Shown: positions 1 through 64,000 of the stretch, piece after piece
How the letters are laid out: each line of letters starts with the position of its first letter
How positions within the stretch are numbered: the first letter of the stretch is position 1
NCBI GenBank assembly: GCA_902761575.1
Contig: CACWKU010000001.1
Coordinates: 22,435-86,434, forward strand
Source: an uncultured bacterium
Lineage (GTDB): Bacteria > Verrucomicrobiota > Kiritimatiellia > RFP12 > UBA3636
DNA length: 64,000 bases
Direction: 5' to 3'
The notes under the pieces: model-generated
Database searches by the model: none
Told to the model about the DNA's origin: nothing
What the model saw: the letters and a program-made list of their open reading frames with translations, nothing else
Program-made: the position numbers and the translations under genes

Positions 1-2976
1 TAGGAGACGGCGTAGGACGTCGCGTTCGCCCCCTCGTCGTCGGTGCCCATCACGATCCCGGAGAGGGAGATCGTCGCCGTCGTGCCGTTCACCTCGACGG
101 CCGCGGATCCGATCGACGGATCGACGACCGTCGCCCCGCCCGCGCCGAGCTCGCGGACCTGGATGGCGTTGATGCAGGCGTTCCCGGAATACTCGATCGT
201 GAATTCTTCCGAGGCGCCGCTTGCCGTGAAGACGCCGACGAGCGAACTTCCGTATTCCCAGCCCGTTCCGCCGAACTTGACGGTCGTCGTGCCGTCCGGC
301 GCGGTGGCGGACTGCGTCGTATAAGTCTGGTTGAACGCAATGATCTGGACCAGGTACCGCTTTCCGCTCTCAAGGTTGTTCAACTGGATCTTCCGGCCTT
401 TGGGGTTCGCCCACCAGCAGTGTCCCAGCATATTCTTATAGTCGACATCGTCGATGCCGGACGGAGGAGTCGGGGTGGCGGATTGCGCCCCCGTCGTGGC
501 CTCCCATACGACGCAGTCCGCGTTGTTGATGAGGCCACTACTAGCAATGAACGCGACACCGTTGACCGTGTAGTTCCCAGCCGCGTAGGCATACTTAAGC
601 GTGCCGTCGGTTCGTATCGCGGCGCTCGTCGCGCCCAGCGCCTCGCCGGTCCAGCCCTCCTCGGCGGAACCGCCGCCACCGCCGCCCGACGTGCTGATGG
701 CGAACGAGGCGGTCTTGGACGCCGTCTTGCCCTTGTCGGTCGTGATCGTGACTTCGCAGGTGTAGGAACCGTCGGCGAGATCGGCGATCTGGAACGAGGC
801 CGAGGCGGCGGTCTGGTTCGCGAGCACCGCCACCGCGGCCCCGCCGTTCAGCGCGTAGGAGACCGCGTAGGACGTCGCGGCCGCGCCCTCGTCGTCCGTG
901 CCGAGCACGATGTCGGAGAGCGAGATCGTCGCGTTCGAGCTGACGACGCTGGCTGCCGCCGACCCGATCGACGGCGCGACGACCGGCGGCGGCGGCGTGC
1001 CGATCCGGAAGGAGACGGTCTTTTCCGCCGAGGTCTTGTTCTTGTCGGTCGTGATCGAGACCGCGCACGTATACTCGCCGTCGGCGAGGTTCGCGATGTC
1101 GAACGAAGCCGTCGCGGCGGCCTGGCCCGTGAGCGCCTGCACCGCGGCCGCGTCGCCCAGGCGATAGGAGACGGCGTAGGACGTCGCGTTCGTCCCCTCG
1201 TCGTCGGTGCCCATCACGACGCCGGCGAGCGAGATCGTCGCGGTCGAGCCGTTCGTCGAGACGGAGACGGAGCCGATCTTCGGCAGGACGACGACCGGCA
1301 CGCCGCTCTCGCCGAGGTCGCGGACCTGGATGCCGTTGATGCCGTAGTTGCCGTCGGACGTGATGGTGAACGTCTTGGTGGTCTCGGTGGCCGTGAAGGT
1401 TCCCGTCAGCGTGCCGCCGCAGGACCAGCCGTCGCCATAGACCTTGATGAAGTTCGGATCCCAGTACGACTCCTTGATCCAGACATGAGCCTTGCTGTCG
1501 CCGTTGTAGTTGCGGTAGCCGAAGATCTGGACGAGATAGCTGCGTCCGACCGTGAGGTTCTTGAGCGTCACCGCCTTGTCGCCCTGGTTCGCCCACCAGC
1601 AGCGGTCCAGGAGTTCATGGTAGGCACCGGAGACGCTGCTCGGGGCCGACGCGCCCGAGGTCTGGCTGTACGGCCAGGCGATATCGCCCGAGATGTTCGC
1701 GTTGTTGTTCCCGGCGGCCGCGAACGCAACGCCGTTGACCGTGCACGCCGCGGGCGCATACGCATACTCGAGCGTGCCGTCCGTGCGGATGGCGCTGTCG
1801 TCGGTCGGCAGCGGGCTCGCGTACCACGGCTCGGTCATCGTGAAGTCGAGCAGCGTCACGAGCTCCTTGTCGTCGGCCGTCGTGACGGTCACCTTGCAGG
1901 TATGGTCGCCGAGGGCGACGTTCGGGATCGCGAACGAAGCCCGGGTGCCCGTCTGGCCGGAAAGCGCGCGCGTCTTCGCCCCGCCGTCGAGCTCGTAGTC
2001 GATTGCGTAGGACGTGACGGCGTTCGCGTTCGCGTCCGTTCCGAGGTTGACGCCGAAGACCGTGATCGTCGCCGAGCCCGCGCCGTCCGCGTTCGGGGCG
2101 GCCTTGGCGTAGCCGACGGAAGGATCCGCCACGTGCGCCTGGCCGGCGGGAACCGAGAGATACTTGTGCATCGCGTTGGTCAGCGCAGGCTTCCAGAAAT
2201 CCGAATAGGTGAAGAATTCCGGATGGAGGCAGAGTCCCACGGCGTCGTAGCCGCCGTGGCCGCCCTCGCGGTAGCAGACCTTGTCGGGCATCGAATTCTG
2301 CTGGAGGTACTGGCTGCGGAGGTCCACCCAGAACACGCGCTTGTTGTCGACGAACTGGAGGATGTAGTCGTTGACTGCCTCGCTCATGGCCGTCACTTCG
2401 GCCGCTTCGAAGTACCTGCTGTCGAAGCTGTAGGGGAGGATCGGCATCAGGAGGATCTTCGCGTCCGGATGCTTCGTCGCCATCTCGCAGAGCATGAGCC
2501 GGATCGACTCGGCGACATCCTCGGCGCGATCGGCGTGCTCGTTGTGGTCGATGCACTTCTGGTGGCCGTTGTTGATGCCGACCATCAGCGTGAAGTACTT
2601 CGTGGTATAGCCGTCGAGCGCGCCGTTCCGGAGGCGCCACAGGAGGTTCTGGACGCGGTCGCTGCCGATGCCCATGTTGAACGCCGCGGCGTAGTTGAGG
2701 GGATCCCCGTCGAGGGCCAGGCTGGGATTGTTCCAGAAGTCGGTGATGGAGTCGCCAAACAGGACCACGTCGAAGTCCTTGCCCTGGCTGCCGCTGATGT
2801 CGGCGCTGAAGTGGTTCTTGTGGTAGTCGTCCGTGCGCTCCTTCGGCGTGCACGGCTCCGAGCTGGGGTCGGATCCCGGCACCTGGGCGCCGATCACGAT
2901 CGGATCGGCGGACGCGACAGTCCAGGCCATCGCAAGGATCGCCGCCGACAGGAAGTGGAGGAGCTTGAGTTTCATG
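1..2976 (-). CDS. secreted SGNH/GDSL hydrolase with Ig-like repeats and two malectin-like beta-sandwich domains; partial, C-terminus lies beyond window start
   Basis: ATG at 2974-2976 (rc). N-terminus MKLKLLHFLSAAILAMA is signal-peptide-like. SGNH blocks FGDSITDFW, GIGSDRVQNLLWR, GINNG. Malectin-like signature HCWWAN...LVQI...NAIQVREL read on the reverse complement. Paralog of 10964..12616. Absent from the ORF track because it runs off the window edge. Confidence 0.8.
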
Positions 2977-3066
2977 GTGAACCTCGTGTTTGGATGAGCT
3001 GTTGTTTTCCTTGCGTAGTGCCGGTCCGGGCTCCGAGATGGCGGAGGTGCCGTTCGACAAGGCGGA

Positions 3067-3125
3067 ATTCTAGGCGTTGCCCCGTTTCGAAGATAGGGAC
3101 ACGGAACGCGGAAACAAGTAAATTT
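3067..3125 (-). promoter_or_regulatory. promoter of the left-edge SGNH gene: -10 TAGAAT plus upstream ATTTACTTG element 43 nt away
   Basis: rc ATTCTA at 3067-3072. Element ACAAGTAAATTT at 3114-3125. One member of the 11-copy promoter family. Confidence 0.5.
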
Positions 3126-3203
3126 CATTCATTCGCCCGAATCCAACCCGCGGCGCGAAGCGAACGGGTTGCCTCGCGTTCGGCCCGGTCTCCGCGTTCC
3201 CTA

Positions 3204-5243
3204 TCAAACGCGTGCGAGGTCCTTCTCGCGCAGGAGGCGCCAGGCGGCGTCGCGGACGTCCGTGACGTCGTCGCGCAGCCTGCCGCAGCGGCACGGGCGG
3301 AGGCGCACGAGGTGCGTCGCGTGGCCGGGGACGGAGGCCTCGTAGACGCCCATGAAGACGCCCTCGTCCTCCTGCCGCCACACGTCGCGCACGAGCCACT
3401 TGCAGAGCAGCCCGGCCTTCTTGAGGTCGAAGGGCACCATCCGCTCGAAGCCGGACTTGTTGTAGAGGCCGGCGGCGATGGAGCCGTCGGCGAGCGGGCG
3501 CGCCCAGACCTCCCAGCCGTCGCCCTCGGCGATGCAGCCCGCGGCCTTGCCGAGCTCGTCCTGGTCGATCTCGATCACCTCGTCGTTCGTGAGGAGCGAG
3601 CGCGTGAACGGGGAGAGCTTCGTAAGATCGCAACCGATCATGAGCGGCGCCGCGAGGAGCGCCCACATCGAGACGTGCGTGTACTGCTCGTTCGGCGCGA
3701 GGCGCGACTCCTTGCCGTCGTTCCAGCAGACCGCGCCGACGCAGAGCATGTCCGGGTCGTTCCACGCGCCGGGGCCGGCGTAGAGGAAGAGGCGCTTCTG
3801 CTTCTCGATGGCGGCGGAGACCGAGGACCAGGTGTCGAAGACGTCGCCCGTCGTGCGCCAGCTCTGCCCGCCGACGCATCGCCCCCACGCGCTCACGTTC
3901 TCCATGCCGTACTGGCAGAGCGAGAGGACGATGTCCCGCTTCTGGTGGCGCAGCGCGGCGCCCATCACGAGGTAGGGGTACATCGCGCGGAGCACGTCGG
4001 AGCCGAACGCGACGTCGTCGTAGAAGCACCAGTCGTGCTTGAGGTAGTCGAAGCCCCACTCGGCGAACGTCTTCGCGTCGAGCTCCTCGTGCTGCCAGCT
4101 CCCGGCGGCGCGGCCGCAGGTGAACGGACCGGGGCTCGAGTAGATGCCGGCCTTGAGGCCCTTCGCGTGGATGTGGTCCGCGAGCGCCTTCATGTCGGGG
4201 AAGCGCCGGTTCGCGGCGATGCGGCCGTCGGCGTCGCGCAGGGGCCCGTCGAGGTCGGGGTCCTCCTTCGCGCGCTCGGGGATGTTCTGCCAGAAGTCGT
4301 CGACGTTCACGTAGGCGTAGCCGTGGTCCGCGAGGCCCGTCGCGACGAGCGCGTCCGCGGCGGTGCGGACCTTCTCGTCCGAGACGCTTCCGGCGAACGC
4401 GTTCCAGCTGCTCCAGCCCATCGCGGGCGTGAGGCAGATCGTCTCGCCGACCCGGATCGTGAACGGCTTCTCGTCGCTGCCGAGGCGGTTCGTCGCGCGG
4501 ATCGCGAGCGCGTAGTCGCCGGGCTCGTCGATGCGGCCGGAGAGGATCCGCGTGGCGGGGTCGTAGGAGAGGCCCGCGAGCTTCGGACTGTCGAGCCCGA
4601 GGCCGATCACCTCGACGCGGAGCGGCGCGGCGCCGGTCGCGGGCACGCGGAAGAGGATGGGGCGGCCGGGCCGCACGCCGTAGACGCACGGGCCGTTCAC
4701 GCGCGGCTCGGGGCGCTCCGGCGGCGTGAGGATCCCGAGCTGGCGCGACGTGCGCCGGACGTCGTTCGGGAGCACCTTGCCGTCGGCGTAGAGCAGCTTC
4801 GCCCCGCCCCAGACGGCGCCGACGCCCTTCCCCGCCCCGCCGTCCGCCGGCTCGGCGACGAGCGTGAACGTCTGGGCGCCGCTCACGTCCGCGCGCGCCT
4901 TGAGGTCGGCCGTGTCGCCCGCCGCCACGACTCCCGACCAGACTTCGCGGCCGTCGGCGAGGACCTTCAGGGCGACCGTGCCCGGCGCGCCGGCGGCGTC
5001 GATGCCGCAGGACGCCTCGAACGCGGCCGCGTCGCCGCCGACCGGGATCTCCACGGCGAACGGCACGGGCGTGCGCAGCCCGAAGAAGTGCTTCTTCGCG
5101 GGGGTCGAGAAGCGCTTCTCGATCGCCGCGCAGGCGACCTCGCAGACGCCCTCGCCGCGCACGACCCTCGTGACGTCGAACATCTCGGCGGGGACGTAGT
5201 GGACGGCGGCGGGCGCCGTTGTGTGTTTCGTGGAACGTTTCAT
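3204..5243 (-). CDS. alpha-galactosidase, GH27 (melibiase) with N-terminal NPCBM-like and Ig-like domains
   Basis: Motifs LTPAMGWSSWNAF, YVNVDDFWQ, LKHDWC. The ATG (rc of 5241-5243) lies 5 nt after the stop of the upstream CDS. The track ORF 3204..6602 reads through into an overlapping gene in another frame. Confidence 0.75.
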   Translation of the reverse strand: MKRSTKHTTAPAAVHYVPAEMFDVTRVVRGEGVCEVACAAIEKRFSTPAKKHFFGLRTPVPFAVEIPVGGDAAAFEASCGIDAAGAPGTVALKVLADGREVWSGVVAAGDTADLKARADVSGAQTFTLVAEPADGGAGKGVGAVWGGAKLLYADGKVLPNDVRRTSRQLGILTPPERPEPRVNGPCVYGVRPGRPILFRVPATGAAPLRVEVIGLGLDSPKLAGLSYDPATRILSGRIDEPGDYALAIRATNRLGSDEKPFTIRVGETICLTPAMGWSSWNAFAGSVSDEKVRTAADALVATGLADHGYAYVNVDDFWQNIPERAKEDPDLDGPLRDADGRIAANRRFPDMKALADHIHAKGLKAGIYSSPGPFTCGRAAGSWQHEELDAKTFAEWGFDYLKHDWCFYDDVAFGSDVLRAMYPYLVMGAALRHQKRDIVLSLCQYGMENVSAWGRCVGGQSWRTTGDVFDTWSSVSAAIEKQKRLFLYAGPGAWNDPDMLCVGAVCWNDGKESRLAPNEQYTHVSMWALLAAPLMIGCDLTKLSPFTRSLLTNDEVIEIDQDELGKAAGCIAEGDGWEVWARPLADGSIAAGLYNKSGFERMVPFDLKKAGLLCKWLVRDVWRQEDEGVFMGVYEASVPGHATHLVRLRPCRCGRLRDDVTDVRDAAWRLLREKDLARV

Positions 5244-5248
5244 GGGAT

Positions 5249-8200
5249 CTAGCGCGTCAGGATCGCCCGGTAGAAATGGTGCTGGTCCGTGGCGGGCTGC
5301 CACGGGCCGGAAAGCGCGTCGGCGCCGAAGACCGTCACGGTCCCGTTGTAGGTCCCGGCGATGGCCGGAACCGTGCCCGGATCGATTCCCGCGAAGCGGA
5401 ACGCGGACTTCGCCTCGTCGAGGCCGGCCACGGCGCAGTTCAGAAGGTAGGCCGCCGAAAGCGCGTTGTCGGGGTTCCCGTCCGCGTCGAAGGACATCGC
5501 GTTCACGTCCGCGCCGCCGAACGGCACGCCGTTCGCGCGCGCCCACTTCGAGAGCCTGCGCAGCTCCGCCGTCGTGGTGCCGGCCTCCGCGAAGGCGCCG
5601 CCCGTGAGGCCGAGGTCCGCCGGCGAGGTGGCGTCCGTGATCGCCGTGTCGGGGTCCTCGGGCCAGTCCTGGAAGCCGCCGCCGCCGGCCTCGCCGAGGT
5701 CTCGGACCTGGAGGGCGGCGACGTAGCGCGCGGCGCCCGATCCGCCCATCTTGAACGTGACCACATGCGACGATGATTCCGCCGTGAACGAACCGTACAC
5801 CGTCGCGCCGGACGAGCCGTTCCCGTTCTGGATGCTGACGGAGGGCAGATCGCCGATCGTGATGTAGGCGTTTCCATACGAGTTGCGGGCCAGGATCTGC
5901 AGGAGATACGCATGGCCGGCCGTCAATCCCGAAAGCGTCAGATGGATCTCGCCCATGCCCGTATCCACGCCGAAGTCCCAGACCGTACCGAGGAGCGAGC
6001 TGCTCCCGGCGCTCACGTCCGCGCCGACGAAGGTCGGAGCAAAGGAAATGCTCGCCCCGGACAGGTTGGCGCCGGCCTGGAACGTCACGCCGCCCAGGGT
6101 CCGGTCCGTCGAGGCCCCGCGATAGGCGTAGAGAAGCGTGCCGTCCGTCCGGAGCATCGTTTCGTCCGACGCGCTCAGCGTCGCGACGGTCCAGCCCTCC
6201 ACGACGGAACCGCCGCCGCCCGACGTGTTGACGGCGAACGAGACGGACTTCGTGGCCGTCTTGCCCTTGTCGGTCGTGACCGTGACTGCGCAGGCGTAGG
6301 AGCCGTCGGCGAGGTTCTCGATGGAGAACGAGGCGGTGTCGTCGGTCTGGTTCGCGAGCGCCGCGACGGCGGTCCCGCCGTTCAGCGCGTAGGAGACGGA
6401 GTAGGACGACGCGGCCGCGCCCGCGTCGTCCGTTCCGAGCACGATGCCGGAGAGCGTGACCGTCGCGTTCGAGCCTGCAACATTGGCGGTCGCCGCGGCG
6501 ATCGACGGCGCGATGACCGGCGGCGGAGGCGTGCCGATCCGGAAGGAGACCGACTTCGCCGCCGAGGTCTTGCCCTTGTCGGTCGCGATCGTGACGACGC
6601 AAGTGTAGTCGCCGTCGGCGAGGTTCTCGATGGCGAACGACGCCGTCGCGCCGGTCTGGTTCTGCAGCGCCGTGACGGCGGTCCCGCCGTTCAGCGCGTA
6701 GGAGACGGAATAGGAAGTGGCGTCAGTCCCGGCATCGTCCGTCCCCATCACGATGCCGGAGAGAAAAAGCGACGCGGTGCTCCCGTCCGGAGTCGCGGTC
6801 ACGCTGCCGATCGACGGCTCGACGACCGTCGCCCCGCCGCCGCCGCCACCCCCGCCGCCGCCGTCGAGCTCGCGGACCTGGACGGCGTTGAACGGCATCT
6901 TGCCGCTACCGCCCTGATAGGTGATCGTCACGTCCTTCGTCGCGCCGACGGCCGTGAAGACGCCCGTGACGAGCGCGCCGTACTTCCCGCTCGCCTCGTT
7001 GTCGCCGTGGATGTGCACGGGGTCGCACCCGTTCGCGGAGACGGTCGTCGTGTTGTTCCAGTAGTTGTGCGCCAGGAACTGGACGAGGTAGATCTTCCCG
7101 CCTTCGAGATTCGAGAGCGTCAGCGTGACCGTGTGCGTGCCTGATCCGTCGCTGTCCCAGTACCAGCCGTTGCCGAGGGAGAGGCCGAGGTTGCCGCCGA
7201 CGCTTTCGTTCATGAAGTCGCCGGTGAAGCCGTCGATGTTGGGTGTGAAGGAGATCTTCGGAGGATTCTCCGAGGACTGGAGGTTCACGGACCGCTCGAA
7301 CGGGATTCCGTTGATGGTCCCGCCGTTGCAGACATAGCCGTAGACGAACGTGCCCTCCGTGCTGAATGCGGTGCCGCCCGCGTCCATGTATCCGGAGGTC
7401 CAGACATCGGAGACGGCGCTCGTGTTGACGTAGAAGACGACGGACTTCGTCTTCGCTCGCCCCTTGTCCGTCGTCATCGTGACCTCGCACGTGTGGTTGC
7501 CGTCCGCGAGGCCCTCGAGCGTGAACGAGCAGTCTTCCGACGTCTGGTCGGAGAGCGCCGTCACGGCCGCCGCGCCGTCGAGCTTGTAGGCGACGGAATA
7601 CTTCGTCGCGGGAACGGAGTTGGCGTCCGTGCCGAGGACGACGCCCGTGAGCGAGATCGTCGCGTTCGAACCGCTCGGCGCCGCGGCGAGCTCCGCGATG
7701 CGGGGATACTTCGGCCGGTTGTTCGTCGCGCGGTTCTGCGCGAACATCCAGACGAATCGGTGGTTCGGCGCGCCCGCCGTGACGTCGTCCTCCGTGGCGT
7801 AGCACGTCGTCCAGGCGTCGTGGCTGTTGTTCTCGAGCTTCTCGAAGATCACGTCCGATCCGAGCGCCCGGAGCGCCGTGACGATGCCCTCGGTCTGCTC
7901 GACGGGAATGGTCGGGTCTCCGCGGTTGTGCACGGCCAGGACCGGGACGTGCGCGATGTCGGCCGCGCAGGCGGGATCGCCGCCGCCGCAGCACGGCATC
8001 GCCGCGGCGAAGAAGTCGGGCCGGCGGCAGATCGCGTCCCAGGTCCCGTGCCCGCCCATCGAGAGGCCGGTGACGTAGATGCGGTCGGCGTCGACGTCCG
8101 CCATCGCGGCGTAGGCGTCGAGAAGGTCGAACACCGCCTGGAGCGCCGCGGACGGCTTGTCCTGGAACGTGCAGGTGGTCGAGTTCATGGAGAACTCCGC

Positions 8201-10795
8201 CCACTTGACGTCGTTCGGGCACTGGGGGACGAGAAGCTTGTAGCCGCTTGGGCCGCCCGCGCCGTCGAGGTAGCGCTGAATGTTCGACATCTCGTTGATC
8301 GTGAACGAATTGTCGACGCCGCACTGGCCGTATCCGTGAAGGAACACGACGACGGGAACCTTGCCGCCGTTCGGATCGGCCTTCGCCGCGACGCGGTAGG
8401 GGAGCTGAAGCTTGTTGGACGCGATGAAGGTCTTCTTGACGAATTCGCCGGTCAGGTCGTCGCCGCCGCCACCACCGCCGCCGCCGCCACCGCCGAGCTC
8501 GCGGAGCTGAATGGCCTTGACGAGGCATTTGCTGCCGGAGGTGGCGAACGTGACGGTCACGGTCTCCTGCGCGCCCGTCGCCTCGAACACGCGCGAAATG
8601 ACGGCGCCGCACTTGTAGTCGTTCTGCTTGGTGGCCTCGAACGGAACGAGATCGCCGGCGGAGAGCGTCGTCGAGGAATTGTTCCAGTGGTTGGCGGCGA
8701 GAATCTGGACCAGGTACTTCTTCCCGGCCGTGAGCCCCTGGAGGGTGAAGGCAAGGTCCAGCGAGGAGTCGCTCTTCTCCCACACCCAGCCGCCGTTGAA
8801 CACCGGGTTGTTCTCCGTCCAGCCCGCGCCGGCGTACGACGAGGGCGAGACCGTCGCCTGGTCCGAGCCCGGGAAGCCCGCGGAGAACGAGACGCCGTTG
8901 ACAGTGTGCCCGGTGAAGCCGCGCGCGAAGACCTGCGTGCCGTCGCTGCGGAACGCCGAGCCCGTCGCGTCCATCGGCGCGACCTTCCAGCCGACGGCGT
9001 CGGCCTGGGAATCGATCTGGAACTTGACGCGCTTCACGGCGGACATCACGACGCCGTCCGACGAAACCCAGACCGCGCAGGTGTGCCAGCCGTCGGCGAG
9101 GTCCGCGAGCTCGAACGAGGCCGAGGAGCCCGTCTCCGCCGCGGGAAGCGCCGTCTCGGCGCCCGCGTCGAGCTTGTAGGAGACCGCGAAGGACGCAGCG
9201 GCCGCGCCGCTCGCGTCCGTGCCCTTCGTCACGTTCGAAAGCGAGATCGTCGCCGACGTGCCGCTGACCTGCGCGGCGGCGGAGCCGATCGTCGGAAGCA
9301 CGACGGGCGAGGCGCCGGCCGTCGCCATCGCGCTGGCGATCGCGGGCGCGAGGATCTCCTCGTAGGCCTTCGTGGTCAGGTGCAGGAACTGGTCGGGATA
9401 GTCGCCGTTGCCCTGGAGGTACATCTCGCCGCGGTACGTCCCGTCGGCGTTCAGGAACTGGCTGCGGACGTCGACGAGGATCACGCGCTCTCCGTCCGCG
9501 AACGTCCGGATGATCTCGTTCGCCGCCTCGTTGTTGGCGTAGTGCGCGGCGCCCTTCGCGCCGTTCTGCGCGTTCGTGTAGCCGTAGGGGATGATCGGCA
9601 TCAGGAGGACCTTCGACTCGGGATGCTTCGCGAGGATGAGGTCGAGCACGGCGCGCACGCCCGCGGCGATGTCCGCGGGATCCTCGCTCGGATTCTTCCC
9701 GATCGTGTTGTTCGTGCCGATCAGCAGGTTGAAGAACTTCGTCGTGTAGCCGTCGATGCAGCCGCTCTCGAGGCGCCACAGCAGGTTCTCCACGAAGTCG
9801 CCGGTCCGGCCGAGGTTCAGGACGTTGGCGGCGAGTCCGTTCATGGACGAGGCGCTGTTCCCCTCCATCCACTTCTGAGTGAGGGAGTCGCCGAGGAGGA
9901 CGAGATCGAAGCTCCGGCCGTTTTCGCCGATGAGCTTCAGGTCGTCCTCGAACTTCCGCCAGAAGGCGTCCTGCAGATCGGCGTTGACCGCCGTCGGGAA
10001 CGTCGCGATGCGGTCGATCTCGGGACGCGCCGTCGCCACGAGGTCGGCGGGCATCGCGGAGCCGCCCGCCGCGGCGGCGACGTAGGGCGCGACCGCCTGG
10101 GCCCAGACCTCGTAGCCGGCCGCGTTCAGCGTGACGCGGTCGGCATTGAAGAGCGAGGTCTTCAGCGTGTGGTGGTCGTTCTCGAGGAAGAGGTCCGACA
10201 TGTCCACCCAGGCGCATCCCTTCTTCTGCGCGTACGCGCGAACGTCGATGTTCAGGCGGTCGTTGCGCGGACGCACGGGATCGGACTCGTCGAGCCCGCG
10301 CGGAAGCACCGCCTGCACGACGACCTTGGACGCGCCAACGCTTGCGACGAGGTCGTCGATGATTTCGCGCACGCCCAGGTACGTCTTCCCCTCCGGCTCC
10401 TCCTTCTCGGTGTAGATCGCGGCGTTGTTGCCGCCGACCATCAGGAAGACGACCTTGGGGCTGCCGAGCTCGCCGTTCCGGATGCGCCAGAGGACGTTCT
10501 CCGTGCAGTCGCCGGCGAAGCCGAGGTTGAACATTGTCCTGTCGCCGGTGAAGTAGGTCGCGAGCGCGCCCGCGCCCGTCGTCTCCCAGTCCTGCGTCAG
10601 CTCGTCGCCGAGGAAGACGATGTCCTTCCTGATGGAACTGTCGGCCACCGCCGCGACCTTCTCGGCGTGGCGCGCCGTCCACCAGGCGTCGAGCCGCGAG
10701 GCGGGGGTGTTCGCGCGGATGGACACCGCGGGTGCGTTCACAGCGGCCATCGCGAGGATCGCCGCGGACAGGAACGTGAAGGAGTGGGGTTTCAT
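5249..10795 (-). CDS. giant secreted multi-domain carbohydrate esterase: 2x SGNH hydrolase, one alpha/beta-hydrolase esterase (GLSMGGHGTWD), 5 Ig-like and 3 malectin-like domains, two Gly11 linkers, conserved ~130-aa C-terminal domain
   Basis: Real start MKPHSFTFLSAAILAMAAVNA (signal peptide) at 10793-10795, not the upstream TTG/ATG of the track ORF. Domain motifs are read directly from the translation. Confidence 0.8.
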   Translation of the reverse strand: MKPHSFTFLSAAILAMAAVNAPAVSIRANTPASRLDAWWTARHAEKVAAVADSSIRKDIVFLGDELTQDWETTGAGALATYFTGDRTMFNLGFAGDCTENVLWRIRNGELGSPKVVFLMVGGNNAAIYTEKEEPEGKTYLGVREIIDDLVASVGASKVVVQAVLPRGLDESDPVRPRNDRLNIDVRAYAQKKGCAWVDMSDLFLENDHHTLKTSLFNADRVTLNAAGYEVWAQAVAPYVAAAAGGSAMPADLVATARPEIDRIATFPTAVNADLQDAFWRKFEDDLKLIGENGRSFDLVLLGDSLTQKWMEGNSASSMNGLAANVLNLGRTGDFVENLLWRLESGCIDGYTTKFFNLLIGTNNTIGKNPSEDPADIAAGVRAVLDLILAKHPESKVLLMPIIPYGYTNAQNGAKGAAHYANNEAANEIIRTFADGERVILVDVRSQFLNADGTYRGEMYLQGNGDYPDQFLHLTTKAYEEILAPAIASAMATAGASPVVLPTIGSAAAQVSGTSATISLSNVTKGTDASGAAAASFAVSYKLDAGAETALPAAETGSSASFELADLADGWHTCAVWVSSDGVVMSAVKRVKFQIDSQADAVGWKVAPMDATGSAFRSDGTQVFARGFTGHTVNGVSFSAGFPGSDQATVSPSSYAGAGWTENNPVFNGGWVWEKSDSSLDLAFTLQGLTAGKKYLVQILAANHWNNSSTTLSAGDLVPFEATKQNDYKCGAVISRVFEATGAQETVTVTFATSGSKCLVKAIQLRELGGGGGGGGGGGDDLTGEFVKKTFIASNKLQLPYRVAAKADPNGGKVPVVVFLHGYGQCGVDNSFTINEMSNIQRYLDGAGGPSGYKLLVPQCPNDVKWAEFSMNSTTCTFQDKPSAALQAVFDLLDAYAAMADVDADRIYVTGLSMGGHGTWDAICRRPDFFAAAMPCCGGGDPACAADIAHVPVLAVHNRGDPTIPVEQTEGIVTALRALGSDVIFEKLENNSHDAWTTCYATEDDVTAGAPNHRFVWMFAQNRATNNRPKYPRIAELAAAPSGSNATISLTGVVLGTDANSVPATKYSVAYKLDGAAAVTALSDQTSEDCSFTLEGLADGNHTCEVTMTTDKGRAKTKSVVFYVNTSAVSDVWTSGYMDAGGTAFSTEGTFVYGYVCNGGTINGIPFERSVNLQSSENPPKISFTPNIDGFTGDFMNESVGGNLGLSLGNGWYWDSDGSGTHTVTLTLSNLEGGKIYLVQFLAHNYWNNTTTVSANGCDPVHIHGDNEASGKYGALVTGVFTAVGATKDVTITYQGGSGKMPFNAVQVRELDGGGGGGGGGGATVVEPSIGSVTATPDGSTASLFLSGIVMGTDDAGTDATSYSVSYALNGGTAVTALQNQTGATASFAIENLADGDYTCVVTIATDKGKTSAAKSVSFRIGTPPPPVIAPSIAAATANVAGSNATVTLSGIVLGTDDAGAAASSYSVSYALNGGTAVAALANQTDDTASFSIENLADGSYACAVTVTTDKGKTATKSVSFAVNTSGGGGSVVEGWTVATLSASDETMLRTDGTLLYAYRGASTDRTLGGVTFQAGANLSGASISFAPTFVGADVSAGSSSLLGTVWDFGVDTGMGEIHLTLSGLTAGHAYLLQILARNSYGNAYITIGDLPSVSIQNGNGSSGATVYGSFTAESSSHVVTFKMGGSGAARYVAALQVRDLGEAGGGGFQDWPEDPDTAITDATSPADLGLTGGAFAEAGTTTAELRRLSKWARANGVPFGGADVNAMSFDADGNPDNALSAAYLLNCAVAGLDEAKSAFRFAGIDPGTVPAIAGTYNGTVTVFGADALSGPWQPATDQHHFYRAILTR
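6831..6865 (-). repeat. GGC/GGT codon tract encoding a Gly11 linker in the giant esterase (second copy at 8458-8497)
   Basis: CCGCCGCCACCCCCGCCGCCGCC on the plus strand. Protein reads ...LRELGGGGGGGGGGGDDL... Confidence 0.8.
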
Positions 10796-10883
10796 CGTGA
10801 GCCTCGTGCTTTGGTTGCGTGCCCTTTCCGCACGCGTGCCGAATCCGGCCACGCGATGGCGATGGCTCCGTTCGACACCGCGA

Positions 10884-10942
10884 ATCATACCGCCGCGCCC
10901 GCCCGTTCGGCTAGGTAGATTCGCGGCGGATATCAGTAAAGA
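10884..10942 (-). promoter_or_regulatory. promoter of the giant esterase gene: -10 TATGAT plus upstream TTTACTGATA element
   Basis: rc ATCATA at 10884-10889. Element CAGTAAAGA at 10934-10942. Confidence 0.5.
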
Positions 10943-10963
10943 GACGGCTATACGCGCACTCGC

Positions 10964-12616
10964 CTAGCGCGTCAGGTCGCGGACCTGGATGGCGTTGAGG
11001 GCGTAGTTGTTGTCGGCGCAGACGGTGATCGTCTTCGTGGGCGCGGTCGCCGTGAAGGTTCCCGTGAGCACGCCGCCGCGGGCCCAGCCGTCGCCGCAGA
11101 CCTTGATGTAGTTCGTGTCCCGGAACGACTCCTTGATCCAGACGTGCGACTTCTCGTAGCCGTTGAAGTCGCGGAAGCCGACGATCTGGACGAGGTAGCG
11201 GTGGCCGGGCACGAGGTTCCGGAGCGTCACCTCCTTCTCGCCCGCGTTCGCCCACCAGCAGTGGGCCAGCAGGTCGCGGAGCCCGCCGCCCACGACGTCC
11301 GCCGGGACCTGCGAGCCGGAGGTCGGCCCGTAGGGCCAGGCGATGTTCGCGTCGTCGATGGCGCCGTTCGCGGCGGCGAAGGGAACGGAATGGGCCGTGT
11401 AGGTGCCGCTCCCGACGGCGTACGCGCAGACGAGCGTCCCGTCCGTCCGAATCGCGCCGCCGTCGGCGGAGAGCGCCTCGCCCCGCCAGTCCTCGGTCAT
11501 CGTGAAGTCGACCGAGGTCGAGAGCTCCCTGCCGTCCGCGGTCGTGACGGTCACCTTGCAGGTGTGCGCGCCGAGCGCGACGTCCGGGATCGTGAACGAG
11601 TTGCGCGTCTTCGTCTGGTTCGAGAGGACCGGCTTCCTCGGCCCGCCGTCGAGCTCGTAGGCGACCGAGTAGGACGCGACGGGAACGGCCTTCGCGTCCG
11701 TCCCGAGGAAGATGCCGCGGACCGTGATCGTCGCGGTCCCCGGGCCGTCCGCGTTCGGCGCGGCCGACGCGTAGCCGAGCGAGGGGTCCGCCACGTGGGG
11801 CCGGCCCGCGGGGATCGCGCGGTACTTCTGCATCGCGGCCGTCAGGGCGGGCTTCCAGATGGCGGGATAGGCGGAGTCGGCCGGATGCAGGCAGTGCCCC
11901 TTCGAATCGTAGACGCCGGCCTTGTAGCAGCTCTCCTTGCAGGAGGCGTCGGGGTTGAGGAACGCGCCGCGCAGGTCCACCCAGAACACGCGACTGTTGT
12001 CGACGAACCCCAGGATGATGTCGTTGACGTCCTCGTTCACGTTGCGGACGTCGAGCGCCGCGTAGTACCGGCTCTCGAACCCGTAGGGCAGGATCGGCAT
12101 CAGGAGGATCTTCGACTCGGGGTGCTTCGCCACGATCTCGCGCAGGATGAGCCGGATCGACTCGGCGACGTCCTCCGCGCGGTCGCAGGGGTCGTCGTGG
12201 TTGTCGACGTGCTTCTGGTAGCCGTTGTTCACGCCGATCATCAGCGTGAAGTACTCCGCCTGGTAGCCGTCGAGCGCGCCGTTCCGGACGCGCCAGAGCA
12301 GGTTCTGCGCGCGGTCGCTGCCGATGCCCATGTTGATCGTCCTGCCGGCATCCCCGTCGAAGCTCAGGTTCGAGTAGACCCAGAAGTCGGTGATGGAGTC
12401 GCCGAAGAGGACGGCGTCGAACGACTTGCCCTGGCTCTGGCTGCGGTCGTCTTCGAAGTGGCGAACGCCGTACTCGTCCGTGCGACGCGCCGGCGTGCAC
12501 GGCTCCGAATCCGGGTTTGAGCCCGGCACGGGGACGTCGAGCGGTCCGCCGAACGCGGCGGTCGCGGCGACCGCGAGGATCGCCGAGGAGAGGAGCGGGA
12601 GGGCGTGGAGCTTCAT
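10964..12616 (-). CDS. secreted SGNH hydrolase + Ig-like + C-terminal malectin-like domain
   Basis: Track ORF. Signal peptide MKLHALPLLSSAILAVAATAA. Motifs FGDSITDFW, GIGSDRAQNLLWR, GVNNG. Ends ...NAIQVRDLTR. Confidence 0.8.
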   Translation of the reverse strand: MKLHALPLLSSAILAVAATAAFGGPLDVPVPGSNPDSEPCTPARRTDEYGVRHFEDDRSQSQGKSFDAVLFGDSITDFWVYSNLSFDGDAGRTINMGIGSDRAQNLLWRVRNGALDGYQAEYFTLMIGVNNGYQKHVDNHDDPCDRAEDVAESIRLILREIVAKHPESKILLMPILPYGFESRYYAALDVRNVNEDVNDIILGFVDNSRVFWVDLRGAFLNPDASCKESCYKAGVYDSKGHCLHPADSAYPAIWKPALTAAMQKYRAIPAGRPHVADPSLGYASAAPNADGPGTATITVRGIFLGTDAKAVPVASYSVAYELDGGPRKPVLSNQTKTRNSFTIPDVALGAHTCKVTVTTADGRELSTSVDFTMTEDWRGEALSADGGAIRTDGTLVCAYAVGSGTYTAHSVPFAAANGAIDDANIAWPYGPTSGSQVPADVVGGGLRDLLAHCWWANAGEKEVTLRNLVPGHRYLVQIVGFRDFNGYEKSHVWIKESFRDTNYIKVCGDGWARGGVLTGTFTATAPTKTITVCADNNYALNAIQVRDLTR

Positions 12617-12690
12617 CGTGTGCCTCGTGTTGCTTGGGTTGTCGCCGCCGGGTCCGCCGCGATGGCGGGGACGCCGTCCGACAAGCCGGC

Positions 12691-12748
12691 ATTCTACCCG
12701 TACCGGCCTTTCGGCGGAAAGGGAGTCGCCCGGCGATATCGGGTAAAT
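12691..12748 (-). promoter_or_regulatory. promoter of 10964..12616: -10 TAGAAT plus upstream ATTTACCCG element
   Basis: rc ATTCTA at 12691-12696. Element GGGTAAAT at 12741-12748. Confidence 0.5.
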
Positions 12749-12803
12749 TTCGGCCAGTCCGCCGAAGCGGGCGCGGCGCGACGCCTCGGTTCGGGCGCCC
12801 CGG

Positions 12804-14384
12804 TCAGCGGGTCAGGATCGCCTGGAAGAAGCGGTGCTCGGCCGTGGCGGGCGCCCACGCGCCGCCGAGGTCGTCCGCGCCGAGGACCGTCACGCTGCCG
12901 TTGAGGCCGGAGGCGTCGATGGACGGCACCGTCCCGGGCGTGAACTCCGTGAAGCGGAACGCGGCCTTCCTCGCGTCCAGGTCGCCGACGCCGCAGCCGA
13001 GCAGGTACGCCGTCGTGAGATCGGTGTCCGGGTTGCCCGATTCGTCGAAGGCCATCGCGTTCACGTCCGCGCCGGCGTAGCGCACGCCGTTCGCGCTCGC
13101 CCACTTCGAGAGCCTGCGCAGCTCCGCCGTCGTGGTGGCGGACTCCGCGAAGCCGCCCGCGACGAGGCCCAGGTCGATCGGCCGCATCGCGTCCGTGATC
13201 TGCGCGTCGGGATCCTCGGGCCAGTCGAGAAACGGCGGAACGGTCGGACCGCCCTCGTCGGGAAGGCCCGTCAGCGTCAGCGCGCAGAGGCGGGGGACGG
13301 TCACCGCCCTAAAGGTCATGCCGTAGACCGTCTTCTCCTTGGTCTCGCCGCCGTCCGAGACGAGGAAGACGGCGCGAGTGCCGTCACCGAGGATCGGTCC
13401 GAGCGCGATGCCCTCGTAGACGATGATCTGCTCAAGCCCCCCGCCCCGAAACTCCAGCAGGGCGCTTCCCTTCGAGACCGCCTCGTAAGCGTCCGTCTCC
13501 GTCAGCGCGGCAATCTCCGAGACTTCCGTCGCCGCGGCAAGGGCGGCTGTCGTGATCCGGTAGACGCGACAGCGCCCGAAGGTCGTGGTGCTCACCTCGC
13601 GCTCGAGGGTCAACAGCGACCCGTCCGGCAGCGCGCACAGTCCGGAGAGGCCGCACTGGGAGAACTGGGCGAGCTGCGAGATGAGGACCGACGAGCACGG
13701 GTCGCACAGGTAGGCCCATTCGCCGGCCGACTCCCAGTCAGCCTCCGCCGACTCGCGCGTGAAGCGCGTCAGGCGTACGGCGGTGCTCACGGTGCTGTTG
13801 CCGCTCGAGGAATCGCCGTCGCACGTGAGCGCCTGCTCGTTGGCCGTCCACATCGTGAGCCCATCCGGCGAAACCGTGAGCGCCTCGAGCGAAAGGTTGG
13901 ACCGTTTGTAGTTGCGCTGGACGGCGGGAACCGGGGCGGTCCGCCCCGTGGCGACGCCGTCGAGGCCGTATTCGGCGATCGTCGGGGAGGCTTCGTCGCT
14001 GATCCACAGCGCTCCGGTCTGCGGGTCGAGGGCGATCCCCTCCGCGTCGGTGAGCGTCCCGGGCGTGAACTCCGCGCCGATCGACTGGGCGGCGATGGCG
14101 CCGGAGGCGGGATTGATCGCGAACGAAACCGGATAGACCTTCGACTTGTTGTCGCCCGCGTGGTCGCGCAGCACGTAGAAGACGCCGGCTCGCCCGGACC
14201 AGGCGATGCCGCCGCATCCGTCCTTCTCGAAGGAATACTCGGCGACCTTCTCGATCGAAAGCGAGTAGTCGGAGTCCGGACCGGCGACGATCTCTCGGCT
14301 CGCGGCGTGCGCGAGGGAGGCGCCCAGGACGATGGCGAGCGCGACGGCGGGAATGGCATGCATGGCGGGACTTGGGCTGGACAT
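12804..14384 (-). CDS. secreted beta-propeller protein of the phytase-like esterase family, with the C-terminal domain shared with 5249..10795
   Basis: Track ORF with a signal peptide (alternative start at MHAIPAVALAIVLGASLAHA). Motif EGIALDPQTGALWISDE. C-terminal 130 aa can be aligned by eye to the C-terminus of the giant esterase. Confidence 0.55.
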   Translation of the reverse strand: MSSPSPAMHAIPAVALAIVLGASLAHAASREIVAGPDSDYSLSIEKVAEYSFEKDGCGGIAWSGRAGVFYVLRDHAGDNKSKVYPVSFAINPASGAIAAQSIGAEFTPGTLTDAEGIALDPQTGALWISDEASPTIAEYGLDGVATGRTAPVPAVQRNYKRSNLSLEALTVSPDGLTMWTANEQALTCDGDSSSGNSTVSTAVRLTRFTRESAEADWESAGEWAYLCDPCSSVLISQLAQFSQCGLSGLCALPDGSLLTLEREVSTTTFGRCRVYRITTAALAAATEVSEIAALTETDAYEAVSKGSALLEFRGGGLEQIIVYEGIALGPILGDGTRAVFLVSDGGETKEKTVYGMTFRAVTVPRLCALTLTGLPDEGGPTVPPFLDWPEDPDAQITDAMRPIDLGLVAGGFAESATTTAELRRLSKWASANGVRYAGADVNAMAFDESGNPDTDLTTAYLLGCGVGDLDARKAAFRFTEFTPGTVPSIDASGLNGSVTVLGADDLGGAWAPATAEHRFFQAILTR

Positions 14385-14443
14385 GGCTGTCGATTCGCGG
14401 CTTCTCCGGCGCGACCGCCGGGCGGTCGCGTCGAACGGAACCC

Positions 14444-14523
14444 GATTTTACCCAAGCTCCGGCCGCAAGGCAAACGCGAGCGGCGGCGGCGCTGTTGCCG
14501 TGCGCGGGGCGGTCTGCTAGCAT
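14444..14523 (+). promoter_or_regulatory. plus-strand variant: GATTTTACCCAAG element with a TAGCAT hexamer 9 nt before the ATG of the tandem esterase gene (spacing 71, not 51)
   Basis: Element at 14444-14456. TAGCAT at 14518-14523. ATG at 14533. Confidence 0.3.
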
Positions 14524-14532
14524 CCCCCCGCC

Positions 14533-16236
14533 ATGAGCACGATGAAACCCTTCGATCCCGCCGTCGCGGAGCGCCAGCCGGTCTGGCCCGCCGGAGAGAT
14601 GCCCGACCGCCAGCCCCACCAGATCGCCGCGATGACCGACGAGGCGGAAGCCCCCGGCTTCGACCCCGCCGCGCACACGGAGCCCTTCCTCGACTGGTAT
14701 CCGCCGCCCGCGAACCCCATCGGAGCCTGCGCGATCCTCGTCTCCGGCGGCGCCTACCAGAACTGCTGCGACGTGGGCCTGATCAAGGAGTGGCGCGAGC
14801 GCTTCGAGGCGCTCGGCTGCCAGTGCGTGAACTTCGTCTACCGCACGCCGTGGGCGCGCGGGATGGCGATCTACAAGACCGCGTGGGAGGACGCCCGCCG
14901 CGCCGTCCGCCTCGTGCGCTCGCAGGCCGCCGCGCGCGGCTTCGACCCGGAGCGCATCGTCACGGTCTCGATGTCCGCCGGCTCGCACCTCTCGCTGCTC
15001 CTCGCGACGGCGTCGCAGACGAAGGTCTACGAGCCCGTCGACGCGCTCGACGAGATTCCCTGCCACGTGAACGCCGCCGTCGCCTTCGCGCCGGCCGGGA
15101 TGCTCTCCGACGGCCCGATGTGCCCGAACGAGCGCGACGGCGACGGCCTCGACATCGAGCTCGACCCCGCCTTCGCGTTCGACGCGAAGACGCCGCCGGT
15201 CTTCCTCTCGCACGGCGGCGCCGACGCGTACTCGACGTTCAACTCGACGCGCATCTACCGCCGCCTGCGCGCGGCGGGCGTCCCGGCCGAGCTGCACATC
15301 CATCCCGACAAGCCGCACGGCATGTTCGGCCTCGAGCGCGGCGTCGAGTTCCTGCGCCAGATCGGCTTCCTCGGCCCGCTCGGGCCCGAGGTGCCGATCC
15401 TCGAGCGGTTCGCGTCCGACGACGCGCGCGACGGCGCCGCGGAGGCCGCGCCGATCTGGCCGGAGGGGCGCATGCCCCACCCGCAGGCGGACCAGTGCGA
15501 GCCGATCCTCGAGTGGCACCTCCCGAAGAAGCGCACGACCGACGCCATCCAGATCGTCTGGAGCGGCGGCGCCTACCTCGGCAACGACCCGGACGGCTTC
15601 GAGGTCGCGCCCGCGCGGCGCTACCTGAACGGGAAGGGCATGGCCGTCGTCACGGTCCGCTACCGCACGCCGCGCCCCTCCCCTCCCCTCGCCAAGCACG
15701 TCGCGGCGTGGCAGGACGTCCAGCGCGCGGTCCGGCTCGTCCGCGCCGGCGCCGCGGCGCGCGGCCTCGACCCGGACCGCATCGGCGTGATGGGCAGCTC
15801 CGCCGGCGGGCACCTGGCGCTGCTGGCCGCGACCGGCTCGCGCCACCGCACCTACCTTCCGGTCGACGAGACCGACGCCCTACCCTGCACCGTGCAGTGG
15901 TGCGTTGCGATCTACCCGGCCTACACGATCGAGGGCACCTACGACAACGGGACACCCGACGGCTCCAACGACCCGGCGCTGCGCCTCGCCCCGGAGCTGC
16001 CGTTCGACCCCGACACGCCGCCGATCCTCTTCGTGCACGGCGACGCGGACGAACACCCCGCCACGGCATCCGTCGCGACGTGGGAGCAGCTGCGCCGCAT
16101 GGGCGTCCAGGGCGCGGTGCACACGCTCGCCAGGCGCGGCCACTGCTTCTACTTCGCCGCCGCCCCCGGCACCGGCTCCTACACCTTCCTCGACCGGGTC
16201 TGGGAGTTCCTGACGGACAAAGGCTTCAACAAGTAG
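14533..16236 (+). CDS. tandem-duplicated alpha/beta-hydrolase (esterase/lipase) protein, two GxSxG domains, no signal peptide
   Basis: Track ORF. Nucleophile elbows SMSAGSH and GSSAGGH. Each half ends with an HGxADxxV/HP motif. Confidence 0.65.
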   Translation: MSTMKPFDPAVAERQPVWPAGEMPDRQPHQIAAMTDEAEAPGFDPAAHTEPFLDWYPPPANPIGACAILVSGGAYQNCCDVGLIKEWRERFEALGCQCVNFVYRTPWARGMAIYKTAWEDARRAVRLVRSQAAARGFDPERIVTVSMSAGSHLSLLLATASQTKVYEPVDALDEIPCHVNAAVAFAPAGMLSDGPMCPNERDGDGLDIELDPAFAFDAKTPPVFLSHGGADAYSTFNSTRIYRRLRAAGVPAELHIHPDKPHGMFGLERGVEFLRQIGFLGPLGPEVPILERFASDDARDGAAEAAPIWPEGRMPHPQADQCEPILEWHLPKKRTTDAIQIVWSGGAYLGNDPDGFEVAPARRYLNGKGMAVVTVRYRTPRPSPPLAKHVAAWQDVQRAVRLVRAGAAARGLDPDRIGVMGSSAGGHLALLAATGSRHRTYLPVDETDALPCTVQWCVAIYPAYTIEGTYDNGTPDGSNDPALRLAPELPFDPDTPPILFVHGDADEHPATASVATWEQLRRMGVQGAVHTLARRGHCFYFAAAPGTGSYTFLDRVWEFLTDKGFNK

Positions 16237-17158
16237 CCCGAAGCGGGAACCCGGCCGACTCGCGCAGGAGCGCGGTGATGCGCGCGGAGACGGCGTCCTC
16301 CGGCGCGCGGAGGCGCAGGACGCGCGCGTTGCCCGCCGGATCGGGCGCGAAGGGCGTGGAGAGGTCCGGCGCCACGCGGACGCGCCCCGGCTCGCCAAGC
16401 CCGTAGCACTCGTTCTCGCCGTGGACCGCGAGGTCGACGGTGACCGGGTCCCAGCTCGGGCGCGTCATCCCGGGGCCGCAGTAGCGCCGGAACGCCTCGG
16501 CGAGCGGATGCGCGGCGCAGTCCGGCGGCAGGCCGGAGAGGTCGGTGACCACCTTCTCGCCGCTCTCGAACCCGACGAAGACGATCGGGCCGTCCCACGC
16601 GTCGAGGAAGCGGCGCGTGGCCTCCGGGCGTTCGCGGACGTTGGTCTCCGCGTAGCCCGCGCACCGTCCGAAGCCGCCCGCCATCGCCCAGACGGCGCGC
16701 ACCTTGCGTCGGAAGAGCGCGGGGTCCTCCGCGAGGACCTCGTCGAGCGTGTTGAAGAAGCCGATCGAGATCACGTCGACGGAGCCGTCCGCCGCCTCCG
16801 CGAAGACGCGGCGGTAGAGCTCGCGCGCGGCGCACGACGTGGCGGGGTGCGCACCCCGCCACAATGCCGCGAGCGCGGCGAGATACGGGGACTCGTTGCC
16901 GCTCGGCGGAGGCGGGTCGTCCGTGACGCCGACGGGGACGTCCTGCAGGCCCCACGCGGCGAGGACCGCCTTCACCGCGGGCGCGGCGAGCGGCGTCTCG
17001 ACGTTGCACGAGACGCCGCCGATGCGGAACGCGCCGGCGTGGCGGCGCGACTCGGCGCAAAGCAGCGCGAGCGCGGCGACGTCGTCGACGTCGCCGCAGA
17101 AGTCCGTCTCGAGAACGACGGTCGCGCCCGTGCGGGCGGCGAGGGGCTCGGGCGTCAT
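16226..17158 (-). CDS. nucleoside hydrolase (inosine/uridine-preferring family)
   Basis: Start MTPEPLAARTGATVVLETDFCGDVDDVAALALL carries the DxDxxxDD aspartate cluster. ATGA overlap with the upstream CDS stop at 17155-17158. Confidence 0.7.
   Translation of the reverse strand: MTPEPLAARTGATVVLETDFCGDVDDVAALALLCAESRRHAGAFRIGGVSCNVETPLAAPAVKAVLAAWGLQDVPVGVTDDPPPPSGNESPYLAALAALWRGAHPATSCAARELYRRVFAEAADGSVDVISIGFFNTLDEVLAEDPALFRRKVRAVWAMAGGFGRCAGYAETNVRERPEATRRFLDAWDGPIVFVGFESGEKVVTDLSGLPPDCAAHPLAEAFRRYCGPGMTRPSWDPVTVDLAVHGENECYGLGEPGRVRVAPDLSTPFAPDPAGNARVLRLRAPEDAVSARITALLRESAGFPLRATC
16839..16862. repeat. perfect 24-nt palindrome GTGGCGGGGTGCGCACCCCGCCAC inside the nucleoside hydrolase CDS (encodes WRGAHPAT)
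   Basis: Exact palindrome. In-frame translation LWRGAHPATS. Confidence 0.85.
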
Positions 17159-19524
17159 CGCAGAACCAGGATGGTCGGGGGGTCGCCGTAGTGTTCGAAG
17201 CACCCGACGTCGGGGCCGCCGCCGAAGTCGCGTGGCCGCTTGCCGAGGAAGTCGCGCGCGCCGGCCATCCAGTCGCAGAGAACGCCGGCATCCCTCAGCG
17301 GCGACTTCGCGCGGGGAGACCAGTCTCCCTTGTCCGGCTTCGCGAAACGGACGCCCCTTTCGTCGCAGGCCGCCGTGATCCGCGCGGACGCGCCCGACGG
17401 ATCGCGCGCGAGGACCTCCGCGACGGCGTTGGCGCTTCCGCCCTCGACGACCGTGCTCGCGATCCGGACCACGTTGGTCAGGGACGGGCAGTTGTCGACG
17501 GGGGACTCGCACCAGTAGAGGCCGGGCGCGCCCCTGTACTTCCGGCCCCAGGGCCAGCCGTCGGTCTTCGGGAGGTTGTCCCAGAACACGCAGTTGGTGA
17601 TCGCGGGGACCGACGAGTCGTTCTGGAAGTAGACGAGGCCTCCGACGTTGCGGACGAAGGTGCAGTTCGCGAGGGCGGGGAAGCTGCCCAGCTTGAACGG
17701 GCACCGGTTGTCGACGAAGAGCGTGCTGGTGATCTTGGCGACGGACGCGTCCGGCGACCGGAAGAAGGACGGCAGTTGGCTTCCGCTCGACGAGGTGTTG
17801 ATCGTCGTCGCGGTGTCCGAAACCACGCATCGGTCGAGCCGGGCGCGGCCGTAGAAGAGCCCGGCGTTCGAGGAATCGAGCACGTTGCCGGCGATCGTGC
17901 AGGCAACGAGGCGGACGGCTCCGTTCGGGCAGTCGCCGTTGTTGGAGCCGAACGTCATTCCGGCCAGCCCGCCGCCGTCCGAGCGGAGCGTCTGGTTCCG
18001 GAAGACGCAGTTCGTAACGGTCGTGTGGCTCGTCGCGGCGACGGATGTCTGCCCCCGGCTGGCGGTCCGCTCGACGTAGCAGGCGTCGAACGCCGAATTC
18101 TCGATCCAGAGCGAACCGTAGATCGCGCCGCCTGCGTTCCACATATCGGTCCAGGACGTTCCGCACCGGACGAACTCGCATCCGTCGACGATGCCGTATT
18201 CGGACCGCGCGTCGAAGTCCGTGTGCGTTTCGTCGGGGGCGTAGATCGCGCCGCCGAAGCGCGCCGTGCAGTCGACGAAATCGCAGTCGCGGATGGTCGC
18301 CGTGTTGACCGCCGCCGAACCGTCGAGCCGGATCGCGCCGCCCTTGTCCGAGCTGCCGTTCTTGAAGGTGACGCCCCGGACGGTGAAGCCGGACGCGGAC
18401 ACCCGGAGCAGGTTGGCGGACGAATCGCCGTCGAGGATCGTCTTGCCCTTGCCCTCGCGCGAGACGACCGTCAGGTTCGCCGCGGTGACGTCGATCGCCG
18501 ACGTCGCCGTGTAGATGCCGCGGTTCACGACGACCGTCGCGCCGTTGGTCGCGCCCTCGATCTCCGCCTTGAGCCGGGCGAAGTCCCCGACCGTCGCGAA
18601 GATCTCGAAGGAAACGCCCGCCGGCAGAGAGGTCTTGCCCTTGTCGCTTTCGATCGTGACCGTGCAGACGTAGTCGCCGTCGGCGAGGTTCGGGATGGCG
18701 AACTCGGCCGTCTCGCCGGTCTGGTCGCGGAGGACAGTCACCGGATCGCCGCCGTTCAGGCTGTACGAGACGGAATACTTCGTCGCGGGGTTCCCGTCCA
18801 CGTCCGTGCCCATCCCGACGTCCGCGAGCGCGATGGTCGCCGTCCGGCGGAGCGTGGAGGCGGACAGGGAGCCGATCGTCGGATGGGAGCCCGAGATGAT
18901 CTTGCGGACCTGGACCGCGTTGAAGAAGGCGGGTGCGCCCTCGTATTCGAACGTGAACGACTCGGTCCCGTTCTCGGCCGTGAACGTTCCGACGAGGGAG
19001 CCTCCGTACTGGAAGAAATAGCCTTGCGGCCGGGCGGAACACGAATGGTCCGGAGCCCAGACTTCGGTGCCGGCGGCGCCGGTGTTGGAGACGTCCGTGC
19101 AGTGGAGAATCAACTGCACGGCGTAGGTGGCTCCCGGCGTGAGCTTCTTGAGCTGAAGTTCGTGGTCGCCGACGCTCGACCACCATCCGTGCGACAGCAG
19201 GTTGGAGTAGGCGCCCGAAACACCCGGGGGAGGGACGTTCTCGTCCCCGTGCCAATGCCACTCGCCCGAAAAGCCGAAATCGGGGCATCCGGCGACGTCC
19301 TGCCGCCCGACGAACGGAACGCCGTTGACCGCGTTGGTGACGGCGGCGCCGCCGTTCGCCTGGCACCAGGCGTACGCAAGCGTTCCGTTCGTGATGATCG
19401 AATTGCCGGACTGGCTCATCGTGACCTCCTGCCACGTGACGTACGTCGCGGCGCCGGCGACGGGAACGAACAGAGATCCCGAGAGGATGGCGATCAAAAG
19501 TGTCAGAAGGGTCTTGGATTTCAT
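17155..19524 (-). CDS. secreted protein: N-terminal malectin-like domain, Ig-like domain, right-handed parallel beta-helix (pectate-lyase fold) C-terminal region
   Basis: Start MKSKTLLTLLIAILSGSLFVPVAGA at 19522-19524. Motifs ...HGWWSS...AVQLI...FNAVQVRKI, then beta-helix repeats (DGDSSANLLRVSASGFTVRGVTFKNG...). Confidence 0.65.
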   Translation of the reverse strand: MKSKTLLTLLIAILSGSLFVPVAGAATYVTWQEVTMSQSGNSIITNGTLAYAWCQANGGAAVTNAVNGVPFVGRQDVAGCPDFGFSGEWHWHGDENVPPPGVSGAYSNLLSHGWWSSVGDHELQLKKLTPGATYAVQLILHCTDVSNTGAAGTEVWAPDHSCSARPQGYFFQYGGSLVGTFTAENGTESFTFEYEGAPAFFNAVQVRKIISGSHPTIGSLSASTLRRTATIALADVGMGTDVDGNPATKYSVSYSLNGGDPVTVLRDQTGETAEFAIPNLADGDYVCTVTIESDKGKTSLPAGVSFEIFATVGDFARLKAEIEGATNGATVVVNRGIYTATSAIDVTAANLTVVSREGKGKTILDGDSSANLLRVSASGFTVRGVTFKNGSSDKGGAIRLDGSAAVNTATIRDCDFVDCTARFGGAIYAPDETHTDFDARSEYGIVDGCEFVRCGTSWTDMWNAGGAIYGSLWIENSAFDACYVERTASRGQTSVAATSHTTVTNCVFRNQTLRSDGGGLAGMTFGSNNGDCPNGAVRLVACTIAGNVLDSSNAGLFYGRARLDRCVVSDTATTINTSSSGSQLPSFFRSPDASVAKITSTLFVDNRCPFKLGSFPALANCTFVRNVGGLVYFQNDSSVPAITNCVFWDNLPKTDGWPWGRKYRGAPGLYWCESPVDNCPSLTNVVRIASTVVEGGSANAVAEVLARDPSGASARITAACDERGVRFAKPDKGDWSPRAKSPLRDAGVLCDWMAGARDFLGKRPRDFGGGPDVGCFEHYGDPPTILVLR

Positions 19525-19591
19525 GGTTCGCTCCCGGCTACGGGTTGCCTGGTCGGGCGAACGCGACGACGTCCCCCGCCACGAGTCCGGA

Positions 19592-19648
19592 ATCATAGTG
19601 CATCCGGCCTTGCGACGGTAGGGACGGCGCGGCCAAAAATGGGTAAAT
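19592..19648 (-). promoter_or_regulatory. promoter of 17155..19524: -10 TATGAT plus upstream ATTTACCCATTTTTG element
   Basis: rc ATCATA at 19592-19597. Element AAAAATGGGTAAAT at 19635-19648. Confidence 0.5.
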
Positions 19649-19694
19649 ACGAGGGCGGCCCGGTTGCTCGCCCAGGCGTCATTTCCGACGATGC

Positions 19695-21764
19695 CTACTT
19701 GACGATGATGATCGTGCCAAGGACCGGGCCGAACGTGTATTTCCCGTTGCCCTTCGCGGCGAAGCTCCAAAGCCCCGACCCGGGCGGCACGTCGCCCTCG
19801 AACGCCAGCCGGGGCGTGCCGTCCACGCGACTGGCCGTGAACGCCGTGACGGCGGGGTTGTGCGAATACGTCGCCAGGTTCTCCGGATCCGTGATCGTGA
19901 ACGTCGCGCCGGGCGCGAACGTGAGTCCGGCGGGGAAATCCGCGTACCGGCCCGCGAACAGGTCCGCGCACGAGGCGCGCAGGGAGTTCGTCACCGTGAC
20001 CGCGATGTTGGTGGCCCCTGCCGGGTCCGTCACGGCGCCCGCGCCCGCGAACGAGGAGAGAACGATCGAGTCGGCGCCCTCCGGGAGCCGCAGCGTCGCG
20101 CCGTACTCCACGCGCACGGACGTGTTGCTCGGCACGACGCCGTCCGTCTCGGCATGGAGCGTCCCCGACTCGACCGCTATGCCGTAAAACGTGTTGGTGG
20201 CATAGAGGAAGAGATCGTGAGTCCCGCGCTTCACCAGTTCGCCGCCCAGCCCCGCGTTGTCGGAGAGCGTGAGCGCGCATTCGTAGCGCGTAGCGCGGTT
20301 GTAGCTCTCCACATACGCCTTCGCGTTGTCGCTGTAGTCGCATCCGCGCGAGGTGACAACGACCCGCGAATGCGTCTTCGTTTCGTAGTCGTATTCGACG
20401 TAGGCGCTCGCGCCCCAGCCGGTCTCGTCCTCGAACACGATGCGCGCGGGGCCGAAATATGGCTCCGTCGTGTAGTCCCCCTCGGTCGGCAGAGCGACGG
20501 ACGCGACGCCCTTTCCCGTCGGCGCGGCAAACGAAAAAGGCATATGACTCACGGGGTTGTTTCCGGTCAATTCCGACGTGTCGATGACGAGGCCTTTCTT
20601 CCAGACGACGAAATGGCTGGGATTGCCCTTGTAGAAGTCCGCATGAGTCGGCCCAACCCCCGTCCAGTCGCTCGCCATCGTCGGCATCAGCGTTCCGCCG
20701 TCGGCGTTGACGGTAATGAGCGAAGCCGCGCCGGCAGCCCGGTGCTTGAAGAAACGCGCGGCCTTTACCGTCGCGCCGTCCTTCACGTTGAACACGTTTG
20801 TGGAAATCGTTCCGTTCCCGCCGCCAAACCGAAGCGTCTCGGTCGTAAGCAGCGTCCCCTCGCCCGACACCGTGACGTCGGAACAGCCACCGTAATCGCT
20901 AAGAAGAAAGCGCTGGGTCTGTCCGCCTTGCGTAACGCACGTGTCGTTCGTGCCGCCGGCCAGGTGGAACACGGCCGTTCCGGCGCGACTGGCGTGCACG
21001 GCGCTCTTGCTCCCGCCCTCCAGTTTGAAGAGCCCGCCCGTCTGGATAAAGCTGCCAAAACTGCCGGCGGTATGCGCGACATGGACGTTGTTGCTCACGT
21101 ACGCTTCGCCGCCCGACATGGCCCAGTGCCCTATGTCCGTGGCATTCATGCCGACTGCCGTTTCACCCTTCGCGACAAGGATGCCGCCCGTCTGGTGGAA
21201 CACGCCATAGCCGTCGTTTCCAACGCGAACCTTGTTGAGAAGCGTGTGCCCGTCGCCCATCAGAGACCGGCTTCCGCCTTTCACGATGAACCAATCGCGG
21301 AACACGCGCGATGCCGTGCTGATCATTTGCATAAGACCTTGGTCGATTTGCACACCGCACGCGAGGTCGACATTGCCGTTTAGGTACAGTACGCCCGTCC
21401 CCCTCTTGCGGAACAAGATGTCCGACGTGGTGGTCGAGCCGCGGGTCAAGGTTCCGTTGAGACGCAATTCGTTTGATCCGGCGGTTTCGATGTAGAGAGC
21501 GCCTTCCTCGATCACCACGTCGCCCGAATACTCCGTCGTCGTCGTCCGCAGCACCACCGTTCCGGCACCCCTCTTCACGACCCGCGAGAAACCGTCAATC
21601 GCCGCAACGACCGTATACTCTTCGCCGGCGTCGGCCGTCACGACGTAGTCCGTACCTTCCGCACCCTCGCTGCCGGCCCGCGCCGAGAGCGGGGCGAACA
21701 ACGTGCACGATGCGATGGTCGCCGCGAGGGTGGCGGCGGCGTTTCTCCTTGCGATGCATTTCAT
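19695..21764 (-). CDS. secreted autotransporter-associated beta-strand repeat (PATR-like) protein
   Basis: Track ORF. N-terminal signal/lipobox-like AATLAATIASC. Repeated G-rich beta-strand units (GTGVLYLNGN..., GGTLM...). Confidence 0.5.
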   Translation of the reverse strand: MKCIARRNAAATLAATIASCTLFAPLSARAGSEGAEGTDYVVTADAGEEYTVVAAIDGFSRVVKRGAGTVVLRTTTTEYSGDVVIEEGALYIETAGSNELRLNGTLTRGSTTTSDILFRKRGTGVLYLNGNVDLACGVQIDQGLMQMISTASRVFRDWFIVKGGSRSLMGDGHTLLNKVRVGNDGYGVFHQTGGILVAKGETAVGMNATDIGHWAMSGGEAYVSNNVHVAHTAGSFGSFIQTGGLFKLEGGSKSAVHASRAGTAVFHLAGGTNDTCVTQGGQTQRFLLSDYGGCSDVTVSGEGTLLTTETLRFGGGNGTISTNVFNVKDGATVKAARFFKHRAAGAASLITVNADGGTLMPTMASDWTGVGPTHADFYKGNPSHFVVWKKGLVIDTSELTGNNPVSHMPFSFAAPTGKGVASVALPTEGDYTTEPYFGPARIVFEDETGWGASAYVEYDYETKTHSRVVVTSRGCDYSDNAKAYVESYNRATRYECALTLSDNAGLGGELVKRGTHDLFLYATNTFYGIAVESGTLHAETDGVVPSNTSVRVEYGATLRLPEGADSIVLSSFAGAGAVTDPAGATNIAVTVTNSLRASCADLFAGRYADFPAGLTFAPGATFTITDPENLATYSHNPAVTAFTASRVDGTPRLAFEGDVPPGSGLWSFAAKGNGKYTFGPVLGTIIIVK

Positions 21765-21833
21765 GGGGAGTCTCCTGGCTGGGTCGGGTTTTCTGTCGTC
21801 CGCCGCGGACGATGCCCGCGCCGGACGCCCCCG

Positions 21834-21891
21834 ATTCTACGCCCACACGCTCGCGGAAGGATAGGTACAAGATGCGCAAAATCTGGTAAAT
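21834..21891 (-). promoter_or_regulatory. promoter of the PATR protein gene: -10 TAGAAT plus upstream ATTTACCAGATTTTG element
   Basis: rc ATTCTA at 21834-21839. Element TGGTAAAT at 21884-21891. Confidence 0.5.
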
Positions 21892-21947
21892 ATGAGACCA
21901 GGCCACCGCCCGCGACGAAGTCGCGTGGCGGCATTCTCGGTTCGCGG

Positions 21948-23765
21948 TCAGGTTCTTTCGACGGTAATCCGCGCGGAGAACGCGAGGCCGGCGCGGAGGG
22001 GCGCCGTCAGGTAGGCGTAGAGGAATCCCGCGATCGGGGAAAAGGCGCGGTCGCCGCGGTCGGTCTTCGCAAGTTCGAACGGCAGGTCGGATTCGACCGT
22101 GACGACCGCGTCGCCCCGCCGGATTCGGACGCGCCCGTCCGCGAGTTCGACGCGGTCGGCGGCCGTCGCGACGAGCGGAAGCACGAAGCGCGCGTCCGCC
22201 TCGCACATGCCGACGATCGAGAACGCGTTCCCGTCCACGCGCGAAACCAGTTCGTAGGCCGCGCCGCGCGTCCCGTCGCGCCCCGTCAGACGGCCGCGCG
22301 CGCGGCATTCGACGGCGCCCGCGGCGGATGTTGACTCCATCTCGGCGTCCGCGTCCCGCGCGGAGCTCGAAGAATCGTTCGCCTCGATGCGCGGCATCAT
22401 CGAAAGCACCGTCCGCTCGTGGCGGAGGTCCTGCAGGTTGCGGGCCTCGACGATCGCGTAGTCCGCCATCGTGCCGACGACGAGCGGCCCGACCGCTTCG
22501 TGCCAGACCATCGACGGACCGCCGCCGGAAACCCGGAGCCCGGTCATGCCCTGCGCGAAGGAGTCTCCGCCCGCGAACGTGACGCGCCAGGGACCGACGG
22601 CGGCGAGCGCCACGCCGATCGAGGGGAAGGACTTGAGTCCGTAGGCGCGTTCGCGCGGCAGGGGCGCATCGGCGCCCCGCTCGGGGATCGAATCGTCCAG
22701 GAGGACGTCGACGACGGACTTCGCGTGCGTGAACGAATGGTGGATGCATGCCGGCTCGCCGGCCGCCTCGTACTGCACGCCGCCCGCCAGAAGGCCGGAG
22801 GCGTTCGTGCAGCGCTCGTACAGGGCGAGGTGGAGCCCCATCGCCCTCGCGGCCCAGGGCACGCCCGACTTGGCGAGGGCGCCGAGGATCGGCAGGAGGC
22901 CGTCCGACGTGCGGCTGCCGTAGTACGTCCACTTCGCGCTCCGGCTCCCGAAGGAGTCGTCCACGCCGCCGTCGGGTAGGAGGAACTCGGCATGCACGGC
23001 CGCCGAGGCGAGGACGGCGTCCTTCATCCGCCCGTCGCCGCAGAGTTCGGCATACGCGAACAGAGACGGCAGCGACTCCTCCAGATTGTAGCCGAGGTCG
23101 ACGTACGCGTGCCCGCGCGGCGAGCGGTGCGACATCGGCGCGCCTTCGCCCGTGAAAAGTCCGTCCGGAAGGAACGACTTCATCACGCGGTCGGCCATCG
23201 ACCGGGCCAGAGCCGTCCTGCCGGCGTCGCCCAGTACGCGCCCGGCGAGCGCCATCGCCTCGCAGAAGGACGCCGGATAGTTCACGTTGGTGGACTCCAC
23301 GAACGACTCGTCGAACCGCTCGACGACGAAGTCCGTGTCCCGCTCGAAGAGCGCGCTCCAGCGCACGCGCAGGTCCCGCGGCAGCCGGTCGCCGAAACGG
23401 AGAAGCGTCTTGCCGAGGGCGATCTGCGCGAACACGGTGATGGCCCACCACTGGCTCTGGAAGTCGTTGTAGAGGCCGCCGTCCTCCCGGCGCATCGCGG
23501 CCTCCGTCCAGTCGACGGCCCGCTCCGCCGCCGCGAGGTACTTCTCGTCCCCCGTGCGCGTCCAGCGGTAGGCCAGCGGATAGGCGAGGTCGCCGACGCG
23601 CCCGTGGAGGACGCCGCACGCGGGGCACGCGATCGCGCCGTCGAGCATTGGGTCGCCCGTTCCCGCGATCTGCCGCGCGAGGAGGGCGTCGCACCACCGG
23701 GCGACGAGCCCCTCGGCGGCCTCCCGGCTCCAGGACGAAGACGTTGAAAGCGTGTTGGATTCCAT
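21948..23765 (-). CDS. hypothetical ~605-aa protein, possibly an alpha/alpha-toroid glycoside hydrolase or lyase-like enzyme (family not recognised)
   Basis: Start MESNTLSTSSSWSREAAEGLVARW at 23763-23765, 20 nt after the upstream stop. The long track ORF 21948..27086 is a read-through across the upstream gene. Confidence 0.4.
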   Translation of the reverse strand: MESNTLSTSSSWSREAAEGLVARWCDALLARQIAGTGDPMLDGAIACPACGVLHGRVGDLAYPLAYRWTRTGDEKYLAAAERAVDWTEAAMRREDGGLYNDFQSQWWAITVFAQIALGKTLLRFGDRLPRDLRVRWSALFERDTDFVVERFDESFVESTNVNYPASFCEAMALAGRVLGDAGRTALARSMADRVMKSFLPDGLFTGEGAPMSHRSPRGHAYVDLGYNLEESLPSLFAYAELCGDGRMKDAVLASAAVHAEFLLPDGGVDDSFGSRSAKWTYYGSRTSDGLLPILGALAKSGVPWAARAMGLHLALYERCTNASGLLAGGVQYEAAGEPACIHHSFTHAKSVVDVLLDDSIPERGADAPLPRERAYGLKSFPSIGVALAAVGPWRVTFAGGDSFAQGMTGLRVSGGGPSMVWHEAVGPLVVGTMADYAIVEARNLQDLRHERTVLSMMPRIEANDSSSSARDADAEMESTSAAGAVECRARGRLTGRDGTRGAAYELVSRVDGNAFSIVGMCEADARFVLPLVATAADRVELADGRVRIRRGDAVVTVESDLPFELAKTDRGDRAFSPIAGFLYAYLTAPLRAGLAFSARITVERT

Positions 23766-23785
23766 GGTTCCGATTCGTCGGGAGG

Positions 23786-26700
23786 CTACCGGAGGAACTC
23801 CTCCGCGTCGTCGCCGTAGTAGAACAGATGCGTCGAGTGGAGGGCGGCGTCGAACGAGAACACGTCCGTGTCGCGGGCGACGACGCGGCGGCCGACCAGG
23901 TCGACGACGGTCGTCCTGCGCGGCAGGCGGACGGTCTTCGCGCCCGCCGTGCGCGCATGCAGCGTGAACAGCGCGTCGTTCGCCTCGATCGGATCGTCCG
24001 AGTCGCACCAGACGTGCACGCCGGCCTTCGCGGCGAGCGACCGGATGAAGGGGATGTCGAGCTGCCACGCGCCCGAGAAGTACGACGGCGAGCCGTCGAC
24101 CGTCGAGACCGTCAGACCCGGCTTGCCGTTCGCGTAGACGCCCAGCACCTCGTCGGCCGCGACCGGGGCGAACGCCTGCGCGACCTGTGCGTCCGGCATG
24201 CCCATCCAGCGGCCGTCGCTCTCCATCTTCACGCCGGCCACGGTCGGCTCCGCGATGCGCTCGAACCCGATGCCCGTGAGGGCCTTCATGTCCGCGAGCG
24301 AATTCCCCCTGCTCCACCCGGGCGCGTAGAGCCAGAGGATCGTCGCGCCGCGCGCGCGGATCCGCTCCACCGCCTCGCGGACGGAGTCGTCGAAGGTCAG
24401 CTGGTTCAGGAAGACGTACAGCCTGTAGTCGCCGGCGTACCGGCCGAGGTCCTCCGCCAGCAGGAAGTCGACGGGCGTTCCGGAGCGCGCGAACTTCGTG
24501 TGCAGGGCGCCGAAGATCTCGCCGTTGTAGACCGCGAGCCTCTCCTCGGCGCGCTTCACGGTGCCGTCGGGGGCGTACTCCTGCGTCCAGCGGCCCGTCC
24601 GGGCGAACGGGCGCCGGTTGAGCGACGGCGTCGCCACGATCGACCGCTCGCTCGCGACGAGCGCCACCTCGGCATGGCGGCCGACCCGGCGCCCGAGGCA
24701 GAAGCGCATCGCGTCGAGCACGTCGCGTCCGACCTTCGCGCATTCGGGGGAATCGCAGTCGACGCCCGTCGCGAGCGCGTAGAAGTACGGCCAGCCGCCG
24801 CGGCACATCGTGGCGGCCGCGTCGCGCAGCAGCACCGCGGCGGTCTGCTCGGGGGTCAGGGTCTGCTTGAAGCCGTAGAAGTTCGGCCGGATCCGGTTGT
24901 GCGTGCGCGTGTCGTCCTCGTTGACGGCCAGGATGCCGGCGGCGTTCAGCGTGGCGGACGGCTTCATGTCGCCGCAGGCGTCGCCGATCCGGCGCTCGCC
25001 GTAGCTCTGGGGCGAAAGCAGGAAGTCGATCCGCCCGTCGTTCCCGTCCAGCAGCGTCTTGAGGGCGAAGTGCCCGCGCCACTGGTCGAACCCGTTCGCG
25101 TTCAGGTAGAACGTGTAGCCGTAGTAGGTCCCCACGAGCTTGGTGCGCCCGAGCGACCGCAGCACGTCCTTCGCGTGCCCGCACGCCTCCAGCGCGTCCT
25201 TCGCGATGATCCACGAGTTGTAGTCCATGTAGGCGATCGCGTTCCGATGCCGCTCCCCGTCCCAGAGGACGTCCAGGGGCGAATCGAGCGCCTGCCGCTC
25301 GGCGAGGTCGGGGACGTGCGGGTCCGCGAGCCCGGGATACCGTTCGGCGGCGAACGCCGCGAAGGCCTTCTTGTTGACGTCCGAGAAGTCGCGCACGTGG
25401 CCGGGCTTCGCGTCCCATCCCAGCCATTCCACCGTCACGCCCGAGTTCACGCGGTAGCCGATGATCCGGTTGGCGTAGGGGGACGATTCCAGGCGGCGGA
25501 TCGCCCGCTCCGTCATCTCCTTGATCTCGTCGAGCCCGAGGCGGGAGGCATAGCTCCAGCTGAAGCGGCTGGCCGGGACGATGTCCCCGGTTTCGTCGGC
25601 GGACATCTCTTGCGGGTACTTCTGCGCGAAGTCCGCCGGCGGATAGACCGAGAGGTCCCAGACGAAATACGCGTCGGGATTCGCCCGGCGGTATTTCTCG
25701 GCGATGCGGTCGAACGAGGAGAAGTCGTACGTACCGAGCCGCGGATGCCAGTCCACGCAATTGTTGTAGACCGTGACCGCGGTGAGCGGCATGTCGCTGT
25801 GGCGCGGCAGGCGGTCCGGGCGCCGCAGGTACTGGACGCCGCCCCACAGGAGCGGGAACGGCTTGTCGTCCAGATGGACCGTGGGGACGCCCGACACCGG
25901 CTTCACCTCGGCCCGGACGGGACGGTCGAATCCCGGAATCTCGGACGCCTTGCGCGCGGAGATCCGCAGGCGCCCTCCGGGCCATCCTCCCCCGTCGCAG
26001 CAGACGCCGGAGGACGAGAGCCGGATCTCGTATTCGCCCGAATGGCAGTAGAGGGGCGTCTCGAACGGAATCTCCAGCCGCCAGCGGCCGTCCGCGAGGC
26101 GGACGACGTTCGAGCTCCCCAGCGACAGCGTCTCGTCCCACCACGTGGCGTCGTTGCGGCGCAGCGCGAGGTCGGCCTCGAAGTCTCCTTCCGGCGGCGT
26201 CCCCTCGAACTCGTAGCGGAGCGTCGCCGTCTCGCCCGCCCGGACGCGCGGCGACTCGGGCCCGCCGCCGAGGAAGCGCTGCGGGCGGGCGAAGTCGCGG
26301 TAGACGAGGCGCGTGCAGCGCGGCGGCGCCGGCGGCGGGTCGGAGCAGACGACCCCCGTCCAGGCCCTTCCGTCCACGGACGACTCGAACGAGTCGTCGG
26401 TGTCGATGCGCTCCGTCGTTCCGTCGGCGTAGGCGACGAAGAGCTCCGCCAGCACGCCGCCGGGGTAGGGCCTGCGCACGCCGTACTCCATCCGGGCGTT
26501 GATCGTGTACTCCACGTCCAGCACGTTCTCCCCTTCGCGGAGCAGGGAGCGGACGTTCGCGGACGCCGGCACGCCGTCCGCCGCGCTGCGATCGTAGGCG
26601 GAGCGCATGGCGACGCTCCCGTTGAGGCTGAACGTGGCCATCGTGTCGCCGACGCCCTGGAGCCAGGCGTCCGCGGGCGCGGCCTTCAGCGCGAAGCGCC

Positions 26701-26947
26701 GGCGAAGCCGGTACTTCGGCTCGGGGTCGGCGCCGCCGGCGCGTCCTTCGGCGTCGGCGGCCGCGGAGACGAAGCGGCCCCCGAAGTACGGGCCCCGGAC
26801 GCTGCACGCCGGGTCGTTCGCGGCGTCGTAGAAGTGCGGCGTCACGTCGGGCCATTCGGGGGCGTCCAGTTTTCCCTCCCACGCCGGCCCGGCCATCGCC
26901 GCCGCCGCCGCGAAGACCGCCGCCATCGCCATTCTGTGAACGAACAT
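23786..26947 (-). CDS. secreted glycoside hydrolase, beta-galactosidase-like (GH42/GH35-type TIM barrel) with N-terminal beta-sandwich domains
   Basis: Start MFVHRMAMAAVFAAAAAMA at 26945-26947 (signal peptide). Central region resembles GH42-type beta-galactosidases by eye. Confidence 0.45.
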   Translation of the reverse strand: MFVHRMAMAAVFAAAAAMAGPAWEGKLDAPEWPDVTPHFYDAANDPACSVRGPYFGGRFVSAAADAEGRAGGADPEPKYRLRRRFALKAAPADAWLQGVGDTMATFSLNGSVAMRSAYDRSAADGVPASANVRSLLREGENVLDVEYTINARMEYGVRRPYPGGVLAELFVAYADGTTERIDTDDSFESSVDGRAWTGVVCSDPPPAPPRCTRLVYRDFARPQRFLGGGPESPRVRAGETATLRYEFEGTPPEGDFEADLALRRNDATWWDETLSLGSSNVVRLADGRWRLEIPFETPLYCHSGEYEIRLSSSGVCCDGGGWPGGRLRISARKASEIPGFDRPVRAEVKPVSGVPTVHLDDKPFPLLWGGVQYLRRPDRLPRHSDMPLTAVTVYNNCVDWHPRLGTYDFSSFDRIAEKYRRANPDAYFVWDLSVYPPADFAQKYPQEMSADETGDIVPASRFSWSYASRLGLDEIKEMTERAIRRLESSPYANRIIGYRVNSGVTVEWLGWDAKPGHVRDFSDVNKKAFAAFAAERYPGLADPHVPDLAERQALDSPLDVLWDGERHRNAIAYMDYNSWIIAKDALEACGHAKDVLRSLGRTKLVGTYYGYTFYLNANGFDQWRGHFALKTLLDGNDGRIDFLLSPQSYGERRIGDACGDMKPSATLNAAGILAVNEDDTRTHNRIRPNFYGFKQTLTPEQTAAVLLRDAAATMCRGGWPYFYALATGVDCDSPECAKVGRDVLDAMRFCLGRRVGRHAEVALVASERSIVATPSLNRRPFARTGRWTQEYAPDGTVKRAEERLAVYNGEIFGALHTKFARSGTPVDFLLAEDLGRYAGDYRLYVFLNQLTFDDSVREAVERIRARGATILWLYAPGWSRGNSLADMKALTGIGFERIAEPTVAGVKMESDGRWMGMPDAQVAQAFAPVAADEVLGVYANGKPGLTVSTVDGSPSYFSGAWQLDIPFIRSLAAKAGVHVWCDSDDPIEANDALFTLHARTAGAKTVRLPRRTTVVDLVGRRVVARDTDVFSFDAALHSTHLFYYGDDAEEFLR

Positions 26948-27035
26948 GACTTGACTTCTCCTTCTCGCCGCCGTTCGGGCGTCGCACGGACGGTCTCGCG
27001 GAACGGTCGCCCCCGCCCGCGCGCCACGAACCAGA

Positions 27036-27092
27036 ATGATAGAGGATTCCGGACGGCGGGACAAGGGATGAATCACGCAGATTCAAGTAAAA
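27036..27092 (-). promoter_or_regulatory. promoter of the beta-galactosidase-like gene: -10 TATCAT plus upstream TTTTACTTG element
   Basis: rc ATGATA at 27036-27041. Element CAAGTAAAA at 27084-27092. Confidence 0.5.
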
Positions 27093-27103
27093 CCGCGAGA
27101 CAT

Positions 27104-27144
27104 CTCCCTCGCGTGTCGTGGTGGCACCCCGCCACGCGAGGGAG
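27104..27144 (-). terminator. 12-bp-stem hairpin CTCCCTCGCGTG / CACGCGAGGGAG downstream of the 2097-aa gene stop, followed on the sense strand by TTTT
   Basis: Loop contains a half-copy of the palindrome (GTGGTGGCACCCCGCCAC). Confidence 0.45.
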
Positions 27145-27173
27145 GCGCGCGGCTCGCTTCGTCGGTCGCGCGG

Positions 27174-30100
27174 CTATTCCGGCATGCGCACCCAGACCCG
27201 GAAGAAGCGGCTGTCGGCGTTCGGCGCGGTCCAGACCTCGTTCGTGAGGAAGGGCTTGCCCTCTATGGTGTAGACGCGCTTGGCGCCGAGGTCCGGATGC
27301 CAGGAGATCTCCGGCTCGTCGCCGGGCACGAGGATGTCCGCGAGGAAGCGCGAGAGCGCATCGAGCGGGTTCAGGCCCGCGACGAACTCCTCCCAGAGCG
27401 TGTCGCCCTTGCCCGACGGCAGCGGCTTCAGCGCCTCGTAGCCGCTGGTCGACCCGATGCCGTGGAAGTCGATCCACGCCTCCCATTCGCCCTTCGTCGC
27501 CTCCGGAATCCACTGCACGCAGTCGAGGAAGCCGCGGTCTTCGCCGTCGGCCATTCCGGAGTCCTTCGCGTAGGTCCAGCGCAGCGTGTGCGCCCCCTCC
27601 CCCTCGACGGCGAACGACGCCCGCTCCCACTTCGTCCGCCCGTCGAGACGCGCCTTCTCGACGCCGTCGACGAGAAACGCAAGGTGGTCCCAGTCGCGAT
27701 AGCCGCTGTCGTCGCGCTCGCACGAGGCGCGCCAGCGGAAATCGATCTGTCCCGGTCCTTCGACCGTCGTCTCGATCCAGCTTTCGCCGTTGTCGCCGGG
27801 CGACGCGGAGGTCGCGCGGTGGACGCCGTCCGCCGAGTCCTCGGTCGCCTCGGGAACCCACGGATCGTCGTCCCCGGTCGTGAAGGCGAGCTGCGGCATG
27901 TTGACCGCCGTCGCGAGCCCGAGCGTCGAGCCGAGCGCCGGAACGCCCGCCCCCGAACGGCCCGCGAGGTTCTCCGAGACAACGAAGTAGTAGTAGGTCT
28001 TCCCGGGCTCGACCGTCACGTCGGTCCACGAAAGGCCCTCCGTCGTCCCGAGCTCCTCCGCCGCCGCGAGGTCGGGCGACGTCCCGCGGCAGACGCGGTA
28101 GGAGTCCGCCGTCTCCACGGCGTCCCACGAGAGCGCGATGCCCGCGCCTTCCTGCGCCGCCGCGAGGCCGTCCGGCGCCTGCGCCACGTAGACATGGACG
28201 ATCGTCGCGGTCGCGACCTCGCTCGCCCAATCGCCGCGCACCACGGCGATCGCCTTCACCGTCGTCGTCTCAAGGATCGAAAACTTGACGGAAGTCGCGC
28301 TGTTCGTCGCCGGGTCGGAACCGTCCACCGTGTGGTAGATCTTCGCGTCCGGATCGGTGCACGTGAGCATCACCGACTGCGAGTTCTTGTTCGCGAACTG
28401 CGTTCCGTCCGGCGGATCGATGACGGGCGTCGCCGGTACGCCGTATTCGTAGCAGCCCATGTCCACCGCCGCGTGCGCGACGCGCGGATTGCCGGCGAGG
28501 TCCGTCTTCCCCGCCGCCCACGACGTGTCGCCCGCGTCGACGCACGGCGCCACCGCGCGCACGCGGTAGTCGCCGTTCGCCGCGTCGAAGAAGAGGTCCG
28601 CCGCCGACGCGACGATATTGCTAGTCCCGACGGTTTCCGTGTCGAGGCAGGAATAGTCGACGTTGCACGTCGCGGCATGGACTTCGGTTCCGACCGGTAC
28701 ATTCTCGACGAAATTGCCGACAATGACGCAGTTTGTCGCGACGCATTTTCCGATGGCGCATGCCCCCAGACTAATGGCGTTCGTATTCGCGGCAACGGTG
28801 CAGTTCGCAAGCGAACATTTGTAGGCGGCACTGGGTGCACAACCGCTGTGATCGTCGTTCCAGACGACATTGCCGGCAATCAGGCAGTTCTCCATGTCGG
28901 CTTCGTACGCCGCGCCCCATTTCCGGCTGACATTACCGGTCAAAATGCAGTTCTTCAATGTCGCAGTCAGAACGGCCGACCCCCCACCCGAACAGTATCC
29001 ATTACGGAACATGAATCCTTCCATTGTCACGAGCCCGCGGAGGGTTTCGTAGTAATAGGCGCTCGGATCCGTCGGCTGATACGCCGCCATCTGGATACAG
29101 CGCCGGAGCCCTTGACCGTCGATGATCGTCGTCGCGGGACCGTTTGCGCTTCGAATGCGCAGGTGTGCGCTTTTCCAGTTCACGATGGAACTGGAAGCCT
29201 GCGCATCGCCCGTATAGACGCCGTCCGCCACGACGATTTCGTCGCCGTCCGCCGCCCAGTCGATGGCATTCTGGATGGTCGCCTTCGCCGTTTCCCAGGA
29301 GAGGCCGTCGTTCGCATCGTCGCCCGTCGCCTGCGCGACGTATTGCGTCGCCGCCGCGTAGTGGGTGGCCCATTCGTAGCAACCCATGTCGGTCCCGACG
29401 CCGATCCACCGCGAGTGGCCATCGAGGTCGGTTCCAAGCTTGGCCTCGGTTGTCAGTCCGCCCGCGTCGATGCACGGCGAGCCCGCCGTGAGCCGGTAGT
29501 CGCCGTTCGCCGCGTCGACGAAGAGCGGATCGGCGTCGATGTTGCCCGAGCCGGAGACGGCCGAACCGAAGCAGGAATAGGTCGCGGTGGAATTGTAGAT
29601 ATCGTTTGCGGCTCCGCTCGTGTAGGCGTTTCCGTAGACGATGCAGGATTCGAGCGTGCAGAAGTCGCAACCGCCGCCGCCGGGCTTGCTGGAAGAACCG
29701 TAGACGGCCCGGTTGTCCACAATCGTGCACCGGACCGCATCGCAGCTGCCAAGTCCGCCGCCCGTCGTGGCGGCGACGATGTTGTTCGCCAGATTGTCCG
29801 CAATCAAGCAATCTTCCAGCCGGGAATTCATGGCGCCGCCCCCGCCGGCGGACGAAACGTTGTTGGAAACGATGCATCGAAAGGCAATGCTGCATTGAAG
29901 TCCCCCGCCGTAGCCGCGGAACGAAGGGTCGTCGTCTTTCCCGGCGTAGTTCCCCGTCACGATGCACGCTTCCAGAATTCCGCCGCGAACGCCGGCTCCG
30001 TGGTCGTTCCGGCCGTTCCGCAACGTAAAGCCGACAAGCGTCGTTTTCACGGCATCGGTCCTTTCGGCACCTAGCGTCGCGCAGCGGTTCGTGCCGCCGC

Positions 30101-33100
30101 CGTCGACGATGGTCTTCTCCGCGCCTTCGACGCTGCGGATGACGATGTCCTTGTTCCTTGCGACGAACGGTTCGTAGACGCCGTTCGTGACGAGGACCGT
30201 GTTGCCCGCGACGGTGCGGTCCGCCGCGTTCTGGATCGTCCGCAGCGCGTCGTCCCACGAACGCCCCGTGTTCTCGTCATCGCCGCGTTCCGCGTCGACG
30301 TACCAGACCGTTTCCGCGGGTTCCGGATCTTCGCAGACAAGACGGAAGCCGACGTCGCTGTATTTGGTAGAAGCGCCGTCTTGGATGCGAAAGGCCGAAC
30401 GGCAACGATTGGCCGCGAACTTCCATCCGCCGCCGCGCCTCGAACGATGCGTTCCGGAACCGGCCCCCGCGGGATTGACCGCGGGTCCGCCGTCCAATTC
30501 GGCATACCAGTCGAGGCACCATTCGTAAACGTTGCCGTGCATGTCGAAAAGGCCCCATCGGTTCGGAAGATAGGACCCGACCGCTGCATGGTGGTCGTTC
30601 CCCCGGTTGTCGACGTATCGTCCGAGTTCCGCCAGATTGGCGCTGTAGCCCTCCGCTGATTCCAGATTCTTTCCAGAGTTCAAGGAGGATTCTGTCCCCG
30701 CGCGGCAGGCATATTCCCACTGCGCTTCGGTCGGGAGGTCGAAGCCGTCCAGGCCCGTCTTCGCGCGGAGGACGCCGAGGAAGCTCGAAGCGTCCACGGC
30801 GCTGCTCGCCGGGAAGTTCGTTCCCGCGTCGTCGCCGCGGATCATGTCGTAGGAAACCGTCTCGATCGGGTGGGTTCCTCCGAGATTCTGCGCCACGTTC
30901 GTTCCCATCACGAGTTCCCATTGCTTCTGCGTCACCTCGAAAACGCCGGCGTAGAAGCCGCGCGAGAGCGTGACGCGGTGGAGCGTCTCGTTGTCCTGAC
31001 GGCCTAGCTCGTCCTCCGGGCTGCCCATCCAGAACGAGCCCTCCGGCACATTGCGGAGGACGAGTTTCGTCGTCTTGTATTCCTCGGTCCAGCCGCCCGC
31101 GGGAACGTCGGAGAGGTAGGAGACCGGATAGGAGGTCGCGTTCGTTCCACCCGAGAGGTCGACGACGAGGAAGCGGGTCTCGTCGACCGGATCGATGCCG
31201 AACGGATAGACGAACGTGCCCTCGTAGTTGTTCTTGCCGGTCACGCGGACGCCCGCCGTGCCGACGTCCACGTTGTCGACGTATTCGACGTCGTAGTTCT
31301 CCGCGCCGAGGATGTCCGGCCAGCCGTCGCGGATGTGGACCTCGGGCGTCTTCGGCGTTCCGTCCCACACCTGGTCCGGAACGACGCACATCATCGAGGG
31401 GTCGATCCGCTTCTTCCGGACGGTGAGCGTCGCGGCGTTCGTGACGGCGGGATAGCCCGGCGCCGTCGCGACGACCCAGACCGGATGCTCGCCCGCGTCC
31501 GTGAACGACGGCGCCTCCGCCGTGAACGGGCCTTCCGCGGAAAGACCGTAGAGAATCGTCGCCTCCGCGCCGGGGAAGTCCGCCGTCACGGAGAGCGCGT
31601 TCGGGCCGCCGTTGTAGACGACATCCGTCCCCTCGACCTTGAGCCACGACTCCGGTCCCGCCTCGTAGGCGCCGATGTCCACGTGCGCGCCCTGCACGCG
31701 CGCGTTGCCCCAGAGGTCGGAGTCGCTCACCGCGTTCGCGTCGCTTCCCGCGTCGATGCAGGGCGACGAACCGAGCAGGCGGAAGTCGCCGGCAGCCTCG
31801 TCCGCGAACTTCGGGAACGCGACGATGTTCCCTTCGCCCTCCTTCAGCGACGTGAGGCAGCAGTGGTCGAGCGTGCACGCCGCCACGTCCGCTGCGATGC
31901 CGCCCACCGTGTTCCCCGTCACGATGCAGTTGTAGACCTTGCAGTCGTAGAGCCCTCCGGCGGGAGCCCCGGCAACGGCCTCGTTCCCGATGACCGTGCA
32001 GTTATAGAGGTCGCACTGGTAGGCACCTCCCGCGGCGGCGGTTCCGTCGGACGACAAAGACGCGTTTCCGAGAATCAGGCAGTTTACGAGTTTACAGCCG
32101 CCCGCGCCGCCGACCGTTTTCTCCGCATTCAGGCATTTCGTGGTCGTGCAATCCTGGATGACGCAGTTTTCCACGATACCGTGCGAAACTCCTCCTAGGT
32201 TCGTGAACAAGCCGTTTGTAATCGTAAAACCGACGAGCGTCGCAACGCGATCCGCCGTCCTTCCGTCGAGAGAAGCCGAAAGTTTTGCGCAACGGTATTT
32301 GCCTTCTCCGTCGAGAATCGTCTTTTCCGGTCCGTTCACACTTTTGATCAGGAGCTTGCCGCTGGTAGCATGGCAGTCGAGAACCATGTTTCCCGAGACC
32401 CTTTTGTATGTTCCGTCGTTCACGAGAACCGTGTCCCCGTCGATCGCCTCGTCCACCGTGGATTGGATGGACTTCTTCGCCGCGCTCCAGGAGAGACCGT
32501 CGTTCGAGTCGTTTCCGGAGGCGGCGTCCACGTGCCACGTCACGGGTTCACGGTATTCGTAGCAGCCGGCGTCCACGATTCCGTTCACGATGCGCCGACT
32601 TCCGCGAAGATCGTAATTCGTCGGAACCAATTCGTTCGTACCCGCGTCGACGCACGGCGATTCCGGGCGGAGACGGTAGACGCCGGCCGCGGCGTCGACG
32701 AACGGCGATTCGGAAAGGACGCCGTTGTTCGAGCCAGGAAGAACAACTTCGGCAAACGAGTTTGTGGCGGAAAAACTGGAGGAAACAAGCGATGCGGATC
32801 CTGTTTCGTTGCCGAACACGACGCAGTTGGCCAGGACGGAATCCGAAAACACGGCGCCAGATCCGTCAAAACCGCCATTGTTCGAAAACGTGCAATTGAA
32901 AGCGGTCGAATTCCGGACGAGGCATTGCAAAGCCCTGTTTCCGACGACCAGGCAATTGTCCATTCGGACTGTGTGGAGGACGACTTTGGAGTTCAAAGAC
33001 GTTCCCTTCACAATGCACTTCCTCAGTTTGGTCCAAGCTACTCCTCCGGTGTCTTGATGCAATCCGTTCTGCAACGTGAATCCGTCGAAAAGCAGGCAAT

Positions 33101-33467
33101 GGTCCATCCAGTCATTTTGATGGGCCGTGTTCGTTCCCTTGGCGACGCGGCGCTGACCATCGGCGTCGATGATCGTGACGAGAGGGCCGTCCGTGCTGCG
33201 GACCGTAGCAGAACGCCCATTGGAATTATAGACGGCACCAACGGAGTCCGCCGTCTCCTTGTAGGTTCCCGGGCCGACGAGGATCAAGTCGCCGTCGGAG
33301 CAGGAAGTCACCGCCTTTTGGATCGTTTTGAAGGGCTTTGCGGAAGTGCCTTCGTTCGAGTCGGAACCCGAAGAGGCGGAAACGTACCAGTTCTTCGCGA
33401 ACCCGGAGGGCGCGAAACCGGCGAGAAGAAGAAGGAACGAGACTGCGGGGAGGCGCGAGCGGAGCAT
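27174..33467 (-). CDS. 2097-aa secreted protein: four right-handed parallel beta-helix modules, internal FGE-sulfatase (SUMF1-like) domain, Ig/Fn3-like domains, unknown C-terminal domain
   Basis: Track ORF with signal peptide MLRSRLPAVSFLLLLAGFAPSGFA. Four module starts have the form W(Y/H)V(D/S)A..G(D/N)D.N.G(T/L)SW..A..(T/S)IQ.A.D.A..GD.(I/V)LV, each ending ...FVDAA.GDYRL...SPC(I/V)DAG. The FGE-like stretch includes HGNVYEWCLDWY...RGGGW. Confidence 0.8.
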   Translation of the reverse strand: MLRSRLPAVSFLLLLAGFAPSGFAKNWYVSASSGSDSNEGTSAKPFKTIQKAVTSCSDGDLILVGPGTYKETADSVGAVYNSNGRSATVRSTDGPLVTIIDADGQRRVAKGTNTAHQNDWMDHCLLFDGFTLQNGLHQDTGGVAWTKLRKCIVKGTSLNSKVVLHTVRMDNCLVVGNRALQCLVRNSTAFNCTFSNNGGFDGSGAVFSDSVLANCVVFGNETGSASLVSSSFSATNSFAEVVLPGSNNGVLSESPFVDAAAGVYRLRPESPCVDAGTNELVPTNYDLRGSRRIVNGIVDAGCYEYREPVTWHVDAASGNDSNDGLSWSAAKKSIQSTVDEAIDGDTVLVNDGTYKRVSGNMVLDCHATSGKLLIKSVNGPEKTILDGEGKYRCAKLSASLDGRTADRVATLVGFTITNGLFTNLGGVSHGIVENCVIQDCTTTKCLNAEKTVGGAGGCKLVNCLILGNASLSSDGTAAAGGAYQCDLYNCTVIGNEAVAGAPAGGLYDCKVYNCIVTGNTVGGIAADVAACTLDHCCLTSLKEGEGNIVAFPKFADEAAGDFRLLGSSPCIDAGSDANAVSDSDLWGNARVQGAHVDIGAYEAGPESWLKVEGTDVVYNGGPNALSVTADFPGAEATILYGLSAEGPFTAEAPSFTDAGEHPVWVVATAPGYPAVTNAATLTVRKKRIDPSMMCVVPDQVWDGTPKTPEVHIRDGWPDILGAENYDVEYVDNVDVGTAGVRVTGKNNYEGTFVYPFGIDPVDETRFLVVDLSGGTNATSYPVSYLSDVPAGGWTEEYKTTKLVLRNVPEGSFWMGSPEDELGRQDNETLHRVTLSRGFYAGVFEVTQKQWELVMGTNVAQNLGGTHPIETVSYDMIRGDDAGTNFPASSAVDASSFLGVLRAKTGLDGFDLPTEAQWEYACRAGTESSLNSGKNLESAEGYSANLAELGRYVDNRGNDHHAAVGSYLPNRWGLFDMHGNVYEWCLDWYAELDGGPAVNPAGAGSGTHRSRRGGGWKFAANRCRSAFRIQDGASTKYSDVGFRLVCEDPEPAETVWYVDAERGDDENTGRSWDDALRTIQNAADRTVAGNTVLVTNGVYEPFVARNKDIVIRSVEGAEKTIVDGGGTNRCATLGAERTDAVKTTLVGFTLRNGRNDHGAGVRGGILEACIVTGNYAGKDDDPSFRGYGGGLQCSIAFRCIVSNNVSSAGGGGAMNSRLEDCLIADNLANNIVAATTGGGLGSCDAVRCTIVDNRAVYGSSSKPGGGGCDFCTLESCIVYGNAYTSGAANDIYNSTATYSCFGSAVSGSGNIDADPLFVDAANGDYRLTAGSPCIDAGGLTTEAKLGTDLDGHSRWIGVGTDMGCYEWATHYAAATQYVAQATGDDANDGLSWETAKATIQNAIDWAADGDEIVVADGVYTGDAQASSSIVNWKSAHLRIRSANGPATTIIDGQGLRRCIQMAAYQPTDPSAYYYETLRGLVTMEGFMFRNGYCSGGGSAVLTATLKNCILTGNVSRKWGAAYEADMENCLIAGNVVWNDDHSGCAPSAAYKCSLANCTVAANTNAISLGACAIGKCVATNCVIVGNFVENVPVGTEVHAATCNVDYSCLDTETVGTSNIVASAADLFFDAANGDYRVRAVAPCVDAGDTSWAAGKTDLAGNPRVAHAAVDMGCYEYGVPATPVIDPPDGTQFANKNSQSVMLTCTDPDAKIYHTVDGSDPATNSATSVKFSILETTTVKAIAVVRGDWASEVATATIVHVYVAQAPDGLAAAQEGAGIALSWDAVETADSYRVCRGTSPDLAAAEELGTTEGLSWTDVTVEPGKTYYYFVVSENLAGRSGAGVPALGSTLGLATAVNMPQLAFTTGDDDPWVPEATEDSADGVHRATSASPGDNGESWIETTVEGPGQIDFRWRASCERDDSGYRDWDHLAFLVDGVEKARLDGRTKWERASFAVEGEGAHTLRWTYAKDSGMADGEDRGFLDCVQWIPEATKGEWEAWIDFHGIGSTSGYEALKPLPSGKGDTLWEEFVAGLNPLDALSRFLADILVPGDEPEISWHPDLGAKRVYTIEGKPFLTNEVWTAPNADSRFFRVWVRMPE

Positions 33468-33681
33468 GGCGGAATCCTTGCCCCGGGGTGTAGAGCCGAA
33501 GGCGGGTTCGGGGCGAAAGAGCCTACCTTCGGTGTCTGCCGTCCGTATGAAACGGCAGGTGCCGAGGCGGGGATGTTTGCCCCGTCACGGCGCGACGGGG
33601 CGTAGGATACCAGAACCGCCCCATGAATACAAGCGCAGTTTGCGGCAAAGCGGGCGCGCGCGAAGGTCCTGGCGGAGCCCG

Positions 33682-33950
33682 CTAGTCCGCGAGCCATTCA
33701 TGGGCCGGGACGACGCGGATGGCTCGGCCGTCCTCGCGGGCGAAGTCGCGCTGCCTCAGCGTGACGATCGTCCCTTCGCGCAGGCCGAACTGCCGCAGGG
33801 CGCCGAGAATCCCGGCCAGTTCGCGCTCGCGGTTCTCGGACACAAGCTCGTAGCAGACCTGCTCCGCGGAGAACGCGCCGGAGGCGTCGGCGAAGACGAA
33901 GTCGCACTCGGAGGCGTCGTCCGCCCAGTAGAAGCGCCGCGCGCTCCGGC
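33682..33950 (-). pseudogene. truncated C-terminal fragment of a COG1373/DUF4143 AAA+ ATPase homolog (no start codon, in-frame stop just upstream)
   Basis: Translation RRFYWADDASECDFVFADASGAFSAEQVCYELVSENRERELAGILGALRQFGLREGTIVTLRQRDFAREDGRAIRVVPAHEWLAD matches the conserved C-terminal block of COG1373 ATPases (..YWRD.SG.EVDFV..). An AT-rich junction at 33985-34040 is adjacent. Confidence 0.5.
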
Positions 33951-34096
33951 GGCGGATCCGCGCCCAGGCGCAACGGAGACGACCATTATTTTACCACGAT
34001 TGCAATATTTTTTTTCTATTGTTGAAATATCTGCCGCGCGTCCAGTTGCTTTCCGAATCAAGGGCGAATCGGACGCGAAGGGCGCGAGGGCGCGTC

Positions 34097-34121
34097 GTGG
34101 CGGGGTGCGACACCCCGCCAC
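34097..34121 (-). terminator. GC-rich palindromic hairpin GTGGCGGGGTGCGaCACCCCGCCAC 8 nt downstream of the GH36-like gene stop
   Basis: Copy of the recurring 24-nt palindrome family. No U-tract. Confidence 0.45.
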
Positions 34122-34128
34122 GGCATCC

Positions 34129-35724
34129 TCAACGAGGCGCGATCTTGACCCAGACGAAGTCGAGCTTGTCGCGGACGGCGACCGTGAGGACGCCGCCTTC
34201 GATCCGCGCTTCGCCGCGACCGCCGATGACGGTCGGCTCCAGGCCGTCCGAGGGCAGGTAGTCGGCGAGGGGCAGGGAGAACTCCTCGCGCGCGTCCAGC
34301 TCGCGGAAGAGAAGCGCCGTTCCCGCCGTTCCGTCGCGGGACGCCGACACGAAGCCCGTCCAGGAGAGGCCGTCCGGCGCGCTCCCGACGGGATGGACGT
34401 AGCCCTCGTGGATCGCGTCGCGCTCCCGCTTCCATCGGGCGATGAGGGGCTTCCACGCCTCGACCGTCTCCCGCGAGAGGTTCTGGATCTCGAACCATCC
34501 GAGCGGCGAGGAGTACATCGCGATCGCGAAGATCGCGTCGCGCGGCCAGCGCAGGGGCGCGAGCGAGTCGCCATCGGGATACAGTTCCGGCTGGCGCTCG
34601 GGGTTCAGGACCTCCATCCGCAGACGCACGGGATCGACGGCGTGCGCGAGGCCCCAGAGGTTCCGCAGCGTGCGGTGCGGCCACCAGAGGCGGCCGTCGC
34701 CCTCGCGGACGTAGCGGTTTTCCACGAAAACGGGGCCGATGCGCGGGAACGCGAAGTAGCCGGGGCGCCGCCCCGCCGTGACGTCGAGGTCGACGGTGAT
34801 GCGGCCGCCCGACCCGTCCATCAGCCGGTCCATCAGCATCCCCTGGCGCGCGAATGCGAGAGGGGTCGGCGTGTCCATCGAGTCGAACTTGAAGTAGTCG
34901 ATGCCGAAAGAGCGGTGGAGGGACAGGAGGAAGTCGGCGTCCCGCCGCCAGTTCGCCGCCTCGTCGGAGGAGTCCGGCCCGAACCACAGCCCGAACTTCA
35001 GGCCCTTCGCGCGCGCCTCCGCGATGAGCGGCGCGAGCCCGCCCGGGAACCGGACGGGGTCGACGTCCCAGAACCCCGCCTCCTCCCACCAGGAGCCCCA
35101 GCGCCCCTTTTCGCCCCTCGCGACGCGGACGGAATTGGCCGTGTAGCCCTTCTCCCAGCCGTCGTCGATCTGGATCACGTCCACGCCGAGCTCGGCCCCC
35201 GCCGCGATCTCGCCCCGCAGGAAGCGCTCGTTGACGCAGGCGTCCTGGTGCCCGTCGCCCCAGGTGTTGGAGAGGAAGAGCCCGTCGCGCCCCGCGACGT
35301 ACGGGCGGAACGACCGGTGGAAGTCCGTGGCCGCGCGGACGCGCCCCGCCCTCCCGCCGCGATAGCCGACGCGGAAGCACCGGTAGGGACTGGAAAGGAT
35401 GCGCAGCATCTGCCGCCCGGGATCCACGTGCCAGTCGGGCGAATCGTCCGCCCGCGCGTGCGGCAGCGGCGCCTGGCGGAAGAAGGCGACGCCCTCCCCG
35501 CCGAGCGAATCCTCGAGGAAGAGCGCCGGTCCGGCAACGTCGAACGGCCTCTCGCAGCGGGAAAGCAGGCGCTCCTTCTCGAAGTAGAGGTCATCGTGCC
35601 GGTCCGTGTCGTCCACCAGCTGGACCTCGACCAGCCGCGGATGCTCCCACGTGTAGCGGAACTCGCCGCCCTCCTCCGCTCCGTACGGAAGCGCACGGAC
35701 CTCGGGCACGACGGAATCGGGCAT
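34129..35724 (-). CDS. alpha-galactosidase-like glycoside hydrolase (clan GH-D, GH36/melibiase-like)
   Basis: Track ORF. Motifs VIQIDDGWEKG and DYFKFDSMD. 14-nt gap to the upstream CDS. Confidence 0.55.
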   Translation of the reverse strand: MPDSVVPEVRALPYGAEEGGEFRYTWEHPRLVEVQLVDDTDRHDDLYFEKERLLSRCERPFDVAGPALFLEDSLGGEGVAFFRQAPLPHARADDSPDWHVDPGRQMLRILSSPYRCFRVGYRGGRAGRVRAATDFHRSFRPYVAGRDGLFLSNTWGDGHQDACVNERFLRGEIAAGAELGVDVIQIDDGWEKGYTANSVRVARGEKGRWGSWWEEAGFWDVDPVRFPGGLAPLIAEARAKGLKFGLWFGPDSSDEAANWRRDADFLLSLHRSFGIDYFKFDSMDTPTPLAFARQGMLMDRLMDGSGGRITVDLDVTAGRRPGYFAFPRIGPVFVENRYVREGDGRLWWPHRTLRNLWGLAHAVDPVRLRMEVLNPERQPELYPDGDSLAPLRWPRDAIFAIAMYSSPLGWFEIQNLSRETVEAWKPLIARWKRERDAIHEGYVHPVGSAPDGLSWTGFVSASRDGTAGTALLFRELDAREEFSLPLADYLPSDGLEPTVIGGRGEARIEGGVLTVAVRDKLDFVWVKIAPR

Positions 35725-35737
35725 GGAAGGAAGGCCC

Positions 35738-36388
35738 TTACTTGACGGTAATGACCGCCGGCTTCCCCGCCGGTTCGTCCGACGGAAGCTCGCGCACCTG
35801 GATGGCGTTGATCAAAGCCTGGCCGCTGTACGAGATCGTGAACTCCTCCGTCGTGGCTTCGGCGGTGAACTGGCAGATCAGCGAACCGCCGTATTCCCAT
35901 CCGGTTCCGGCGAACTTGGCAACCGTCGTTCGGTCCGGCGCGGTCGCCGACTGCGTCGTGTAGTCGTTGCGGAAGGCGACCATCTGGACCAGATACCGCT
36001 TCCCGGATTCCAGATTCTTCAACGCGATCGGCCGGTCCTTGCCGTTTGCCCACCAGCCATTCGACAGCAGATCCTTGTAATCGCCCGACTCGGTGTCGGA
36101 GGGAGGCGACGAAACGGCGTTGCCGGCTCCGCCCGAGGCTTCCCAGACGACGCAGTCCGCCGTATTGACGATTTTGTCGCCGACACCGGCGAACGAAACG
36201 CCGTTGACCGTGTAGTTTCCGCGGGCGTAGGCGTACTTGAGCGTTCCGTCCGTGCGGATCGACGTGCTGCTCGCCGTCAGTGGCGTAGCAGACCACGTGA
36301 CGTCCGTTGCCGCCCCGGCGGGGGCGGCGACGAGCGCGGCGGCGGCCGCGAGGGCGAGGGCGGCGGTTTTCCTGACGATGCGATTCAT
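35738..36388 (-). CDS. small secreted stand-alone malectin-like beta-sandwich (putative carbohydrate-binding) protein
   Basis: Start MNRIVRKTAALALAAAAALVAAPAGA at 36386-36388. Motifs NGWWAN...YLVQMV...INAIQVREL. AAGGAG Shine-Dalgarno site 7 nt upstream. Confidence 0.6.
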   Translation of the reverse strand: MNRIVRKTAALALAAAAALVAAPAGAATDVTWSATPLTASSTSIRTDGTLKYAYARGNYTVNGVSFAGVGDKIVNTADCVVWEASGGAGNAVSSPPSDTESGDYKDLLSNGWWANGKDRPIALKNLESGKRYLVQMVAFRNDYTTQSATAPDRTTVAKFAGTGWEYGGSLICQFTAEATTEEFTISYSGQALINAIQVRELPSDEPAGKPAVITVK

Positions 36389-36476
36389 GGGACGTCTCCT
36401 TGTCCGGGACGGGGTTGTCGTCGGCCGGTTCTCCCGGCCGCCTCCGACGGAGGCCGTGGCGGTGCCGACGTCCCGT

Positions 36477-36534
36477 ATCATACCCCCGCGCCCCAGCGGG
36501 CGAGTAGGTTCAAATCGGGCAAAAACGGGTAAAG
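36477..36534 (-). promoter_or_regulatory. promoter of the malectin-like/GH36-like operon: -10 TATGAT plus upstream CTTTACCCGTTTTTGCCCGATTT element
   Basis: rc ATCATA at 36477-36482. 23-nt element at 36512-36534. Confidence 0.55.
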
Positions 36535-36549
36535 CGCCCAGCCCTTCGC

Positions 36550-36573
36550 GTGGCGGGGTGCGGACCCCGCCAC
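36550..36573 (-). terminator. palindromic hairpin GTGGCGGGGTGCGgACCCCGCCAC 25 nt downstream of the 36598..39927 stop
   Basis: Same palindrome family with one mismatch. Confidence 0.45.
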
Positions 36574-36597
36574 GGCGGCGAACGCCACAAGGGGCGG

Positions 36598-39500
36598 CTA
36601 CTTGATCCGGTAGACGTGCCGGCTGAAGCCGTCGAAGGCGTCGGAGAAGACGCCGCCCTTCGCCTGGAGGGTGCGGTTCTCGTAGAGGACCTCGACCGTG
36701 GTGTCCTGCGGGACGTCGTCCGGGAGGCGGAACGAGACCCGGGCGTTCGGGTGCGGGTTGACGTTGGCCGTGTAGATGCGGCGCTCGCTCCCGTGCCGGC
36801 GCGTGAGGCAGCGGATGTAGTTCTCGGTCTCGCTCGCGATGGCGCCGCCGCAGAGCTCGTCGGAGCAGAGGAAGTCGACGTTGTCCAGCAGCTCGCGGTT
36901 GATGTCCACGAGCGCGTCGTAGCAGCAGCGCGAGGTGGGCATGTTGACGAACCAGGAGAGGCCCGTCGCGCCGGCGGCGACACAGCCCCAGCACTGCGCG
37001 ACCTGCTCCTTGTAGGTCGGGATCCGCGGATGGAGCGAGTTCTCGCTCTCCATGAAGTACCAGCACGGCTTGCCGGGCGCGATGGAGCGCAGGACGTCGA
37101 CCTTCGAGACGACCATGTCGAGCGTGGTGCCGTCGACGGTCAGGTAGTAGTCGACCATCAGGATGTCGGTCGGGAGCCCCGCGAAGCGCCCGGAGATGCC
37201 GAGCCAGCAGTTGTTCATCTGCACGGGGTTGTAGGGGAAGAGGGCCTTCGTCCGCTTCATGAACGCCTTGCAGTCGTCGGCGTTGCGGTACTCGGGCTCG
37301 TCGAGGACGAGCCAGTTGATCACGTTCGGGCTGTCGAGCATGCCGTACATCTTCCGGCGCGACCAGTCGGTGACGGAGTTGTCCTCCCAGCGCCGGATCT
37401 CGCCCACGTCGTCGAGGGTCTGGCCCTCGCCGGTCCAGATCGTGAACTTCATGCCTTTCTGTGCCGCGTACGCGAGCGTCTTGCGGTTCATCTCGATGTC
37501 GCGGACGTTGAGGTTGTTCTGCAGGTTCAGGTACTTGAACCCGGCGTCGGCGAGGATGTCGACCGGACGCGAGGTGCCGTCGTCCATCGGCCCGTTCTCG
37601 CGGCCGATGAGGCACGGCGAGCTCATGAACACCTTCTCGCCGTCGTGGACGAGCGTGCGGGACCACTGGTTGATCTGCGTCGCGCCCTTCTTGAAGGGCA
37701 GCTTGCGGACCTCGGCCTTCCACTCGCGGCCGAGCGCGCGGACCGTGACGGCGTTGGTGCCGCAGGGCATCCCGGAGATGTCGATCGAGACCTGCTCGAA
37801 GCCGCCCTTGCCGTCCCACGCGCGGAAGTCGGCGGTCCTCTCCTCCATGTAGAAGTCGTAGTGGCCGAGGAGGAGCCCCTCGGGCGGGAGCGGATAGCCG
37901 CAGAGCGCGTTCTCGGCGGGCGTGAGCGGCGCCGTGCGCTCGGGCTTCGCGTGCGGGGTCGGCTTGCCGAGCGCGAAGTTCTCCGCGTCGCCGGACTTCG
38001 GCTTGTACTCCGTCGCGTAGGTCTTCGCGGGGTCGAAGCCGCCGGCCGGCGGGTCGACCATCTCGAGCTGCAGGTCGTCGAGCCAGATCGAGGCCTCGGT
38101 CGTGCGGTCGCGAAGGCCGGGGACGTCGAACCAGACGGGGCTGAAGATGCCGGGCGCGGGCAGGTTGGTCGTCGTGACCTCGTAGCGCGTCCATTCGGTC
38201 GTGAGGTCCACGATCCGGGCGTTGTCGGAGAGCTTCGCCTTGAACTGGACGCCGGGCTCGGACGCCTTCGCCCAGAAGGAGAGGACCGCGCTGCGGCCCT
38301 TCTGCGTGGGCGTGTTCCAGGCGAAGAAGTCGAAGCTGCGGACGAACGGCCCGATGCGCAGCCGGAGCGACTGCTTCCCGGAGTGCCTCTCGGCCGTGTC
38401 GACCATGAAGCACTTGAGGTACTTCTCCTTGTAGTCCTCGATCGAGACCTTCGACATCTCGCAGGAATTGCGGTTGCAGTAGTGCAGCGGCACGCCGTCG
38501 CCGTCGAACTCGAAGCCGGAGTTCGAGATCAGGTTCGGGCTGTCCTCGCCCTTGAGCGCGTAGATCGTGACGCGGCGCACCTCGAAGGGGCACTTGAAGT
38601 TCTCGATGCCGAGCGGGGCCCAGTGCGCGACGCCGTCGAAGCCGACGGTCTTCCTCGGCGTGGGCGCCGTGTAGTAGTTGCCCAGGACGCCGTTGAGGAA
38701 GAAGGCGTAGCCCATCATCGTCTCGCCGATCTTGCGACGCTCGAAGCGGACCGTGACCGGCTCGCCCTCCTTGAAGTTGGCGATCCAGGGGTAGGCGCTG
38801 CGCGTCGGCTGGTCGGCCACCGGCTGGTAGAGGGTCACCCCGTAGCCGTCGCTGCGGACGCCGAACGTGCCGTAGTCGCCGGTCATGACCGCCCAGTGGT
38901 AGTCGCCGTCCTTCGGGTCCTTGATCTCGCTCCACGCGGGGTAGACCGCGATCTCGGCCTCGGCCGCGAACTCGTCCGGCAGCTCGCCCTTCCACTGGAT
39001 GCCGTCGCCGGTGCCGCCGCTCGGGATGCGCACCGCGCCGTCCTTCACCTCGATGTCCTTCTGCGCGTGCCCGCGGAAGCTCCAGCGCTCGGCGAAGACC
39101 TTGGGCTCGGAGAAGTCGTCCTCGAAGATCGGGACCGAGAAGTCGGAGACCGGCCCGCCCGGCGCGCGGGCGGCCCCGGCGGCGTTCGCGGGCTCCTTCT
39201 TCTCGTAGCGCGGCCCCGCCTCGAGCGGCACGTCCGTCGCGCTTGCGTAGAACTTCCCCGTGACCTCCTCGTAGAGGCCGGCGACGCCGCCCTTCACGAC
39301 CGGGACGAAGCGCGCGAGCGGCTTTCCGTCCCGGTAGAACTCCGCCCCGTAGAGCGCGAGGTCGTAGCAGGCGTAGGACTTCACCGACCCGTCGTCGCAG
39401 GTCATCCCGAAGAACGAGACCGGGACCTTGCCGGCCGCGGTGCGCTCGCCCTCGAGCTTCATGTCGAAGCTGCCCCAGGTGACGTGCCGGCCGTCGTAGA

Positions 39501-39927
39501 CGATCGACACGCGGGTTCCGATGGCGGAGTCGTTCACCTCCTGGAGGCCGCAGTGGATCCACTTCTCGCGGCTCTTGCGGCCCAGGCTCGCGAACGTCTG
39601 GTAGGCCTGCGCCTCGTGCCCGCCGAGCGCGAGCTGGAAGAGGTCGCGGAAGCCCTCCGCGTCCTGCGCGTCCTCCTGGCCGAAGAAGACCGTCGTGTTC
39701 TTCGCGTGGTCGAACTTCCCGCCGAAGATCTGGTTGAACGGGCCGTCGAACCGGACGTCCATCCGGAACGTCGTCCCGGGCTGCGGCACGAGGTCGGTCT
39801 TCACGCAGCTGCCGTGCGTGGACTTGACGTATTCGACGCGGTAGTCGAAGTCCGCGGCGGCGGCGGACACGGCGGCGGCGGCGAGGCAGGCCGCGACGGC
39901 GCGGGCGTTTCGTTCGATGGCGTTCAT
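36598..39927 (-). CDS. 1109-aa secreted putative glycoside hydrolase of unrecognised family with CBM4/9-like domain; paralog of 43645..46467
   Basis: Track ORF with a signal peptide. C-terminal ~400 aa shared with 43645..46467 (MPCGTNAVTVRA.GR.W, TIWTGE/ILWTGD, PVQMNN, CW(Y/F)F, YENRTL). Confidence 0.55.
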   Translation of the reverse strand: MNAIERNARAVAACLAAAAVSAAAADFDYRVEYVKSTHGSCVKTDLVPQPGTTFRMDVRFDGPFNQIFGGKFDHAKNTTVFFGQEDAQDAEGFRDLFQLALGGHEAQAYQTFASLGRKSREKWIHCGLQEVNDSAIGTRVSIVYDGRHVTWGSFDMKLEGERTAAGKVPVSFFGMTCDDGSVKSYACYDLALYGAEFYRDGKPLARFVPVVKGGVAGLYEEVTGKFYASATDVPLEAGPRYEKKEPANAAGAARAPGGPVSDFSVPIFEDDFSEPKVFAERWSFRGHAQKDIEVKDGAVRIPSGGTGDGIQWKGELPDEFAAEAEIAVYPAWSEIKDPKDGDYHWAVMTGDYGTFGVRSDGYGVTLYQPVADQPTRSAYPWIANFKEGEPVTVRFERRKIGETMMGYAFFLNGVLGNYYTAPTPRKTVGFDGVAHWAPLGIENFKCPFEVRRVTIYALKGEDSPNLISNSGFEFDGDGVPLHYCNRNSCEMSKVSIEDYKEKYLKCFMVDTAERHSGKQSLRLRIGPFVRSFDFFAWNTPTQKGRSAVLSFWAKASEPGVQFKAKLSDNARIVDLTTEWTRYEVTTTNLPAPGIFSPVWFDVPGLRDRTTEASIWLDDLQLEMVDPPAGGFDPAKTYATEYKPKSGDAENFALGKPTPHAKPERTAPLTPAENALCGYPLPPEGLLLGHYDFYMEERTADFRAWDGKGGFEQVSIDISGMPCGTNAVTVRALGREWKAEVRKLPFKKGATQINQWSRTLVHDGEKVFMSSPCLIGRENGPMDDGTSRPVDILADAGFKYLNLQNNLNVRDIEMNRKTLAYAAQKGMKFTIWTGEGQTLDDVGEIRRWEDNSVTDWSRRKMYGMLDSPNVINWLVLDEPEYRNADDCKAFMKRTKALFPYNPVQMNNCWLGISGRFAGLPTDILMVDYYLTVDGTTLDMVVSKVDVLRSIAPGKPCWYFMESENSLHPRIPTYKEQVAQCWGCVAAGATGLSWFVNMPTSRCCYDALVDINRELLDNVDFLCSDELCGGAIASETENYIRCLTRRHGSERRIYTANVNPHPNARVSFRLPDDVPQDTTVEVLYENRTLQAKGGVFSDAFDGFSRHVYRIK

Positions 39928-39966
39928 GGTCGTTTTCCCCTGGATGGTTCCGGTCGGACTTGCGGG

Positions 39967-41121
39967 CTAGAGCCCGAGCTCCTTCGCCTGCTTGGAGGCG
40001 ACGCGCTCGGATTCGGCGGCGGCCTTCACGCGGTCGATCTGGAGGCCGAAGTCGCCGCTCTCCGCGTGGTCGCGGTCGGCGATCGGCTCGTCGCCGAAGC
40101 TCGTCGCCATGATCGAGAAGATGCGCGCGAAGTTGCCGTCGCAGGAGCTGAAGTGCGTGTCGTTCTCGTTGAGGCGGTTGGTGAGCACCACCTCGACGGC
40201 GTCGAGGCCCGGGTCGATCAGGAGGAAGCACCCCGTGGCGCCGGCGTGGCCGACGGCCTCCATCGTGTTCACCTCGCCGAAGTACTGGCCGAAGCCGACG
40301 TAGCCGGACTTGATGAAGAACGCCGGCGTGCGGTTGAACTCGGGCCTGAGGCAGCGGCGGAAGAGCGCGTCGGCACCCTGCGGCGTGAGGATGCCGGCCT
40401 TGCGCGTGCGGCGGATGTCGAGCAGGTGCCGGCCGAACTTCACGAGGTCCGGCGCGGTGATGTGAAGCCCCGACTGCCCCTGGTGCGCGGCGAAGGCGGA
40501 GTGCTCCATGCCGAGCGGGCGGAAGATGCGGTCGCGCGCGAGGTCGGCGACGTCCGCGGCGCCGGTGACCTTCTCGCAGATCTCGGCGAGGATGTCGTAG
40601 CCCTGCGACATGTAGCGGAACTTCTCGTTCACCTCGAAGTCCTGGTACATCGTGGCGTAGAACTCGTCGTGGCGCTTCTCATCCACGGCCTTCGCGACGT
40701 GCCCGGTGCGGTTGCGCCAGCCCGAGGTGTGCGTCATCAGGTTGATGATCGGCACGTTCTCGCCGGGGAACTCCGGAATGTACTTCCTCACGTAGTCGTT
40801 GAGGGAGAGCTTGCCCTCCTCCGAGAGCTGCATCAGCAGCGTCGCGGTGAAGACCTTGGTGATCGAGGCGACGTGGAGGGGCGTGTTCTCGTCGAACCCC
40901 TCCCAGCCCTTCTGCGCGACGAACCGGTAGCGCGTCTCGCCGTGCTGCTCGTAGACGCAGCTCATGCACTTGAGGGCGCCGCCCTCGAACTCGCTGGCGA
41001 GGAACGCGTCCACGCGGGACTTGGCGTCGGCGCCGTCCGCCGCGAACAGCGATCCGGCGAGCAGGGAGGTCGTTCCGACCGCGATGGCGCGGACGGCGTG
41101 GTTCCGAACGATGCGTTTCAT
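39967..41121 (-). CDS. secreted serine hydrolase, beta-lactamase/transpeptidase fold (esterase-like)
   Basis: Track ORF. SxxK motif ASITKVFTA. Confidence 0.7.
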   Translation of the reverse strand: MKRIVRNHAVRAIAVGTTSLLAGSLFAADGADAKSRVDAFLASEFEGGALKCMSCVYEQHGETRYRFVAQKGWEGFDENTPLHVASITKVFTATLLMQLSEEGKLSLNDYVRKYIPEFPGENVPIINLMTHTSGWRNRTGHVAKAVDEKRHDEFYATMYQDFEVNEKFRYMSQGYDILAEICEKVTGAADVADLARDRIFRPLGMEHSAFAAHQGQSGLHITAPDLVKFGRHLLDIRRTRKAGILTPQGADALFRRCLRPEFNRTPAFFIKSGYVGFGQYFGEVNTMEAVGHAGATGCFLLIDPGLDAVEVVLTNRLNENDTHFSSCDGNFARIFSIMATSFGDEPIADRDHAESGDFGLQIDRVKAAAESERVASKQAKELGL

Positions 41122-41203
41122 GGGAGGGCTCCGGACGATGGGGATGTCGTTCCTTCGGCGCGCCGCCCCCCCCGGGGGACGGCACCCGCGCCGAACGCCG
41201 CCG

Positions 41204-41261
41204 AGTATACCCCACGGACCGCTCGCGAAGAAAGGGCGAAATCGGGCAAAGACGGGTAAAT
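41204..41261 (-). promoter_or_regulatory. promoter of the serine-hydrolase/large-GH operon: -10 TATACT plus upstream ATTTACCCGTCTTTGCCCGATTT element
   Basis: rc AGTATA at 41204-41209. 23-nt element at 41239-41261, almost identical to 36512-36534. Confidence 0.55.
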
Positions 41262-41316
41262 CAATGTCACCCCCGTCTTTTCCCGTTCCTCGCCGGTCGG
41301 GCAGTGGAGGCGCGGG

Positions 41317-43515
41317 CTACTCTTCCGCGAAATCGATCTTCCAGCGGAAGAAGAGCCGGGGCGGGCTGCCGCCGGCGGCGGGCTTCCAGGTGCCGTCGCC
41401 GCCGTCGTACGCCATCGGAACCAGATTCTCGTCGGACCAGTCCGCAAGGTCTTCGGTGGCTTGCACCGTCAACGCCGCCCCCTCGGTGTTCACCGGCTCC
41501 GGAATCGTGACGGACGGATTGCCGTCCTCATCGAAGCCGATGTCGAGCAGCGGCTCGGTTAGGTCTGCGGGGCCGATCGAGGGGTCGATGTCGAAGACAT
41601 ACCGCACGCCGGCCGGGATTCCGTTCACCATATCTTCCGGTTTCGGCATGTCTTCCGGTTTCGGTTCGTCGGTAATGCCAACGTCATTCAGCCAGAGCTC
41701 GTACGCGCTGAAGAACGTCCGCAGGTACGGATACGTCTCTTCGTCGATCTTCCAGACGTCGACGAAGTCGAGGGCTGTGAAGGACTCTTTCCGCTGCATC
41801 TCCTCGTCGCCGAGCGGCGTGATGCCGGCGTAGTCGTCGGAGCCGCTACTCGTGCCGGCGGCCTTCAGGCCGTTCTCGGTGTCTTCATAGTAGGAACCCG
41901 TGACGAGACCGGAACTGGCCAGGCCGACGAACGCGCCGCGATAGTGCCCACCATCGCTCGAGACGTAGCTGTAGCACCAGGAGGTGTCGATTCGGGCCGC
42001 CTTCGACACGCCGCCCGCGAAGCCGCCGACATTGTCGCCACCATTGCCGCCGTAGCCGTCGCTGCTATCCACTGACGATTGGGCGCTGGAGTCCGCGATG
42101 AAGCCGCCGCCGTGGTTGCCGACGAAGCCGCCCGTGTACGACTTGCCGGACTCGTTCGCCACATAACTTTCCACGCAGCAGCGGAGAATGACGGGCGCGT
42201 CTGCGGTGTAGCCGACGAAACCGCCGGCGTTGACGCTGTTTGTATTCCAGACTTCTCCGACGAACCAGCAGCCGTCCACTAGCGACTTGGAGTCGATCTT
42301 GCCCGCGAGACCGCCGACGCCGACGTCCTCCAATCCGGAGTCGGCCGGACCGCCGGTGACATAACCCTCCTCCACTTGCACGCCGCTCACGCGGCCGCCG
42401 TTGATCTTGCCGAAGAGTCCCGCATACTTGTCCGTGGTGTCGATGTAGAAGTTGCTGATCTTGTGGTTCTGTCCGTAGAACTCGCCTTTGAACGGGGTTC
42501 TGTAGTTGCCGATGGGCTCGATGGTCTCGCCGTCGAAGTCGATGTCCGCCGTCAGCACATAGCTGCCCGAGAGGTTGTTCGTGACGGCGAGCAGTTCCTC
42601 GGGAGTCGAAATCGGAATCATCGCGCTGGACTTGGCGCGTTTCGGCGCTTCCGGCCACTTGGCGGAGCGTGCCTTTATGTCCGCCTGCGTGAGCCTGCCG
42701 CCCGTGATGGCCGGGTCGTTCCCGCAGAACGGACGCGGCCCGTTGGCGTAGGCCGAAACCGCGCAGTTGACATTCGTTCCTCTCACGTGGTGGCCGATGA
42801 ACGACCCAATGTCGCCGCCCGTGCCCCACACGGCGCCGGAGCACCAGCAGTCGCTGATCGTCGCATCGTCGTGGGCGAGCCGCCCGACGAAGCCGCCGTA
42901 GTAGCTGGCGGCGGAGCGCACGTCGCCGCGCGCCACGCAGTTGGAGATCACGGCTGGCGCATAAACGTAGCCGATGAATCCGCCCGCCATGCCGGAACCG
43001 CTGACGAAGCCGTCCGCACGGCAGTCGACGATTCGATTGGTCGCGCTGCCGCCGGCGCAGGCCCCGACCAGACCTCCGGCGTAGGAGTTGGTCGCCGCGA
43101 TCTCGACCGTCGCGATGCAGTTGCTGATGACCGTTCCGCCCGTGATGCATCCGACGAGACCGCCGACGTACTGCTTGCCCGCGACCGTTCCCGAGACGGA
43201 AACACGCTTGATCGTCGCATTGCTCGCGCAGCCGAAGAGCCCGCGATAGTCGCTGCCCGACAGGCTGTTCGTGCAGAAGAGGTTGCGGATGGCGCGGTCG
43301 TTGCCGTTGAACGTGCCGGTGAACGGCGCCGAATCGGTGCCGATGGGCGTCCAGTCCGCCCCGCCGAGGTCGATGTCCGAGCCAAGCTCGTAGGAGCCGG
43401 CGAGGTTCTCCGCGATCGCCGCGAACCCCTCGCGGGTGGTGACGAGCGTGGGCTCGGCGACCGCGTGCGCTGCCGCGAAGGCGAAGAGCAGGGGAAGAAG
43501 GGGACGGTGCTTCAT
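41317..43515 (-). CDS. secreted GLUG-motif repeat protein
   Basis: Track ORF. Many YxGG(L/F)(V/A)G repeats (YVGGLVG, YAGGLVG, NAGGFVG, NVGGFAG). Confidence 0.6.
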   Translation of the reverse strand: MKHRPLLPLLFAFAAAHAVAEPTLVTTREGFAAIAENLAGSYELGSDIDLGGADWTPIGTDSAPFTGTFNGNDRAIRNLFCTNSLSGSDYRGLFGCASNATIKRVSVSGTVAGKQYVGGLVGCITGGTVISNCIATVEIAATNSYAGGLVGACAGGSATNRIVDCRADGFVSGSGMAGGFIGYVYAPAVISNCVARGDVRSAASYYGGFVGRLAHDDATISDCWCSGAVWGTGGDIGSFIGHHVRGTNVNCAVSAYANGPRPFCGNDPAITGGRLTQADIKARSAKWPEAPKRAKSSAMIPISTPEELLAVTNNLSGSYVLTADIDFDGETIEPIGNYRTPFKGEFYGQNHKISNFYIDTTDKYAGLFGKINGGRVSGVQVEEGYVTGGPADSGLEDVGVGGLAGKIDSKSLVDGCWFVGEVWNTNSVNAGGFVGYTADAPVILRCCVESYVANESGKSYTGGFVGNHGGGFIADSSAQSSVDSSDGYGGNGGDNVGGFAGGVSKAARIDTSWCYSYVSSDGGHYRGAFVGLASSGLVTGSYYEDTENGLKAAGTSSGSDDYAGITPLGDEEMQRKESFTALDFVDVWKIDEETYPYLRTFFSAYELWLNDVGITDEPKPEDMPKPEDMVNGIPAGVRYVFDIDPSIGPADLTEPLLDIGFDEDGNPSVTIPEPVNTEGAALTVQATEDLADWSDENLVPMAYDGGDGTWKPAAGGSPPRLFFRWKIDFAEE

Positions 43516-43644
43516 GGCGGGGAACGGCGCCGCATTCTACCAGATTCCCGCGTGCGCGCAAACGCCCCCGCCTCCCGGCGGCACGGGGACCGGAATGGAG
43601 CCCGCACGCGGCCGCCGAGGAGGCGATGCCCGGCCCGGCGCGCG

Positions 43645-46467
43645 CTATGGCGCCGGATGGATGCGGTAGAGGTGGCGGTAGTGCCCGGGATAGAAGTCGG
43701 CGAAGGAGCCGTCCGCGAGCGGGAGGGTGCGGTTCTCGTAGAGGACCTCGACGGTGCCGGCGCGCGGGGCGTCGGGCGGGAGCGTGAAGGTCACGGCCTC
43801 GAGCGGGTCGGCGTCGATGTTGCACGAGAAGATATACCAGTCGTCGCCGCACTTCGAGGTGCGGTGGCGGAGGAGGTCCGGCCCGACAGAGGCGCGCGCG
43901 GGCTCGCAGACCTCCTCGCTCAGGATCTTGTCCTTGAGCTCCTGTGCCTCGCGGTTGAAGTCGACCATCGCGCGCCAGTTCGCCTCGGAGCCGACCATGT
44001 TCACGAACCACGTGACGCCGGAGCAGCCGGCGCAGATCGCGCCCCAGCACTGCGCGGTCTGCTCGGCGTAGGAGGGCTGCTTGTAGTGGATCGAGTTCAT
44101 CCCCGCGAGGAAGAACCAGCACGGGACGCCCTCGCGCGCCTTGAGCATCTCGTCGACGTTGCGCAGGATCTGGTCGACGGTGCCGAACTCGGCGGCGGTG
44201 AGATAGGCGTCGAGCATGAAGACGTCGGTCCGCAGGTCGGCGAACCGGCTCGGGAAGCCGAACGTCGTGTTGTTCATCTGCACCGGCGTGTAGGGATAGT
44301 GCCTCTTCTCCTCGATCATGAAGTCGCGCACCTCGTCGCTCGGGCGGGAGAGCTCGGGCTCGTCGGTCGCGACGCGGCTCACGATGTTGTCGAAGTCCTT
44401 CAGCCGCTCGCGCGTCTCGGCGCGCGTCTCGGTGGCGCCGTCGCGGTCGCCCGTCCAGAGGATGAAGTCCATCCCGATCTTCCGCCCGTACTCGAGCATC
44501 GCGATCGTCCGGTCGGTGCCCGCCTTGTCGGAGAAGGTGCAGACGTGCGCGTAGCGGAAGCCGCGCGCCTTCATCGCGTCGAGCATCGCGAAGCGGCCGT
44601 CCTCGCGGGGCGGGTTCTCGCGGACGACGAGGCAGTTGGCCGCCATCAGGACCTTCTCCCCTCCCCTCTCGAGGCAGCGCGCGAAGCGGTTGATCTGCGT
44701 GGCGCCCCTCCAGTACGGGAGCTTCACGACCTCGACGGGCCAGTCGCGGCCGTGCGCGCGGACCGTGACGGCGTTCGTGCCGCAGGGCATGCCGCGGATG
44801 TCGAGCGCGACCTCCTCGAGGCGGCCCTCCTCGTCCCAGATGCGCCAGCGCGCCTCGGGCTCGCGCATGTAGAAGTCGAGGCGGCCGAGGACGACCGGCT
44901 CCGGCGCGGCCTTCTTCGCGGCGGCGGCGCGCGCCCACTTCGCGTGGACCTCGGGCGGCAGGTCGAGCGAGGCCCAGAAGGCGTCGTCGCGGAAGTCGCC
45001 GTTCTTGGAGTAGGAGGTCCCGGGGCACTGCGGGTTCTCCCCGTGGCGGTCGTTGCGGCCGAGGTTGAAGAGCCAGTGCGCGTCCATGCCGCGCTCCGCG
45101 AGGTCCGCGAAGGGGACGGTGACGAGGTACTCGACCGCGCCGCCCGCGTCGCGCGCCTGCACGGTCCAGGAGCCGTCCCAGGTCTTGTCCTCGCCGTAGG
45201 CGTCGGCGCGGCAGCCGTTCGGCGCGCAGAAGAGGTGGTAGTTCTTCTTCTCCTCCGTCGGGCGCAGCAGCACCTCCACGGAGTCGCGGATGCAGATCTC
45301 GGTCGCGTCCTTGAAGTAGGGCGCGTGGCCGATCTCCGCGGGATCCTCGCCGAAGTTGCGGAAGCCGATGTAGAGGCGGTCGTCGTCGCACGCGAGGAAG
45401 GCCTGCGTGCGCTGGACCGGCTCCTCGCGCTTCACGTAGAACCGGCCGGCGTCGGCCGCGTGAGCCTCCCACGAGGAAAGATCGACGGTGGGCCGCACGC
45501 CCGCGGGGAGCTTTTTCACCCGAACGGTCGGCGGGCGCTCCGCCTTCTCCTGCCGCCCGAAGCGCGTGGCGTCGAGGTCGCTCGGACGCCACTGCGTCGC
45601 CGCGTCGCCGAACTCGAGCTGGAGGTCGTCGAGCCAGATGCAGCCGTCGTAGCGCGACGGATTTCGCACCTCGAACTGGACGGGGCTGAAGAGGCCTGGC
45701 GCCGGCATGTTCGTCGTCGCGAGCTCGTAGCGGGCCCACTCGGTCGAGAGCGCGAACGTGCGCCGCTCGGGGCCGAGCGACACGGTGATCTCCATCCCGG
45801 GCCTCTCCGCCTTCATCCAGCCCGAGAACACCCCGTGGGCACCCTTGCGCGTCGCCGTGCGCCACGGGTAGAACGACACGTTCGCGCAGTACGGCCGCAC
45901 CGCGAGGCGGAACGACTGCCTGCCCGAGTGCTTCTCCGCGGTGTCCACCGCGAAGCCCTTCGTCCACTCCTCGTACTCCGCGCCGCCGTAGTGGCGCCAG
46001 TCGAACGCGCCGCGGTTGCAGAAATAGGGCGGGACGCCGTCCTCGTCGAACTCGAAGCCGGAGTTCACGATGAGGTTCGGCGAGGCGTCGGCGTCCTCCG
46101 GGAGCGAGACCACGACGTCGTCGATCAGGCGCGGGGCCGCGCCCCGCGCCTCGAAGACGACGGCCGGGCTCTTCGCCCGCTCGCGCTCCTCGCGGCGAGG
46201 CGCGCGCTCCTCGCCCTCGACCCACTCCAGGACGTATTTCTCGGGCACGGCGCCGCGCCACGTCGCCTTCGCGCCGGGCGAGACGACGAGCCGGCCGCCC
46301 TCGCTGCGGATCTCGCCGTCCGCGCGCCAGTGCTCGGCGAGCGTCTGGCTCGTGGCGAAGTCGTCGGAGAAGACGGAGATCCCGGCCGCCGGAGCGGACG
46401 GCGCGGCCGCGGCCGCGAGCAGGACGAGGGCCGCCGGGAGGCGGGCGTTCCGGAAAGTCGCTTTCAT
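43645..46467 (-). CDS. 940-aa secreted putative glycoside hydrolase of unrecognised family with CBM4/9-like domain; paralog of 36598..39927
   Basis: Track ORF with a signal peptide. Shared C-terminal catalytic-like domain and central NSGFEFD.DGVP..CNR...VDTAE.HSG.QS.RL module. Confidence 0.55.
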   Translation of the reverse strand: MKATFRNARLPAALVLLAAAAAPSAPAAGISVFSDDFATSQTLAEHWRADGEIRSEGGRLVVSPGAKATWRGAVPEKYVLEWVEGEERAPRREERERAKSPAVVFEARGAAPRLIDDVVVSLPEDADASPNLIVNSGFEFDEDGVPPYFCNRGAFDWRHYGGAEYEEWTKGFAVDTAEKHSGRQSFRLAVRPYCANVSFYPWRTATRKGAHGVFSGWMKAERPGMEITVSLGPERRTFALSTEWARYELATTNMPAPGLFSPVQFEVRNPSRYDGCIWLDDLQLEFGDAATQWRPSDLDATRFGRQEKAERPPTVRVKKLPAGVRPTVDLSSWEAHAADAGRFYVKREEPVQRTQAFLACDDDRLYIGFRNFGEDPAEIGHAPYFKDATEICIRDSVEVLLRPTEEKKNYHLFCAPNGCRADAYGEDKTWDGSWTVQARDAGGAVEYLVTVPFADLAERGMDAHWLFNLGRNDRHGENPQCPGTSYSKNGDFRDDAFWASLDLPPEVHAKWARAAAAKKAAPEPVVLGRLDFYMREPEARWRIWDEEGRLEEVALDIRGMPCGTNAVTVRAHGRDWPVEVVKLPYWRGATQINRFARCLERGGEKVLMAANCLVVRENPPREDGRFAMLDAMKARGFRYAHVCTFSDKAGTDRTIAMLEYGRKIGMDFILWTGDRDGATETRAETRERLKDFDNIVSRVATDEPELSRPSDEVRDFMIEEKRHYPYTPVQMNNTTFGFPSRFADLRTDVFMLDAYLTAAEFGTVDQILRNVDEMLKAREGVPCWFFLAGMNSIHYKQPSYAEQTAQCWGAICAGCSGVTWFVNMVGSEANWRAMVDFNREAQELKDKILSEEVCEPARASVGPDLLRHRTSKCGDDWYIFSCNIDADPLEAVTFTLPPDAPRAGTVEVLYENRTLPLADGSFADFYPGHYRHLYRIHPAP

Positions 46468-46497
46468 CGGGTGCGTTCCATCGGTTGTCTGCGGAAC

Positions 46498-46555
46498 ATC
46501 CTACCACACCGTCCCGAGGGGCGGCTAGGTACGCCGGGGCCTGAAAGCGGTAAAA
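46498..46555 (-). promoter_or_regulatory. promoter of 43645..46467: -10 TAGGAT plus upstream TTTTACCGCTTTC element
   Basis: rc ATCCTA at 46498-46503. Element CGGTAAAA at 46548-46555. Confidence 0.45.
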
Positions 46556-46566
46556 CCCCGCCGGCG

Positions 46567-47484
46567 TCAGACGACGAACGCCTTCTCCCAGCGGCGCGCG
46601 GTGTGGTCGCGGAAGAAGACGCCGTAGGACGCGCCGCCGTACCACTCGACGACCGCCGAGCGGATCGCGTTGCCGCGGCGGTTCTCGAGCGAGGCGACGT
46701 CGAACTGCGTGACCGCGGAGCCGTCGATCCCGGAGATCTGGCGCAGGCAGTCCTTGCCGCCCCACTGGAAGTCTCCGACGTGGCAGTGGCCGTAGAAGTG
46801 CGCGACGACGTTCTCCGGCAGCGGCAGCAGCGTCCCCATCAGGTCCGAGGCGCGGTTGCCGCCCGGGAAGGCGTAGTGGCTCATCGTGAAGACGGGCTTG
46901 CCGAGCGCGGCGATCGCCGCTCGCGCCCGCTCCGCGGCTCCGGGGTCGGGGTAGTCGATCCGGTTCTCGCCGTCGGTCGCGCCGCCGTGGACGCAGAACC
47001 ACGAGCCGTCCGGCGCGGCGTGGTCGGAGAAGATCGCGAGCGCCAGGTCGCCGAAGTCCGCGACGAGCAGCCAGTCGCGGACGGAGGGCGTCGTGTGCCA
47101 CTGCGTCTCCCGCAGGACGCGCTCCCGCATCGGGATCGTGACGCGCCCGCTTCCGCGGCCGCCGCCCCACCGGTGGTAGTCGAACTCGTGGTTGCCCATC
47201 GCGTACCAGACCGGCGCGTCGACCCGCGCGAGGGCCTCGACCTGCATGTCGGCCATCTCGCGCAGGTGCGCCGGATCGGTCCCCTCGGTCGTGTCGCCGA
47301 GGTAGCACACGGCGTCCACGGGAAGGCGCAGCGAGAGGAAGTCCTCCACGCCCGCGTGCATGCAGCGGCGGGCGTTCGCCGGATCGCGCTGCTGCAGGTC
47401 GGAGATGACCCAGAGGCGCCGGCGCGCGGGACGGAGCAGGCCCGCGCGGAAGTCCGCGGGCGGCGTGGCGGGGTGCGCGCTCAT
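46567..47484 (-). CDS. calcineurin-like metallophosphoesterase
   Basis: Start MSAHPATPP at 47482-47484 with ATGA overlap onto the upstream gene. Motifs GDTTEGTD, GNHEFD, GHCHVG. Confidence 0.65.
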   Translation of the reverse strand: MSAHPATPPADFRAGLLRPARRRLWVISDLQQRDPANARRCMHAGVEDFLSLRLPVDAVCYLGDTTEGTDPAHLREMADMQVEALARVDAPVWYAMGNHEFDYHRWGGGRGSGRVTIPMRERVLRETQWHTTPSVRDWLLVADFGDLALAIFSDHAAPDGSWFCVHGGATDGENRIDYPDPGAAERARAAIAALGKPVFTMSHYAFPGGNRASDLMGTLLPLPENVVAHFYGHCHVGDFQWGGKDCLRQISGIDGSAVTQFDVASLENRRGNAIRSAVVEWYGGASYGVFFRDHTARRWEKAFVV

Positions 47485-48212
47485 TTCGACTTCCTCCGGT
47501 AGAGCGCGGCCGGACGGTGCCCCGCGCCGCCGCGCACGCCGCCCGCCGGCTCGACGAACGGTCGGATCTTGCGGCGGAAGTTCGCGGGGTCGTCGGCCGA
47601 GAGCCCGAACGCCAGGAAGACCTCGCGCAGCTCGGCGAGCGTGAAGGTCCGTGGCACGAACGCGAAGGCCAGGTCGCGCGCGGCGTCCGGCCCGCGCAGC
47701 CGCGCGAGCGCGCCGGCGAGGATCTCGTCGTGGTCGAAGGCGAGCCGGCGCCCCGGCTCCGCGAGCTCGCGCCATTCGGCGGCCGCGGCGTCGTCGCCGC
47801 CGCGCACGCCCTCGGCGCCCGCCGTGACGATGCACAGATACGGGCAGGAGAGGATCCACCCGCGCGGGTCGCGCCCGGGCTTGCTCCGCGGCGCGAGCGG
47901 AACGAGCGCGCTCGCCTCGAGGCCCGTCTCCTCGCGCAGCTCGCGCCGCGCGCACTCCTCCAGCGACTCGCCGGGCTGGAGGAACCCGCCCGGCAGCGCC
48001 CAGCGCCCCTTGAAGGGATGCCCGCCGCGCCTCACGAGCAGGATCGCGGCGCGGCGGCGCTCCGGCGCGCGCCAGTTGCCCGTCGGCTCGCAGCGCAGCG
48101 TGAGCGCGACGATGTCCGCCGCGACCGACGGCCGCGGGTACTTCTCGAGACTGTAGTGGGCGAGGAAGCTCGCCTCGTCGTCCAACGCGGATGGCTTGTC
48201 GTTCTTCTTCAT
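47481..48212 (-). CDS. nrtR: Nudix hydrolase-domain transcriptional regulator, NrtR-like (Nudix box plus C-terminal winged-helix-like tail)
   Basis: Track ORF. Nudix box GGFLQPGESLEECARRELREETGL. C-terminal FTLAELREVFL...NFRRKIRPFV. Confidence 0.55.
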   Translation of the reverse strand: MKKNDKPSALDDEASFLAHYSLEKYPRPSVAADIVALTLRCEPTGNWRAPERRRAAILLVRRGGHPFKGRWALPGGFLQPGESLEECARRELREETGLEASALVPLAPRSKPGRDPRGWILSCPYLCIVTAGAEGVRGGDDAAAAEWRELAEPGRRLAFDHDEILAGALARLRGPDAARDLAFAFVPRTFTLAELREVFLAFGLSADDPANFRRKIRPFVEPAGGVRGGAGHRPAALYRRKSK

Positions 48213-48228
48213 CGGCGCAGGGCCTCCG

Positions 48229-48756
48229 CTAGACGATGTCGCACTGGATCGAGCCGAGGACCGCCAGCGCGTGGACCTTCAGCTCCGGCGTCACGTCCGC
48301 CGTGGCGTCCGCGTGGACGACGATCGTCGCGTCCGGGAACCGCGCGCGCAGGATCGCCGCGTTGGAGAGGACGCAGATCGACGTGCATACGCCGCAGAGG
48401 TGCAGCTCCGCCGGCTCGTCGCCGATCCGCGCCGCGAGCGCGTCCGCGAGCGCGAAGCTGCCGAACGTGGGCTTGTCCACGACGATCGCGCCCGGCGCCT
48501 CCGCGAAGGACCGCAGCGCCGGCGCGATCTGCCAGCCGTCCGTCCCCTCGAGGCAGTGCGGGACCGGGAGCTTGCGCCCCTCGAGCGTGGAGGTGTAGTT
48601 TTCGTGGTGCGTGTCGCGCGTGAACGCGACGGCGTCCCACCCGCCCTGCGCGAGCAGCGCGCGGACGGGCTCCGCCGACGCCGCGCATTCGGCGTTCCCG
48701 AGGCTTCCCGTGAGGAAGTCGTTCTGCATGTCGATGACGACGAGGATCTTTTTCAT
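48229..48756 (-). CDS. pncA: nicotinamidase/pyrazinamidase (isochorismatase-family cysteine hydrolase)
   Basis: Start MKKILVVIDMQNDF at 48754-48756. Catalytic Cys context CGVCTSICV. Confidence 0.6.
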   Translation of the reverse strand: MKKILVVIDMQNDFLTGSLGNAECAASAEPVRALLAQGGWDAVAFTRDTHHENYTSTLEGRKLPVPHCLEGTDGWQIAPALRSFAEAPGAIVVDKPTFGSFALADALAARIGDEPAELHLCGVCTSICVLSNAAILRARFPDATIVVHADATADVTPELKVHALAVLGSIQCDIV

Positions 48757-48809
48757 GGGTTGAAGGGGCTGTCCTTTCGTGGTTCGGGGTGGTTTGTGTT
48801 CAACGCGTA

Positions 48810-48841
48810 CTGATACTATCAAAAATGAATTATCAGGTCAA
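48810..48841 (-). promoter_or_regulatory. pncA-nrtR operon promoter TTGACC-N17-TAGTAT overlapped by the palindrome CTGATA-N15-TATCAG (candidate NrtR operator)
   Basis: rc GGTCAA at 48836-48841 and rc ATACTA at 48813-48818. Palindrome 48810-48836 sits in a local AT-rich patch. Confidence 0.5.
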
Positions 48842-48943
48842 GCAAGAAATTGTACCATCCGCTCCGTGCCCTCCCCGTGCCCCTCGCTCGCCCCGCGCCG
48901 GGTCGGCGGTGGTCGTAGCTCGCATCGCTCGGTCCCGAAAACC

Positions 48944-49025
48944 AACAAACTCCCGAGTGTTTATTCAACAAACTCCCGAACGATTCTTCAACAAACTCCC
49001 GGACGAAATTTCAACAAACTCCCGA
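48944..49025 (+). repeat. four direct repeats of CAACAAACTCCCGA (period 22-23 bp) immediately upstream of the ATPase promoter
   Basis: Copies at 48944, 48967, 48989 and 49012. The third copy ends in G. Confidence 0.85.
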
Positions 49026-49030
49026 ACAAC

Positions 49031-49059
49031 TTGACATTTCCTTAGATTTCTCATAGAAT
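49031..49059 (+). promoter_or_regulatory. near-consensus sigma70 promoter TTGACA-N17-TAGAAT for the COG1373 ATPase gene; no Shine-Dalgarno site
   Basis: TTGACA at 49031-49036, 17-nt spacer, TAGAAT at 49054-49059, ATG at 49068. Confidence 0.6.
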
Positions 49060-49067
49060 TCGCCACC

Positions 49068-50348
49068 ATGAAACGGTACGCGAAGAGAGTGGCGGATAGT
49101 TTGCTCGCCCGAAAGCTCCAAGGGCTAGGCGCCGTTCTCGTCCAAGGGGCCAAATGGTGCGGCAAGACAACGACCTGCGAACAGGTCGCCAAGAGCGTTC
49201 TGTACATGGGCGACCCGAAGAAGCGCAAGGAGAATCTGGAGATGGCGTCGATCGACGTCACATCGCTTCTGGAGGGTGCGAAGCCAAGGCTCATCGACGA
49301 ATGGCAGGTCGCACCCGTGTTTTGGGACGCGATCCGCCACGCGGTGGACCACGCCGACGGTCCGGGGCAGTTCATCCTGACCGGCAGCGTGGTTCCCCCG
49401 AAGACCGAGGAGAAGACCCATAGCGGGACGGGGCGGATCGCCCGTCTCACCATGCGCCCGATGACGCTCTGGGAAAGCGGTGAGTCGAGCGGAACGATCT
49501 CCCTCGCCGAACTGTTTTCGGGAACGGCCCCGGATAGCGCCCGCGCCATGGGGCGCGAACTGGAGGAGATCGCGTTCCTCGCCTGCCGGGGCGGATGGCC
49601 CCAGGCGGTCCTTCGGAAGGGCGACGTCGCCCTCGACCTCGCCTTCGACTACGTGGACTCGGTCGCGGACGAGGACATCTCGCGCGTGGACGATGTGAGG
49701 CGCGACCCCGCGCGCGCCCGACGCCTTCTGCGCTCCTACGCGCGGCTCCAGGGCTCTCAGGCGAACCTCAAGGCCATCAAGCTTGACATGGCGGGCGGCG
49801 GGATCGACGCCCCGGACGAGGACACCGTCGCCTCCTACCGCGGCGCCCTCGAAAAGCTCTTCGTCGTGGAAGACGTGCCGGCCTGGTGTCCGAACCTTCG
49901 GTGCCGGACCCCTATCCGCACGAGCGGCACGCGCTGCTTCGTCGACCCGTCCATCGCTGCGGCGTCCCTCGGTCTCGGCCCGGGCGGCCTGATGTCCGAC
50001 CTGACGACGTTCGGCTTTTTCTTCGAAACGCTGGCCGTCCGCGACCTTCGCGTCTACGCAGAAGCCCTGTCCGGGAGCGTCGCCCACTACCGTGACGCCT
50101 CCGGGCTCGAATGCGACGCCGTCATCCATCTCCGCAATGGCGCCTACGGTCTCGTCGAGGTCAAGCTCGGCGGCGACCGACTCGTTGCCGAAGGCGTGGA
50201 AACCCTCCTGGCCTTCTCAGGCAAGATCGACACCGACGCAATGAAGGCGCCGGCGTTCCGTATGGTCCTTACGGCCGTCGGCGACTATGCCTACCGTCGT
50301 CCGGCCGATGGCGTCTACGTCTGTCCCCTCTCCGCTCTCTGTCCCTGA
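49068..50348 (+). CDS. AAA+ ATPase of the COG1373 family (DUF4143 C-terminal domain)
   Basis: Track ORF. Walker A GAKWCGKTT. C-terminal ..YRDASGLECDAVI..GLVEVKLG block. GC is lower than the surrounding DNA. Confidence 0.75.
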   Translation: MKRYAKRVADSLLARKLQGLGAVLVQGAKWCGKTTTCEQVAKSVLYMGDPKKRKENLEMASIDVTSLLEGAKPRLIDEWQVAPVFWDAIRHAVDHADGPGQFILTGSVVPPKTEEKTHSGTGRIARLTMRPMTLWESGESSGTISLAELFSGTAPDSARAMGRELEEIAFLACRGGWPQAVLRKGDVALDLAFDYVDSVADEDISRVDDVRRDPARARRLLRSYARLQGSQANLKAIKLDMAGGGIDAPDEDTVASYRGALEKLFVVEDVPAWCPNLRCRTPIRTSGTRCFVDPSIAAASLGLGPGGLMSDLTTFGFFFETLAVRDLRVYAEALSGSVAHYRDASGLECDAVIHLRNGAYGLVEVKLGGDRLVAEGVETLLAFSGKIDTDAMKAPAFRMVLTAVGDYAYRRPADGVYVCPLSALCP

Positions 50349-50362
50349 TCCTAGCTCCGCGC

Positions 50363-50389
50363 CCGCCCCGTCGCTTCGCGCCGGGGCGG
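50363..50389. terminator. candidate bidirectional terminator hairpin CCGCCCCG-N11-CGGGGCGG between the convergent ATPase and ABC genes
   Basis: 8-bp GC stem lying within the 61-bp convergent spacer. Confidence 0.35.
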
Positions 50390-50409
50390 AGACGGTCGGA
50401 CGCGGCGCG

Positions 50410-53025
50410 CTAGTTCTTCGCGGGCGTGCCGGCGCCGGCGCCGGCCTTGAACTCCATCCTGCTCAGGCGCTGGAGCTGAAGGACGGTGAAGCCGATCAGC
50501 ATGGAGCCGAGCACCCAGGCCATCGCCGTGGCGGGACCGAAGCGCAGGTAGCCGAACGCCTCCCAGAAGATGTGCAGCCCGACGACCTCCGTCGCGCCGT
50601 ACGGCGTGTAGGGGCCGCCGCCCGTCATCGCGAGCACGAACTCGCCGCCGCTCTTCATCGCGCCGATCGCGGCGCCGACGAAGTTGATCAGGATCAGCGA
50701 CCGGATGCCCGGCAGCGCCACGTGGCGGATCTTGCCGAAGAGGCCCGAGCCCTCGAGCTCGGCCGCCTCGTAGAGGTCGTCCGGGACGGTCTTGAGGGCC
50801 GCGAGGTACACGAGGCAGCCCGGCCCCATGCCGGCCCAGATCGTCGGCAGGAGGCACAGCAGGAGCGCCGCCTTCGGCTCGGAGAGCCAGGCCTTCGCGA
50901 GGTCCGGATAGGAGGTGCCGAACACGTAGTTCACGGCGTGGACGCAGCCGTTGATCATCTGGTTGAGGGCGCCGTAGGGACCGTAGAAGCCCTTCCAGAG
51001 GAAGATCACGACAACGCCCGAGAGCACGGCGGGGAGGTAGTAGATCGTGCGGTAGAGGATCTTGCCGCGCGGCACCTCGGAGAGGAGCAGGGCGAGGACG
51101 ATCGGCGCGACGAACCCGAGCCCGAGGTAGAGCGCGGCGTATTCCGCGGAGACGAGCATCGCGTGCCAGAACTCGCCGCTGAAGAGGACGTTGGCGAAGT
51201 TGTCGAGCCCGACCCACTGCGAGTAGCCGCGGACGTTGTAGTCCTGGAACGCCATCGCCGTGCCGCGCGCGAGCGGCCAGTAGGACCAGACCGCGAGCGA
51301 GAGCAGCGCGGGGAGCAGCAGCAGGTAGGCGGCGCCGCGCCCGGAGTCGTTGCGGCGCGAGCCGCCCGCCGGGTCGCGCGGGACCGCGGCGGCGAAGGTG
51401 CGCATCACGCGGCGGAAGACGAAGAAGAACGCGAGCGCCATGCCGACGACGACGACCGCCGCGACGCGGCGGCGGAAGCGCATCTTCTCCGGCGGCACGC
51501 GCCCGATCATCTTCTCGTCGGCGAGCGCGACGCGCTCGCGCAGGATCGCGCCGATGCGCTCGCGCGCGGCGGGGACGTCGCCGCGGCGGATGGCGTCGCG
51601 CACGGCGCCGTCGTTGCGCGCCTGGTCGATGGCGCGGGACATGTAGGTGTAGACGAGCTGGCAGTTGCGGCCGTAGGGCTCGGGGACGCCGTTCTCGCGC
51701 GCGACGGCGGCGGCCTCGTCCCAGCCCTCGGGGCAGGCGAAGGCCTCCGGGTCGAAGCCCGCCTCGCGCAGCGCGGAGGGCGGGACGAAGCGGCCGAGGC
51801 CGTTCTCGACGTAGGTGCGCGTCCGGATCTTGCGCGCCTCGCGCCCGCCCATGAACCACGCCCACTCCCACGCGAGCTCCGGCACGCGCGGGTCGCGGTC
51901 GCCGCTGCCGGCGTAGACGCCGAGCATGCCGCAGTTGTACTCGCTGCCGCGGCGGCCGGACGGGCCGCGGGGCACCGGGCCGAAGCCGATCAGGTTCGGG
52001 TCGATCTGCTGGAAGGTGTCCTGGTCGAGGTAGGAGAACCACATCGCGGAGCGCTGGCCGGGCGTGAAGGCCTCGCCCGTGTCGACGCACGTCGGGAGCG
52101 TGCCGCAGGCGTTGGTGAAGGGCTCCAGGTAGAGGCGGCAGACGAACGCGTAGGCGTCCGCCGCCTCGGGCGAGTCGAACGCGCAGCGCCAGGCGCCGTC
52201 CGCGTCGCGCTTCACGGCTCGGCCGCCCCACGAGTAGAGGAACGAGAGCGTGCTCCAGCCCGTCTCGCCGGTCGGGAGCGAGAGGCCCCAGGTCTTGTCC
52301 GCCGGGTTCGTGACGCGGCGCGCCCAGTCGAGGAGCTCGTCCGCCGTCTCCGGCACGCGGTCCGGGAGCCCCGCCTCCGAGAAGACGTCGCGCCGGTAGA
52401 AGAGCGCCATCACGAGCTGCTTGTGCGGGACGGCGAAGGTGTGGAAGTGCTCCGCGCACGGCTCGCGGCCCCATTCGCGCAGGTAGGGGCAGTCCTCGCC
52501 CCACGGGCACTCGCGGCGGATGACGTCCCACAGCACGGGCGGGAGGCGGTCGCGCAGCTCCTCCTCGAAGCGCGGGCCGGTCCGGAGCAGGTCGAGATAC
52601 TCCGGGTTGGGGAGCCGGTGCGCCTCGCGCGTCGCCTCCGGCGAGAGGCCGTCCTCCCGCTCGAGCCAGGCGTCGAGCGGCATCAGGAAGCGGTTGCGGA
52701 CGTAGGTGTCGGACTGGCGGAAGTTCACGTACATCGCGTCCGGCGCGACGTCGCCCGCAATCTGCATGAGCGGGGTCGTGTCCATCGCGCGACCGCCGGG
52801 CAGGACGAGCCCGCCGGAGGACTCGAGCCGCGCCTCGGGGTGCAGCGCGCGGAAGGCGTCCGCGACGCGGACGGAGCATTCGCCCTCGACGCCCTGCGGC
52901 TCGCCGCTGGGGACGCCCCACGAGCGCACGACGGGCGGGCCGTCCTCCGCCGCCGCGAACGCGGCGCACGCGAGGAGGACGGCGATCGCCGGCAGGCGAC
53001 GGAAGGGACGGATCGTTGCGTTCAT
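50410..53025 (-). CDS. ABC transporter fusion protein: family-1 sugar-binding periplasmic domain fused to a MalF/UgpA-type permease domain
   Basis: Start MNATIRPFRRLPAIAVLLACAAFAAA at 53023-53025. Permease EAA loop EAAELEGSGLFGKIRHVALP. No partner permease or ATPase gene adjacent. Confidence 0.6.
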   Translation of the reverse strand: MNATIRPFRRLPAIAVLLACAAFAAAEDGPPVVRSWGVPSGEPQGVEGECSVRVADAFRALHPEARLESSGGLVLPGGRAMDTTPLMQIAGDVAPDAMYVNFRQSDTYVRNRFLMPLDAWLEREDGLSPEATREAHRLPNPEYLDLLRTGPRFEEELRDRLPPVLWDVIRRECPWGEDCPYLREWGREPCAEHFHTFAVPHKQLVMALFYRRDVFSEAGLPDRVPETADELLDWARRVTNPADKTWGLSLPTGETGWSTLSFLYSWGGRAVKRDADGAWRCAFDSPEAADAYAFVCRLYLEPFTNACGTLPTCVDTGEAFTPGQRSAMWFSYLDQDTFQQIDPNLIGFGPVPRGPSGRRGSEYNCGMLGVYAGSGDRDPRVPELAWEWAWFMGGREARKIRTRTYVENGLGRFVPPSALREAGFDPEAFACPEGWDEAAAVARENGVPEPYGRNCQLVYTYMSRAIDQARNDGAVRDAIRRGDVPAARERIGAILRERVALADEKMIGRVPPEKMRFRRRVAAVVVVGMALAFFFVFRRVMRTFAAAVPRDPAGGSRRNDSGRGAAYLLLLPALLSLAVWSYWPLARGTAMAFQDYNVRGYSQWVGLDNFANVLFSGEFWHAMLVSAEYAALYLGLGFVAPIVLALLLSEVPRGKILYRTIYYLPAVLSGVVVIFLWKGFYGPYGALNQMINGCVHAVNYVFGTSYPDLAKAWLSEPKAALLLCLLPTIWAGMGPGCLVYLAALKTVPDDLYEAAELEGSGLFGKIRHVALPGIRSLILINFVGAAIGAMKSGGEFVLAMTGGGPYTPYGATEVVGLHIFWEAFGYLRFGPATAMAWVLGSMLIGFTVLQLQRLSRMEFKAGAGAGTPAKN

Positions 53026-53105
53026 CGAAAGGGGTTCCAAGGGTTGTGTCGCGGTCCCGCGGCCGGCCCGGATCCGATCGCCCCGACCCGCCGAAGACGG
53101 AACCG

Positions 53106-53163
53106 ATGCTATCACCTCGCGCGCGTTGCGGGTAGGGACGGACCGCCCAAAAAGCGGTAAATC
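53106..53163 (-). promoter_or_regulatory. promoter of the ABC fusion gene: -10 TAGCAT plus upstream ATTTACCGCTTTTTGGG element
   Basis: rc ATGCTA at 53106-53111. Element GCGGTAAAT at 53155-53163. Confidence 0.5.
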
Positions 53164-53231
53164 CGAGCAATGCCCGCCATTCTACCACAACTCCCCCGTC
53201 CCGCGCCAACCCGCCCCTGCGGCGGCGTGGC

Positions 53232-54626
53232 TCAGGCGAAGTGCGAGAGCGGCGCCTTGCCGATGGCGCGGACGTGGAACCCGAGCTCGAAGAGCTCGCG
53301 GCGGTCGAGGCAGTTGCGGCCGTCGAAGACGAAGGCCGGCTTGCGCATCCTCGCGAAGATCCGCGCCCAGTCGAGCTCCGGGAACTGGCGCCAGTCCGTG
53401 AGGACCGCGACGGCGTCCGCGCCCTCGACGGCCGTGTAGGGATCCTCCTCGAACGAGACGAGGTCGCCGTGGCGCGCGAGCTCCTTCCGCGCGTTCGGGA
53501 GCGCGTAGGGGTCGCACACGACGAGCTGCGCGCGCTCCTCGGCGAGCAGGTCCGCGACGACCTTCGCGGGCGTCTCGCGCGTGTCGGACGTGTCCGCCTT
53601 GAACGCGTAGCCGAGGATCGCGATGCGCTTGCCCGCGACGGTGTTGAACATCGCGTGGACCATCTCGGCGACGAAGCGCGTCTCCTGGTGCTCGTTCATC
53701 TCGACGACGGAGTTCCAGTAGGCCGCGGCCTCCGTCAGGCCCCGCTGCTCGCAGAGGTAGACGAGGTTGAGGATGTCCTTCTTGAAGCACGAGCCGCCGA
53801 AGCCCACGCCGGCGCGGAGGAACTTCGGCCCGATGCGCGAGTCGCGGCCGATGGCGCGCGCGACCTCGTCGACGTCGGCGCCCGTCTTCTCGCACAGCTC
53901 CGTGAGCGCGTTCACGCTCGAGATGCGCTGGGCGAGGAAGGCGTTGGCGGCGAGCTTCGAGAGCTCGGAGGACCAGACGTTGGTGGTGAGGATGCGGTCG
54001 CGCGGCACCCACTCGGCGTAGATGTCGACGACCGCCTCGCGCGCGGCGGCGCCGGTCGGGGTCTCGTCGGAGCCGACGAGCACGCGGTCGGGCTTCTCGA
54101 GGTCGGCGATCGCGGTGCCCTCGGCGAGGAACTCGGGGTTGGAGAGCACCTCGAAGCGGTGCGCGCCGCCGGACTCGAGCACGCGCTTCATCGCCGTCGC
54201 GGTGCGGACGGGGAGCGTGCTCTTCTCGACCACGATCAGGTCGTGCGTCGCGCACTCGCGGATCTCGTGCGCGGTCTTCTCCCAGTACTGCAGGTCGGCC
54301 GCGCGCCCGGCGCCCTGGCCGAAGGTCTTGGTGGGCGTGTTGACCGCGACGAACACGACGTCCGCCTCCGCGATCGCGGCGGGGATGTCGGTCGAGAAGA
54401 AGAGGTTGCGCCCGAGCGTCTCCGCGACGACCTCCTTGAGGCCGGGCTCGTAGAACGGGAGCGCGTCGGACTGCCACGCGGCGATGCGCTTCGCGTCGAT
54501 GTCGACGACCGTGACCTTGCGGTCCGGGCACTTTTTGGCGATCATCGCCATCGTGGGGCCGCCGACGTAGCCGGCGCCGATGCACAGGATGTTCGTGAGC
54601 TTTTTCGGGGTCTTGACGGTCTTCAT
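53232..54626 (-). CDS. ugd: UDP-glucose 6-dehydrogenase, long eukaryote-type form
   Basis: Start MKTVKTPKKLTNILCIGAGYVGG. Motifs GGSCFKKD, NPEFLAEGTAI. Long identical stretches to animal UGDH as I recall it. Confidence 0.85.
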   Translation of the reverse strand: MKTVKTPKKLTNILCIGAGYVGGPTMAMIAKKCPDRKVTVVDIDAKRIAAWQSDALPFYEPGLKEVVAETLGRNLFFSTDIPAAIAEADVVFVAVNTPTKTFGQGAGRAADLQYWEKTAHEIRECATHDLIVVEKSTLPVRTATAMKRVLESGGAHRFEVLSNPEFLAEGTAIADLEKPDRVLVGSDETPTGAAAREAVVDIYAEWVPRDRILTTNVWSSELSKLAANAFLAQRISSVNALTELCEKTGADVDEVARAIGRDSRIGPKFLRAGVGFGGSCFKKDILNLVYLCEQRGLTEAAAYWNSVVEMNEHQETRFVAEMVHAMFNTVAGKRIAILGYAFKADTSDTRETPAKVVADLLAEERAQLVVCDPYALPNARKELARHGDLVSFEEDPYTAVEGADAVAVLTDWRQFPELDWARIFARMRKPAFVFDGRNCLDRRELFELGFHVRAIGKAPLSHFA

Positions 54627-54706
54627 GGTCTGGATGGTCTGGATGGTCGGGATGGTCGGGATGGTCAGAGGGTCAGAGGGTCGGGATGGTCCTGATGGTC
54701 GGGAGG
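54627..54706 (-). repeat. nine tandem 8/9-nt GACCATCCN units filling the whole ugd 5-prime leader up to the ATG
   Basis: Sense strand reads GACCTCCC GACCATCAG GACCATCCC GACCCTCT GACCCTCT GACCATCCC GACCATCCC GACCATCCA GACCATCCA GACC-ATG. Confidence 0.9.
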
Positions 54707-55648
54707 TCACCGCTCCACGCGCATCGGGTTCTCGAGGAAGTCCCTGTAGGCGAGCTTGAGGCCGTCCTCGAGGGAGGTCTTCGGCCTCCAGCCGAGGGCG
54801 ATGGAGCGGGAGAGGTCGAGCAGCTTGCGCGGCGTGCCGTTCGGGCGGGTGCGGTCCCAGCGGATCTCGCCCTCGTAGCCGACGGTGCGCGCGACGAGCT
54901 CGGAGAGCGCCTTGATCGTGATCTCGCGCCCGGAGCCGGCGTTGATCGGGTCGTCGCCGTGGTAGCGCTCCATCACGAGGAGGCAGAGGTCGGCCAGGTC
55001 GTCCACGTAGAGGAACTCGCGAAGCGGCGAGCCGTCGCCCCAGCAGGTCACGAAGGGCGCCTTCGCCTCCTTCGCCTCGTGGAAGCGGCGGATCAGCGCG
55101 GGCAGGACGTGGCTGTGCTCCGGGTGGTAGTTGTCGTTCGGGCCGTAGAGGTTCGTCGGCATCACGGAGACGTAGTCCGCGCCGTGCTGGCGGTTGAGGT
55201 AGGCGCAGTACTTGAGGCCCGCGATCTTCGCGAGCGCGTAGCCCTCGTTCGTCGGCTCGAGCGCGCTCGTGAGCAGGCAGGACTCCGGCATCGGCTGCGG
55301 CGCGAACTTCGGGTAGATGCACGACGAACCGAGGAAGAGGAGCTTCCGGCAGCCGTTCCTCCACGCGGCGTGGATCGCGTTCATCTCCAGCATCGCGTTG
55401 TCGTAGAGGAAGTCCGCCGGCGCGGCGGCGTTCGCCGCGATGCCGCCGACCTTCGACGCGGCGAGGAAGACGTAGTCCGGCCTCTCCTCCGCGAAGAAGG
55501 CGTCCGTGGCGCGCTGGTCGCGCAGGTCGAGCTCCGCGTGCGAGCGGACGACGATGTTCTCGAAGCCGCGGCGCTTCAGCGCGCGGATGATGGCGGAGCC
55601 GACCATCCCGCGATGGCCTGCGACGTAGATCTTGGCGTTTGGTTCCAT
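54707..55648 (-). CDS. fcl: GDP-L-fucose synthase (GDP-4-keto-6-deoxymannose 3,5-epimerase/4-reductase)
   Basis: Track ORF. N-terminus [15 protein letters not shown]. Motifs YxxxK and LYGPNDNY. Confidence 0.8.
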
Positions 55649-55687
55649 GGTCTGGATGGTCCGATGGTCCGGATGGTCCGATGGTCA
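55649..55687 (-). repeat. four tandem GACCATC(G/CN) units forming the fcl 5-prime leader
   Basis: Sense strand reads GACCATCG GACCATCCG GACCATCG GACCATCCA GACC-ATG. Confidence 0.9.
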
Positions 55688-55804
55688 GAAGTGGCGCGCG
55701 GCATCATGAATTCGACATGGCGCGTTGCGATGGGCGCGGAGTCTAGCAGAGGGGTCGGCGGGAACGGAAGGGACGGAGTTGACCGTTTCTAGCACGATTT
55801 TGAC

Positions 55805-55833
55805 TTGCTTTCCGGGCGGGCCGATGATAGCAT
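55805..55833 (+). promoter_or_regulatory. candidate araC promoter TTGCTT-N17-TAGCAT with a very short leader
   Basis: Hexamers at 55805-55810 and 55828-55833. ATG at 55840. Confidence 0.35.
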
Positions 55834-55839
55834 GGACCC

Positions 55840-56691
55840 ATGAAACGTGCGCAGAACGAGGAGTCCGCCCCCCGGCGGCGGCTCTGCACACCGGACGGTT
55901 TTGCACGGTCGTCTCTCCTCCACGTGCAGGAGATCGGCGAGCTTGCTCCGTCACGTCCGATGACGAGCCGGCGCGCGGGATTCCCGTCGCTTCTCTTCCT
56001 GCTCGCCGAGTGGGGCGAAGGCGTGGTCCGCGAGGGCGCCGAGGAGCGTCCGCTGCGCGCCGGGGAGTGCGCGCTGCTGGACTGCCGCCGCGGGTGCGGA
56101 CACGCGACGGGCGAGCCGCCGTGGCGGCTCAAGTGGATCCACTTCGACGGACCCGGCGCGGCGGCGTTCGGCGAGAGATGGCGTGAGCGCGCCGGCGGAC
56201 CGGTCCTGCGCGCGACGTCGCCGGAGCGCTACCGGCGCGCGTGGGAGGAGGTCTGGGCCGCGGTCTCGTCGGAGGACGACCCGATCCGCGACCTCCGCGC
56301 GAACGAGGGGCTCGCCTCGCTCTGCACGCTGCTGATGCAGGACGCTCTCGGGACGGAGCCCGACCGGCGCGCGGAGCGCCTCGCGGCGGTGCGCTCCTGG
56401 ATCGATGCGCACTGCGCGGAGGAGGTCGCGCTCGACCGTCTCGCGGCGGTGGCGCACCTCAACAAGTACACGCTCGTGCGCGAGTTCCGCGCGCGGTACG
56501 GCGTGCCGCCGATGCGCGCCCTGGCGCAGGCTCGCGTCTCGAGGGCCAAGCGCCTGCTCCGCTTCACGGACGACACCGTCGAGACGATCGGCGCGGCGGT
56601 CGGAGTCCCCGACCCGAACTACTTCGCGCGCCTCTTCCGCCGCGTCGAGGGCCTCTCGCCGCGCGCCTTCCGCGAACGCTGGCGGGAATGA
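55840..56691 (+). CDS. AraC-family transcriptional regulator (cupin sensor + HTH)
   Basis: Track ORF. C-terminal HTH ...YTLVREFRARYGVPPMRALAQARVSRAKRLL. Confidence 0.75.
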   Translation: MKRAQNEESAPRRRLCTPDGFARSSLLHVQEIGELAPSRPMTSRRAGFPSLLFLLAEWGEGVVREGAEERPLRAGECALLDCRRGCGHATGEPPWRLKWIHFDGPGAAAFGERWRERAGGPVLRATSPERYRRAWEEVWAAVSSEDDPIRDLRANEGLASLCTLLMQDALGTEPDRRAERLAAVRSWIDAHCAEEVALDRLAAVAHLNKYTLVREFRARYGVPPMRALAQARVSRAKRLLRFTDDTVETIGAAVGVPDPNYFARLFRRVEGLSPRAFRERWRE

Positions 56692-56713
56692 CGCCCGCCC
56701 TTCCCCTGGTAGA

Positions 56714-57556
56714 ATGACGGACTTAGTTCCCAGACTCTCCTTCTCGACCCTCGGCTGCCCCGGATGGGACGCTTCGCGCATCGTCGAGACCGCCGTCGCC
56801 TCCGGCTACGGCGCCATCGACTTCCGAGGCTATCTCGACGACGTCGAGCTTCCCGAAAGCCCTGCCTTCCGCTCCGGCGCGCTCCGGGAGCTCGCCGCGC
56901 GCGTCCGCGACGCAGGTCTCGCGGTCTCGTGCCTCGGCAGCGGCGCGAAGATGACTGCCCCCGACGCCGCCGCCCGCGCGCGAGAGCTCGACACGATGCG
57001 CCGCTACGCCGACCTGTGCGCACCGCTCGGGTGCCGGCAGGTCCGCATCTTCGGCGGAGCGGCGGAGGAGATCGCGGACCCCGTCCAGAACGCGGCCGAA
57101 ACGCTCGTCGCGGCATCGGAGATCGCGCGGAACGCGGGGATCGAGTTCGCCGTCGAGACCCACGACTCCTGGACCGATACGGGGAAGCTGCGCGCGGCGT
57201 TCGACGCCGCGGGCCGTCCGGACGGCATCACGCTGCTCTGGGACGTCCACCATCCGTGGGCGGCGAAGGGCGAAGCGCCGGAGGTCTCGGCGCGGAATCT
57301 CGCGCCGTTCATCGGCAACACGCACTGGAAGGACTCCCGCCCGATGCCCGGCGGAAAGCGTCGGCTCTGCCTGCCGGGCGAGGGAGACGCGCCCCTGGGC
57401 TCGATCCTCGAAGCGCTCTCCTCCACCGGATACGACGGCTGGCTCACGTTCGAATGGGAGAAGCGCTGGCACCCCGAGATCGAGGAGCCCGAAGTCGCAA
57501 TCCCCGCGTTCGCGCGCTTCATGCGAGGCCTCTTCGCAAAGGCACTCGAGCCGTAG
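56714..57556 (+). CDS. sugar-phosphate isomerase/epimerase, xylose-isomerase-like TIM barrel
   Basis: Start MTDLVPRLSFSTLGCPGW, in frame with the longer track ORF 56405..57556. 22 nt after the AraC stop. Confidence 0.6.
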   Translation: MTDLVPRLSFSTLGCPGWDASRIVETAVASGYGAIDFRGYLDDVELPESPAFRSGALRELAARVRDAGLAVSCLGSGAKMTAPDAAARARELDTMRRYADLCAPLGCRQVRIFGGAAEEIADPVQNAAETLVAASEIARNAGIEFAVETHDSWTDTGKLRAAFDAAGRPDGITLLWDVHHPWAAKGEAPEVSARNLAPFIGNTHWKDSRPMPGGKRRLCLPGEGDAPLGSILEALSSTGYDGWLTFEWEKRWHPEIEEPEVAIPAFARFMRGLFAKALEP

Positions 57557-57573
57557 GGGCGCGCCGGAGTCCG

Positions 57574-59790
57574 TCAGCGAACGTCGATCCGCGCGGAGGC
57601 GCGGAGGGAGGCGGAGAGCTCGAATTCGCCCGCCTCGAAGCGGCGGGTGCCGTCGGGCTGCATCGCGGCGAGATCCTTGCGCGAGAGCGACAGCTTCACC
57701 GTCTTCGTCTCGCCCGGCTTCAGCGAGACCTTCTCGAATCCGACGACGCGCCGCACCGGCTGGGTGCTCGTGCTCTCGAGGTCCGAGAGATACCAGATCA
57801 CGGTCTCCGCGCCGGCGCGCCTGCCGGCGTTCCTCACCGTCACGGACGCCTCGACGCGCCCGCCGCGGCGCACGGCGGCCTTCGCCTTCCCGTATTCGAA
57901 CGTCGTGTAGGAGAGGCCGTAGCCGAACGGCAGCCACGGGTCGTTCTCGTGCGGACAGTCGAGGTAGTCGAAGAGGTTCTCGCGGCTGCGCGGCTGGGCG
58001 TTGTAGAACACCGGGATCTGCCCGACGGCGCGCGGGAAGGTCATCGCGAGGCGGCCGGAGGGGTTCGCGGCGCCGGTGACGAGCTCCCACGCGGCCTGGG
58101 CGGCGCGCGAGCCGCCCTGCCAGAGGTAGAGGATCGCGTCGAGCTTCGCGGCGGTCTCGGAAAACGCGAGCGGACGTCCCGCGGCGACGAGGCCGACGAG
58201 CGGCCGGCCGGTCTCCGCGAGGGCGTCGACGAGCGCCTCCTGCGCGGGCGAGAGGCGGATGTCGCGGCGCGACTTGTATTCGCCCGAGAGCCAGCCCGGC
58301 TCGCCGAGCGCGACGACGACGACGTCCGCGGCGCGCGCGGCGCGGACCGCCTTCGCGATCGCGGCGCGGTCCGGCGGCAGGCCCGGATCGAGGATCGAGC
58401 CCTCGACGAAGTCGACCGTACGCAGCCGCGGCGCGCCCTCGGGCGGCAGCGCGCAGCCCGGCGCGTAGTCGATCCTCGCGTTCGGGAAGAAGCGCGCGGC
58501 CTCGTCCCGGAGCGACGGCGTCTCCTCGTGGTTCTTCGCGCACATCGCCGCCCACGTGCCGACGAGCGCGGGGCAGTCGTCCGCCGCCGGGCCGACGAGC
58601 GCGAGGCGCTTCACCTTCCTCGGATCGAGCGGGAGCAGCCCCCCCTCGTTCTTGAGCAGGACGGCGCAGCCGCGCGCGCACTCGGCCGCGAGGTCGAGGT
58701 CGGCGGGCAGGCGGCAGGTCCTCTCGCGCGGGAGCTCGGGGACGTAGGGATGCTCGAAGAGGCCGCACTCGAACTTGACGCGCAGCACGCGCTCCACGGC
58801 GCGGTCGAGCACGTGCATCGGAAGGCGGCCGGCCTTGACGAGGGCCGGGATGTTGCGGAAGACGTCGTCCGACATGTCCATGTCGTTGCCGGCCGTGAGC
58901 GCGGCGAGCGTCTGGACGGCCGGGTCGGAGCTGTAATGCTGGATGCGCAGCTGCGAGACGGCGCCCCAGTCGGAGACGACGAAGCCGTCGAAGCCCCATT
59001 CGCCGCGGAGGATGTCCGTCAGCGTCTCCCGGTTCGCGACGGCGGGCGTGCCGTCGATGCAGTTGAAGGAGCTCATGAGCGTCCGCGCGCCGGCGCGCAC
59101 GCCCGCCTCGAACGGCGGCAGATACCACTCGCGCAGCGCCCGCGCCGAGATCTCCGTGTAGGAGTAGTCGCGCCCGCCCTCGCTCGCGCTGTAGCCGACG
59201 AAGTGCTTGAGGCAGGCGACGACGCGGCCCGGCTTCCGCAGGTCCGCGCGGCGGCGCCCCTGGTAGCCGCGGACGGCGGCCGCGGCGAAGACGCCGTTCG
59301 TGAACGGGTCCTCGCCGTAGCCCTCGACGTTGCGGCCCCAGCGCGGATCGTGCCCGACCTCGACCATCGGGGAGAAGGTCCAGTCGACGCCGCCGTCCGT
59401 CCAGCACTCGCGCGCCGCGACTCGGCACGCCCTCTCCGTGAGCGACGGGTCGAACGAGCAGGACTGCGCGAGCGGGACGGGGAAGCCCGTGCGCCAGCCG
59501 TGGATGACGTCGTAGCCCCAGAGGATCGGGATGCCGAGGCGCGTCCCCTCGACGGCCATGCGCTGGAACGCGTTGCGCGCGGCGGCGCCGCCGGTGAAGG
59601 AGAGGACGGAGCCGATCGTCGGGTCGAACGGATGGTCGGGCCCGACGTTGTTCGGATTGGTGTCGCGGCCGATCGGGTTCTGGATCAGCTGCGCGGCCTT
59701 CTCCTCGAGCGTCATGCGGCGGAGCAGGTCGCGCACGCGCGCCTCGGCGGGCTTCTTCGGATCCTTGTACGGGGGGAGTTTCGTTTTCAT
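57574..59790 (-). CDS. beta-glucosidase, GH3 (BglX-like), no signal peptide
   Basis: Start MKTKLPPYKDPKKPAEARVRDLLRRMTLEEKAAQL at 59788-59790. Nucleophile context GFDGFVVSDW. Confidence 0.8.
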   Translation of the reverse strand: MKTKLPPYKDPKKPAEARVRDLLRRMTLEEKAAQLIQNPIGRDTNPNNVGPDHPFDPTIGSVLSFTGGAAARNAFQRMAVEGTRLGIPILWGYDVIHGWRTGFPVPLAQSCSFDPSLTERACRVAARECWTDGGVDWTFSPMVEVGHDPRWGRNVEGYGEDPFTNGVFAAAAVRGYQGRRRADLRKPGRVVACLKHFVGYSASEGGRDYSYTEISARALREWYLPPFEAGVRAGARTLMSSFNCIDGTPAVANRETLTDILRGEWGFDGFVVSDWGAVSQLRIQHYSSDPAVQTLAALTAGNDMDMSDDVFRNIPALVKAGRLPMHVLDRAVERVLRVKFECGLFEHPYVPELPRERTCRLPADLDLAAECARGCAVLLKNEGGLLPLDPRKVKRLALVGPAADDCPALVGTWAAMCAKNHEETPSLRDEAARFFPNARIDYAPGCALPPEGAPRLRTVDFVEGSILDPGLPPDRAAIAKAVRAARAADVVVVALGEPGWLSGEYKSRRDIRLSPAQEALVDALAETGRPLVGLVAAGRPLAFSETAAKLDAILYLWQGGSRAAQAAWELVTGAANPSGRLAMTFPRAVGQIPVFYNAQPRSRENLFDYLDCPHENDPWLPFGYGLSYTTFEYGKAKAAVRRGGRVEASVTVRNAGRRAGAETVIWYLSDLESTSTQPVRRVVGFEKVSLKPGETKTVKLSLSRKDLAAMQPDGTRRFEAGEFELSASLRASARIDVR

Positions 59791-61496
59791 GGTGTGGTGT
59801 ACCGGGAACTTGATGAGCGGGAAGCGGAAACATCCGGCGTGGCGCCGTCGGCGCGGAGGCGCAGGGCGAGCCCGCCCTCCGGGGGCTCCTCGACGATCGC
59901 CTCGACGCGACCGAGCCCGGCCGCGGCGTGGAAGGCGAGGACGGCCGCGTCGAGAATCCCGGAGACCTCGGGGTCGAGGCGCAGCCCGAACTTCGCCGCA
60001 AAGCCCGCGAGCGCGTTCGCCGTGCGGACCTGCGCCGCGAGGCGCGGCATGTCCGCGCGCAGCGCGAGGAGCGCGGCGGGGTGCGCACCCCGCCACGCCG
60101 CCACGACCTGGCCGACGGTCTCGCCGCTCCCCTCCCCCGCCCCGCCGGTCAGCGCGTTCCACGCGCCCCGGCCGAGGCCGAGGTCGAGCCGACCCGCGGT
60201 AGCGTCCTCGGAGACGAACGCGCAGTCCGCCTCCGGCGTCTGGCCGAGCAGCTCGAACTTCTTCGCGCGGACGAGCCGCGTGGCGGGGTCCGGCGCCGAG
60301 TCGCGAAGGCGCAGGTCCACGTCCGCCTTGAGCGCCTCGAACCACGGCGGCCACCACTGCGCGAGCGGCGCCGCGGGATCGGCGGGAAGCGAAAGCGCGA
60401 GCGACGGCACCTCGAGGATCGCCAGGTGCGTCGCGTTCGGACGGTCCGCCGCCCACGCGACCGCCGTGCCTTCGCCGAAGGGCGGCAGGCCCGAGTCGGC
60501 CGGGATCCACCCCTTCGCGACCGGCGCGGCGACGAGGAGGAACGCCGCGTCCGCCGGCGCACGCGCCGCGGCGCCCGCGAGGGGCGCGGCGGCGCCGAGC
60601 GACGGGTCGGGGAGGCTGGACCGTATCCCGGAGCCGACCATGGCGTCGAGCTCGATGCCCGGGCGCCTGAACGACGCGAGGTCGAGCGTGAAGGGATTGC
60701 AGTCGAACGCGTAGGGACCGAGGTCGTAGGGCTGCACCCAGATGCGGTGGCGCTTGCGGATCTCGCGCCAGGGCTCCGGTTCGCGGTCGGCCTGGACCGG
60801 GCCGCCTGCCTTGAAGCATCCGGCGAGACGCTGCCAGGAGTCCGTCTTCCCCGCGACGCGCGCCGCGAGCTCGGCTACGCGGTCCGGGTCCTGCGCGAGG
60901 ACGGCGACGAGGACGCCGTCGACGATATCGAGGCCGAGGACGATGCCATTGTCGCGCAGCTCGCGGGCGTGCGGGAACTCCATGTAGCGCGTGCCCTTCG
61001 CGGTGGTGCGCAGCGGCCCGAGGCCGGGCACCCACCTGATGCGCCAGAGCAGCTCCAGCGCGCGCGCCTTCCAGCCGACGTAGCTCGCGCCCGCGAGGTA
61101 GCCGCCGAGCCCGGCGCATTCGCCCTCCTCCGGGACGACGCCGACGACCGAGTTCTCGCCCGTGAGCCAGAAGAGCGTCCAGAAGACGCCGGCGTTGTCG
61201 TCGATCGCGTCCTCCGGATCGCCGCCGAGCGCGCGCAGCGCGTACTGGAACGACGGGTTGCGCAGGAGTGCGCGGTCCTCCATCGCGAGGTTGCGCACGT
61301 AGGCCGCGGCGGCGGTCCGCTCCGGCAGCGCATAGAAGAGCTCCGCCCGGTCCATCGGATACCAGAAGAACCAGAGCGCGACGGCGGCGATCGCGCAGCG
61401 ACGCAGCGCCTTGCGGCGCCGCCGCGCCCAGGCGCGCGGCCCCGTGGCGGGGTCCGCCCCCGCGGCGAGAAATTCGTCGTCGTCCATGTCGCCCAT
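59787..61496 (-). CDS. hypothetical single-pass membrane protein
   Basis: Track ORF. One hydrophobic helix AIAAVALWFFWYP. ATGA overlap with the GH3 start. Carries an in-frame copy of the 24-nt palindrome (WRGAHPA). Confidence 0.45.
   Translation of the reverse strand: MGDMDDDEFLAAGADPATGPRAWARRRRKALRRCAIAAVALWFFWYPMDRAELFYALPERTAAAAYVRNLAMEDRALLRNPSFQYALRALGGDPEDAIDDNAGVFWTLFWLTGENSVVGVVPEEGECAGLGGYLAGASYVGWKARALELLWRIRWVPGLGPLRTTAKGTRYMEFPHARELRDNGIVLGLDIVDGVLVAVLAQDPDRVAELAARVAGKTDSWQRLAGCFKAGGPVQADREPEPWREIRKRHRIWVQPYDLGPYAFDCNPFTLDLASFRRPGIELDAMVGSGIRSSLPDPSLGAAAPLAGAAARAPADAAFLLVAAPVAKGWIPADSGLPPFGEGTAVAWAADRPNATHLAILEVPSLALSLPADPAAPLAQWWPPWFEALKADVDLRLRDSAPDPATRLVRAKKFELLGQTPEADCAFVSEDATAGRLDLGLGRGAWNALTGGAGEGSGETVGQVVAAWRGAHPAALLALRADMPRLAAQVRTANALAGFAAKFGLRLDPEVSGILDAAVLAFHAAAGLGRVEAIVEEPPEGGLALRLRADGATPDVSASRSSSSRYTTP
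60073..60096. repeat. near-perfect copy (GCGGCGGGGTGCGCACCCCGCCAC) of the 24-nt palindrome inside the CDS 59787..61496 (encodes AWRGAHPA)
   Basis: One mismatch at position 2. The same WRGAHPA peptide as at 16839-16862. Confidence 0.8.
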
Positions 61497-61528
61497 TCTA
61501 GCAGAACGGGCGCCGGACTTCCACCCGC

Positions 61529-61557
61529 TTGCGTTTGCATGCCCTTTTCGCTAGTAT
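61529..61557 (+). promoter_or_regulatory. candidate rdgB promoter TTGCGT-N17-TAGTAT
   Basis: Hexamers at 61529-61534 and 61552-61557. ATG at 61588. Confidence 0.4.
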
Positions 61558-61587
61558 TCCGGCCCCGCACGCCACCCCCGCCCCTCC

Positions 61588-62205
61588 ATGCGCCTCGTCC
61601 TCGCCTCCCGCAACTCCAACAAGCTCGTCGAGCTCCGCGCCCTCTGCGGCCTGCCGGCGGACTTCCTCGTCTCCGCCGCCGAATGCCCCGGCGCGCCCGA
61701 CCCCGAGGAGGATGCCGACACGTTCGTCGGCAACGCGCTCATCAAGGCGCGCGCGCTGCGCGACTTCTCGGGCGAGTGGGCGCTCGCCGACGACTCCGGG
61801 CTCGAGGTCGACGCCCTCGGCGGCGCGCCCGGCGTCCATTCCGCGCGCTACGCCGGCGTCCACGGCGAGGACGGCGCGAACAACGCGCTCCTCCTGCGCA
61901 ACCTCGACGCGCTCGGCCCGAAGGCCCCGCGCACATGCCACTTCTCCTGCGCGCTCGCCCTCGTCGCGCCCGACGGCCGCGAGTTCGTCGCGCTCGGCCA
62001 GTGCCCCGGCACGCTCCTGCGCGAGGGCCGCGGCACCAACGGCTTCGGCTACGACCCCCTCTTCCTCCCCGACGGCCGGGACAAGACCTTCGCCGAGCTT
62101 CCGCGCGAGGTGAAGTGCACCTTCTCCCACCGCGCCCGCGCCGCCGAACGCATGCGCCCCCTCCTCCGCTCCCTCTTCCCGACCCTCCCCCCTCCCCAAC
62201 CATAG
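61588..62205 (+). CDS. rdgB: non-canonical purine NTP pyrophosphatase (Ham1/RdgB family)
   Basis: Track ORF. N-terminus MRLVLASRNSNKLVEL. Motif GFGYDPLF. Confidence 0.7.
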   Translation: MRLVLASRNSNKLVELRALCGLPADFLVSAAECPGAPDPEEDADTFVGNALIKARALRDFSGEWALADDSGLEVDALGGAPGVHSARYAGVHGEDGANNALLLRNLDALGPKAPRTCHFSCALALVAPDGREFVALGQCPGTLLREGRGTNGFGYDPLFLPDGRDKTFAELPREVKCTFSHRARAAERMRPLLRSLFPTLPPPQP

Positions 62206-62242
62206 ACCATCGGACCATCCCGACCATCGGACCATCCCGACC
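62205..62242 (+). repeat. four tandem GACCATC(G/CN) units forming the galE 5-prime leader (the entire rdgB-galE spacer)
   Basis: Reads GACCATCG GACCATCCC GACCATCG GACCATCCC GACC-ATG. Near-identical to the fcl leader. Confidence 0.9.
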
Positions 62243-63265
62243 ATGCACATCCTCGTCACCGGCGGCGCCGGCTACATCGGCAGCCACACCTGCGTCGCGG
62301 CCTATGCCGCGGGCCATACGATCACGATCCTCGACAACCTGTCGAACAGCTCGCCCGAGTCCCTGAACCGCGTCGAGAAGATCAGCGGGAGGCGCCCGCG
62401 CCTCGTCGTGGGCGACATCGGCGACCGCTCCGTCGTCCGCTCCGTCCTCGACTCGGAGAAGTTCGACGCCGTCATCCACTTCGCCGGCTACAAGGCCGTC
62501 GGCGAGTCCGTCGCGAAGCCCTGGGAGTACTACCAGAACAACGTCGCGGGGACGCTCGTCCTCCTGGACGAGCTCCGGAGGCACGGGGTGCGCAACTTCA
62601 TCTTCTCCTCCTCGGCGACGGTCTACGGCAACCCCGACCCGAAGGACCTCCCGCTGAAGGAGACCGCGCCCCTTTCCGCCCTCAACCCCTACGGCGCGAC
62701 GAAGCTCTGGCTCGAGGAGATCATGCGCGCGATGGCCGCCGCCGATCCGGCGTGGCACTTCCTGCTGCTGCGCTACTTCAATCCCGTCGGCGCGCACGAG
62801 AGCGGCCTCATGGGCGAGGATCCCGCCGGCATCCCGAACAACCTGATGCCCTACATCACGCAGGTGGCGGTCGGCCGCCTGAAGGAGCTCACGATCTTCG
62901 GGAACGACTACCCGACGCCCGACGGCACCGGCGTCCGCGACTACATCCACGTGTGCGACCTGGCGGAGGGGCACGTCGCCGCGCTCGCAAAGGTCGCGGA
63001 CCTCCCCGGCTGCACCGCGATCAACCTCGGCTCCGGCTCGGGCGTATCCGTCGCGCAGCTCGTCGCCTCGTTCGAGAAGGCGATCGGCCGCCCGCTCCCG
63101 CACCGGTTCGGCCCGCGCCGCCCCGGCGACGCCGCGGCCTGCTACGCGGACGCCTCGAAGGCGCTGCAGCTCCTCGGCTGGAAGACGAAGCGCAACTCCG
63201 ACGACATGTGCCGCGACGCCTGGAACTGGCAGTCGAAGAACCCCAACGGCTACAAGAATGCGTAG
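62243..63265 (+). CDS. galE: UDP-glucose 4-epimerase
   Basis: Track ORF. Motifs MHILVTGGAGYIGSH and YGATK. Confidence 0.85.
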   Translation: MHILVTGGAGYIGSHTCVAAYAAGHTITILDNLSNSSPESLNRVEKISGRRPRLVVGDIGDRSVVRSVLDSEKFDAVIHFAGYKAVGESVAKPWEYYQNNVAGTLVLLDELRRHGVRNFIFSSSATVYGNPDPKDLPLKETAPLSALNPYGATKLWLEEIMRAMAAADPAWHFLLLRYFNPVGAHESGLMGEDPAGIPNNLMPYITQVAVGRLKELTIFGNDYPTPDGTGVRDYIHVCDLAEGHVAALAKVADLPGCTAINLGSGSGVSVAQLVASFEKAIGRPLPHRFGPRRPGDAAACYADASKALQLLGWKTKRNSDDMCRDAWNWQSKNPNGYKNA

Positions 63266-63770
63266 GCCCGCCGCCCGCTCCCGCGCAATCGGCGGCCGCG
63301 CTTCGCCCCGCCCTTCCGGAGACCGCCCGTCGGAGTTCCGTTCCGCGGGCGGGCATACTTGCCCGCCGGTCGACTGGCCCGCGCTCGTCGCCGCGGCGCG
63401 CGCCGCGGCCGCGCGCTCGTACTCGCCGTACTCGCGCTACGCCGTCGGCGCGGCGCTCCTCGCGGAGGACGGCCGCGTCTTCGCCGGCTGCAACGTCGAG
63501 AACGCCTCCTACGGCCTCACGAACTGCGCCGAGCGCACCGCGCTCTTCAAGGCCGTCTCCGAGGGCGCGCGGCGCTTCCGCGCGCTCGCCATCGCGGGCG
63601 GGACGGCGCGCTCCCCCGCCCTGCCCTGCGGCGCGTGCCGGCAGGTCCTCGCGGAATTCTGCGCGCCGTCGACGCCGGTCGCCGTCGCGCCGCTGCGCCG
63701 CGGCGCGCCCGTCGTCCGCGCCCTCGGCGACTACCTTCCCTTCTCGTTCGGCCTCGACGGGGCGCGCTAG
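63258..63770 (+). CDS. cdd: cytidine deaminase (start uncertain; possibly a long N-terminal extension or an internal start)
   Basis: Motifs CAERTAL and PCGACRQ. 8-nt overlap with the galE stop. Confidence 0.65.
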   Translation: MRRPAARSRAIGGRASPRPSGDRPSEFRSAGGHTCPPVDWPALVAAARAAAARSYSPYSRYAVGAALLAEDGRVFAGCNVENASYGLTNCAERTALFKAVSEGARRFRALAIAGGTARSPALPCGACRQVLAEFCAPSTPVAVAPLRRGAPVVRALGDYLPFSFGLDGAR

Positions 63771-64000
63771 AAGAGCCCGCCCTTCTCGGTGGCGAGGGAG
63801 TCGTCCCAGAAGCGGGGCGGCTTGTCGCCGCCCGCGATGGCGGAGATCGGCTTGGTGGTGATCTGCTTGCCGCGCGCGCGCACGCCTTTCACCGCAACCT
63901 CCTGCGAGGGGTCGAACTTCTTCTGCAGGATGCGCTGGCCCTTCGCCGGACGGAACTTGATCCAGATCGTCGGCGGCGTCCCCTCCTCCAGGAGCCGGAT
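63767..64000 (-). CDS. partial CDS (C-terminal ~77 aa only), unknown function
   Basis: Reverse-strand frame is open to the window end and terminates ...SLATEKGGLF with a stop at 63767-63769. Not in the ORF track because it is partial. Confidence 0.3.
   Translation of the reverse strand: MRLLEEGTPPTIWIKFRPAKGQRILQKKFDPSQEVAVKGVRARGKQITTKPISAIAGGDKPPRFWDDSLATEKGGLF

Follow-up and report, generated by a model that had tools for sequence, protein, structure and literature searches.

In a clade of rumen Kiritimatiellae, no oligomer is as strongly over-represented as the 11-base word CGTGGCGGGGT, and a GC-rich palindrome which had been described from this DNA as a REP- or terminator-like hairpin consists of two inverted copies of this word. 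Hairpins are an ordinary kind of feature; what is new is the behaviour of the word itself in a lineage of the PVC group. That this family is a word and not a mobile element, and at the same time that its paired copies act as hairpins at the 3′ ends of transcripts, is a joint claim for which the chances appear evenly balanced.

The window, i.e., the whole stretch of 64 kb that was analysed, matches an 82-kb rumen metagenome scaffold and is at one locus ~90% identical to RUG13889. It is rich in CAZymes and esterases, with GDSL lipases, alpha-galactosidases, GH3, an FGE-sulfatase and beta-helix proteins. In total, four full palindromes, one degenerate copy and five single arms were found in it:

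34097-34121, inverted pair GTGGCGGGGT-GCGAC-ACCCCGCCAC of 25 nt with a 5-nt loop, 7 nt past the stop codon of gene 34129-35724 (minus strand, Melibiase/alpha-galactosidase-like)
36550-36573, inverted pair GTGGCGGGGT-GCGG-ACCCCGCCAC whose loop of 4 nt reads CCGC in the mRNA, 24 nt past the stop codon of gene 36598-39927 (minus strand)
16839-16862, the exact 24-mer quoted in the original prediction, inside the nucleoside hydrolase gene 16226-17158 (minus strand)
60073-60096, inverted pair with a single mismatch, located in the left arm (GCGG...), inside the conserved hypothetical gene 59787-61496 (minus strand)
27118-27135, degenerate pair GTGGTGG-CACC-CCGCCAC (GTGGTGGCACCCCGCCAC), an exact 10-mer arm (27126-27135) with a decayed partner
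4552-4561, plus strand, single arm GTGGCGGGGT in gene 3204-5183 (minus strand), mRNA GAC CCC GCC ACG, encoding D-P-A-T
16055-16064, minus strand, single arm (ACCCCGCCAC on the plus strand) in gene 14533-16236 (plus strand), encoding H-P-A-T
47465-47474, plus strand, single arm in codons 3-7 of gene 46567-47484 (minus strand), whose product starts M-S-A-H-P-A-T
60280-60289, plus strand, single arm in gene 59787-61496 (minus strand), encoding D-P-A-T
61444-61453, plus strand, single arm close to the 5′ end of gene 59787-61496 (minus strand), encoding D-P-A-T

Compared with the original prediction, this inventory differs in several respects. The palindrome at 34097-34121 is real and does follow a minus-strand stop codon, but with its length of 25 nt and its 5-nt loop it is not the 24-mer that had been quoted. 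The copy at 36550-36573 was described correctly, being the 24-mer with a single difference in the loop. The proposed third copy within the hairpin 27104-27144 indeed includes one exact arm with a degenerate partner; however, the hairpin itself, which begins 29 nt past the stop codon of gene 27174-33467 (minus strand), is a different and longer one with a 12-bp outer stem, in which the degenerate pair is nested. Two supposed half-copies (47463-47480 and 61443-61455) are in fact exact single arms located in coding sequence and not downstream of genes. Copies had also been under-counted, as the pairs at 16839 and 60073, which were found by mismatch-tolerant and gapped searches, and the arms at 4552, 16055 and 60280 had been missed, and the exact 24-mer, proposed as the unit to be counted, occurs just once in the window. 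Both intragenic pairs are placed in minus-strand genes by GC3 periodicity together with Pfam or homologue support. Apart from the word, a promoter-like motif, TTTACCCGTnTTTGCCCGATTT, was observed twice, at 36512-36533 and at 41239-41260.

The 10-mer arm is present 13 times in the window, compared to 0.13 copies expected from an order-3 and 0.47 from an order-5 Markov model, and its z of 35 is the highest among all window 10-mers that occur at least six times. For the 9-mer arm, 14 copies were counted vs. 1.4 expected, and for the full palindrome 100 shuffles yielded an expectation of zero. Arms occur in the window about once per 4-5 kb, and roughly two-thirds of arms are paired. The 64 kb of the window are the sole unbiased sample; counts from the related loci are biased, as those loci were chosen for carrying a perfect pair. 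Across 276 kb of these related loci the arm is the commonest 10-mer.

The base that precedes the arm (position -1) lies outside every search pattern, and yet 50 of 53 single arms and 110 of 122 paired arms have a C there. This same C before single and paired arms indicates that the repeated unit is the 11-mer. Variants of the 11-mer that differ at one position are enriched ~2.5-fold (93 vs. 37.6 expected), the exact word more than 100-fold. In the window and 51 related loci together, about 50 arms are single. It is unlikely that these are decayed palindromes: the best partner had no mismatch for 122 arms, one to three mismatches for only nine, and four or more for 46, and with this bimodal distribution and so few intermediate counts the single arms are not simply remnants of pairs.

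One genome per species was scanned for GTGGCGGGGT-N2-8-ACCCCGCCAC, which yielded at least 102 loci. Among the matches listed, about half came from at least 11 species-level MAGs labeled as Kiritimatiellae, 'uncultured Verrucomicrobia' or RUG and sampled mostly from rumen, omasum or abomasum; two of these MAGs contain at least 14-16 copies of the pair each. The earlier idea of a repeated family is supported. The other matches listed fall into two groups. The first comprises isolated hairpins from unrelated bacteria, several of which are ordinary terminators with T-tracts. The second is a differently built repeat from Gemmataceae and Hydrogenedentota, a tandem GGAGACCTTCGGTC-N8-GTGGCGGGGTC[CG]GGAGACCCCGCCAC-AAC, which has its stem in common with the Kiritimatiellae word. 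Viral contigs gave four isolated matches only, and hence no link to phages. Neither the window nor four Gemmataceae/Hydrogenedens loci had a match to Rfam at its gathering thresholds. The literature search revealed neither an account of this word from Kiritimatiellota nor one of any family in that phylum that resembles uptake sequences or REPs, and a literature search by sequence returned unrelated matches only (e.g., yeast telomere repeats and primers).

The family was analysed in the window and 51 loci of the Kiritimatiellae type, which amount to ~340 kb with 62 pairs. The arms are invariant across all 62 pairs, partly by design, as the loci were retrieved with exact arms. The same pairs carry 30 different loops, which are mostly 4 nt long (48 copies), less often 5 nt (nine) or 7 nt (three), and in one copy each 3 and 16 nt. 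At least 11 species thus share exact arms, with loops and flanks that have drifted apart. The stem is often lengthened by its flanks (gcgc|...|gcgc), and subsets of copies in other MAGs are held in larger composite hairpin modules, which include none of the copies in the window. As such larger conserved flanks are confined to these subsets and absent from the window, they do not form part of the core unit.

Single arms lie mostly within genes, and 37 of them are located in called genes. In 23 of these 37, the sense strand reads ACCCCGCCAC and is phased as xAC-CCC-GCC-ACx, so that D/H/N-P-A-T is encoded; GTG-GCG-GGG-T follows as the second commonest frame. In no frame but these two do all complete codons of the word end with G or C. 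The in-frame word was seen ~30 times, whereas 0.87 occurrences are expected from the codon frequencies (89,395 codons). Furthermore, [DHN]PAT peptides are nearly always encoded by CCC-GCC-ACG, though CCG and GCG are the commoner synonyms. This choice of codons against commoner synonyms implies that it is the nucleotide word which accumulates and not the peptide, and an origin of the single arms from a D/H/N-P-A-T peptide motif is ruled out by this test.

The codon test equally excludes an origin from codon bias, and it thereby affects the reading in which the copies are ordinary terminators that resemble each other by chance, through selection for any stable GC hairpin in combination with codon bias. 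In a genome with a GC-content of 69% nearly all intergenic 3′ regions fold well, and stop codons are also followed by several hairpins from outside the family, just as this reading would have it. However, it leaves the ~100-fold enrichment of single arms and the lack of any copies in shuffled sequence without an explanation. It also does not fit with the use of a single stem core, since CGGGGT is the only core among all perfect hairpins of the type GTGG-N6...N6′-CCAC in the window and the related loci. With the codon test, the over-representation of the 10-mer and the single stem core all standing against it, this reading is effectively refuted and its probability is negligible.

Orthologues of the two intragenic pairs reveal how such copies arise. 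The pair at 16839 reads G TGG CGG GGT GCG CAC CCC GCC ACG, which encodes W-R-G-A-H-P-A-T and makes use of the rare glycine codon GGT; the reading frame of the 60073 pair matches (W-R-G-A-H-P-A-A). Homologues of the 16839 segment with identities down to 50% exhibit W-R-G-x-(D/E)-P in the same columns, with no indel. In terms of DNA, the arms are perfect in the window and RUG13889, where the loop is GCGC, and in the 74% orthologue, where it is CAGG; the 71% orthologue has one mismatch, and the 70% and 51% orthologues encode the same peptide without arms (CTGGCGCGGT..., GTGGCGCGGA GCC GAT CCC GGC). Sorted by locus, the arms of this site are perfect with other loops in L044 and L112, carry one mismatch in L115 and are missing in L113 and L114. 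The 60073 pair is perfect in its orthologues in L122 and L123 (89% and 78% identity) and absent in L124 (60%), and a protein alignment showed no insertion relative to homologues at this site. In the same gene, L122 shares the single arm at 61444, which L123 and L124 lack, while the one at 60280 is found in all four sequences, with its codons kept down to 60% identity. An orthologous arm for 16055-16064 is present in L044. As background same-codon rates are 0.57-0.85, the conservation of individual arms is not significant, and single-site conservation was therefore not used as evidence. Homologue alignments contain no indel at either of the coding pairs nor at two of the single arms. At these four coding sites, the copies arose in place by substitution and not by insertion. 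An in-frame insertion of the palindrome, similar to Rickettsia RPEs or to a MITE, was rejected, as there is no gap at W-R-G-x-x-P-A-T, and the orthologue DNA agrees with this.

Intergenic copies could be followed in close relatives as well. The pair at 36550, loop included, is kept in L103/L104 as well as in L105/L106 (relatives with ~97% and 91% nucleotide identity), and its flanks have diverged in L105/L106. The pair at 34097 is absent from the near-identical strain represented by L103/L104. This strain lacks a strain-variable block of 7.16 kb (26967-34127), at the edge of which the pair is located. In L105 (91% nucleotide identity), the orthologous site after the stop codon contains an imperfect, partly similar hairpin, whose first arm (GGATGaCGcGGCGGGccG) is identical to the window sequence at 15 of 18 positions. 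This suggests that the 34097 site was converted in place rather than being the target of a clean insertion, so that an origin in place is probable for one intergenic site, too.

The original prediction had mentioned REP elements. In the REP reading, the copies would be mobile hairpins brought to new sites by a REP-associated tyrosine transposase (RAYT), and any stabilization or termination of transcripts would be a side effect. Elements which spread in this manner are present or absent as blocks with loop and stem inherited together, and their genomes carry a cognate RAYT gene (for a Y1 HUH transposase), typically flanked by REPs. Several features resemble those of REPs: the palindrome is GC-rich and starts with GTGG, similar to the GT[AG]G head of REPs, many copies exist per genome, most of them are extragenic and near the 3′ ends of genes, and the palindrome is sometimes held in composite hairpin clusters which recur at several loci in related MAGs. 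In REPs, the palindrome is adjoined by a conserved 5′ head, GT[AG]G. In the Kiritimatiellae word, GTGG at the start of the arm belongs to the stem and no other stem core has a GTGG head; a GTGG-headed REP family with variable stems was accordingly dismissed, as there is one core only. What stands against REPs above all is that coding copies and single arms were gained by substitution without any indel, that the arm is abundant as a single copy, and that 21% of the pairs lie in coding sequence. In addition, loop and stem are not inherited together, as is evident from 30 loops among 62 pairs. REPs usually differ between species, whereas the arms of this family are identical across 11 species. 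A phmmer search with E. coli RayT among ORFs of at least 60 aa in the window and the fetched loci gave a best E of 0.9, which is a weak negative, and the genes of the window include no transposase domain. With coding copies, no spread as a block, loops uncoupled from stems, identity across species and no RAYT-like ORF in the fetched DNA, membership in the REPs is not supported, and we consider this explanation improbable.

For the word as a unit that evolves in place, the position of the paired copies is informative. Genes were called with a crude GC3-based caller, which assigned 79% of the DNA as coding. Of 62 pairs, 22 (35%) lie within 60 nt past a called stop codon; such positions make up 2.4% of all bases, which corresponds to an enrichment of ~15-fold. 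Stop codon and pair are 7-54 nt apart in these cases (median ~18 nt). Coding sequence, in which pairs are depleted, still holds 13-14 of the 62 (21%), and the remaining 27 are found in genes that were not called, at the ends of contigs or elsewhere between genes. The original statement on a position just downstream of genes is supported for intergenic copies, which are close to stop codons. Only ~3-4 of the 62 pairs are near a start codon without being near a stop codon. Each of the pairs at 34097 and 36550 sits between a stop codon and an AT-rich, promoter-like segment of the next, co-directional gene; this segment follows the 34097 pair, and the 36550 pair is upstream of the promoter-like motif at 36512-36533.

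Minimal hairpins of the family fold at -20 to -25 kcal/mol. With values of -25 to -40 kcal/mol for nearly every 60-mer in DNA of such high GC-content, hairpin energy cannot discriminate gene ends. As the original prediction had stated, no U-tract follows the hairpins at 34097 and 36550, and a scan for consensus terminators reports neither of them. A canonical intrinsic terminator was therefore discarded as a candidate: the hairpin is there, the T-run is absent. With respect to transcription, the loop is oriented as CCGC in six cases and as GCGG in two, numbers which are too low for an interpretation.

Proximity to stop codons, location ahead of the next promoter-like segment and strong hairpins make a role of the paired copies at the 3′ end of transcripts plausible. 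Once transcribed, a pair would fold into a hairpin of 10-12 G+C base pairs, which might either end the transcript or protect its 3′ end, and might insulate the next promoter. A U-tract would not be required for this, as the hairpin could possibly act as a barrier to exonucleases following Rho-dependent termination. In view of work on mycobacterial RNA polymerase, it is doubtful whether U-tract-less hairpins terminate transcription on their own. Termination by the hairpin itself and a protection of the 3′ end once Rho has terminated transcription are mechanisms of equal merit.

Since conservation extends to the sequence of the arm, beyond its ability to pair, some machinery would be expected to read the word. 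Sequence-biased uptake of DNA, followed by recombination, could maintain it by a molecular drive, as for the DNA uptake sequences DUS and USS. In systems of that kind, competent cells favour DNA with the word, for which they have a specific receptor such as the minor pilin ComP. We infer by analogy that biased uptake is the one known process which gives rise to the whole anatomy observed here. The likeness rests on an asymmetric, over-represented word of ~11 nt in codon-friendly coding frames, on the enrichment of the encoded peptides, on pairs at gene ends, on under-representation in genes, on conservation across species and on gain by substitution. Speaking against uptake are a density of arms that is lower than for DUS and USS, which occur about once per kb, and a share of paired arms that is probably higher than reported for DUS or USS. 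No competence genes are present in the window. Known uptake sequences are likewise under-represented in genes, their dyad pairs serve as terminators, and their frame bias tracks preferred codons (PMC2817400; 10.1101/2025.10.24.684340). An uptake-type drive appears to be the most likely reason for the maintenance of the word, although such an explanation is put forward only tentatively. In its most specific form it would make CGTGGCGGGGT the self-recognition uptake sequence of an uncultured clade of rumen Kiritimatiellae and the first one outside the Proteobacteria, which by analogy to DUS and USS is conceivable but doubtful. A less specific version of this claim would be that a new sequence-specific drive writes CGTGGCGGGGT into genomes.

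The identical 10-bp stem in the differently built repeat of Gemmataceae and Hydrogenedentota could, on the other hand, mean that a hairpin-binding factor is shared, rather than uptake. The word would then be a sequence-specific binding site, with selection for protein binding keeping the 11-mer or its hairpin. A factor for 3′-end processing or termination and a nucleoid-associated protein have been considered as binders, as well as a signal for recombination or repair. Conservation of the arm sequence beyond pairing, an 11-mer that is the same in single and paired copies, and the strong preference of pairs for positions after stop codons would all be in line with such a site. However, a rigid dimer on double-stranded DNA is hard to reconcile with arms that are spaced by 3-7 nt, and once by 16 nt, and a binder of RNA hairpins would leave single intragenic arms with no evident role. 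To our knowledge, besides uptake receptors (and, where words are shorter, Chi) there is no factor with hundreds of 11-nt sites that are distributed partly over the ends of genes and partly over codon-compatible frames of coding sequence. A binding site unrelated to uptake, with any of these binders, is regarded as rather unlikely.

Should the word be merely a reused terminator stem, it would still provide a useful annotation mark for the ends of operons in this clade. If it is instead kept by biased uptake or another process that reads the sequence, the biology of uptake sequences would reach beyond two proteobacterial families. The group newly covered would be that of the abundant uncultured glycan degraders of the rumen, 'dialects' of the word would offer a marker by which gene flow and the boundaries between species could be tested among MAGs, and a word maintained by drive would have been recruited as the main gene-end hairpin of a high-GC genome. 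A true uptake sequence would furthermore mean that bacteria of the PVC group are naturally transformable and take up DNA with a sequence bias, the pairs having been co-opted as U-tract-less terminators. For the annotation of repeats, a note of caution is that a REP-like palindrome can be two copies of a word which evolves in place.

Of the known systems, HIP1 (GCGATCGC) of cyanobacteria is likewise a highly over-represented word which occurs in coding and non-coding DNA and is conserved across species, and its cause is unsettled. HIP1 is, however, an 8-bp palindrome and not concentrated as hairpin pairs after stop codons, whereas the Kiritimatiellae word is an asymmetric 11-mer. The 'I-shaped' terminators without a U-tract, which were proposed for high-GC bacteria such as mycobacteria, share with the pairs a stable GC hairpin soon after the stop codon and the lack of a T-run. 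Termination by U-tract-less hairpins is disputed. In I-shaped terminators each hairpin has its own sequence, while the Kiritimatiellae pairs reuse one stem sequence. REPs and REPINs with their RAYTs, known from Enterobacteria, Pseudomonas and Stenotrophomonas, are similar in being short, GC-rich palindromes with a GTGG-like head in many, mostly extragenic copies near the 3′ ends of genes, and REPs can stabilize the upstream mRNA. They differ from the Kiritimatiellae word, which also occurs singly and in coding sequence, arises by substitution, does not conserve its loops and is identical across species.

The largest number of likenesses is found with DUS of Neisseriaceae (core GCCGTCTGAA) and USS of Pasteurellaceae (core AAGTGCGGT). 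These are, like the word described here, short, over-represented and non-palindromic (9-12 nt), and they occur in both orientations. They are rarer but present in genes, where they lie in preferred-codon frames and the encoded peptides are enriched (PMC2817400; 10.1101/2025.10.24.684340). Inverted pairs with variable spacers are in both cases found in intergenic DNA, for DUS and USS at terminators, and for the Kiritimatiellae pairs with a terminator activity that is putative. Both kinds of words are common to related species and are gained by substitution instead of insertion. Differences exist in that the Kiritimatiellae word is sparser (about one per 4-5 kb), has a larger share of paired copies, is very G+C-rich and forms pairs without U-tracts. 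Moreover, it belongs to another phylum, the Kiritimatiellota of the PVC group.

A 7.16-kb block of the window, 26967-34127, is missing in the contigs L103 and L104, which stem from near-identical strains (~97% nucleotide identity). This block contains the following features:

34097-34121, full palindrome (inverted pair of the over-represented word)
33698-33973, small ORF
gene for a 2097-aa FGE-sulfatase/beta-helix protein
AT-rich promoter-like stretch
27104-27144, longer hairpin with one exact arm (a single 10-nt copy of the word) and a degenerate partner

Both hairpins are located close to the edges of the variable block, with the one at 34097 lying 7 nt inside one edge and the one at 27104-27144 lying ~140 nt inside the other. 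At the junction in L103 and L104, the ribosome binding site of the next gene is joined directly to the stop codon of the alpha-galactosidase gene, across a GAG microhomology. In L105, a 91%-identical relative, the intervening block is shorter and includes a 230-aa FGE-sulfatase gene.

A second sequence, TTTACCCGTnTTTGCCCGATTT, is repeated in the window at 36512-36533 and 41239-41260 (both minus strand), where zero copies would be expected by chance, and a related sequence is found at ~27072-27094 (minus strand). The motif is located upstream of genes and is followed by TATGAT or TATCAT ~30 nt further on. The orthologous sites in L103 and L105 retain it as well. TTTACCCGTnTTTGCCCGATTT probably is a promoter or operator element of the window's lineage.

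At 19520-19600 of the window, a long imperfect hairpin, which starts ~70 nt downstream of a minus-strand gene (19695-21764), includes CCCCCGCCAC, a variant differing from the arm at one position. This hairpin may be related to the palindrome family, having diverged from it, or may instead be an unrelated terminator. The word statistics also yielded other repeated 10-mers. The probable source of several of these, such as AGGAGAGGCC and GTCGGGATGG, are three large, consecutive paralogous GDSL-lipase/Ig-like-domain genes within 3-12616:

3-2975, first paralogue
5249-10888, second paralogue
10964-12616, third paralogue

The palindrome of related MAGs is in some cases combined with further modules into a composite hairpin cluster, which occurs at several loci and in several species. 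One such module, shared by the loci L002, L028, L050, L064 and L086, is a second hairpin, GAAGCCGCCGCGCCGCG-GGA-CGCGGCGCGGGCGGCTTC; another, shared by L031, L032, L062, L074, L094 and L100, is the flank GCGCGTGATTTGCGGCGCGGGCGGTCGG. Neither of the two is present in the window. At 20-55 of locus L042 the palindrome hairpin is lengthened to a 17-bp stem (GTGGCGGGGTGCGGGGCGAGCCCCGCACCCCGCCAC), with a nested second palindrome in place of the usual loop; a similar form near 1665 of L086 is interrupted by the end of the locus. On a single contig of MAG RGIG1497 (L076), two palindrome copies (168-191 and 6297-6320) in direct orientation are separated by 6.1 kb, with downstream flanks being 94% identical over 250 nt. 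This arrangement may reflect duplication of a promoter region, or the two copies may mark the ends of a segment that was duplicated.

A 10-bp stem identical to that of the palindrome is also part of a distinct repeat of ~55 nt, GGAGACCTTCGGTC-N8-GTGGCGGGGTC[CG]GGAGACCCCGCCAC-AAC, found in Gemmataceae (L018 7180-7420; L009, L056, L090, L093) and Hydrogenedentota (L019, L022, L037, L040, L091), frequently in tandem arrays. In a variant at L018 7120-7150 both stem arms are altered (GTGGCCCGGT / ACCGGCCCAC), with pairing remaining intact at all but one position. Rfam contained no match for this repeat. With its conserved loop and flanks, the ~55-nt repeat is more REP- or MITE-like.

Follow-up and report, generated by a model that had tools for sequence, protein, structure and literature searches.

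The window, a stretch of 64,000 nucleotides from an uncultured bacterium of the class Kiritimatiellia, has a G+C content of 69% and belongs to an 82-kb rumen-metagenome scaffold (ENA STEW19-1_SAMEA5383797 scaffold_422). The rumen and hindgut harbour abundant Kiritimatiellae, which degrade glycans and are uncultured. In the literature on promoter motifs of Kiritimatiellota and Verrucomicrobia, we found no description of a promoter or a regulon for this class.

The glycan island and its ten promoter sites

Positions 1 to approximately 53,000 of the window form a minus-strand island of glycan-active genes. The island encodes SGNH/GDSL esterases (one of them, 1848 aa long, also carries dienelactone-hydrolase and CE2-like parts), an NPCBM-GH27 alpha-galactosidase, a phytase-like esterase, a BD-FAE esterase, a melibiase-like protein, beta-helix proteins, a 2097-aa beta-helix/FGE-sulfatase protein, a beta-lactamase-fold protein, several large proteins without a recognisable domain, and an ABC solute-binding/permease fusion protein. 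The region right of the island contains housekeeping genes and a single gene for an AraC-family regulator. The predicted promoters of the island are listed in Table 1, together with other features of the window. In all ten cases, the first gene behind the promoter begins with a signal peptide or a lipobox.

Table 1. Predicted promoters and associated genes of the window. Promoters 1 to 10 are given from TTTAC to the -10 hexamer; on the minus strand, the first T of TTTAC is at the higher coordinate.
Feature	Position	Strand	Sequence element	Genes or remarks
Promoter 7, full 57-nt unit	36477..36533	minus	TTTAC to TATGAT	PWM score 43.5 bits
Box R1 of promoter 7 (about -63 to -54)	36524..36533	minus	TTTACCCGTT, with octamer TACCCGTT	
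Box R2 of promoter 7 (about -53 to -44)	36514..36523	minus	TTTGCCCGAT, with octamer TGCCCGAT and invariant G14	
Box R3 of promoter 7 (about -43 to -34)	36504..36513	minus	TTGAACCTAC, with invariant CCT	
-10 hexamer of promoter 7	36477..36482	minus	TATGAT	
Operon of promoter 7	34129..36388	minus		216-aa secreted protein 35738..36388, melibiase-like protein 34129..35724
Promoter 1	3067..3122	minus	-10 TAGAAT	giant SGNH esterase gene, ATG at 2975, extends beyond the window
Promoter 2	10884..10940	minus	-10 TATGAT	1848-aa SGNH/esterase gene 5249..10795, then alpha-galactosidase gene 3204..5248
Promoter 3	12691..12747	minus	-10 TAGAAT	SGNH esterase gene 10964..12616
Promoter 4	19592..19647	minus	-10 TATGAT	beta-helix protein gene 17155..19524, then nucleoside-hydrolase-like ORF 16226..17209
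Promoter 5	21834..21890	minus	-10 TAGAAT	lipoprotein gene 19695..21764 with autotransporter-type repeats
Promoter 6	27036..27091	minus	-10 TATCAT	1053-aa gene 23786..26947, then 21948..23786
Promoter 8	41204..41260	minus	-10 TATACT	beta-lactamase-fold gene 39967..41121, then 1109-aa gene 36598..39927
Promoter 9	46498..46554	minus	-10 TAGGAT	940-aa gene 43645..46467
Promoter 10	53106..53161	minus	-10 TAGCAT	ABC solute-binding/permease fusion gene 50410..53025
Relic or second promoter, extended -10	53179..53193	minus	GAGTTGTGGTAGAAT	just 5' of promoter 10
Promoter of AAA/DUF4143 gene			TTGACA-17-TAGAAT	
Promoter of NrtR operon			TTGACC-17-TAGTAT	
Promoter of BD-FAE gene			TTGCCG-17-TAGCAT	
Promoter of Ham1 gene			TTGCGT-17-TAGTAT	
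Promoter of phytase-like gene			TTGCCT-17-TAAAAT	
UDP-glucose dehydrogenase gene	53232..54626			behind GACCATCC/GACCATCG repeat
Epimerase gene	54707..55648			behind GACCATCC/GACCATCG repeat
Epimerase/dehydratase gene	62243..63265			behind GACCATCC/GACCATCG repeat

The original prediction was that ten minus-strand genes carry an A/T-rich TTTAC element 51-52 nt upstream of a TAKRAT hexamer. All ten copies were recovered at the predicted positions. Measured between the initial T of TTTAC and the initial T of the -10 box, the spacing is 50 or 51 nt, which is the predicted value counted slightly differently. TTTAC occurs 19 times on both strands of the window, and ten of these occurrences are the promoter sites. 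All ten lie between genes, face a gene downstream of them and are followed at this spacing by TAnnnT. When the window was searched with a relaxed composite pattern, TTTACY-N4-W-N2-G-N10-MCCTW-N21-23-TANNNT, it gave 10 matches, exactly these sites, whereas 0.00 were expected from 100 dinucleotide-preserving shuffles.

A position weight matrix (PWM) was built from the ten sites. The leave-one-out scores were 19.5-36 bits, and the random rate of scores of at least 12 bits was 0.05 per 64 kb. The matrix was then run over 293 kb of high-GC DNA, consisting of the window and related loci. Every element that scored at least 24 bits had TAnnnT at offset 50 or 51. No orphan upstream element was detected in the 293 kb, and the only intermediate score, 20.2 bits, came from a site that was scored again with a 10-bp shift in register.

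An eleventh copy had been proposed on the plus strand at 14444-14456. It possesses neither the G at position 14 (G14) nor the CCT box of the other sites, and is not a member of the group. On the minus strand, this stretch reads GGGTAAAAT, a -10 box TAAAAT with a TTGCCT -35 box 17 bp upstream; the start region behind it, CGGGTTCCGT, is shared with promoter 10. Thus, it is the ordinary promoter of the phytase-like gene 12804..14384. An internal site at 32228 (minus strand) has TTTAC with TATCGT at offset 50; G14 and a correctly placed CCT box are missing, and it was rejected as a chance match. For promoter 4, a target at 16226..19435 was corrected to the gene 17155..19524.

Anatomy of the promoters and of their leaders

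Previously, the element had been delimited as TTTAC(C/T)(C/T) followed by a T-run. Both parts were confirmed in the ten sites as (A/T)TTTAC(C/T) and the T-run, but further positions conserved at a fixed distance had been overlooked. These are T11 (in 9 of the 10 sites), G14 (invariant) and T24-M25-C26-C27-T28-W29 (nearly invariant). For a column analysis, the window sites were pooled with the instances from related DNA and near-duplicates were dropped, which left 21 distinct promoters. Their consensus is TTTACCCGTT TTTGCCCGAT TyGTMCCTAT CC - N19-20 - TA(G/T)AAT. No variation was seen at C5, G14, C26 and C27, and conservation extends to the CCCG cores. When the -10 hexamer is taken as -12 to -7, the upstream part divides into three boxes, R1 (about -63 to -54), R2 (about -53 to -44) and R3 (about -43 to -34).

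Within the three boxes, two tandem octamers T(A/G)CCCGWT lie 10 bp apart at about -61 to -44, and the third box, TMCCTWT, lies at about -40 to -34. The self-similarity of the motif is highest at a shift of 10. Matches to T[AG]CCCG[AT]T were 6.6/8 at offset 3, 5.5/8 at offset 13 and approximately 4.5/8 at about offset 23, against a background of approximately 2.3. Direct repeats with a centre-to-centre distance of 10-11 bp, as in OmpR/PhoB-type sites, are therefore present at these offsets. The conserved columns stand at an exactly fixed distance from TTTAC, and there are no indels among R1, R2 and R3; the 1-nt length variation is confined to the stretch between position 31 and the -10 box.

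The TAnnnT hexamer, with the consensus TA(G/T)AAT, is present in all ten window sites and in 21 of the 21 distinct promoters, the 11 instances from outside the window having been fetched with patterns that demanded this hexamer. A -35 box was not detected: at spacers of 16-19 bp, the best hexamer matches TTGACA at 2.67 of 6 positions, compared with 2.38 of 6 in random sequence. Conserved columns of the sigma-54 type (GG at -24 and GC at -12, 10 bp apart) were absent from the tables anchored on either element. A Y-R-T step (CGTC or CATC) lies 7-8 nt past the -10 box, a place where a transcription start site would be expected.

Several promoters of the window outside this group possess both hexamers, in canonical or near-canonical form, at a spacing of 17 bp (Table 1). 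A generic sigma-70 scan of 34-54 kb reported the two best of these and none of promoters 7 to 10. The upstream element was absent from the housekeeping promoters of the window that we examined. Since the canonical neighbours carry a normal -35 box, the housekeeping sigma factor reads this box, and the ten island promoters are simply without one. The same -10 consensus serves the nearby TTGACA-17-TAnnAT promoters, and together with the Y-R-T step this supports the proposal that TAKRAT is a genuine sigma-A -10 box. Thus, the ten promoters form one discrete class, apart from the general promoter type of the organism, in agreement with the suggestion of a candidate co-regulated glycan-degradation regulon.

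The isochorismatase-NrtR-metallophosphoesterase operon (46567-48822, minus strand) lies inside the island, has a canonical promoter and is unrelated to the motif regulon. The spacer of its promoter holds an AT-rich imperfect palindrome, TGATAATTCATTTTTGATAGTATCA, which is possibly a putative NrtR operator. The AAA_14/DUF4143 ATPase gene (49068..50348) also has a canonical promoter. A 23-bp tandem repeat of 3.7 copies with the consensus CAACAAACTCCCGAACGATTATT (48943-49027, plus strand) abuts the upstream side of this promoter. A truncated DUF4143 remnant is found at 33682..33990 (minus strand), with an AT-rich promoter island at about 33990-34045, and in one relative (L023) another DUF4143 gene sits inserted within the island.

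In the ten promoters, the ATG follows the -10 box by 30-91 nt, and the predicted 5' UTRs are 23-84 nt long. An SD-like GGAG or GAGG precedes the ATG at most of the ten genes. 5' hairpins are possible in most of the leaders, and the folding z-scores (-2.3 to +0.4) were not distinctive. Rfam covariance models gave no match at gathering thresholds in the whole window, so that no known RNA family covers the leaders. A transcript-derived contig was sought to place the 5' end, and none was found. The only short Logan contig spans the promoter, and must therefore have been assembled from DNA.

The leaders of the three SGNH paralogues (3020-3066, 10840-10883 and 12650-12690, minus strand) share TGTCGRACGG...CGCCATCKCG, in which a 5' hairpin is possible. 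TGTCGAA in these leaders equals the Bacillus Spo0A box, which we take to be a coincidence. The likeness of the leaders was probably inherited through paralogy.

Distribution of the motif and rearrangement of its genes

A stringent pattern was scanned against GTDB with one genome per species (596 Gb), and 29 loci were found. Among these, 23 are single matches in genomes of lower G+C content (26-57%), which is close to the chance expectation. The remaining six loci contain seven matches and all belong to three ruminant-gut MAGs: Kiritimatiellae bacterium RGIG1497 (JAFPUX01), "uncultured Verrucomicrobia" SRR873595_bin.42 (CAMNDA01), and RUG13889 (CADBEF01). With a slightly looser pattern, 67 loci were found in metagenome contigs, and 17 of them are high-GC true instances. 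In both sets, the genes flanking the motif are homologues of window genes (54-100% protein identity) in a rearranged order. No motif outside homologues of the island was detected among the matches from the genome and metagenome scans.

The seven genome matches bound the share of sites elsewhere in those genomes to roughly less than one third, a bound weakened by the incompleteness of the MAGs; RUG13889 recovers only two of the six window-type matches. The motif was also sought in more distant relatives. In the closest outgroup found (L107, contig k141_187983), whose ABC-fusion protein is 88% identical, it was absent from 22.6 kb. A further Kiritimatiellia locus (L109), with a similar island and an ABC-fusion protein of 60% identity, showed neither the motif nor another obvious common upstream motif. 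These database scans place the motif only at island homologues in a few close relatives, and speak against a genome-wide regulon. Because of this occurrence, the regulon would be small, local and restricted to a few closely related ruminant-gut Kiritimatiellae.

The ABC-fusion gene was compared between the window and the outgroup L107. In L107, the only promoter of this gene is GAGTTGTGGTAGAGT (9985-9999), an extended -10 sequence that ends approximately 10 nt before the ATG. This 15-mer recurs in the window with a single substitution, as GAGTTGTGGTAGAAT, but is located there 5' of promoter 10. Between this conserved block and the conserved mature coding sequence, the window has approximately 138 extra nt, which carry R1-R3, the new -10 box, the leader and a new signal-peptide start. 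The upstream match between the two is short (E = 0.005 in a comparison of 700 x 700 nt), and is only suggestive of a promoter-plus-leader module that may have been inserted at the ABC-fusion gene, or lost in L107.

The 1109-aa protein without a recognisable domain is encoded in the window within an operon, behind the beta-lactamase-fold gene. In a relative (L097), the gene for a protein 97% identical to it has its own motif promoter (5423-5479, minus strand), which adjoins a biotin-synthase-like radical SAM gene and uses the same rare TATACT -10 box as promoter 8. Thus, the unit has been reshuffled among relatives. The shared TATACT suggests that the beta-lactamase-fold gene was lost in the L097 relative or gained in the lineage of the window.

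Proposed mechanism, alternative readings and candidate regulators

From the good -10 box, the missing -35 box, the phased repeats that reach -34 with their rigid spacing, and the confinement to an island of coherent function, we infer activation by a bound protein. It seems probable that the ten sites are activator-dependent sigma-A promoters, at which a putative activator would oligomerise head-to-tail and co-induce the genes across the island. The housekeeping sigma-A polymerase would read the TA(G/T)AAT -10 box without a usable -35 hexamer. In place of the -35 box, a sequence-specific activator would occupy the 30-bp R1-R3 site on one face of the helix, probably as a head-to-tail dimer or trimer. 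R3 would end exactly at the place expected of sigma region 4, and the activator would recruit or stabilise the polymerase by touching sigma region 4, the alpha C-terminal domain or both. Such contact would account for the invariant spacing of the boxes as well as for the 1-bp tolerance to the -10 box. One signal, presumably a plant glycan or its breakdown product, may co-induce at least 10 transcription units in the island of approximately 53 kb, namely those for the secreted esterases, the alpha-galactosidase-like enzymes, the beta-helix proteins and the ABC importer. The third box differs from the first two, which weakens the case for a simple homo-oligomer on three equal sites.

We considered whether an alternative sigma factor, ECF-type or lineage-specific, reads the sites, with TTTACCC as the -35 box and CCCTA as the -10 box 17 bp apart. 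TAnnAT would then be a second, overlapping sigma-A promoter or a part of the leader. The geometry of a 7-mer, a 17-bp spacer and a 5-mer at an invariant distance fits such a reading, and ECF sigma factors commonly govern envelope and secreted functions. However, TTTACCC and CCCTA lack the AAC and CGT cores that ECF promoters typically have, and the supposed spacer holds conserved T11, G14 and the CCCG of R2, unlike ECF spacers. Moreover, TAnnAT 21-22 bp downstream in 21 of 21 unique instances, with no orphans, and the Y-R-T step at the right distance from it would be left unexplained. We therefore regard an alternative sigma factor as unlikely.

Another reading replaces the separate activator by a lineage-specific form of the polymerase. 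A sigma factor or a sigma-associated subunit with an extra DNA-binding module over -63 to -34 would read the three-box element, and the promoter plus leader of approximately 140 nt would be a portable module that recruits genes by insertion. Portability is suggested by the ABC-fusion gene, in which the module separates the relic promoter from the coding sequence; the orthologue with 88% protein identity has no such module. Even so, we judge such a polymerase form to be improbable.

The original prediction placed the element at -63 to -50, as a distal subsite of an UP element or a class-I activator site. An activator-type site agrees with our results; an UP element does not. The invariant C and G positions, the tandem octamers and the reach to -34 point to a sequence-specific protein site that abuts the empty -35 region, and not only to a distal class-I site or an UP element. 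If the T-tracts phased at about -63, -54 and -43 bound the alpha C-terminal domains, or if intrinsically curved DNA wrapped the polymerase, the promoters would be strong and constitutive, without a regulator. The T-richness with a phasing of approximately 10 bp, the coverage of the UP position and the conspicuous AT islands in DNA of 69% G+C are in favour of this. Nevertheless, invariant C5, G14, C26 and C27 and the CCCG cores are foreign to UP elements, and a missing -35 box is not normally replaced by them. Signals intrinsic to the polymerase should also be genome-wide and clade-wide, whereas the motif is confined to one island and a few species, and it is absent from the housekeeping promoters examined in the window. 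Although the sites resemble the UP elements of rRNA-type promoters in position (about -60 to -40) and in richness in T and A, a purely polymerase-intrinsic element is thus very unlikely.

In principle, the upstream site could serve a repressor or a nucleoid protein. The boxes would then be an operator for a repressor or a xenogeneic silencer, and the -10 box alone would fire in the style of an extended -10 promoter. Some instances have TGn or GGn just 5' of the -10 box, and AT-rich patches in GC-rich genomes attract silencing proteins. However, the TG extension is absent in most instances, and no part of the site extends downstream of -34, a position from which steric repression is inefficient. 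The strict 1-bp tolerance to the -10 box also suggests that the contact with the polymerase is productive. The chance that the site is an operator of this kind appears slight.

Finally, it is highly improbable that the likeness was merely inherited through gene duplication or a mobile promoter cassette without a common regulator: several driven genes are indeed paralogous (the SGNH genes of promoters 1 to 3; the families of promoters 5, 7 and 8), and the ABC-fusion gene seems to have gained its module, but the pairwise identity among the ten promoters is 0.68 at the motif positions against 0.35-0.37 in the inner and outer spacers, where approximately 0.29 is expected from composition, and the same columns are conserved over 21 distinct instances from several species. 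Thus, the boxes themselves are kept by purifying selection and not by recent duplication.

Under activator control, the known systems that come closest are those of the OmpR/PhoB and AraC/XylS families. In OmpR/PhoB promoters (OmpR at ompF/ompC, PhoB at the pho boxes), as in the motif promoters, tandem direct repeats occur once per helical turn on one face of the DNA, the site lies next to the -35 box or replaces it, and a good -10 box is combined with a poor -35 box. We also presume that the TTTAC core resembles OmpR half-sites. ArcA, a member of this family, has sites of three 10-bp direct repeats at 11-bp spacing that are helically phased, and the two strong repeats with a weaker third recall the motif (PMC4173790). 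The motif repeat differs from OmpR/PhoB sites in that T(A/G)CCCGWT is G+C-rich and in that the third box has its own invariant core (CCT-W). To our knowledge, T(A/G)CCCGWT matches no published box.

The likeness to AraC/XylS activators (AraC at I1-I2, XylS, RhaS and XylR) lies in the asymmetric site of approximately 35 bp, at about -35 to -65 of a sigma-70 promoter without a -35 box. In addition, carbohydrate-catabolic genes are under their control, and AraC-family genes occur in these glycan loci. However, the 21-bp repeat of a 17-bp half-site is not evident in the motif, the period of which is 10 bp. R1 and R3 share T-M-C-C approximately 21 bp apart, while the dominant repeat period is 10 bp. 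By analogy, a winged-helix response regulator of the OmpR/PhoB type is possibly the best fit to the repeat geometry, with an AraC/XylS-type regulator as the second choice. The promoter architecture had been predicted to be undescribed; yet helically phased direct repeats between about -63 and -34, combined with the lack of a -35 box, are a classical activator-dependent design. The motif and the regulon are new, and the architecture is classical.

Candidate regulator genes were sought in the window and in the related loci. A tblastn search with E. coli OmpR against the 293 kb of fetched high-GC loci gave no match, and neither the 82-kb scaffold nor the homologous loci fetched contained a gene for a response regulator or a histidine kinase. 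The window encodes only two transcription factors, NrtR and an AraC-family protein (55840..56691). The AraC gene has its own canonical promoter and showed no specific association with the motif. Its orthologues (60-66% identity) are paired with the same epimerase gene in three loci (L103, L105 and L106) of two more distant relatives, where the motif is absent from fetched flanks of up to 10 kb; since these loci come from different species, this absence is only weakly negative. A Pfam search of 20 non-homologous neighbouring ORFs of the related loci gave one regulator, the rest being enzymes, HipA, DUF4143 ATPases and similar proteins. This regulator, a protein with a periplasmic-binding domain and an AraC HTH, is encoded approximately 9 kb from a motif in L083. 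AraC HTH domains fused to periplasmic-binding-protein-like domains are present in two related glycan loci, L083 and L103.

The motif defines approximately 15 genes that are likely to be switched on together, including several of the large proteins without a recognisable domain. The 30-bp site may serve as bait for finding the regulator and hence the inducing glycan, and the promoters are candidate inducible parts for a high-GC lineage without genetic tools. The regulon also apparently offers a case of growth by promoter-module insertion. The general understanding of bacterial transcription is unchanged by the motif.

Two further kinds of repeated sequence were noted in the window. A perfect GC-rich palindrome, GTGGCGGGGT-N4/5-ACCCCGCCAC, occurs in three copies (16839-16862, 34097-34121 and 36550-36573). 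Two of the three lie just past gene ends and just 5' of the next promoter region, and the palindromes resemble either REP-like elements or terminator hairpins that have no T-tail. The tandem repeats GACCATCC/GACCATCG, with a period of 8-9 nt and approximately 2.4 to 11 copies, are located at 54609-54708 (minus strand), 55647-55686 (minus strand) and 62205-62244 (plus strand), directly 5' of the ATG in three nucleotide-sugar genes (Table 1). These repeats may be a common leader element of the three genes.

Follow-up and report, generated by a model that had tools for sequence, protein, structure and literature searches.

A large PVC-group protein family with a predicted GH42-like barrel, an invariant Asp-Glu pair and no evident conserved strand-7 nucleophile

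The closest fold to the proteins described here is that of GH42, the clan GH-A β-galactosidases and α-L-arabinopyranosidases (PDB 3tts, 1kwk and 5xb7), at identities of 10–13%. The best profile-to-sequence matches are to GH2 β-glucuronidases and LacZ-type enzymes, GH158 and GH5, whose acid/base and nucleophile glutamates lie in N-E-P and T-E-(Y/F)-G motifs, respectively. GH123/DUF4091 enzymes join a β-sandwich to a TIM barrel, carry a conserved DE motif together with a Tyr, a Gly and a Trp, and operate by substrate-assisted catalysis (PMC11087588). Here we compare with these systems two large proteins, T1 and T2, encoded in the window (the whole 64,000-nt stretch of DNA analysed), which a sequence-only reading had proposed to be secreted paralogues from a candidate novel glycoside hydrolase family.

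Two paralogues and the fold of their C-terminal unit

All features located below lie on the minus strand. T1 (36598..39927) is a 1109-aa multidomain protein and T2 (43645..46467) its 940-aa paralogue, both predicted to be secreted, as judged from ORF and composition together with the model for T1 and BLASTP for T2. Both ORFs have exactly the coordinates and strand read earlier, and their GC3 (0.99 for T1, 0.97 for T2) and codon-position GC are typical of real genes. From the N-terminus, T1 comprises a putative signal peptide, a β-sandwich, a LamG-like domain, a CBM4_9-like module and a GH42-like putative catalytic unit. T2 has a putative signal peptide, a short LamG-like remnant, a CBM4_9-like module, a CBM9-like domain and a catalytic unit as in T1. 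The N-termini, MNAIERNARAVAACLAAAAVSAAAA|DF and MKATFRNARLPAALVLLAAAAAPSAPAAG, resemble Sec signal peptides on reading of the sequence alone; that of T1 (putatively aa 1–25; 39853..39927) contains a low-pLDDT helix at residues 3–20 in the AF2 model. Paralogy is borne out by BLASTP over the C-terminal region (T1 682–1108 and T2 522–936; 42% identity, E 6e-105) and the central module (T1 463–651 and T2 129–303; 47% identity, E 3e-45), and all motifs quoted earlier (FYM.E, GMPCGTNAVTVRA, WTG(E/D), DEPE, PVQMNN, CW(Y/F)F, FVNM and YENRTL) are seen in the T1/T2 alignment. In the window, tblastn finds these two copies only.

In the AF2 models (pLDDT 77.8 and 83.9), the C-terminal ~430 aa of T1 and T2 form one unit, in which a (β/α)8 barrel of clan GH-A type, closest to the GH42 β-galactosidases, sits between two β-sandwiches; the TIM-barrel glycosidase look noted from the sequence is thereby reproduced. 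The T1 unit (aa 682–1109; 36601..37884), delimited by the model and fold comparison, is made up of a β-sandwich (685–775), the barrel (787–1020) and a second β-sandwich (1038–1108), and the T2 unit (aa 522–940; 43648..44904) follows from BLASTP and alignment. The arrangement differs from that of GH42 in having a β-sandwich on either side of the barrel and a single one after it, and the trimerisation domain (Glyco_hydro_42M) and the GH42 C-terminal domain are unmatched in T1, T2 and 46 relatives in Pfam.

Remote homology emerges only with a broad family profile. For this unit, T1 and T2 return nothing at E<=1 in Pfam (2025), including any GH2, GH5 or GH42 (Glyco_hydro_42) model, or in NCBIfam (June 2026). 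Single-sequence searches of PDB sequences (2026) with either protein find nothing, as does a PDB search with a profile built from T1 orthologues and close relatives only. A 30-sequence family profile gives partial matches to PDB sequences of GH2 (1e-7), GH158 (8e-7), GH5 (2e-6) and GH42 (3e-5), the first three spanning only strands 2–6 or 7 of the barrel. Weak Pfam matches occur among the 46 relatives, to Glyco_hydro_2_C (PF02836; 4/46, E at least 1.7e-4), Glyco_hydro_42 (PF02449; 2/46, best 1.5e-4) and Cellulase (1/46). Because no HMM library searched, neither Pfam nor NCBIfam, assigns T1 or T2 to a family, the earlier view that they fall outside established GH families holds for these two libraries.

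The family is large, unnamed and drawn mainly from the PVC group (Planctomycetota-Verrucomicrobiota-Chlamydiota and relatives). It counts 1333 cluster representatives at E<=1e-3, 301 of which also pass E<=1e-10, at a 50%-identity clustering level, and its members come mainly from Kiritimatiellia, Victivallales and Phycisphaerae, specialist glycan degraders many of whose secreted proteins are unannotated. There are often several copies per genome, fused to CBM-like modules and adjoining glycosidases and esterases. With Pfam, NCBIfam and the PDB serving as proxies for CAZy, a novel GH family is a well-supported candidate. CAZy gains families faster than Pfam, and the domain might already sit in a recent CAZy family that has neither a Pfam or NCBIfam model nor a solved structure, in which case it would not be novel. 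We consider this unlikely, as nothing pointing to such a family appears in Pfam, NCBIfam, PDB sequences or PDB folds (to April 2026), all named relatives in NCBI and JGI are called ‘hypothetical protein’, and no paper describing the family was found in the full-text literature. Word-indexed searches for homologues of the C-terminal domain, run with its sequence and with a family profile, likewise give few and uninformative matches, named only ‘hypothetical protein’.

Accessory modules and operon context

The modules ahead of the barrel are shared unequally by the two proteins. The N-terminal β-sandwich of T1 (aa 28–240; 39208..39846), modelled at a pLDDT of about 90, is without a family match in the searches and without a counterpart in T2. 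A second β-sandwich (aa 265–457; 38557..39135), LamG/DUF1080-like by model and BLASTP, is weakly similar to T2 aa 30–81. Relatives match 3keto-disac_hyd or Laminin_G_3 in an N-terminal region before their CBM-like modules, which probably corresponds to this T1 segment.

The central module, a predicted jelly-roll, lies at aa 463–625 of T1 (38053..38541) and aa 129–285 of T2 (45613..46083). Against Pfam CBM_4_9 (PF02018; gathering cut-off 25.9), modules homologous to it in relatives score 28.0 and 22.7 bits, whereas the T1 module reaches 13.2 bits (E 0.12) and the T2 module has no match at E<=1. The CBM4/9 likeness claimed for it therefore stands by transitive homology through relatives, while the T1 and T2 modules themselves fall below the gathering score. 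T2 alone has a CBM9-like domain (aa ~320–515; 44923..45510), assigned from relatives: CBM9_1 (PF06452) is matched by 25 of the 46, at the position of this segment in those checked, and the segment agrees with the family consensus, although no CBM9 match of T2's own was found in Pfam. The CBM4_9-like, CBM9-like and LamG-like domains would presumably anchor the enzyme to polysaccharide.

Between T2 and T1 lie two operon genes, for a 732-aa protein with a GLUG motif and an M26-N-like region (41317..43515) and for a β-lactamase-fold serine hydrolase (39967..41121) directly upstream of T1 across a 39-bp gap. The family of the latter recurs beside T1/T2 homologues in 8 loci. A promoter-like element, TTTAC-N44–48-TAnGAT, has four minus-strand occurrences where 0.02 would be expected, so the TTTAC-type element recognised earlier is real. 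One copy, TTTAC-N46-TAGGAT, stands just upstream of T2 (46498..46554); another TTTAC motif stands just downstream of T1 (36477..36533), ahead of a small secreted ORF (~35740–36386), with a GC-rich hairpin (GTGGCGGGG/CCCCGCCAC) before it that immediately follows the T1 stop codon. This placement fits the operon picture drawn from the sequence; a scan for sigma-70 promoter and terminator consensus was negative. On balance we favour co-transcription of T1 and T2 with the GLUG-motif protein and the β-lactamase-fold hydrolase, and we incline to the same degree towards regarding T1 and T2 as secreted, multi-module carbohydrate-active proteins of a rumen or gut Kiritimatiellae bacterium.

Across 53 loci, the recurrent neighbours of T1/T2 homologues are GH27 with NPCBM, GH20, β-lactamase-fold hydrolases, esterases and AraC/LacI regulators. 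The window itself is rich in carbohydrate esterases. Its many esterases, together with an α-galactosidase-like and a feruloyl-esterase-like gene, do not point to N-acetylhexosamine substrates, and the local gene context looks more like plant cell-wall material.

Conserved residues and the strand-7 position

Conservation was counted over about 165 homologues sharing as little as 20–25% identity. An adjacent Asp-Glu pair is present throughout (D 161/161, E 161/161), at D876-E877 of T1 (37297..37302), placed at the end of barrel strand 4 by conservation and profile alignment, and at D702-E703 of T2 (44359–44364). In the 30-sequence profile, the Asp-Glu-Pro (DEP) motif of the family aligns with the ‘NEP’ acid/base motif of GH2 and clan GH-A, and likewise with that of GH158 and GH5, with the strand-6 Tyr in register too. 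The residue before the acid/base Glu is thus Asp in 161/161 homologues but Asn in GH42. T1 E877 and T2 E703 are the predicted general acid/base. A DxY motif after strand 6 (D926-Y927-Y928 in T1; 37144..37152) is common to the family, GH42 and GH2, and Y928 is invariant. Counts by family column are Y247 (163/163), D245 (160/163), N224 (155/163), E293 (164/168), G305 (163/169) and G308 (160/169), with an aromatic residue at 311–312; the strand-5 Asn, the strand-6 Asp-x-Tyr and the strand-8 aromatic residues are kept. The unit is probably a glycoside hydrolase.

In its conserved sequence, the family also appears to resemble GH123/DUF4091 (PMC11087588), with which it shares an N-terminal β-sandwich followed by a TIM barrel, the adjacent Asp-Glu, a conserved Tyr, a Gly at the entry to strand 8 with an aromatic residue 3–4 positions on, and the apparent absence of an enzyme nucleophile; there is a looser likeness to GH20 and GH163/GH185 (PMC10570127). 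Membership in GH123/DUF4091, GH163/GH185 (DUF4838) or GH20, considered for the Asp-Glu motif, was rejected for want of any HMM or fold signal, and DUF4091 (PF13320) has no match in T1, T2 or 46 relatives in Pfam.

The family appears to depart from clan GH-A at strand 7: the (β/α)8 barrel is present in the models and the strand-4 Glu by alignment, but the strand-7 Glu is not conserved. By alignment and model, the GH42 nucleophile position, at the C-terminal end of strand 7, is occupied by E960 in T1 (37048..37050) and, by alignment, by Ala788 in T2 (44104–44106). Across the family the column reads V43, Q35, E26, A19, S17, and the column next to it is hydrophobic throughout; in T1 orthologues and closest relatives (n=28) it reads E18, A5, C4, Q1. 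A sub-profile of strands 4–8, whose matches to the PDB are weak (E at least 0.05) and which served solely to fix the residue register with GH42 and GH2, sets the GH42 nucleophile on this variable column and the GH42 D-x-Y on the D-x-Y of the family. Nor is there a conserved Glu at the T-E-(Y/F)-G nucleophile motif of GH2, GH158 and GH5. As far as the alignments tell, then, the family is without a conserved strand-7 catalytic nucleophile.

T1 could yet be an ordinary retaining enzyme of clan GH-A in which E877 serves as acid/base and E960 as nucleophile, the members lacking this Glu (T2 and others) then being inactive or specialised offshoots. E960 does lie at the C-terminal end of predicted strand 7 and aligns with the GH42 nucleophile, and the surrounding FMES resembles what we take to be the GH42 nucleophile motif. 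Yet 9 of the 28 T1 orthologues and closest relatives have Ala or Cys at this position in otherwise intact neighbouring sequence, and for this reason E960 was downgraded as the T1 nucleophile. Family-wide, the column varies among V, Q, E, A and S while DE, DxY, N and E293 stay invariant, a pattern that one would not expect had most members lost their activity. We regard the ordinary retaining reading as improbable.

A possible mechanism and its implications

Because the family appears to have no conserved catalytic nucleophile, canonical hydrolysis is not assured, and since the strand-7 carboxylate is not conserved we propose glycosidic cleavage without an enzyme carboxylate nucleophile. The family is probably a glycan-cleaving one with a non-standard mechanism. 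Our preferred explanation as a whole, a GH42-like unit that cleaves without a nucleophile of its own and most plausibly by neighbouring-group participation, seems to us somewhat more probable than otherwise. The Glu of the invariant Asp-Glu-Pro (T1 E877, T2 E703) would act as general acid/base, and the C2 substituent of the substrate, for example a 2-acetamido group, would attack in place of an enzyme carboxylate; this is our favoured guess. T1 D876, replacing the usual Asn, would polarise the C2 group, and stabilisation of the intermediate would fall to Tyr928. This scheme, in which residue roles and mechanism alike are deduced from conserved sequence, is modelled on the Asp-Glu enzymes of GH20 and GH123.

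Two acids of T1 weigh against the neighbouring-group model. Its Glu at the canonical nucleophile position, E960, could act canonically, and the invariant E974, carried by the first turn of helix 7, could come within range of the active site.

Catalysis by another non-canonical route has about the same low probability in our estimate as the ordinary retaining enzyme. The unit might be inverting, with D926 or E974 as base; Tyr928 might serve as nucleophile on an anionic sugar, as in sialidases; or a 1,2-anhydro-sugar might form by deprotonation of O2 by D876, as in GH99. Such routes are compatible with the invariance of the Asp-Glu pair, the Tyr, D926 and E974 beside the missing conserved strand-7 acid, and N-acetylhexosamines would suit the esterase-rich, pectin- or hemicellulose-looking context less well than acidic or unusual plant sugars; against these routes, no such mechanism is known to us from a GH-A/GH42-type barrel. 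A pseudo-enzyme reading, in which the C-terminal unit has no catalytic role and serves a surface or adhesin-type protein as a glycan-binding domain of GH origin, would agree with the loss of the canonical nucleophile, the adhesin-type GLUG and M26-N-like motifs of the operon partner and the numerous β-sandwich modules, but is very improbable given 100% conservation of the acid/base Glu and adjacent Asp in about 160 sequences down to 20–25% identity, genomic neighbours that are glycosidases and esterases, and CBM-like modules, which are normally attached to enzymes.

More tentatively, and with distinctly less confidence than in our preferred explanation, we suggest that a large PVC-clade GH family arose from a GH42/clan GH-A barrel by discarding the strand-7 nucleophile and exchanging Asn-Glu for Asp-Glu, and that it uses substrate-assisted or other nucleophile-free catalysis and may deserve a new CAZy family. 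If the nucleophile-free reading is true, this would be, to our knowledge, the first GH-A-type lineage to catalyse in this way. If the proteins prove canonical or inactive, the finding shrinks to another distant GH-A family. If true, a GH42-like barrel with all active-site hallmarks save the nucleophile, and with Asp in place of Asn next to the acid/base, would be a clear natural case of a retaining glycosidase scaffold changing its mechanism, and a useful template for engineering transglycosidases. An activity assignment for the family would fill a recurring blank in annotations of rumen, gut and marine carbon turnover.

Two secreted paralogues and their family

The two genes, T1 (36598..39927, 1109 aa) and T2 (43645..46467, 940 aa), are both on the minus strand, with exactly the coordinates of the sequence-only reading. 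Because the G+C content of the window is ~68%, spurious ORFs are plentiful; the third-position GC of 0.99 in T1 and 0.97 in T2, together with a second-position GC of 0.45–0.49, is the signature of real genes in this window. BLASTP bears out the proposed paralogy, aligning the C-terminal regions (T1 682–1108 with T2 522–936, 42% identity, E 6e-105) as well as a common central module (T1 463–651 with T2 129–303, 47% identity, E 3e-45), and every motif that the reading had quoted is found in the alignment. The N-termini look like putative Sec signal peptides. T1 and T2 are secreted paralogues, and the window, searched in all six frames, contains no further copy. Only 3.7 kb separates them within one operon-like unit (36598–46467). 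In other Kiritimatiellia, the locus pairs L005/L014, L007/L015 and L011/L012 carry a T1 orthologue and, ~28–35 kb away on the same contig, a T2-like paralogue that is ~42% identical to the T1 catalytic unit.

The reading had proposed a candidate novel glycoside-hydrolase family, and the proposal stands as far as Pfam and NCBIfam are concerned, where no HMM assigns T1 or T2 to an established family; no model in either collection matches even at E<=1, and comparison with PDB sequences gives no match. The HMM test of the C-terminal domain likewise fails for every family tested. A profile built from the two C-terminal sequences, run exhaustively with HMMER against 1.84 billion cluster representatives, returns 1333 members at E<=1e-3, 301 at E<=1e-10 and 79 at E<=1e-30. 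This family is large and unnamed; the few members with a source name are all called 'hypothetical protein', and in nearly all members the domain forms the C-terminus of a protein of 850–1150 aa. A scan of GTDB genomes places 53 family loci, often several copies per genome, in Kiritimatiellia (rumen, goat and human gut), Victivallales/Lentisphaerae and Phycisphaeraceae, the closest (98% identity) being in the rumen MAGs RUG13889 and SRR873595_bin.42.

The usual order in the family is a LamG/DUF1080-like domain, a CBM4_9-like module, a CBM9-like domain and the catalytic unit, with Pfam matches to CBM9_1 in 25 of 46 relatives, to 3keto-disac_hyd in 10 and to CBM_4_9 in 8. T2 follows this plan with a shortened first domain, while T1 departs from it in having no CBM9-like domain and in gaining an N-terminal beta-sandwich (aa 28–240), modelled with confidence, for which nothing matched. 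The central module (T1 463–625, T2 129–285) is present in 103 of the collected homologues. Its description as CBM4/9-like holds by transitive homology, since modules of relatives score 28.0 and 22.7 bits against Pfam CBM_4_9 (cut-off 25.9), with T1's module at 13.2 bits and T2's having no match at E<=1.

Fold and active site of the C-terminal unit

AlphaFold2 models of the T1 C-terminal unit (pLDDT 77.8) and of full-length T1 (pLDDT 83.9, pTM 0.69) agree on a beta-sandwich (685–775), a (beta/alpha)8 barrel (787–1020) and a final beta-sandwich (1038–1108). The structural relatives are the GH42 beta-galactosidases 3tts (score 19.7) and 1kwk (17.7), the GH164 beta-mannosidase 6t5o (17.0), the GH140 apiosidase 8t9w (15.8), 5xb7 of GH42 (15.7) and 4qfu of DUF4038/GH5 (14.7); Foldseek matches are limited to generic TIM-barrel-plus-beta-sandwich glycosidases at TM<=0.5. 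A profile of 30 diverse members matches PDB sequences of GH2 (1e-7), GH158 (8e-7), GH5 (2e-6) and GH42 (3e-5), each over part of the barrel only, and weak Pfam matches among 46 distant relatives are to Glyco_hydro_2_C (4), Glyco_hydro_42 (2) and Cellulase (1). From these fold relatives and partial profile matches, the earlier guess of a TIM-barrel glycosidase becomes a barrel of the clan GH-A type with GH42 nearest, a fold assignment that is very probably correct.

Across ~165 homologues, D195 and E196 at the predicted acid/base site (slice numbering; T1 = +681) are each present in 161/161 sequences. In HMMER alignments this Asp-Glu-Pro falls on the Asn-Glu-Pro acid/base motif of GH2, and the Asp-x-Tyr after strand 6 (D245, 160/163; Y247, 163/163) falls on the corresponding Tyr of GH2 and GH42. 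Also kept are N224 (155/163), E293 (164/168), G305 (163/169), G308 (160/169) and the helix 8 residue E331, which is E1012 of T1 (167/168). Outside the barrel, the last beta-sandwich keeps its signature ENR...D...RHxY at 95% or more, and the beta-sandwich before the barrel bears a conserved YYM(D/N)EPEA motif in T1 (aa 690–699, window ~37831–37860) and in homologues. As described for conserved interface residues of GH123-type enzymes, these two motifs and E1012 may make interdomain contacts.

The column aligned with the GH42 nucleophile is occupied in T1 by E960, the last residue of strand 7 (955–960) in the model, and in T2 by Ala788; across the family it holds V (43), Q (35), E (26), A (19) and S (17). 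With the one-residue register shift suggested by the GH2 alignment, the column is purely hydrophobic (L/I/V/M). Glu fills the position in 18 of the T1 orthologues and near relatives, the others having Ala (5), Cys (4) or Gln (1) despite unchanged flanks (KPCWYF..SENSLH), and clustering limits Glu to the immediate relatives of T1 and a few scattered others. Because it varies so freely, the strand-7 residue is probably not an essential nucleophile. As judged by alignment, the family keeps the rest of a GH42-like active site, with Asn changed to Asp beside the putative acid/base and without a fixed enzyme nucleophile.

Gene order and neighbourhood

The TTTAC-type promoter of the sequence-only reading corresponds to a real motif, TTTAC-N44-48-TAnGAT, with four copies in the window against 0.02 expected by shuffling, all on the minus strand (10884–10940, 19592–19647, 36477–36533 and 46498–46554) and sharing an inner CCTA(C/G)C ~20 nt after TTTAC. 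The two copies inspected, 36477–36533 and 46498–46554, lie between genes, each a short way ahead of a minus-strand gene. The latter is upstream of T2 and the former downstream of T1, which fits the reading's picture of each gene heading or ending an operon. A sigma-70 -35/-10 pair would be spaced far more closely, no sigma-70-type promoter was detected, and the motif may be a lineage-specific promoter or regulator site. From the copy at 46498–46554, the minus-strand order is T2, a GLUG/M26-N-like protein (41317–43515), a beta-lactamase-fold hydrolase (39967–41121), a 39-bp gap, T1, a GC-rich hairpin, the copy at 36477–36533, directly downstream of it a small secreted ORF of ~215 aa (35740–36386; missed by the codon-bias filter), and a melibiase-like gene.

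Upstream of T2, also on the minus strand, follow a metallophosphoesterase-like gene with a GNHEFD motif (46567–47483), an NrtR-type Nudix regulator (47481–48212) and an isochorismatase/nicotinamidase-like gene (48229–48822); among these is an NAD-salvage pair that appears unrelated to the glycan genes. Elsewhere on this strand, an unusual 2097-aa fusion protein (27174–33467) joins pectate-lyase-like beta-helix segments (DUF1565, Pel9A-like, chondroitinase B-like) to CHB_HEX_C/Fn3-associated domains and, internally, to an FGE-sulfatase (formylglycine-generating-enzyme-like) domain, a 901-aa ORF (50410–53115) apparently fuses SBP_bac_1 (extracellular solute-binding) to BPD_transp_1 (ABC permease), and two ORFs with gene-like codon bias have no Pfam match (23786–27076, 1096 aa; 59787–61496, 569 aa).

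Esterases are strikingly abundant in the rest of the window, with three GDSL/SGNH proteins, a phytase-like esterase, a BD-FAE and CE2_N/DLH domains. The GDSL/SGNH proteins, one of which (1879 aa) also bears DLH, CE2_N and Ig-like domains, form a dense run of putative carbohydrate esterases at 3–16236 together with the phytase-like esterase and the feruloyl esterase of BD-FAE type, which points to a heavily esterified glycan as the target of the region. Neighbours across the 53 loci are Gly-rich/beta-helix proteins (16 loci), DUF1559/prepilin-type proteins (12), beta-lactamase-fold hydrolases (8), GH27 alpha-galactosidase with NPCBM (7), DUF4886/DUF6259 proteins (6), phytase-like esterases, AraC-family regulators and LacI-family regulators (5 each) and GH20 fused to metallophosphatase (4). 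This is the context expected of glycan degradation, and it does not single out a particular glycan. The small DUF1559/prepilin-type (N_methyl) proteins belong to Victivallales and Phycisphaerae loci (L030, L032, L036, L041–L043, L045, L046, L048, L050, L051, L053) and lie directly upstream of the family gene in the inspected L030 and L036.

Mechanism and place among known families

T1 and T2 carry CBM-type modules and a GH42-like barrel with an invariant Asp-Glu at the acid/base site and no conserved nucleophile. They are probably real glycosidases, in which E877 (T1) and E703 (T2) would act as general acid/base, and the chances of a non-canonical mechanism in the family are about even. In GH-A enzymes the residue before the acid/base contacts the substrate C2 substituent. 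Since the nucleophile is apparently dispensable and this C2-contacting residue is now Asp, neighbouring-group participation is favoured. The attack on C1 would then come from the C2 group of the substrate itself, in the simplest case a 2-acetamido group, with the Asp beside the acid/base polarising that group and the invariant Tyr stabilising the intermediate. Participation of a 2-acetamido group specifically is a tentative proposal, rather doubtful on balance, and a context so rich in esterases and alpha-galactosidases speaks slightly against an N-acetylhexosamine substrate. Alternatives are a canonical Glu/Glu mechanism confined to T1, an inverting mechanism, a Tyr nucleophile, a 1,2-anhydro-sugar route and a role in binding without catalysis.

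The Asp-Glu enzymes of GH20 and GH123 use neighbouring-group participation, and these families are the nearest in possible mechanism. The recently expanded GH123/DUF4091 superfamily combines a beta-sandwich and a TIM barrel with a conserved DE, Tyr, strand-8-entry Gly and Trp (PMC11087588), the same inventory as in the T1/T2 family. Neither GH20 nor GH123/DUF4091 shows a sequence or fold signal to the T1/T2 family beyond the barrel, so the likeness would be convergent; with no DUF4091 or GH20 model match, membership of GH123 or GH20 is rejected. GH42 is nearest in fold and in most active-site landmarks, and membership there fails on the HMM, the Asn-Glu pair, the nucleophile and the accessory domains. 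The family is apparently distinct, unclassified by Pfam, NCBIfam and PDB comparison, of the GH-A structural class and with an atypical catalytic set. New glycoside-hydrolase families turn up regularly; the T1/T2 family stands out for its size, its ecological relevance and its odd mechanism, as proposed here.
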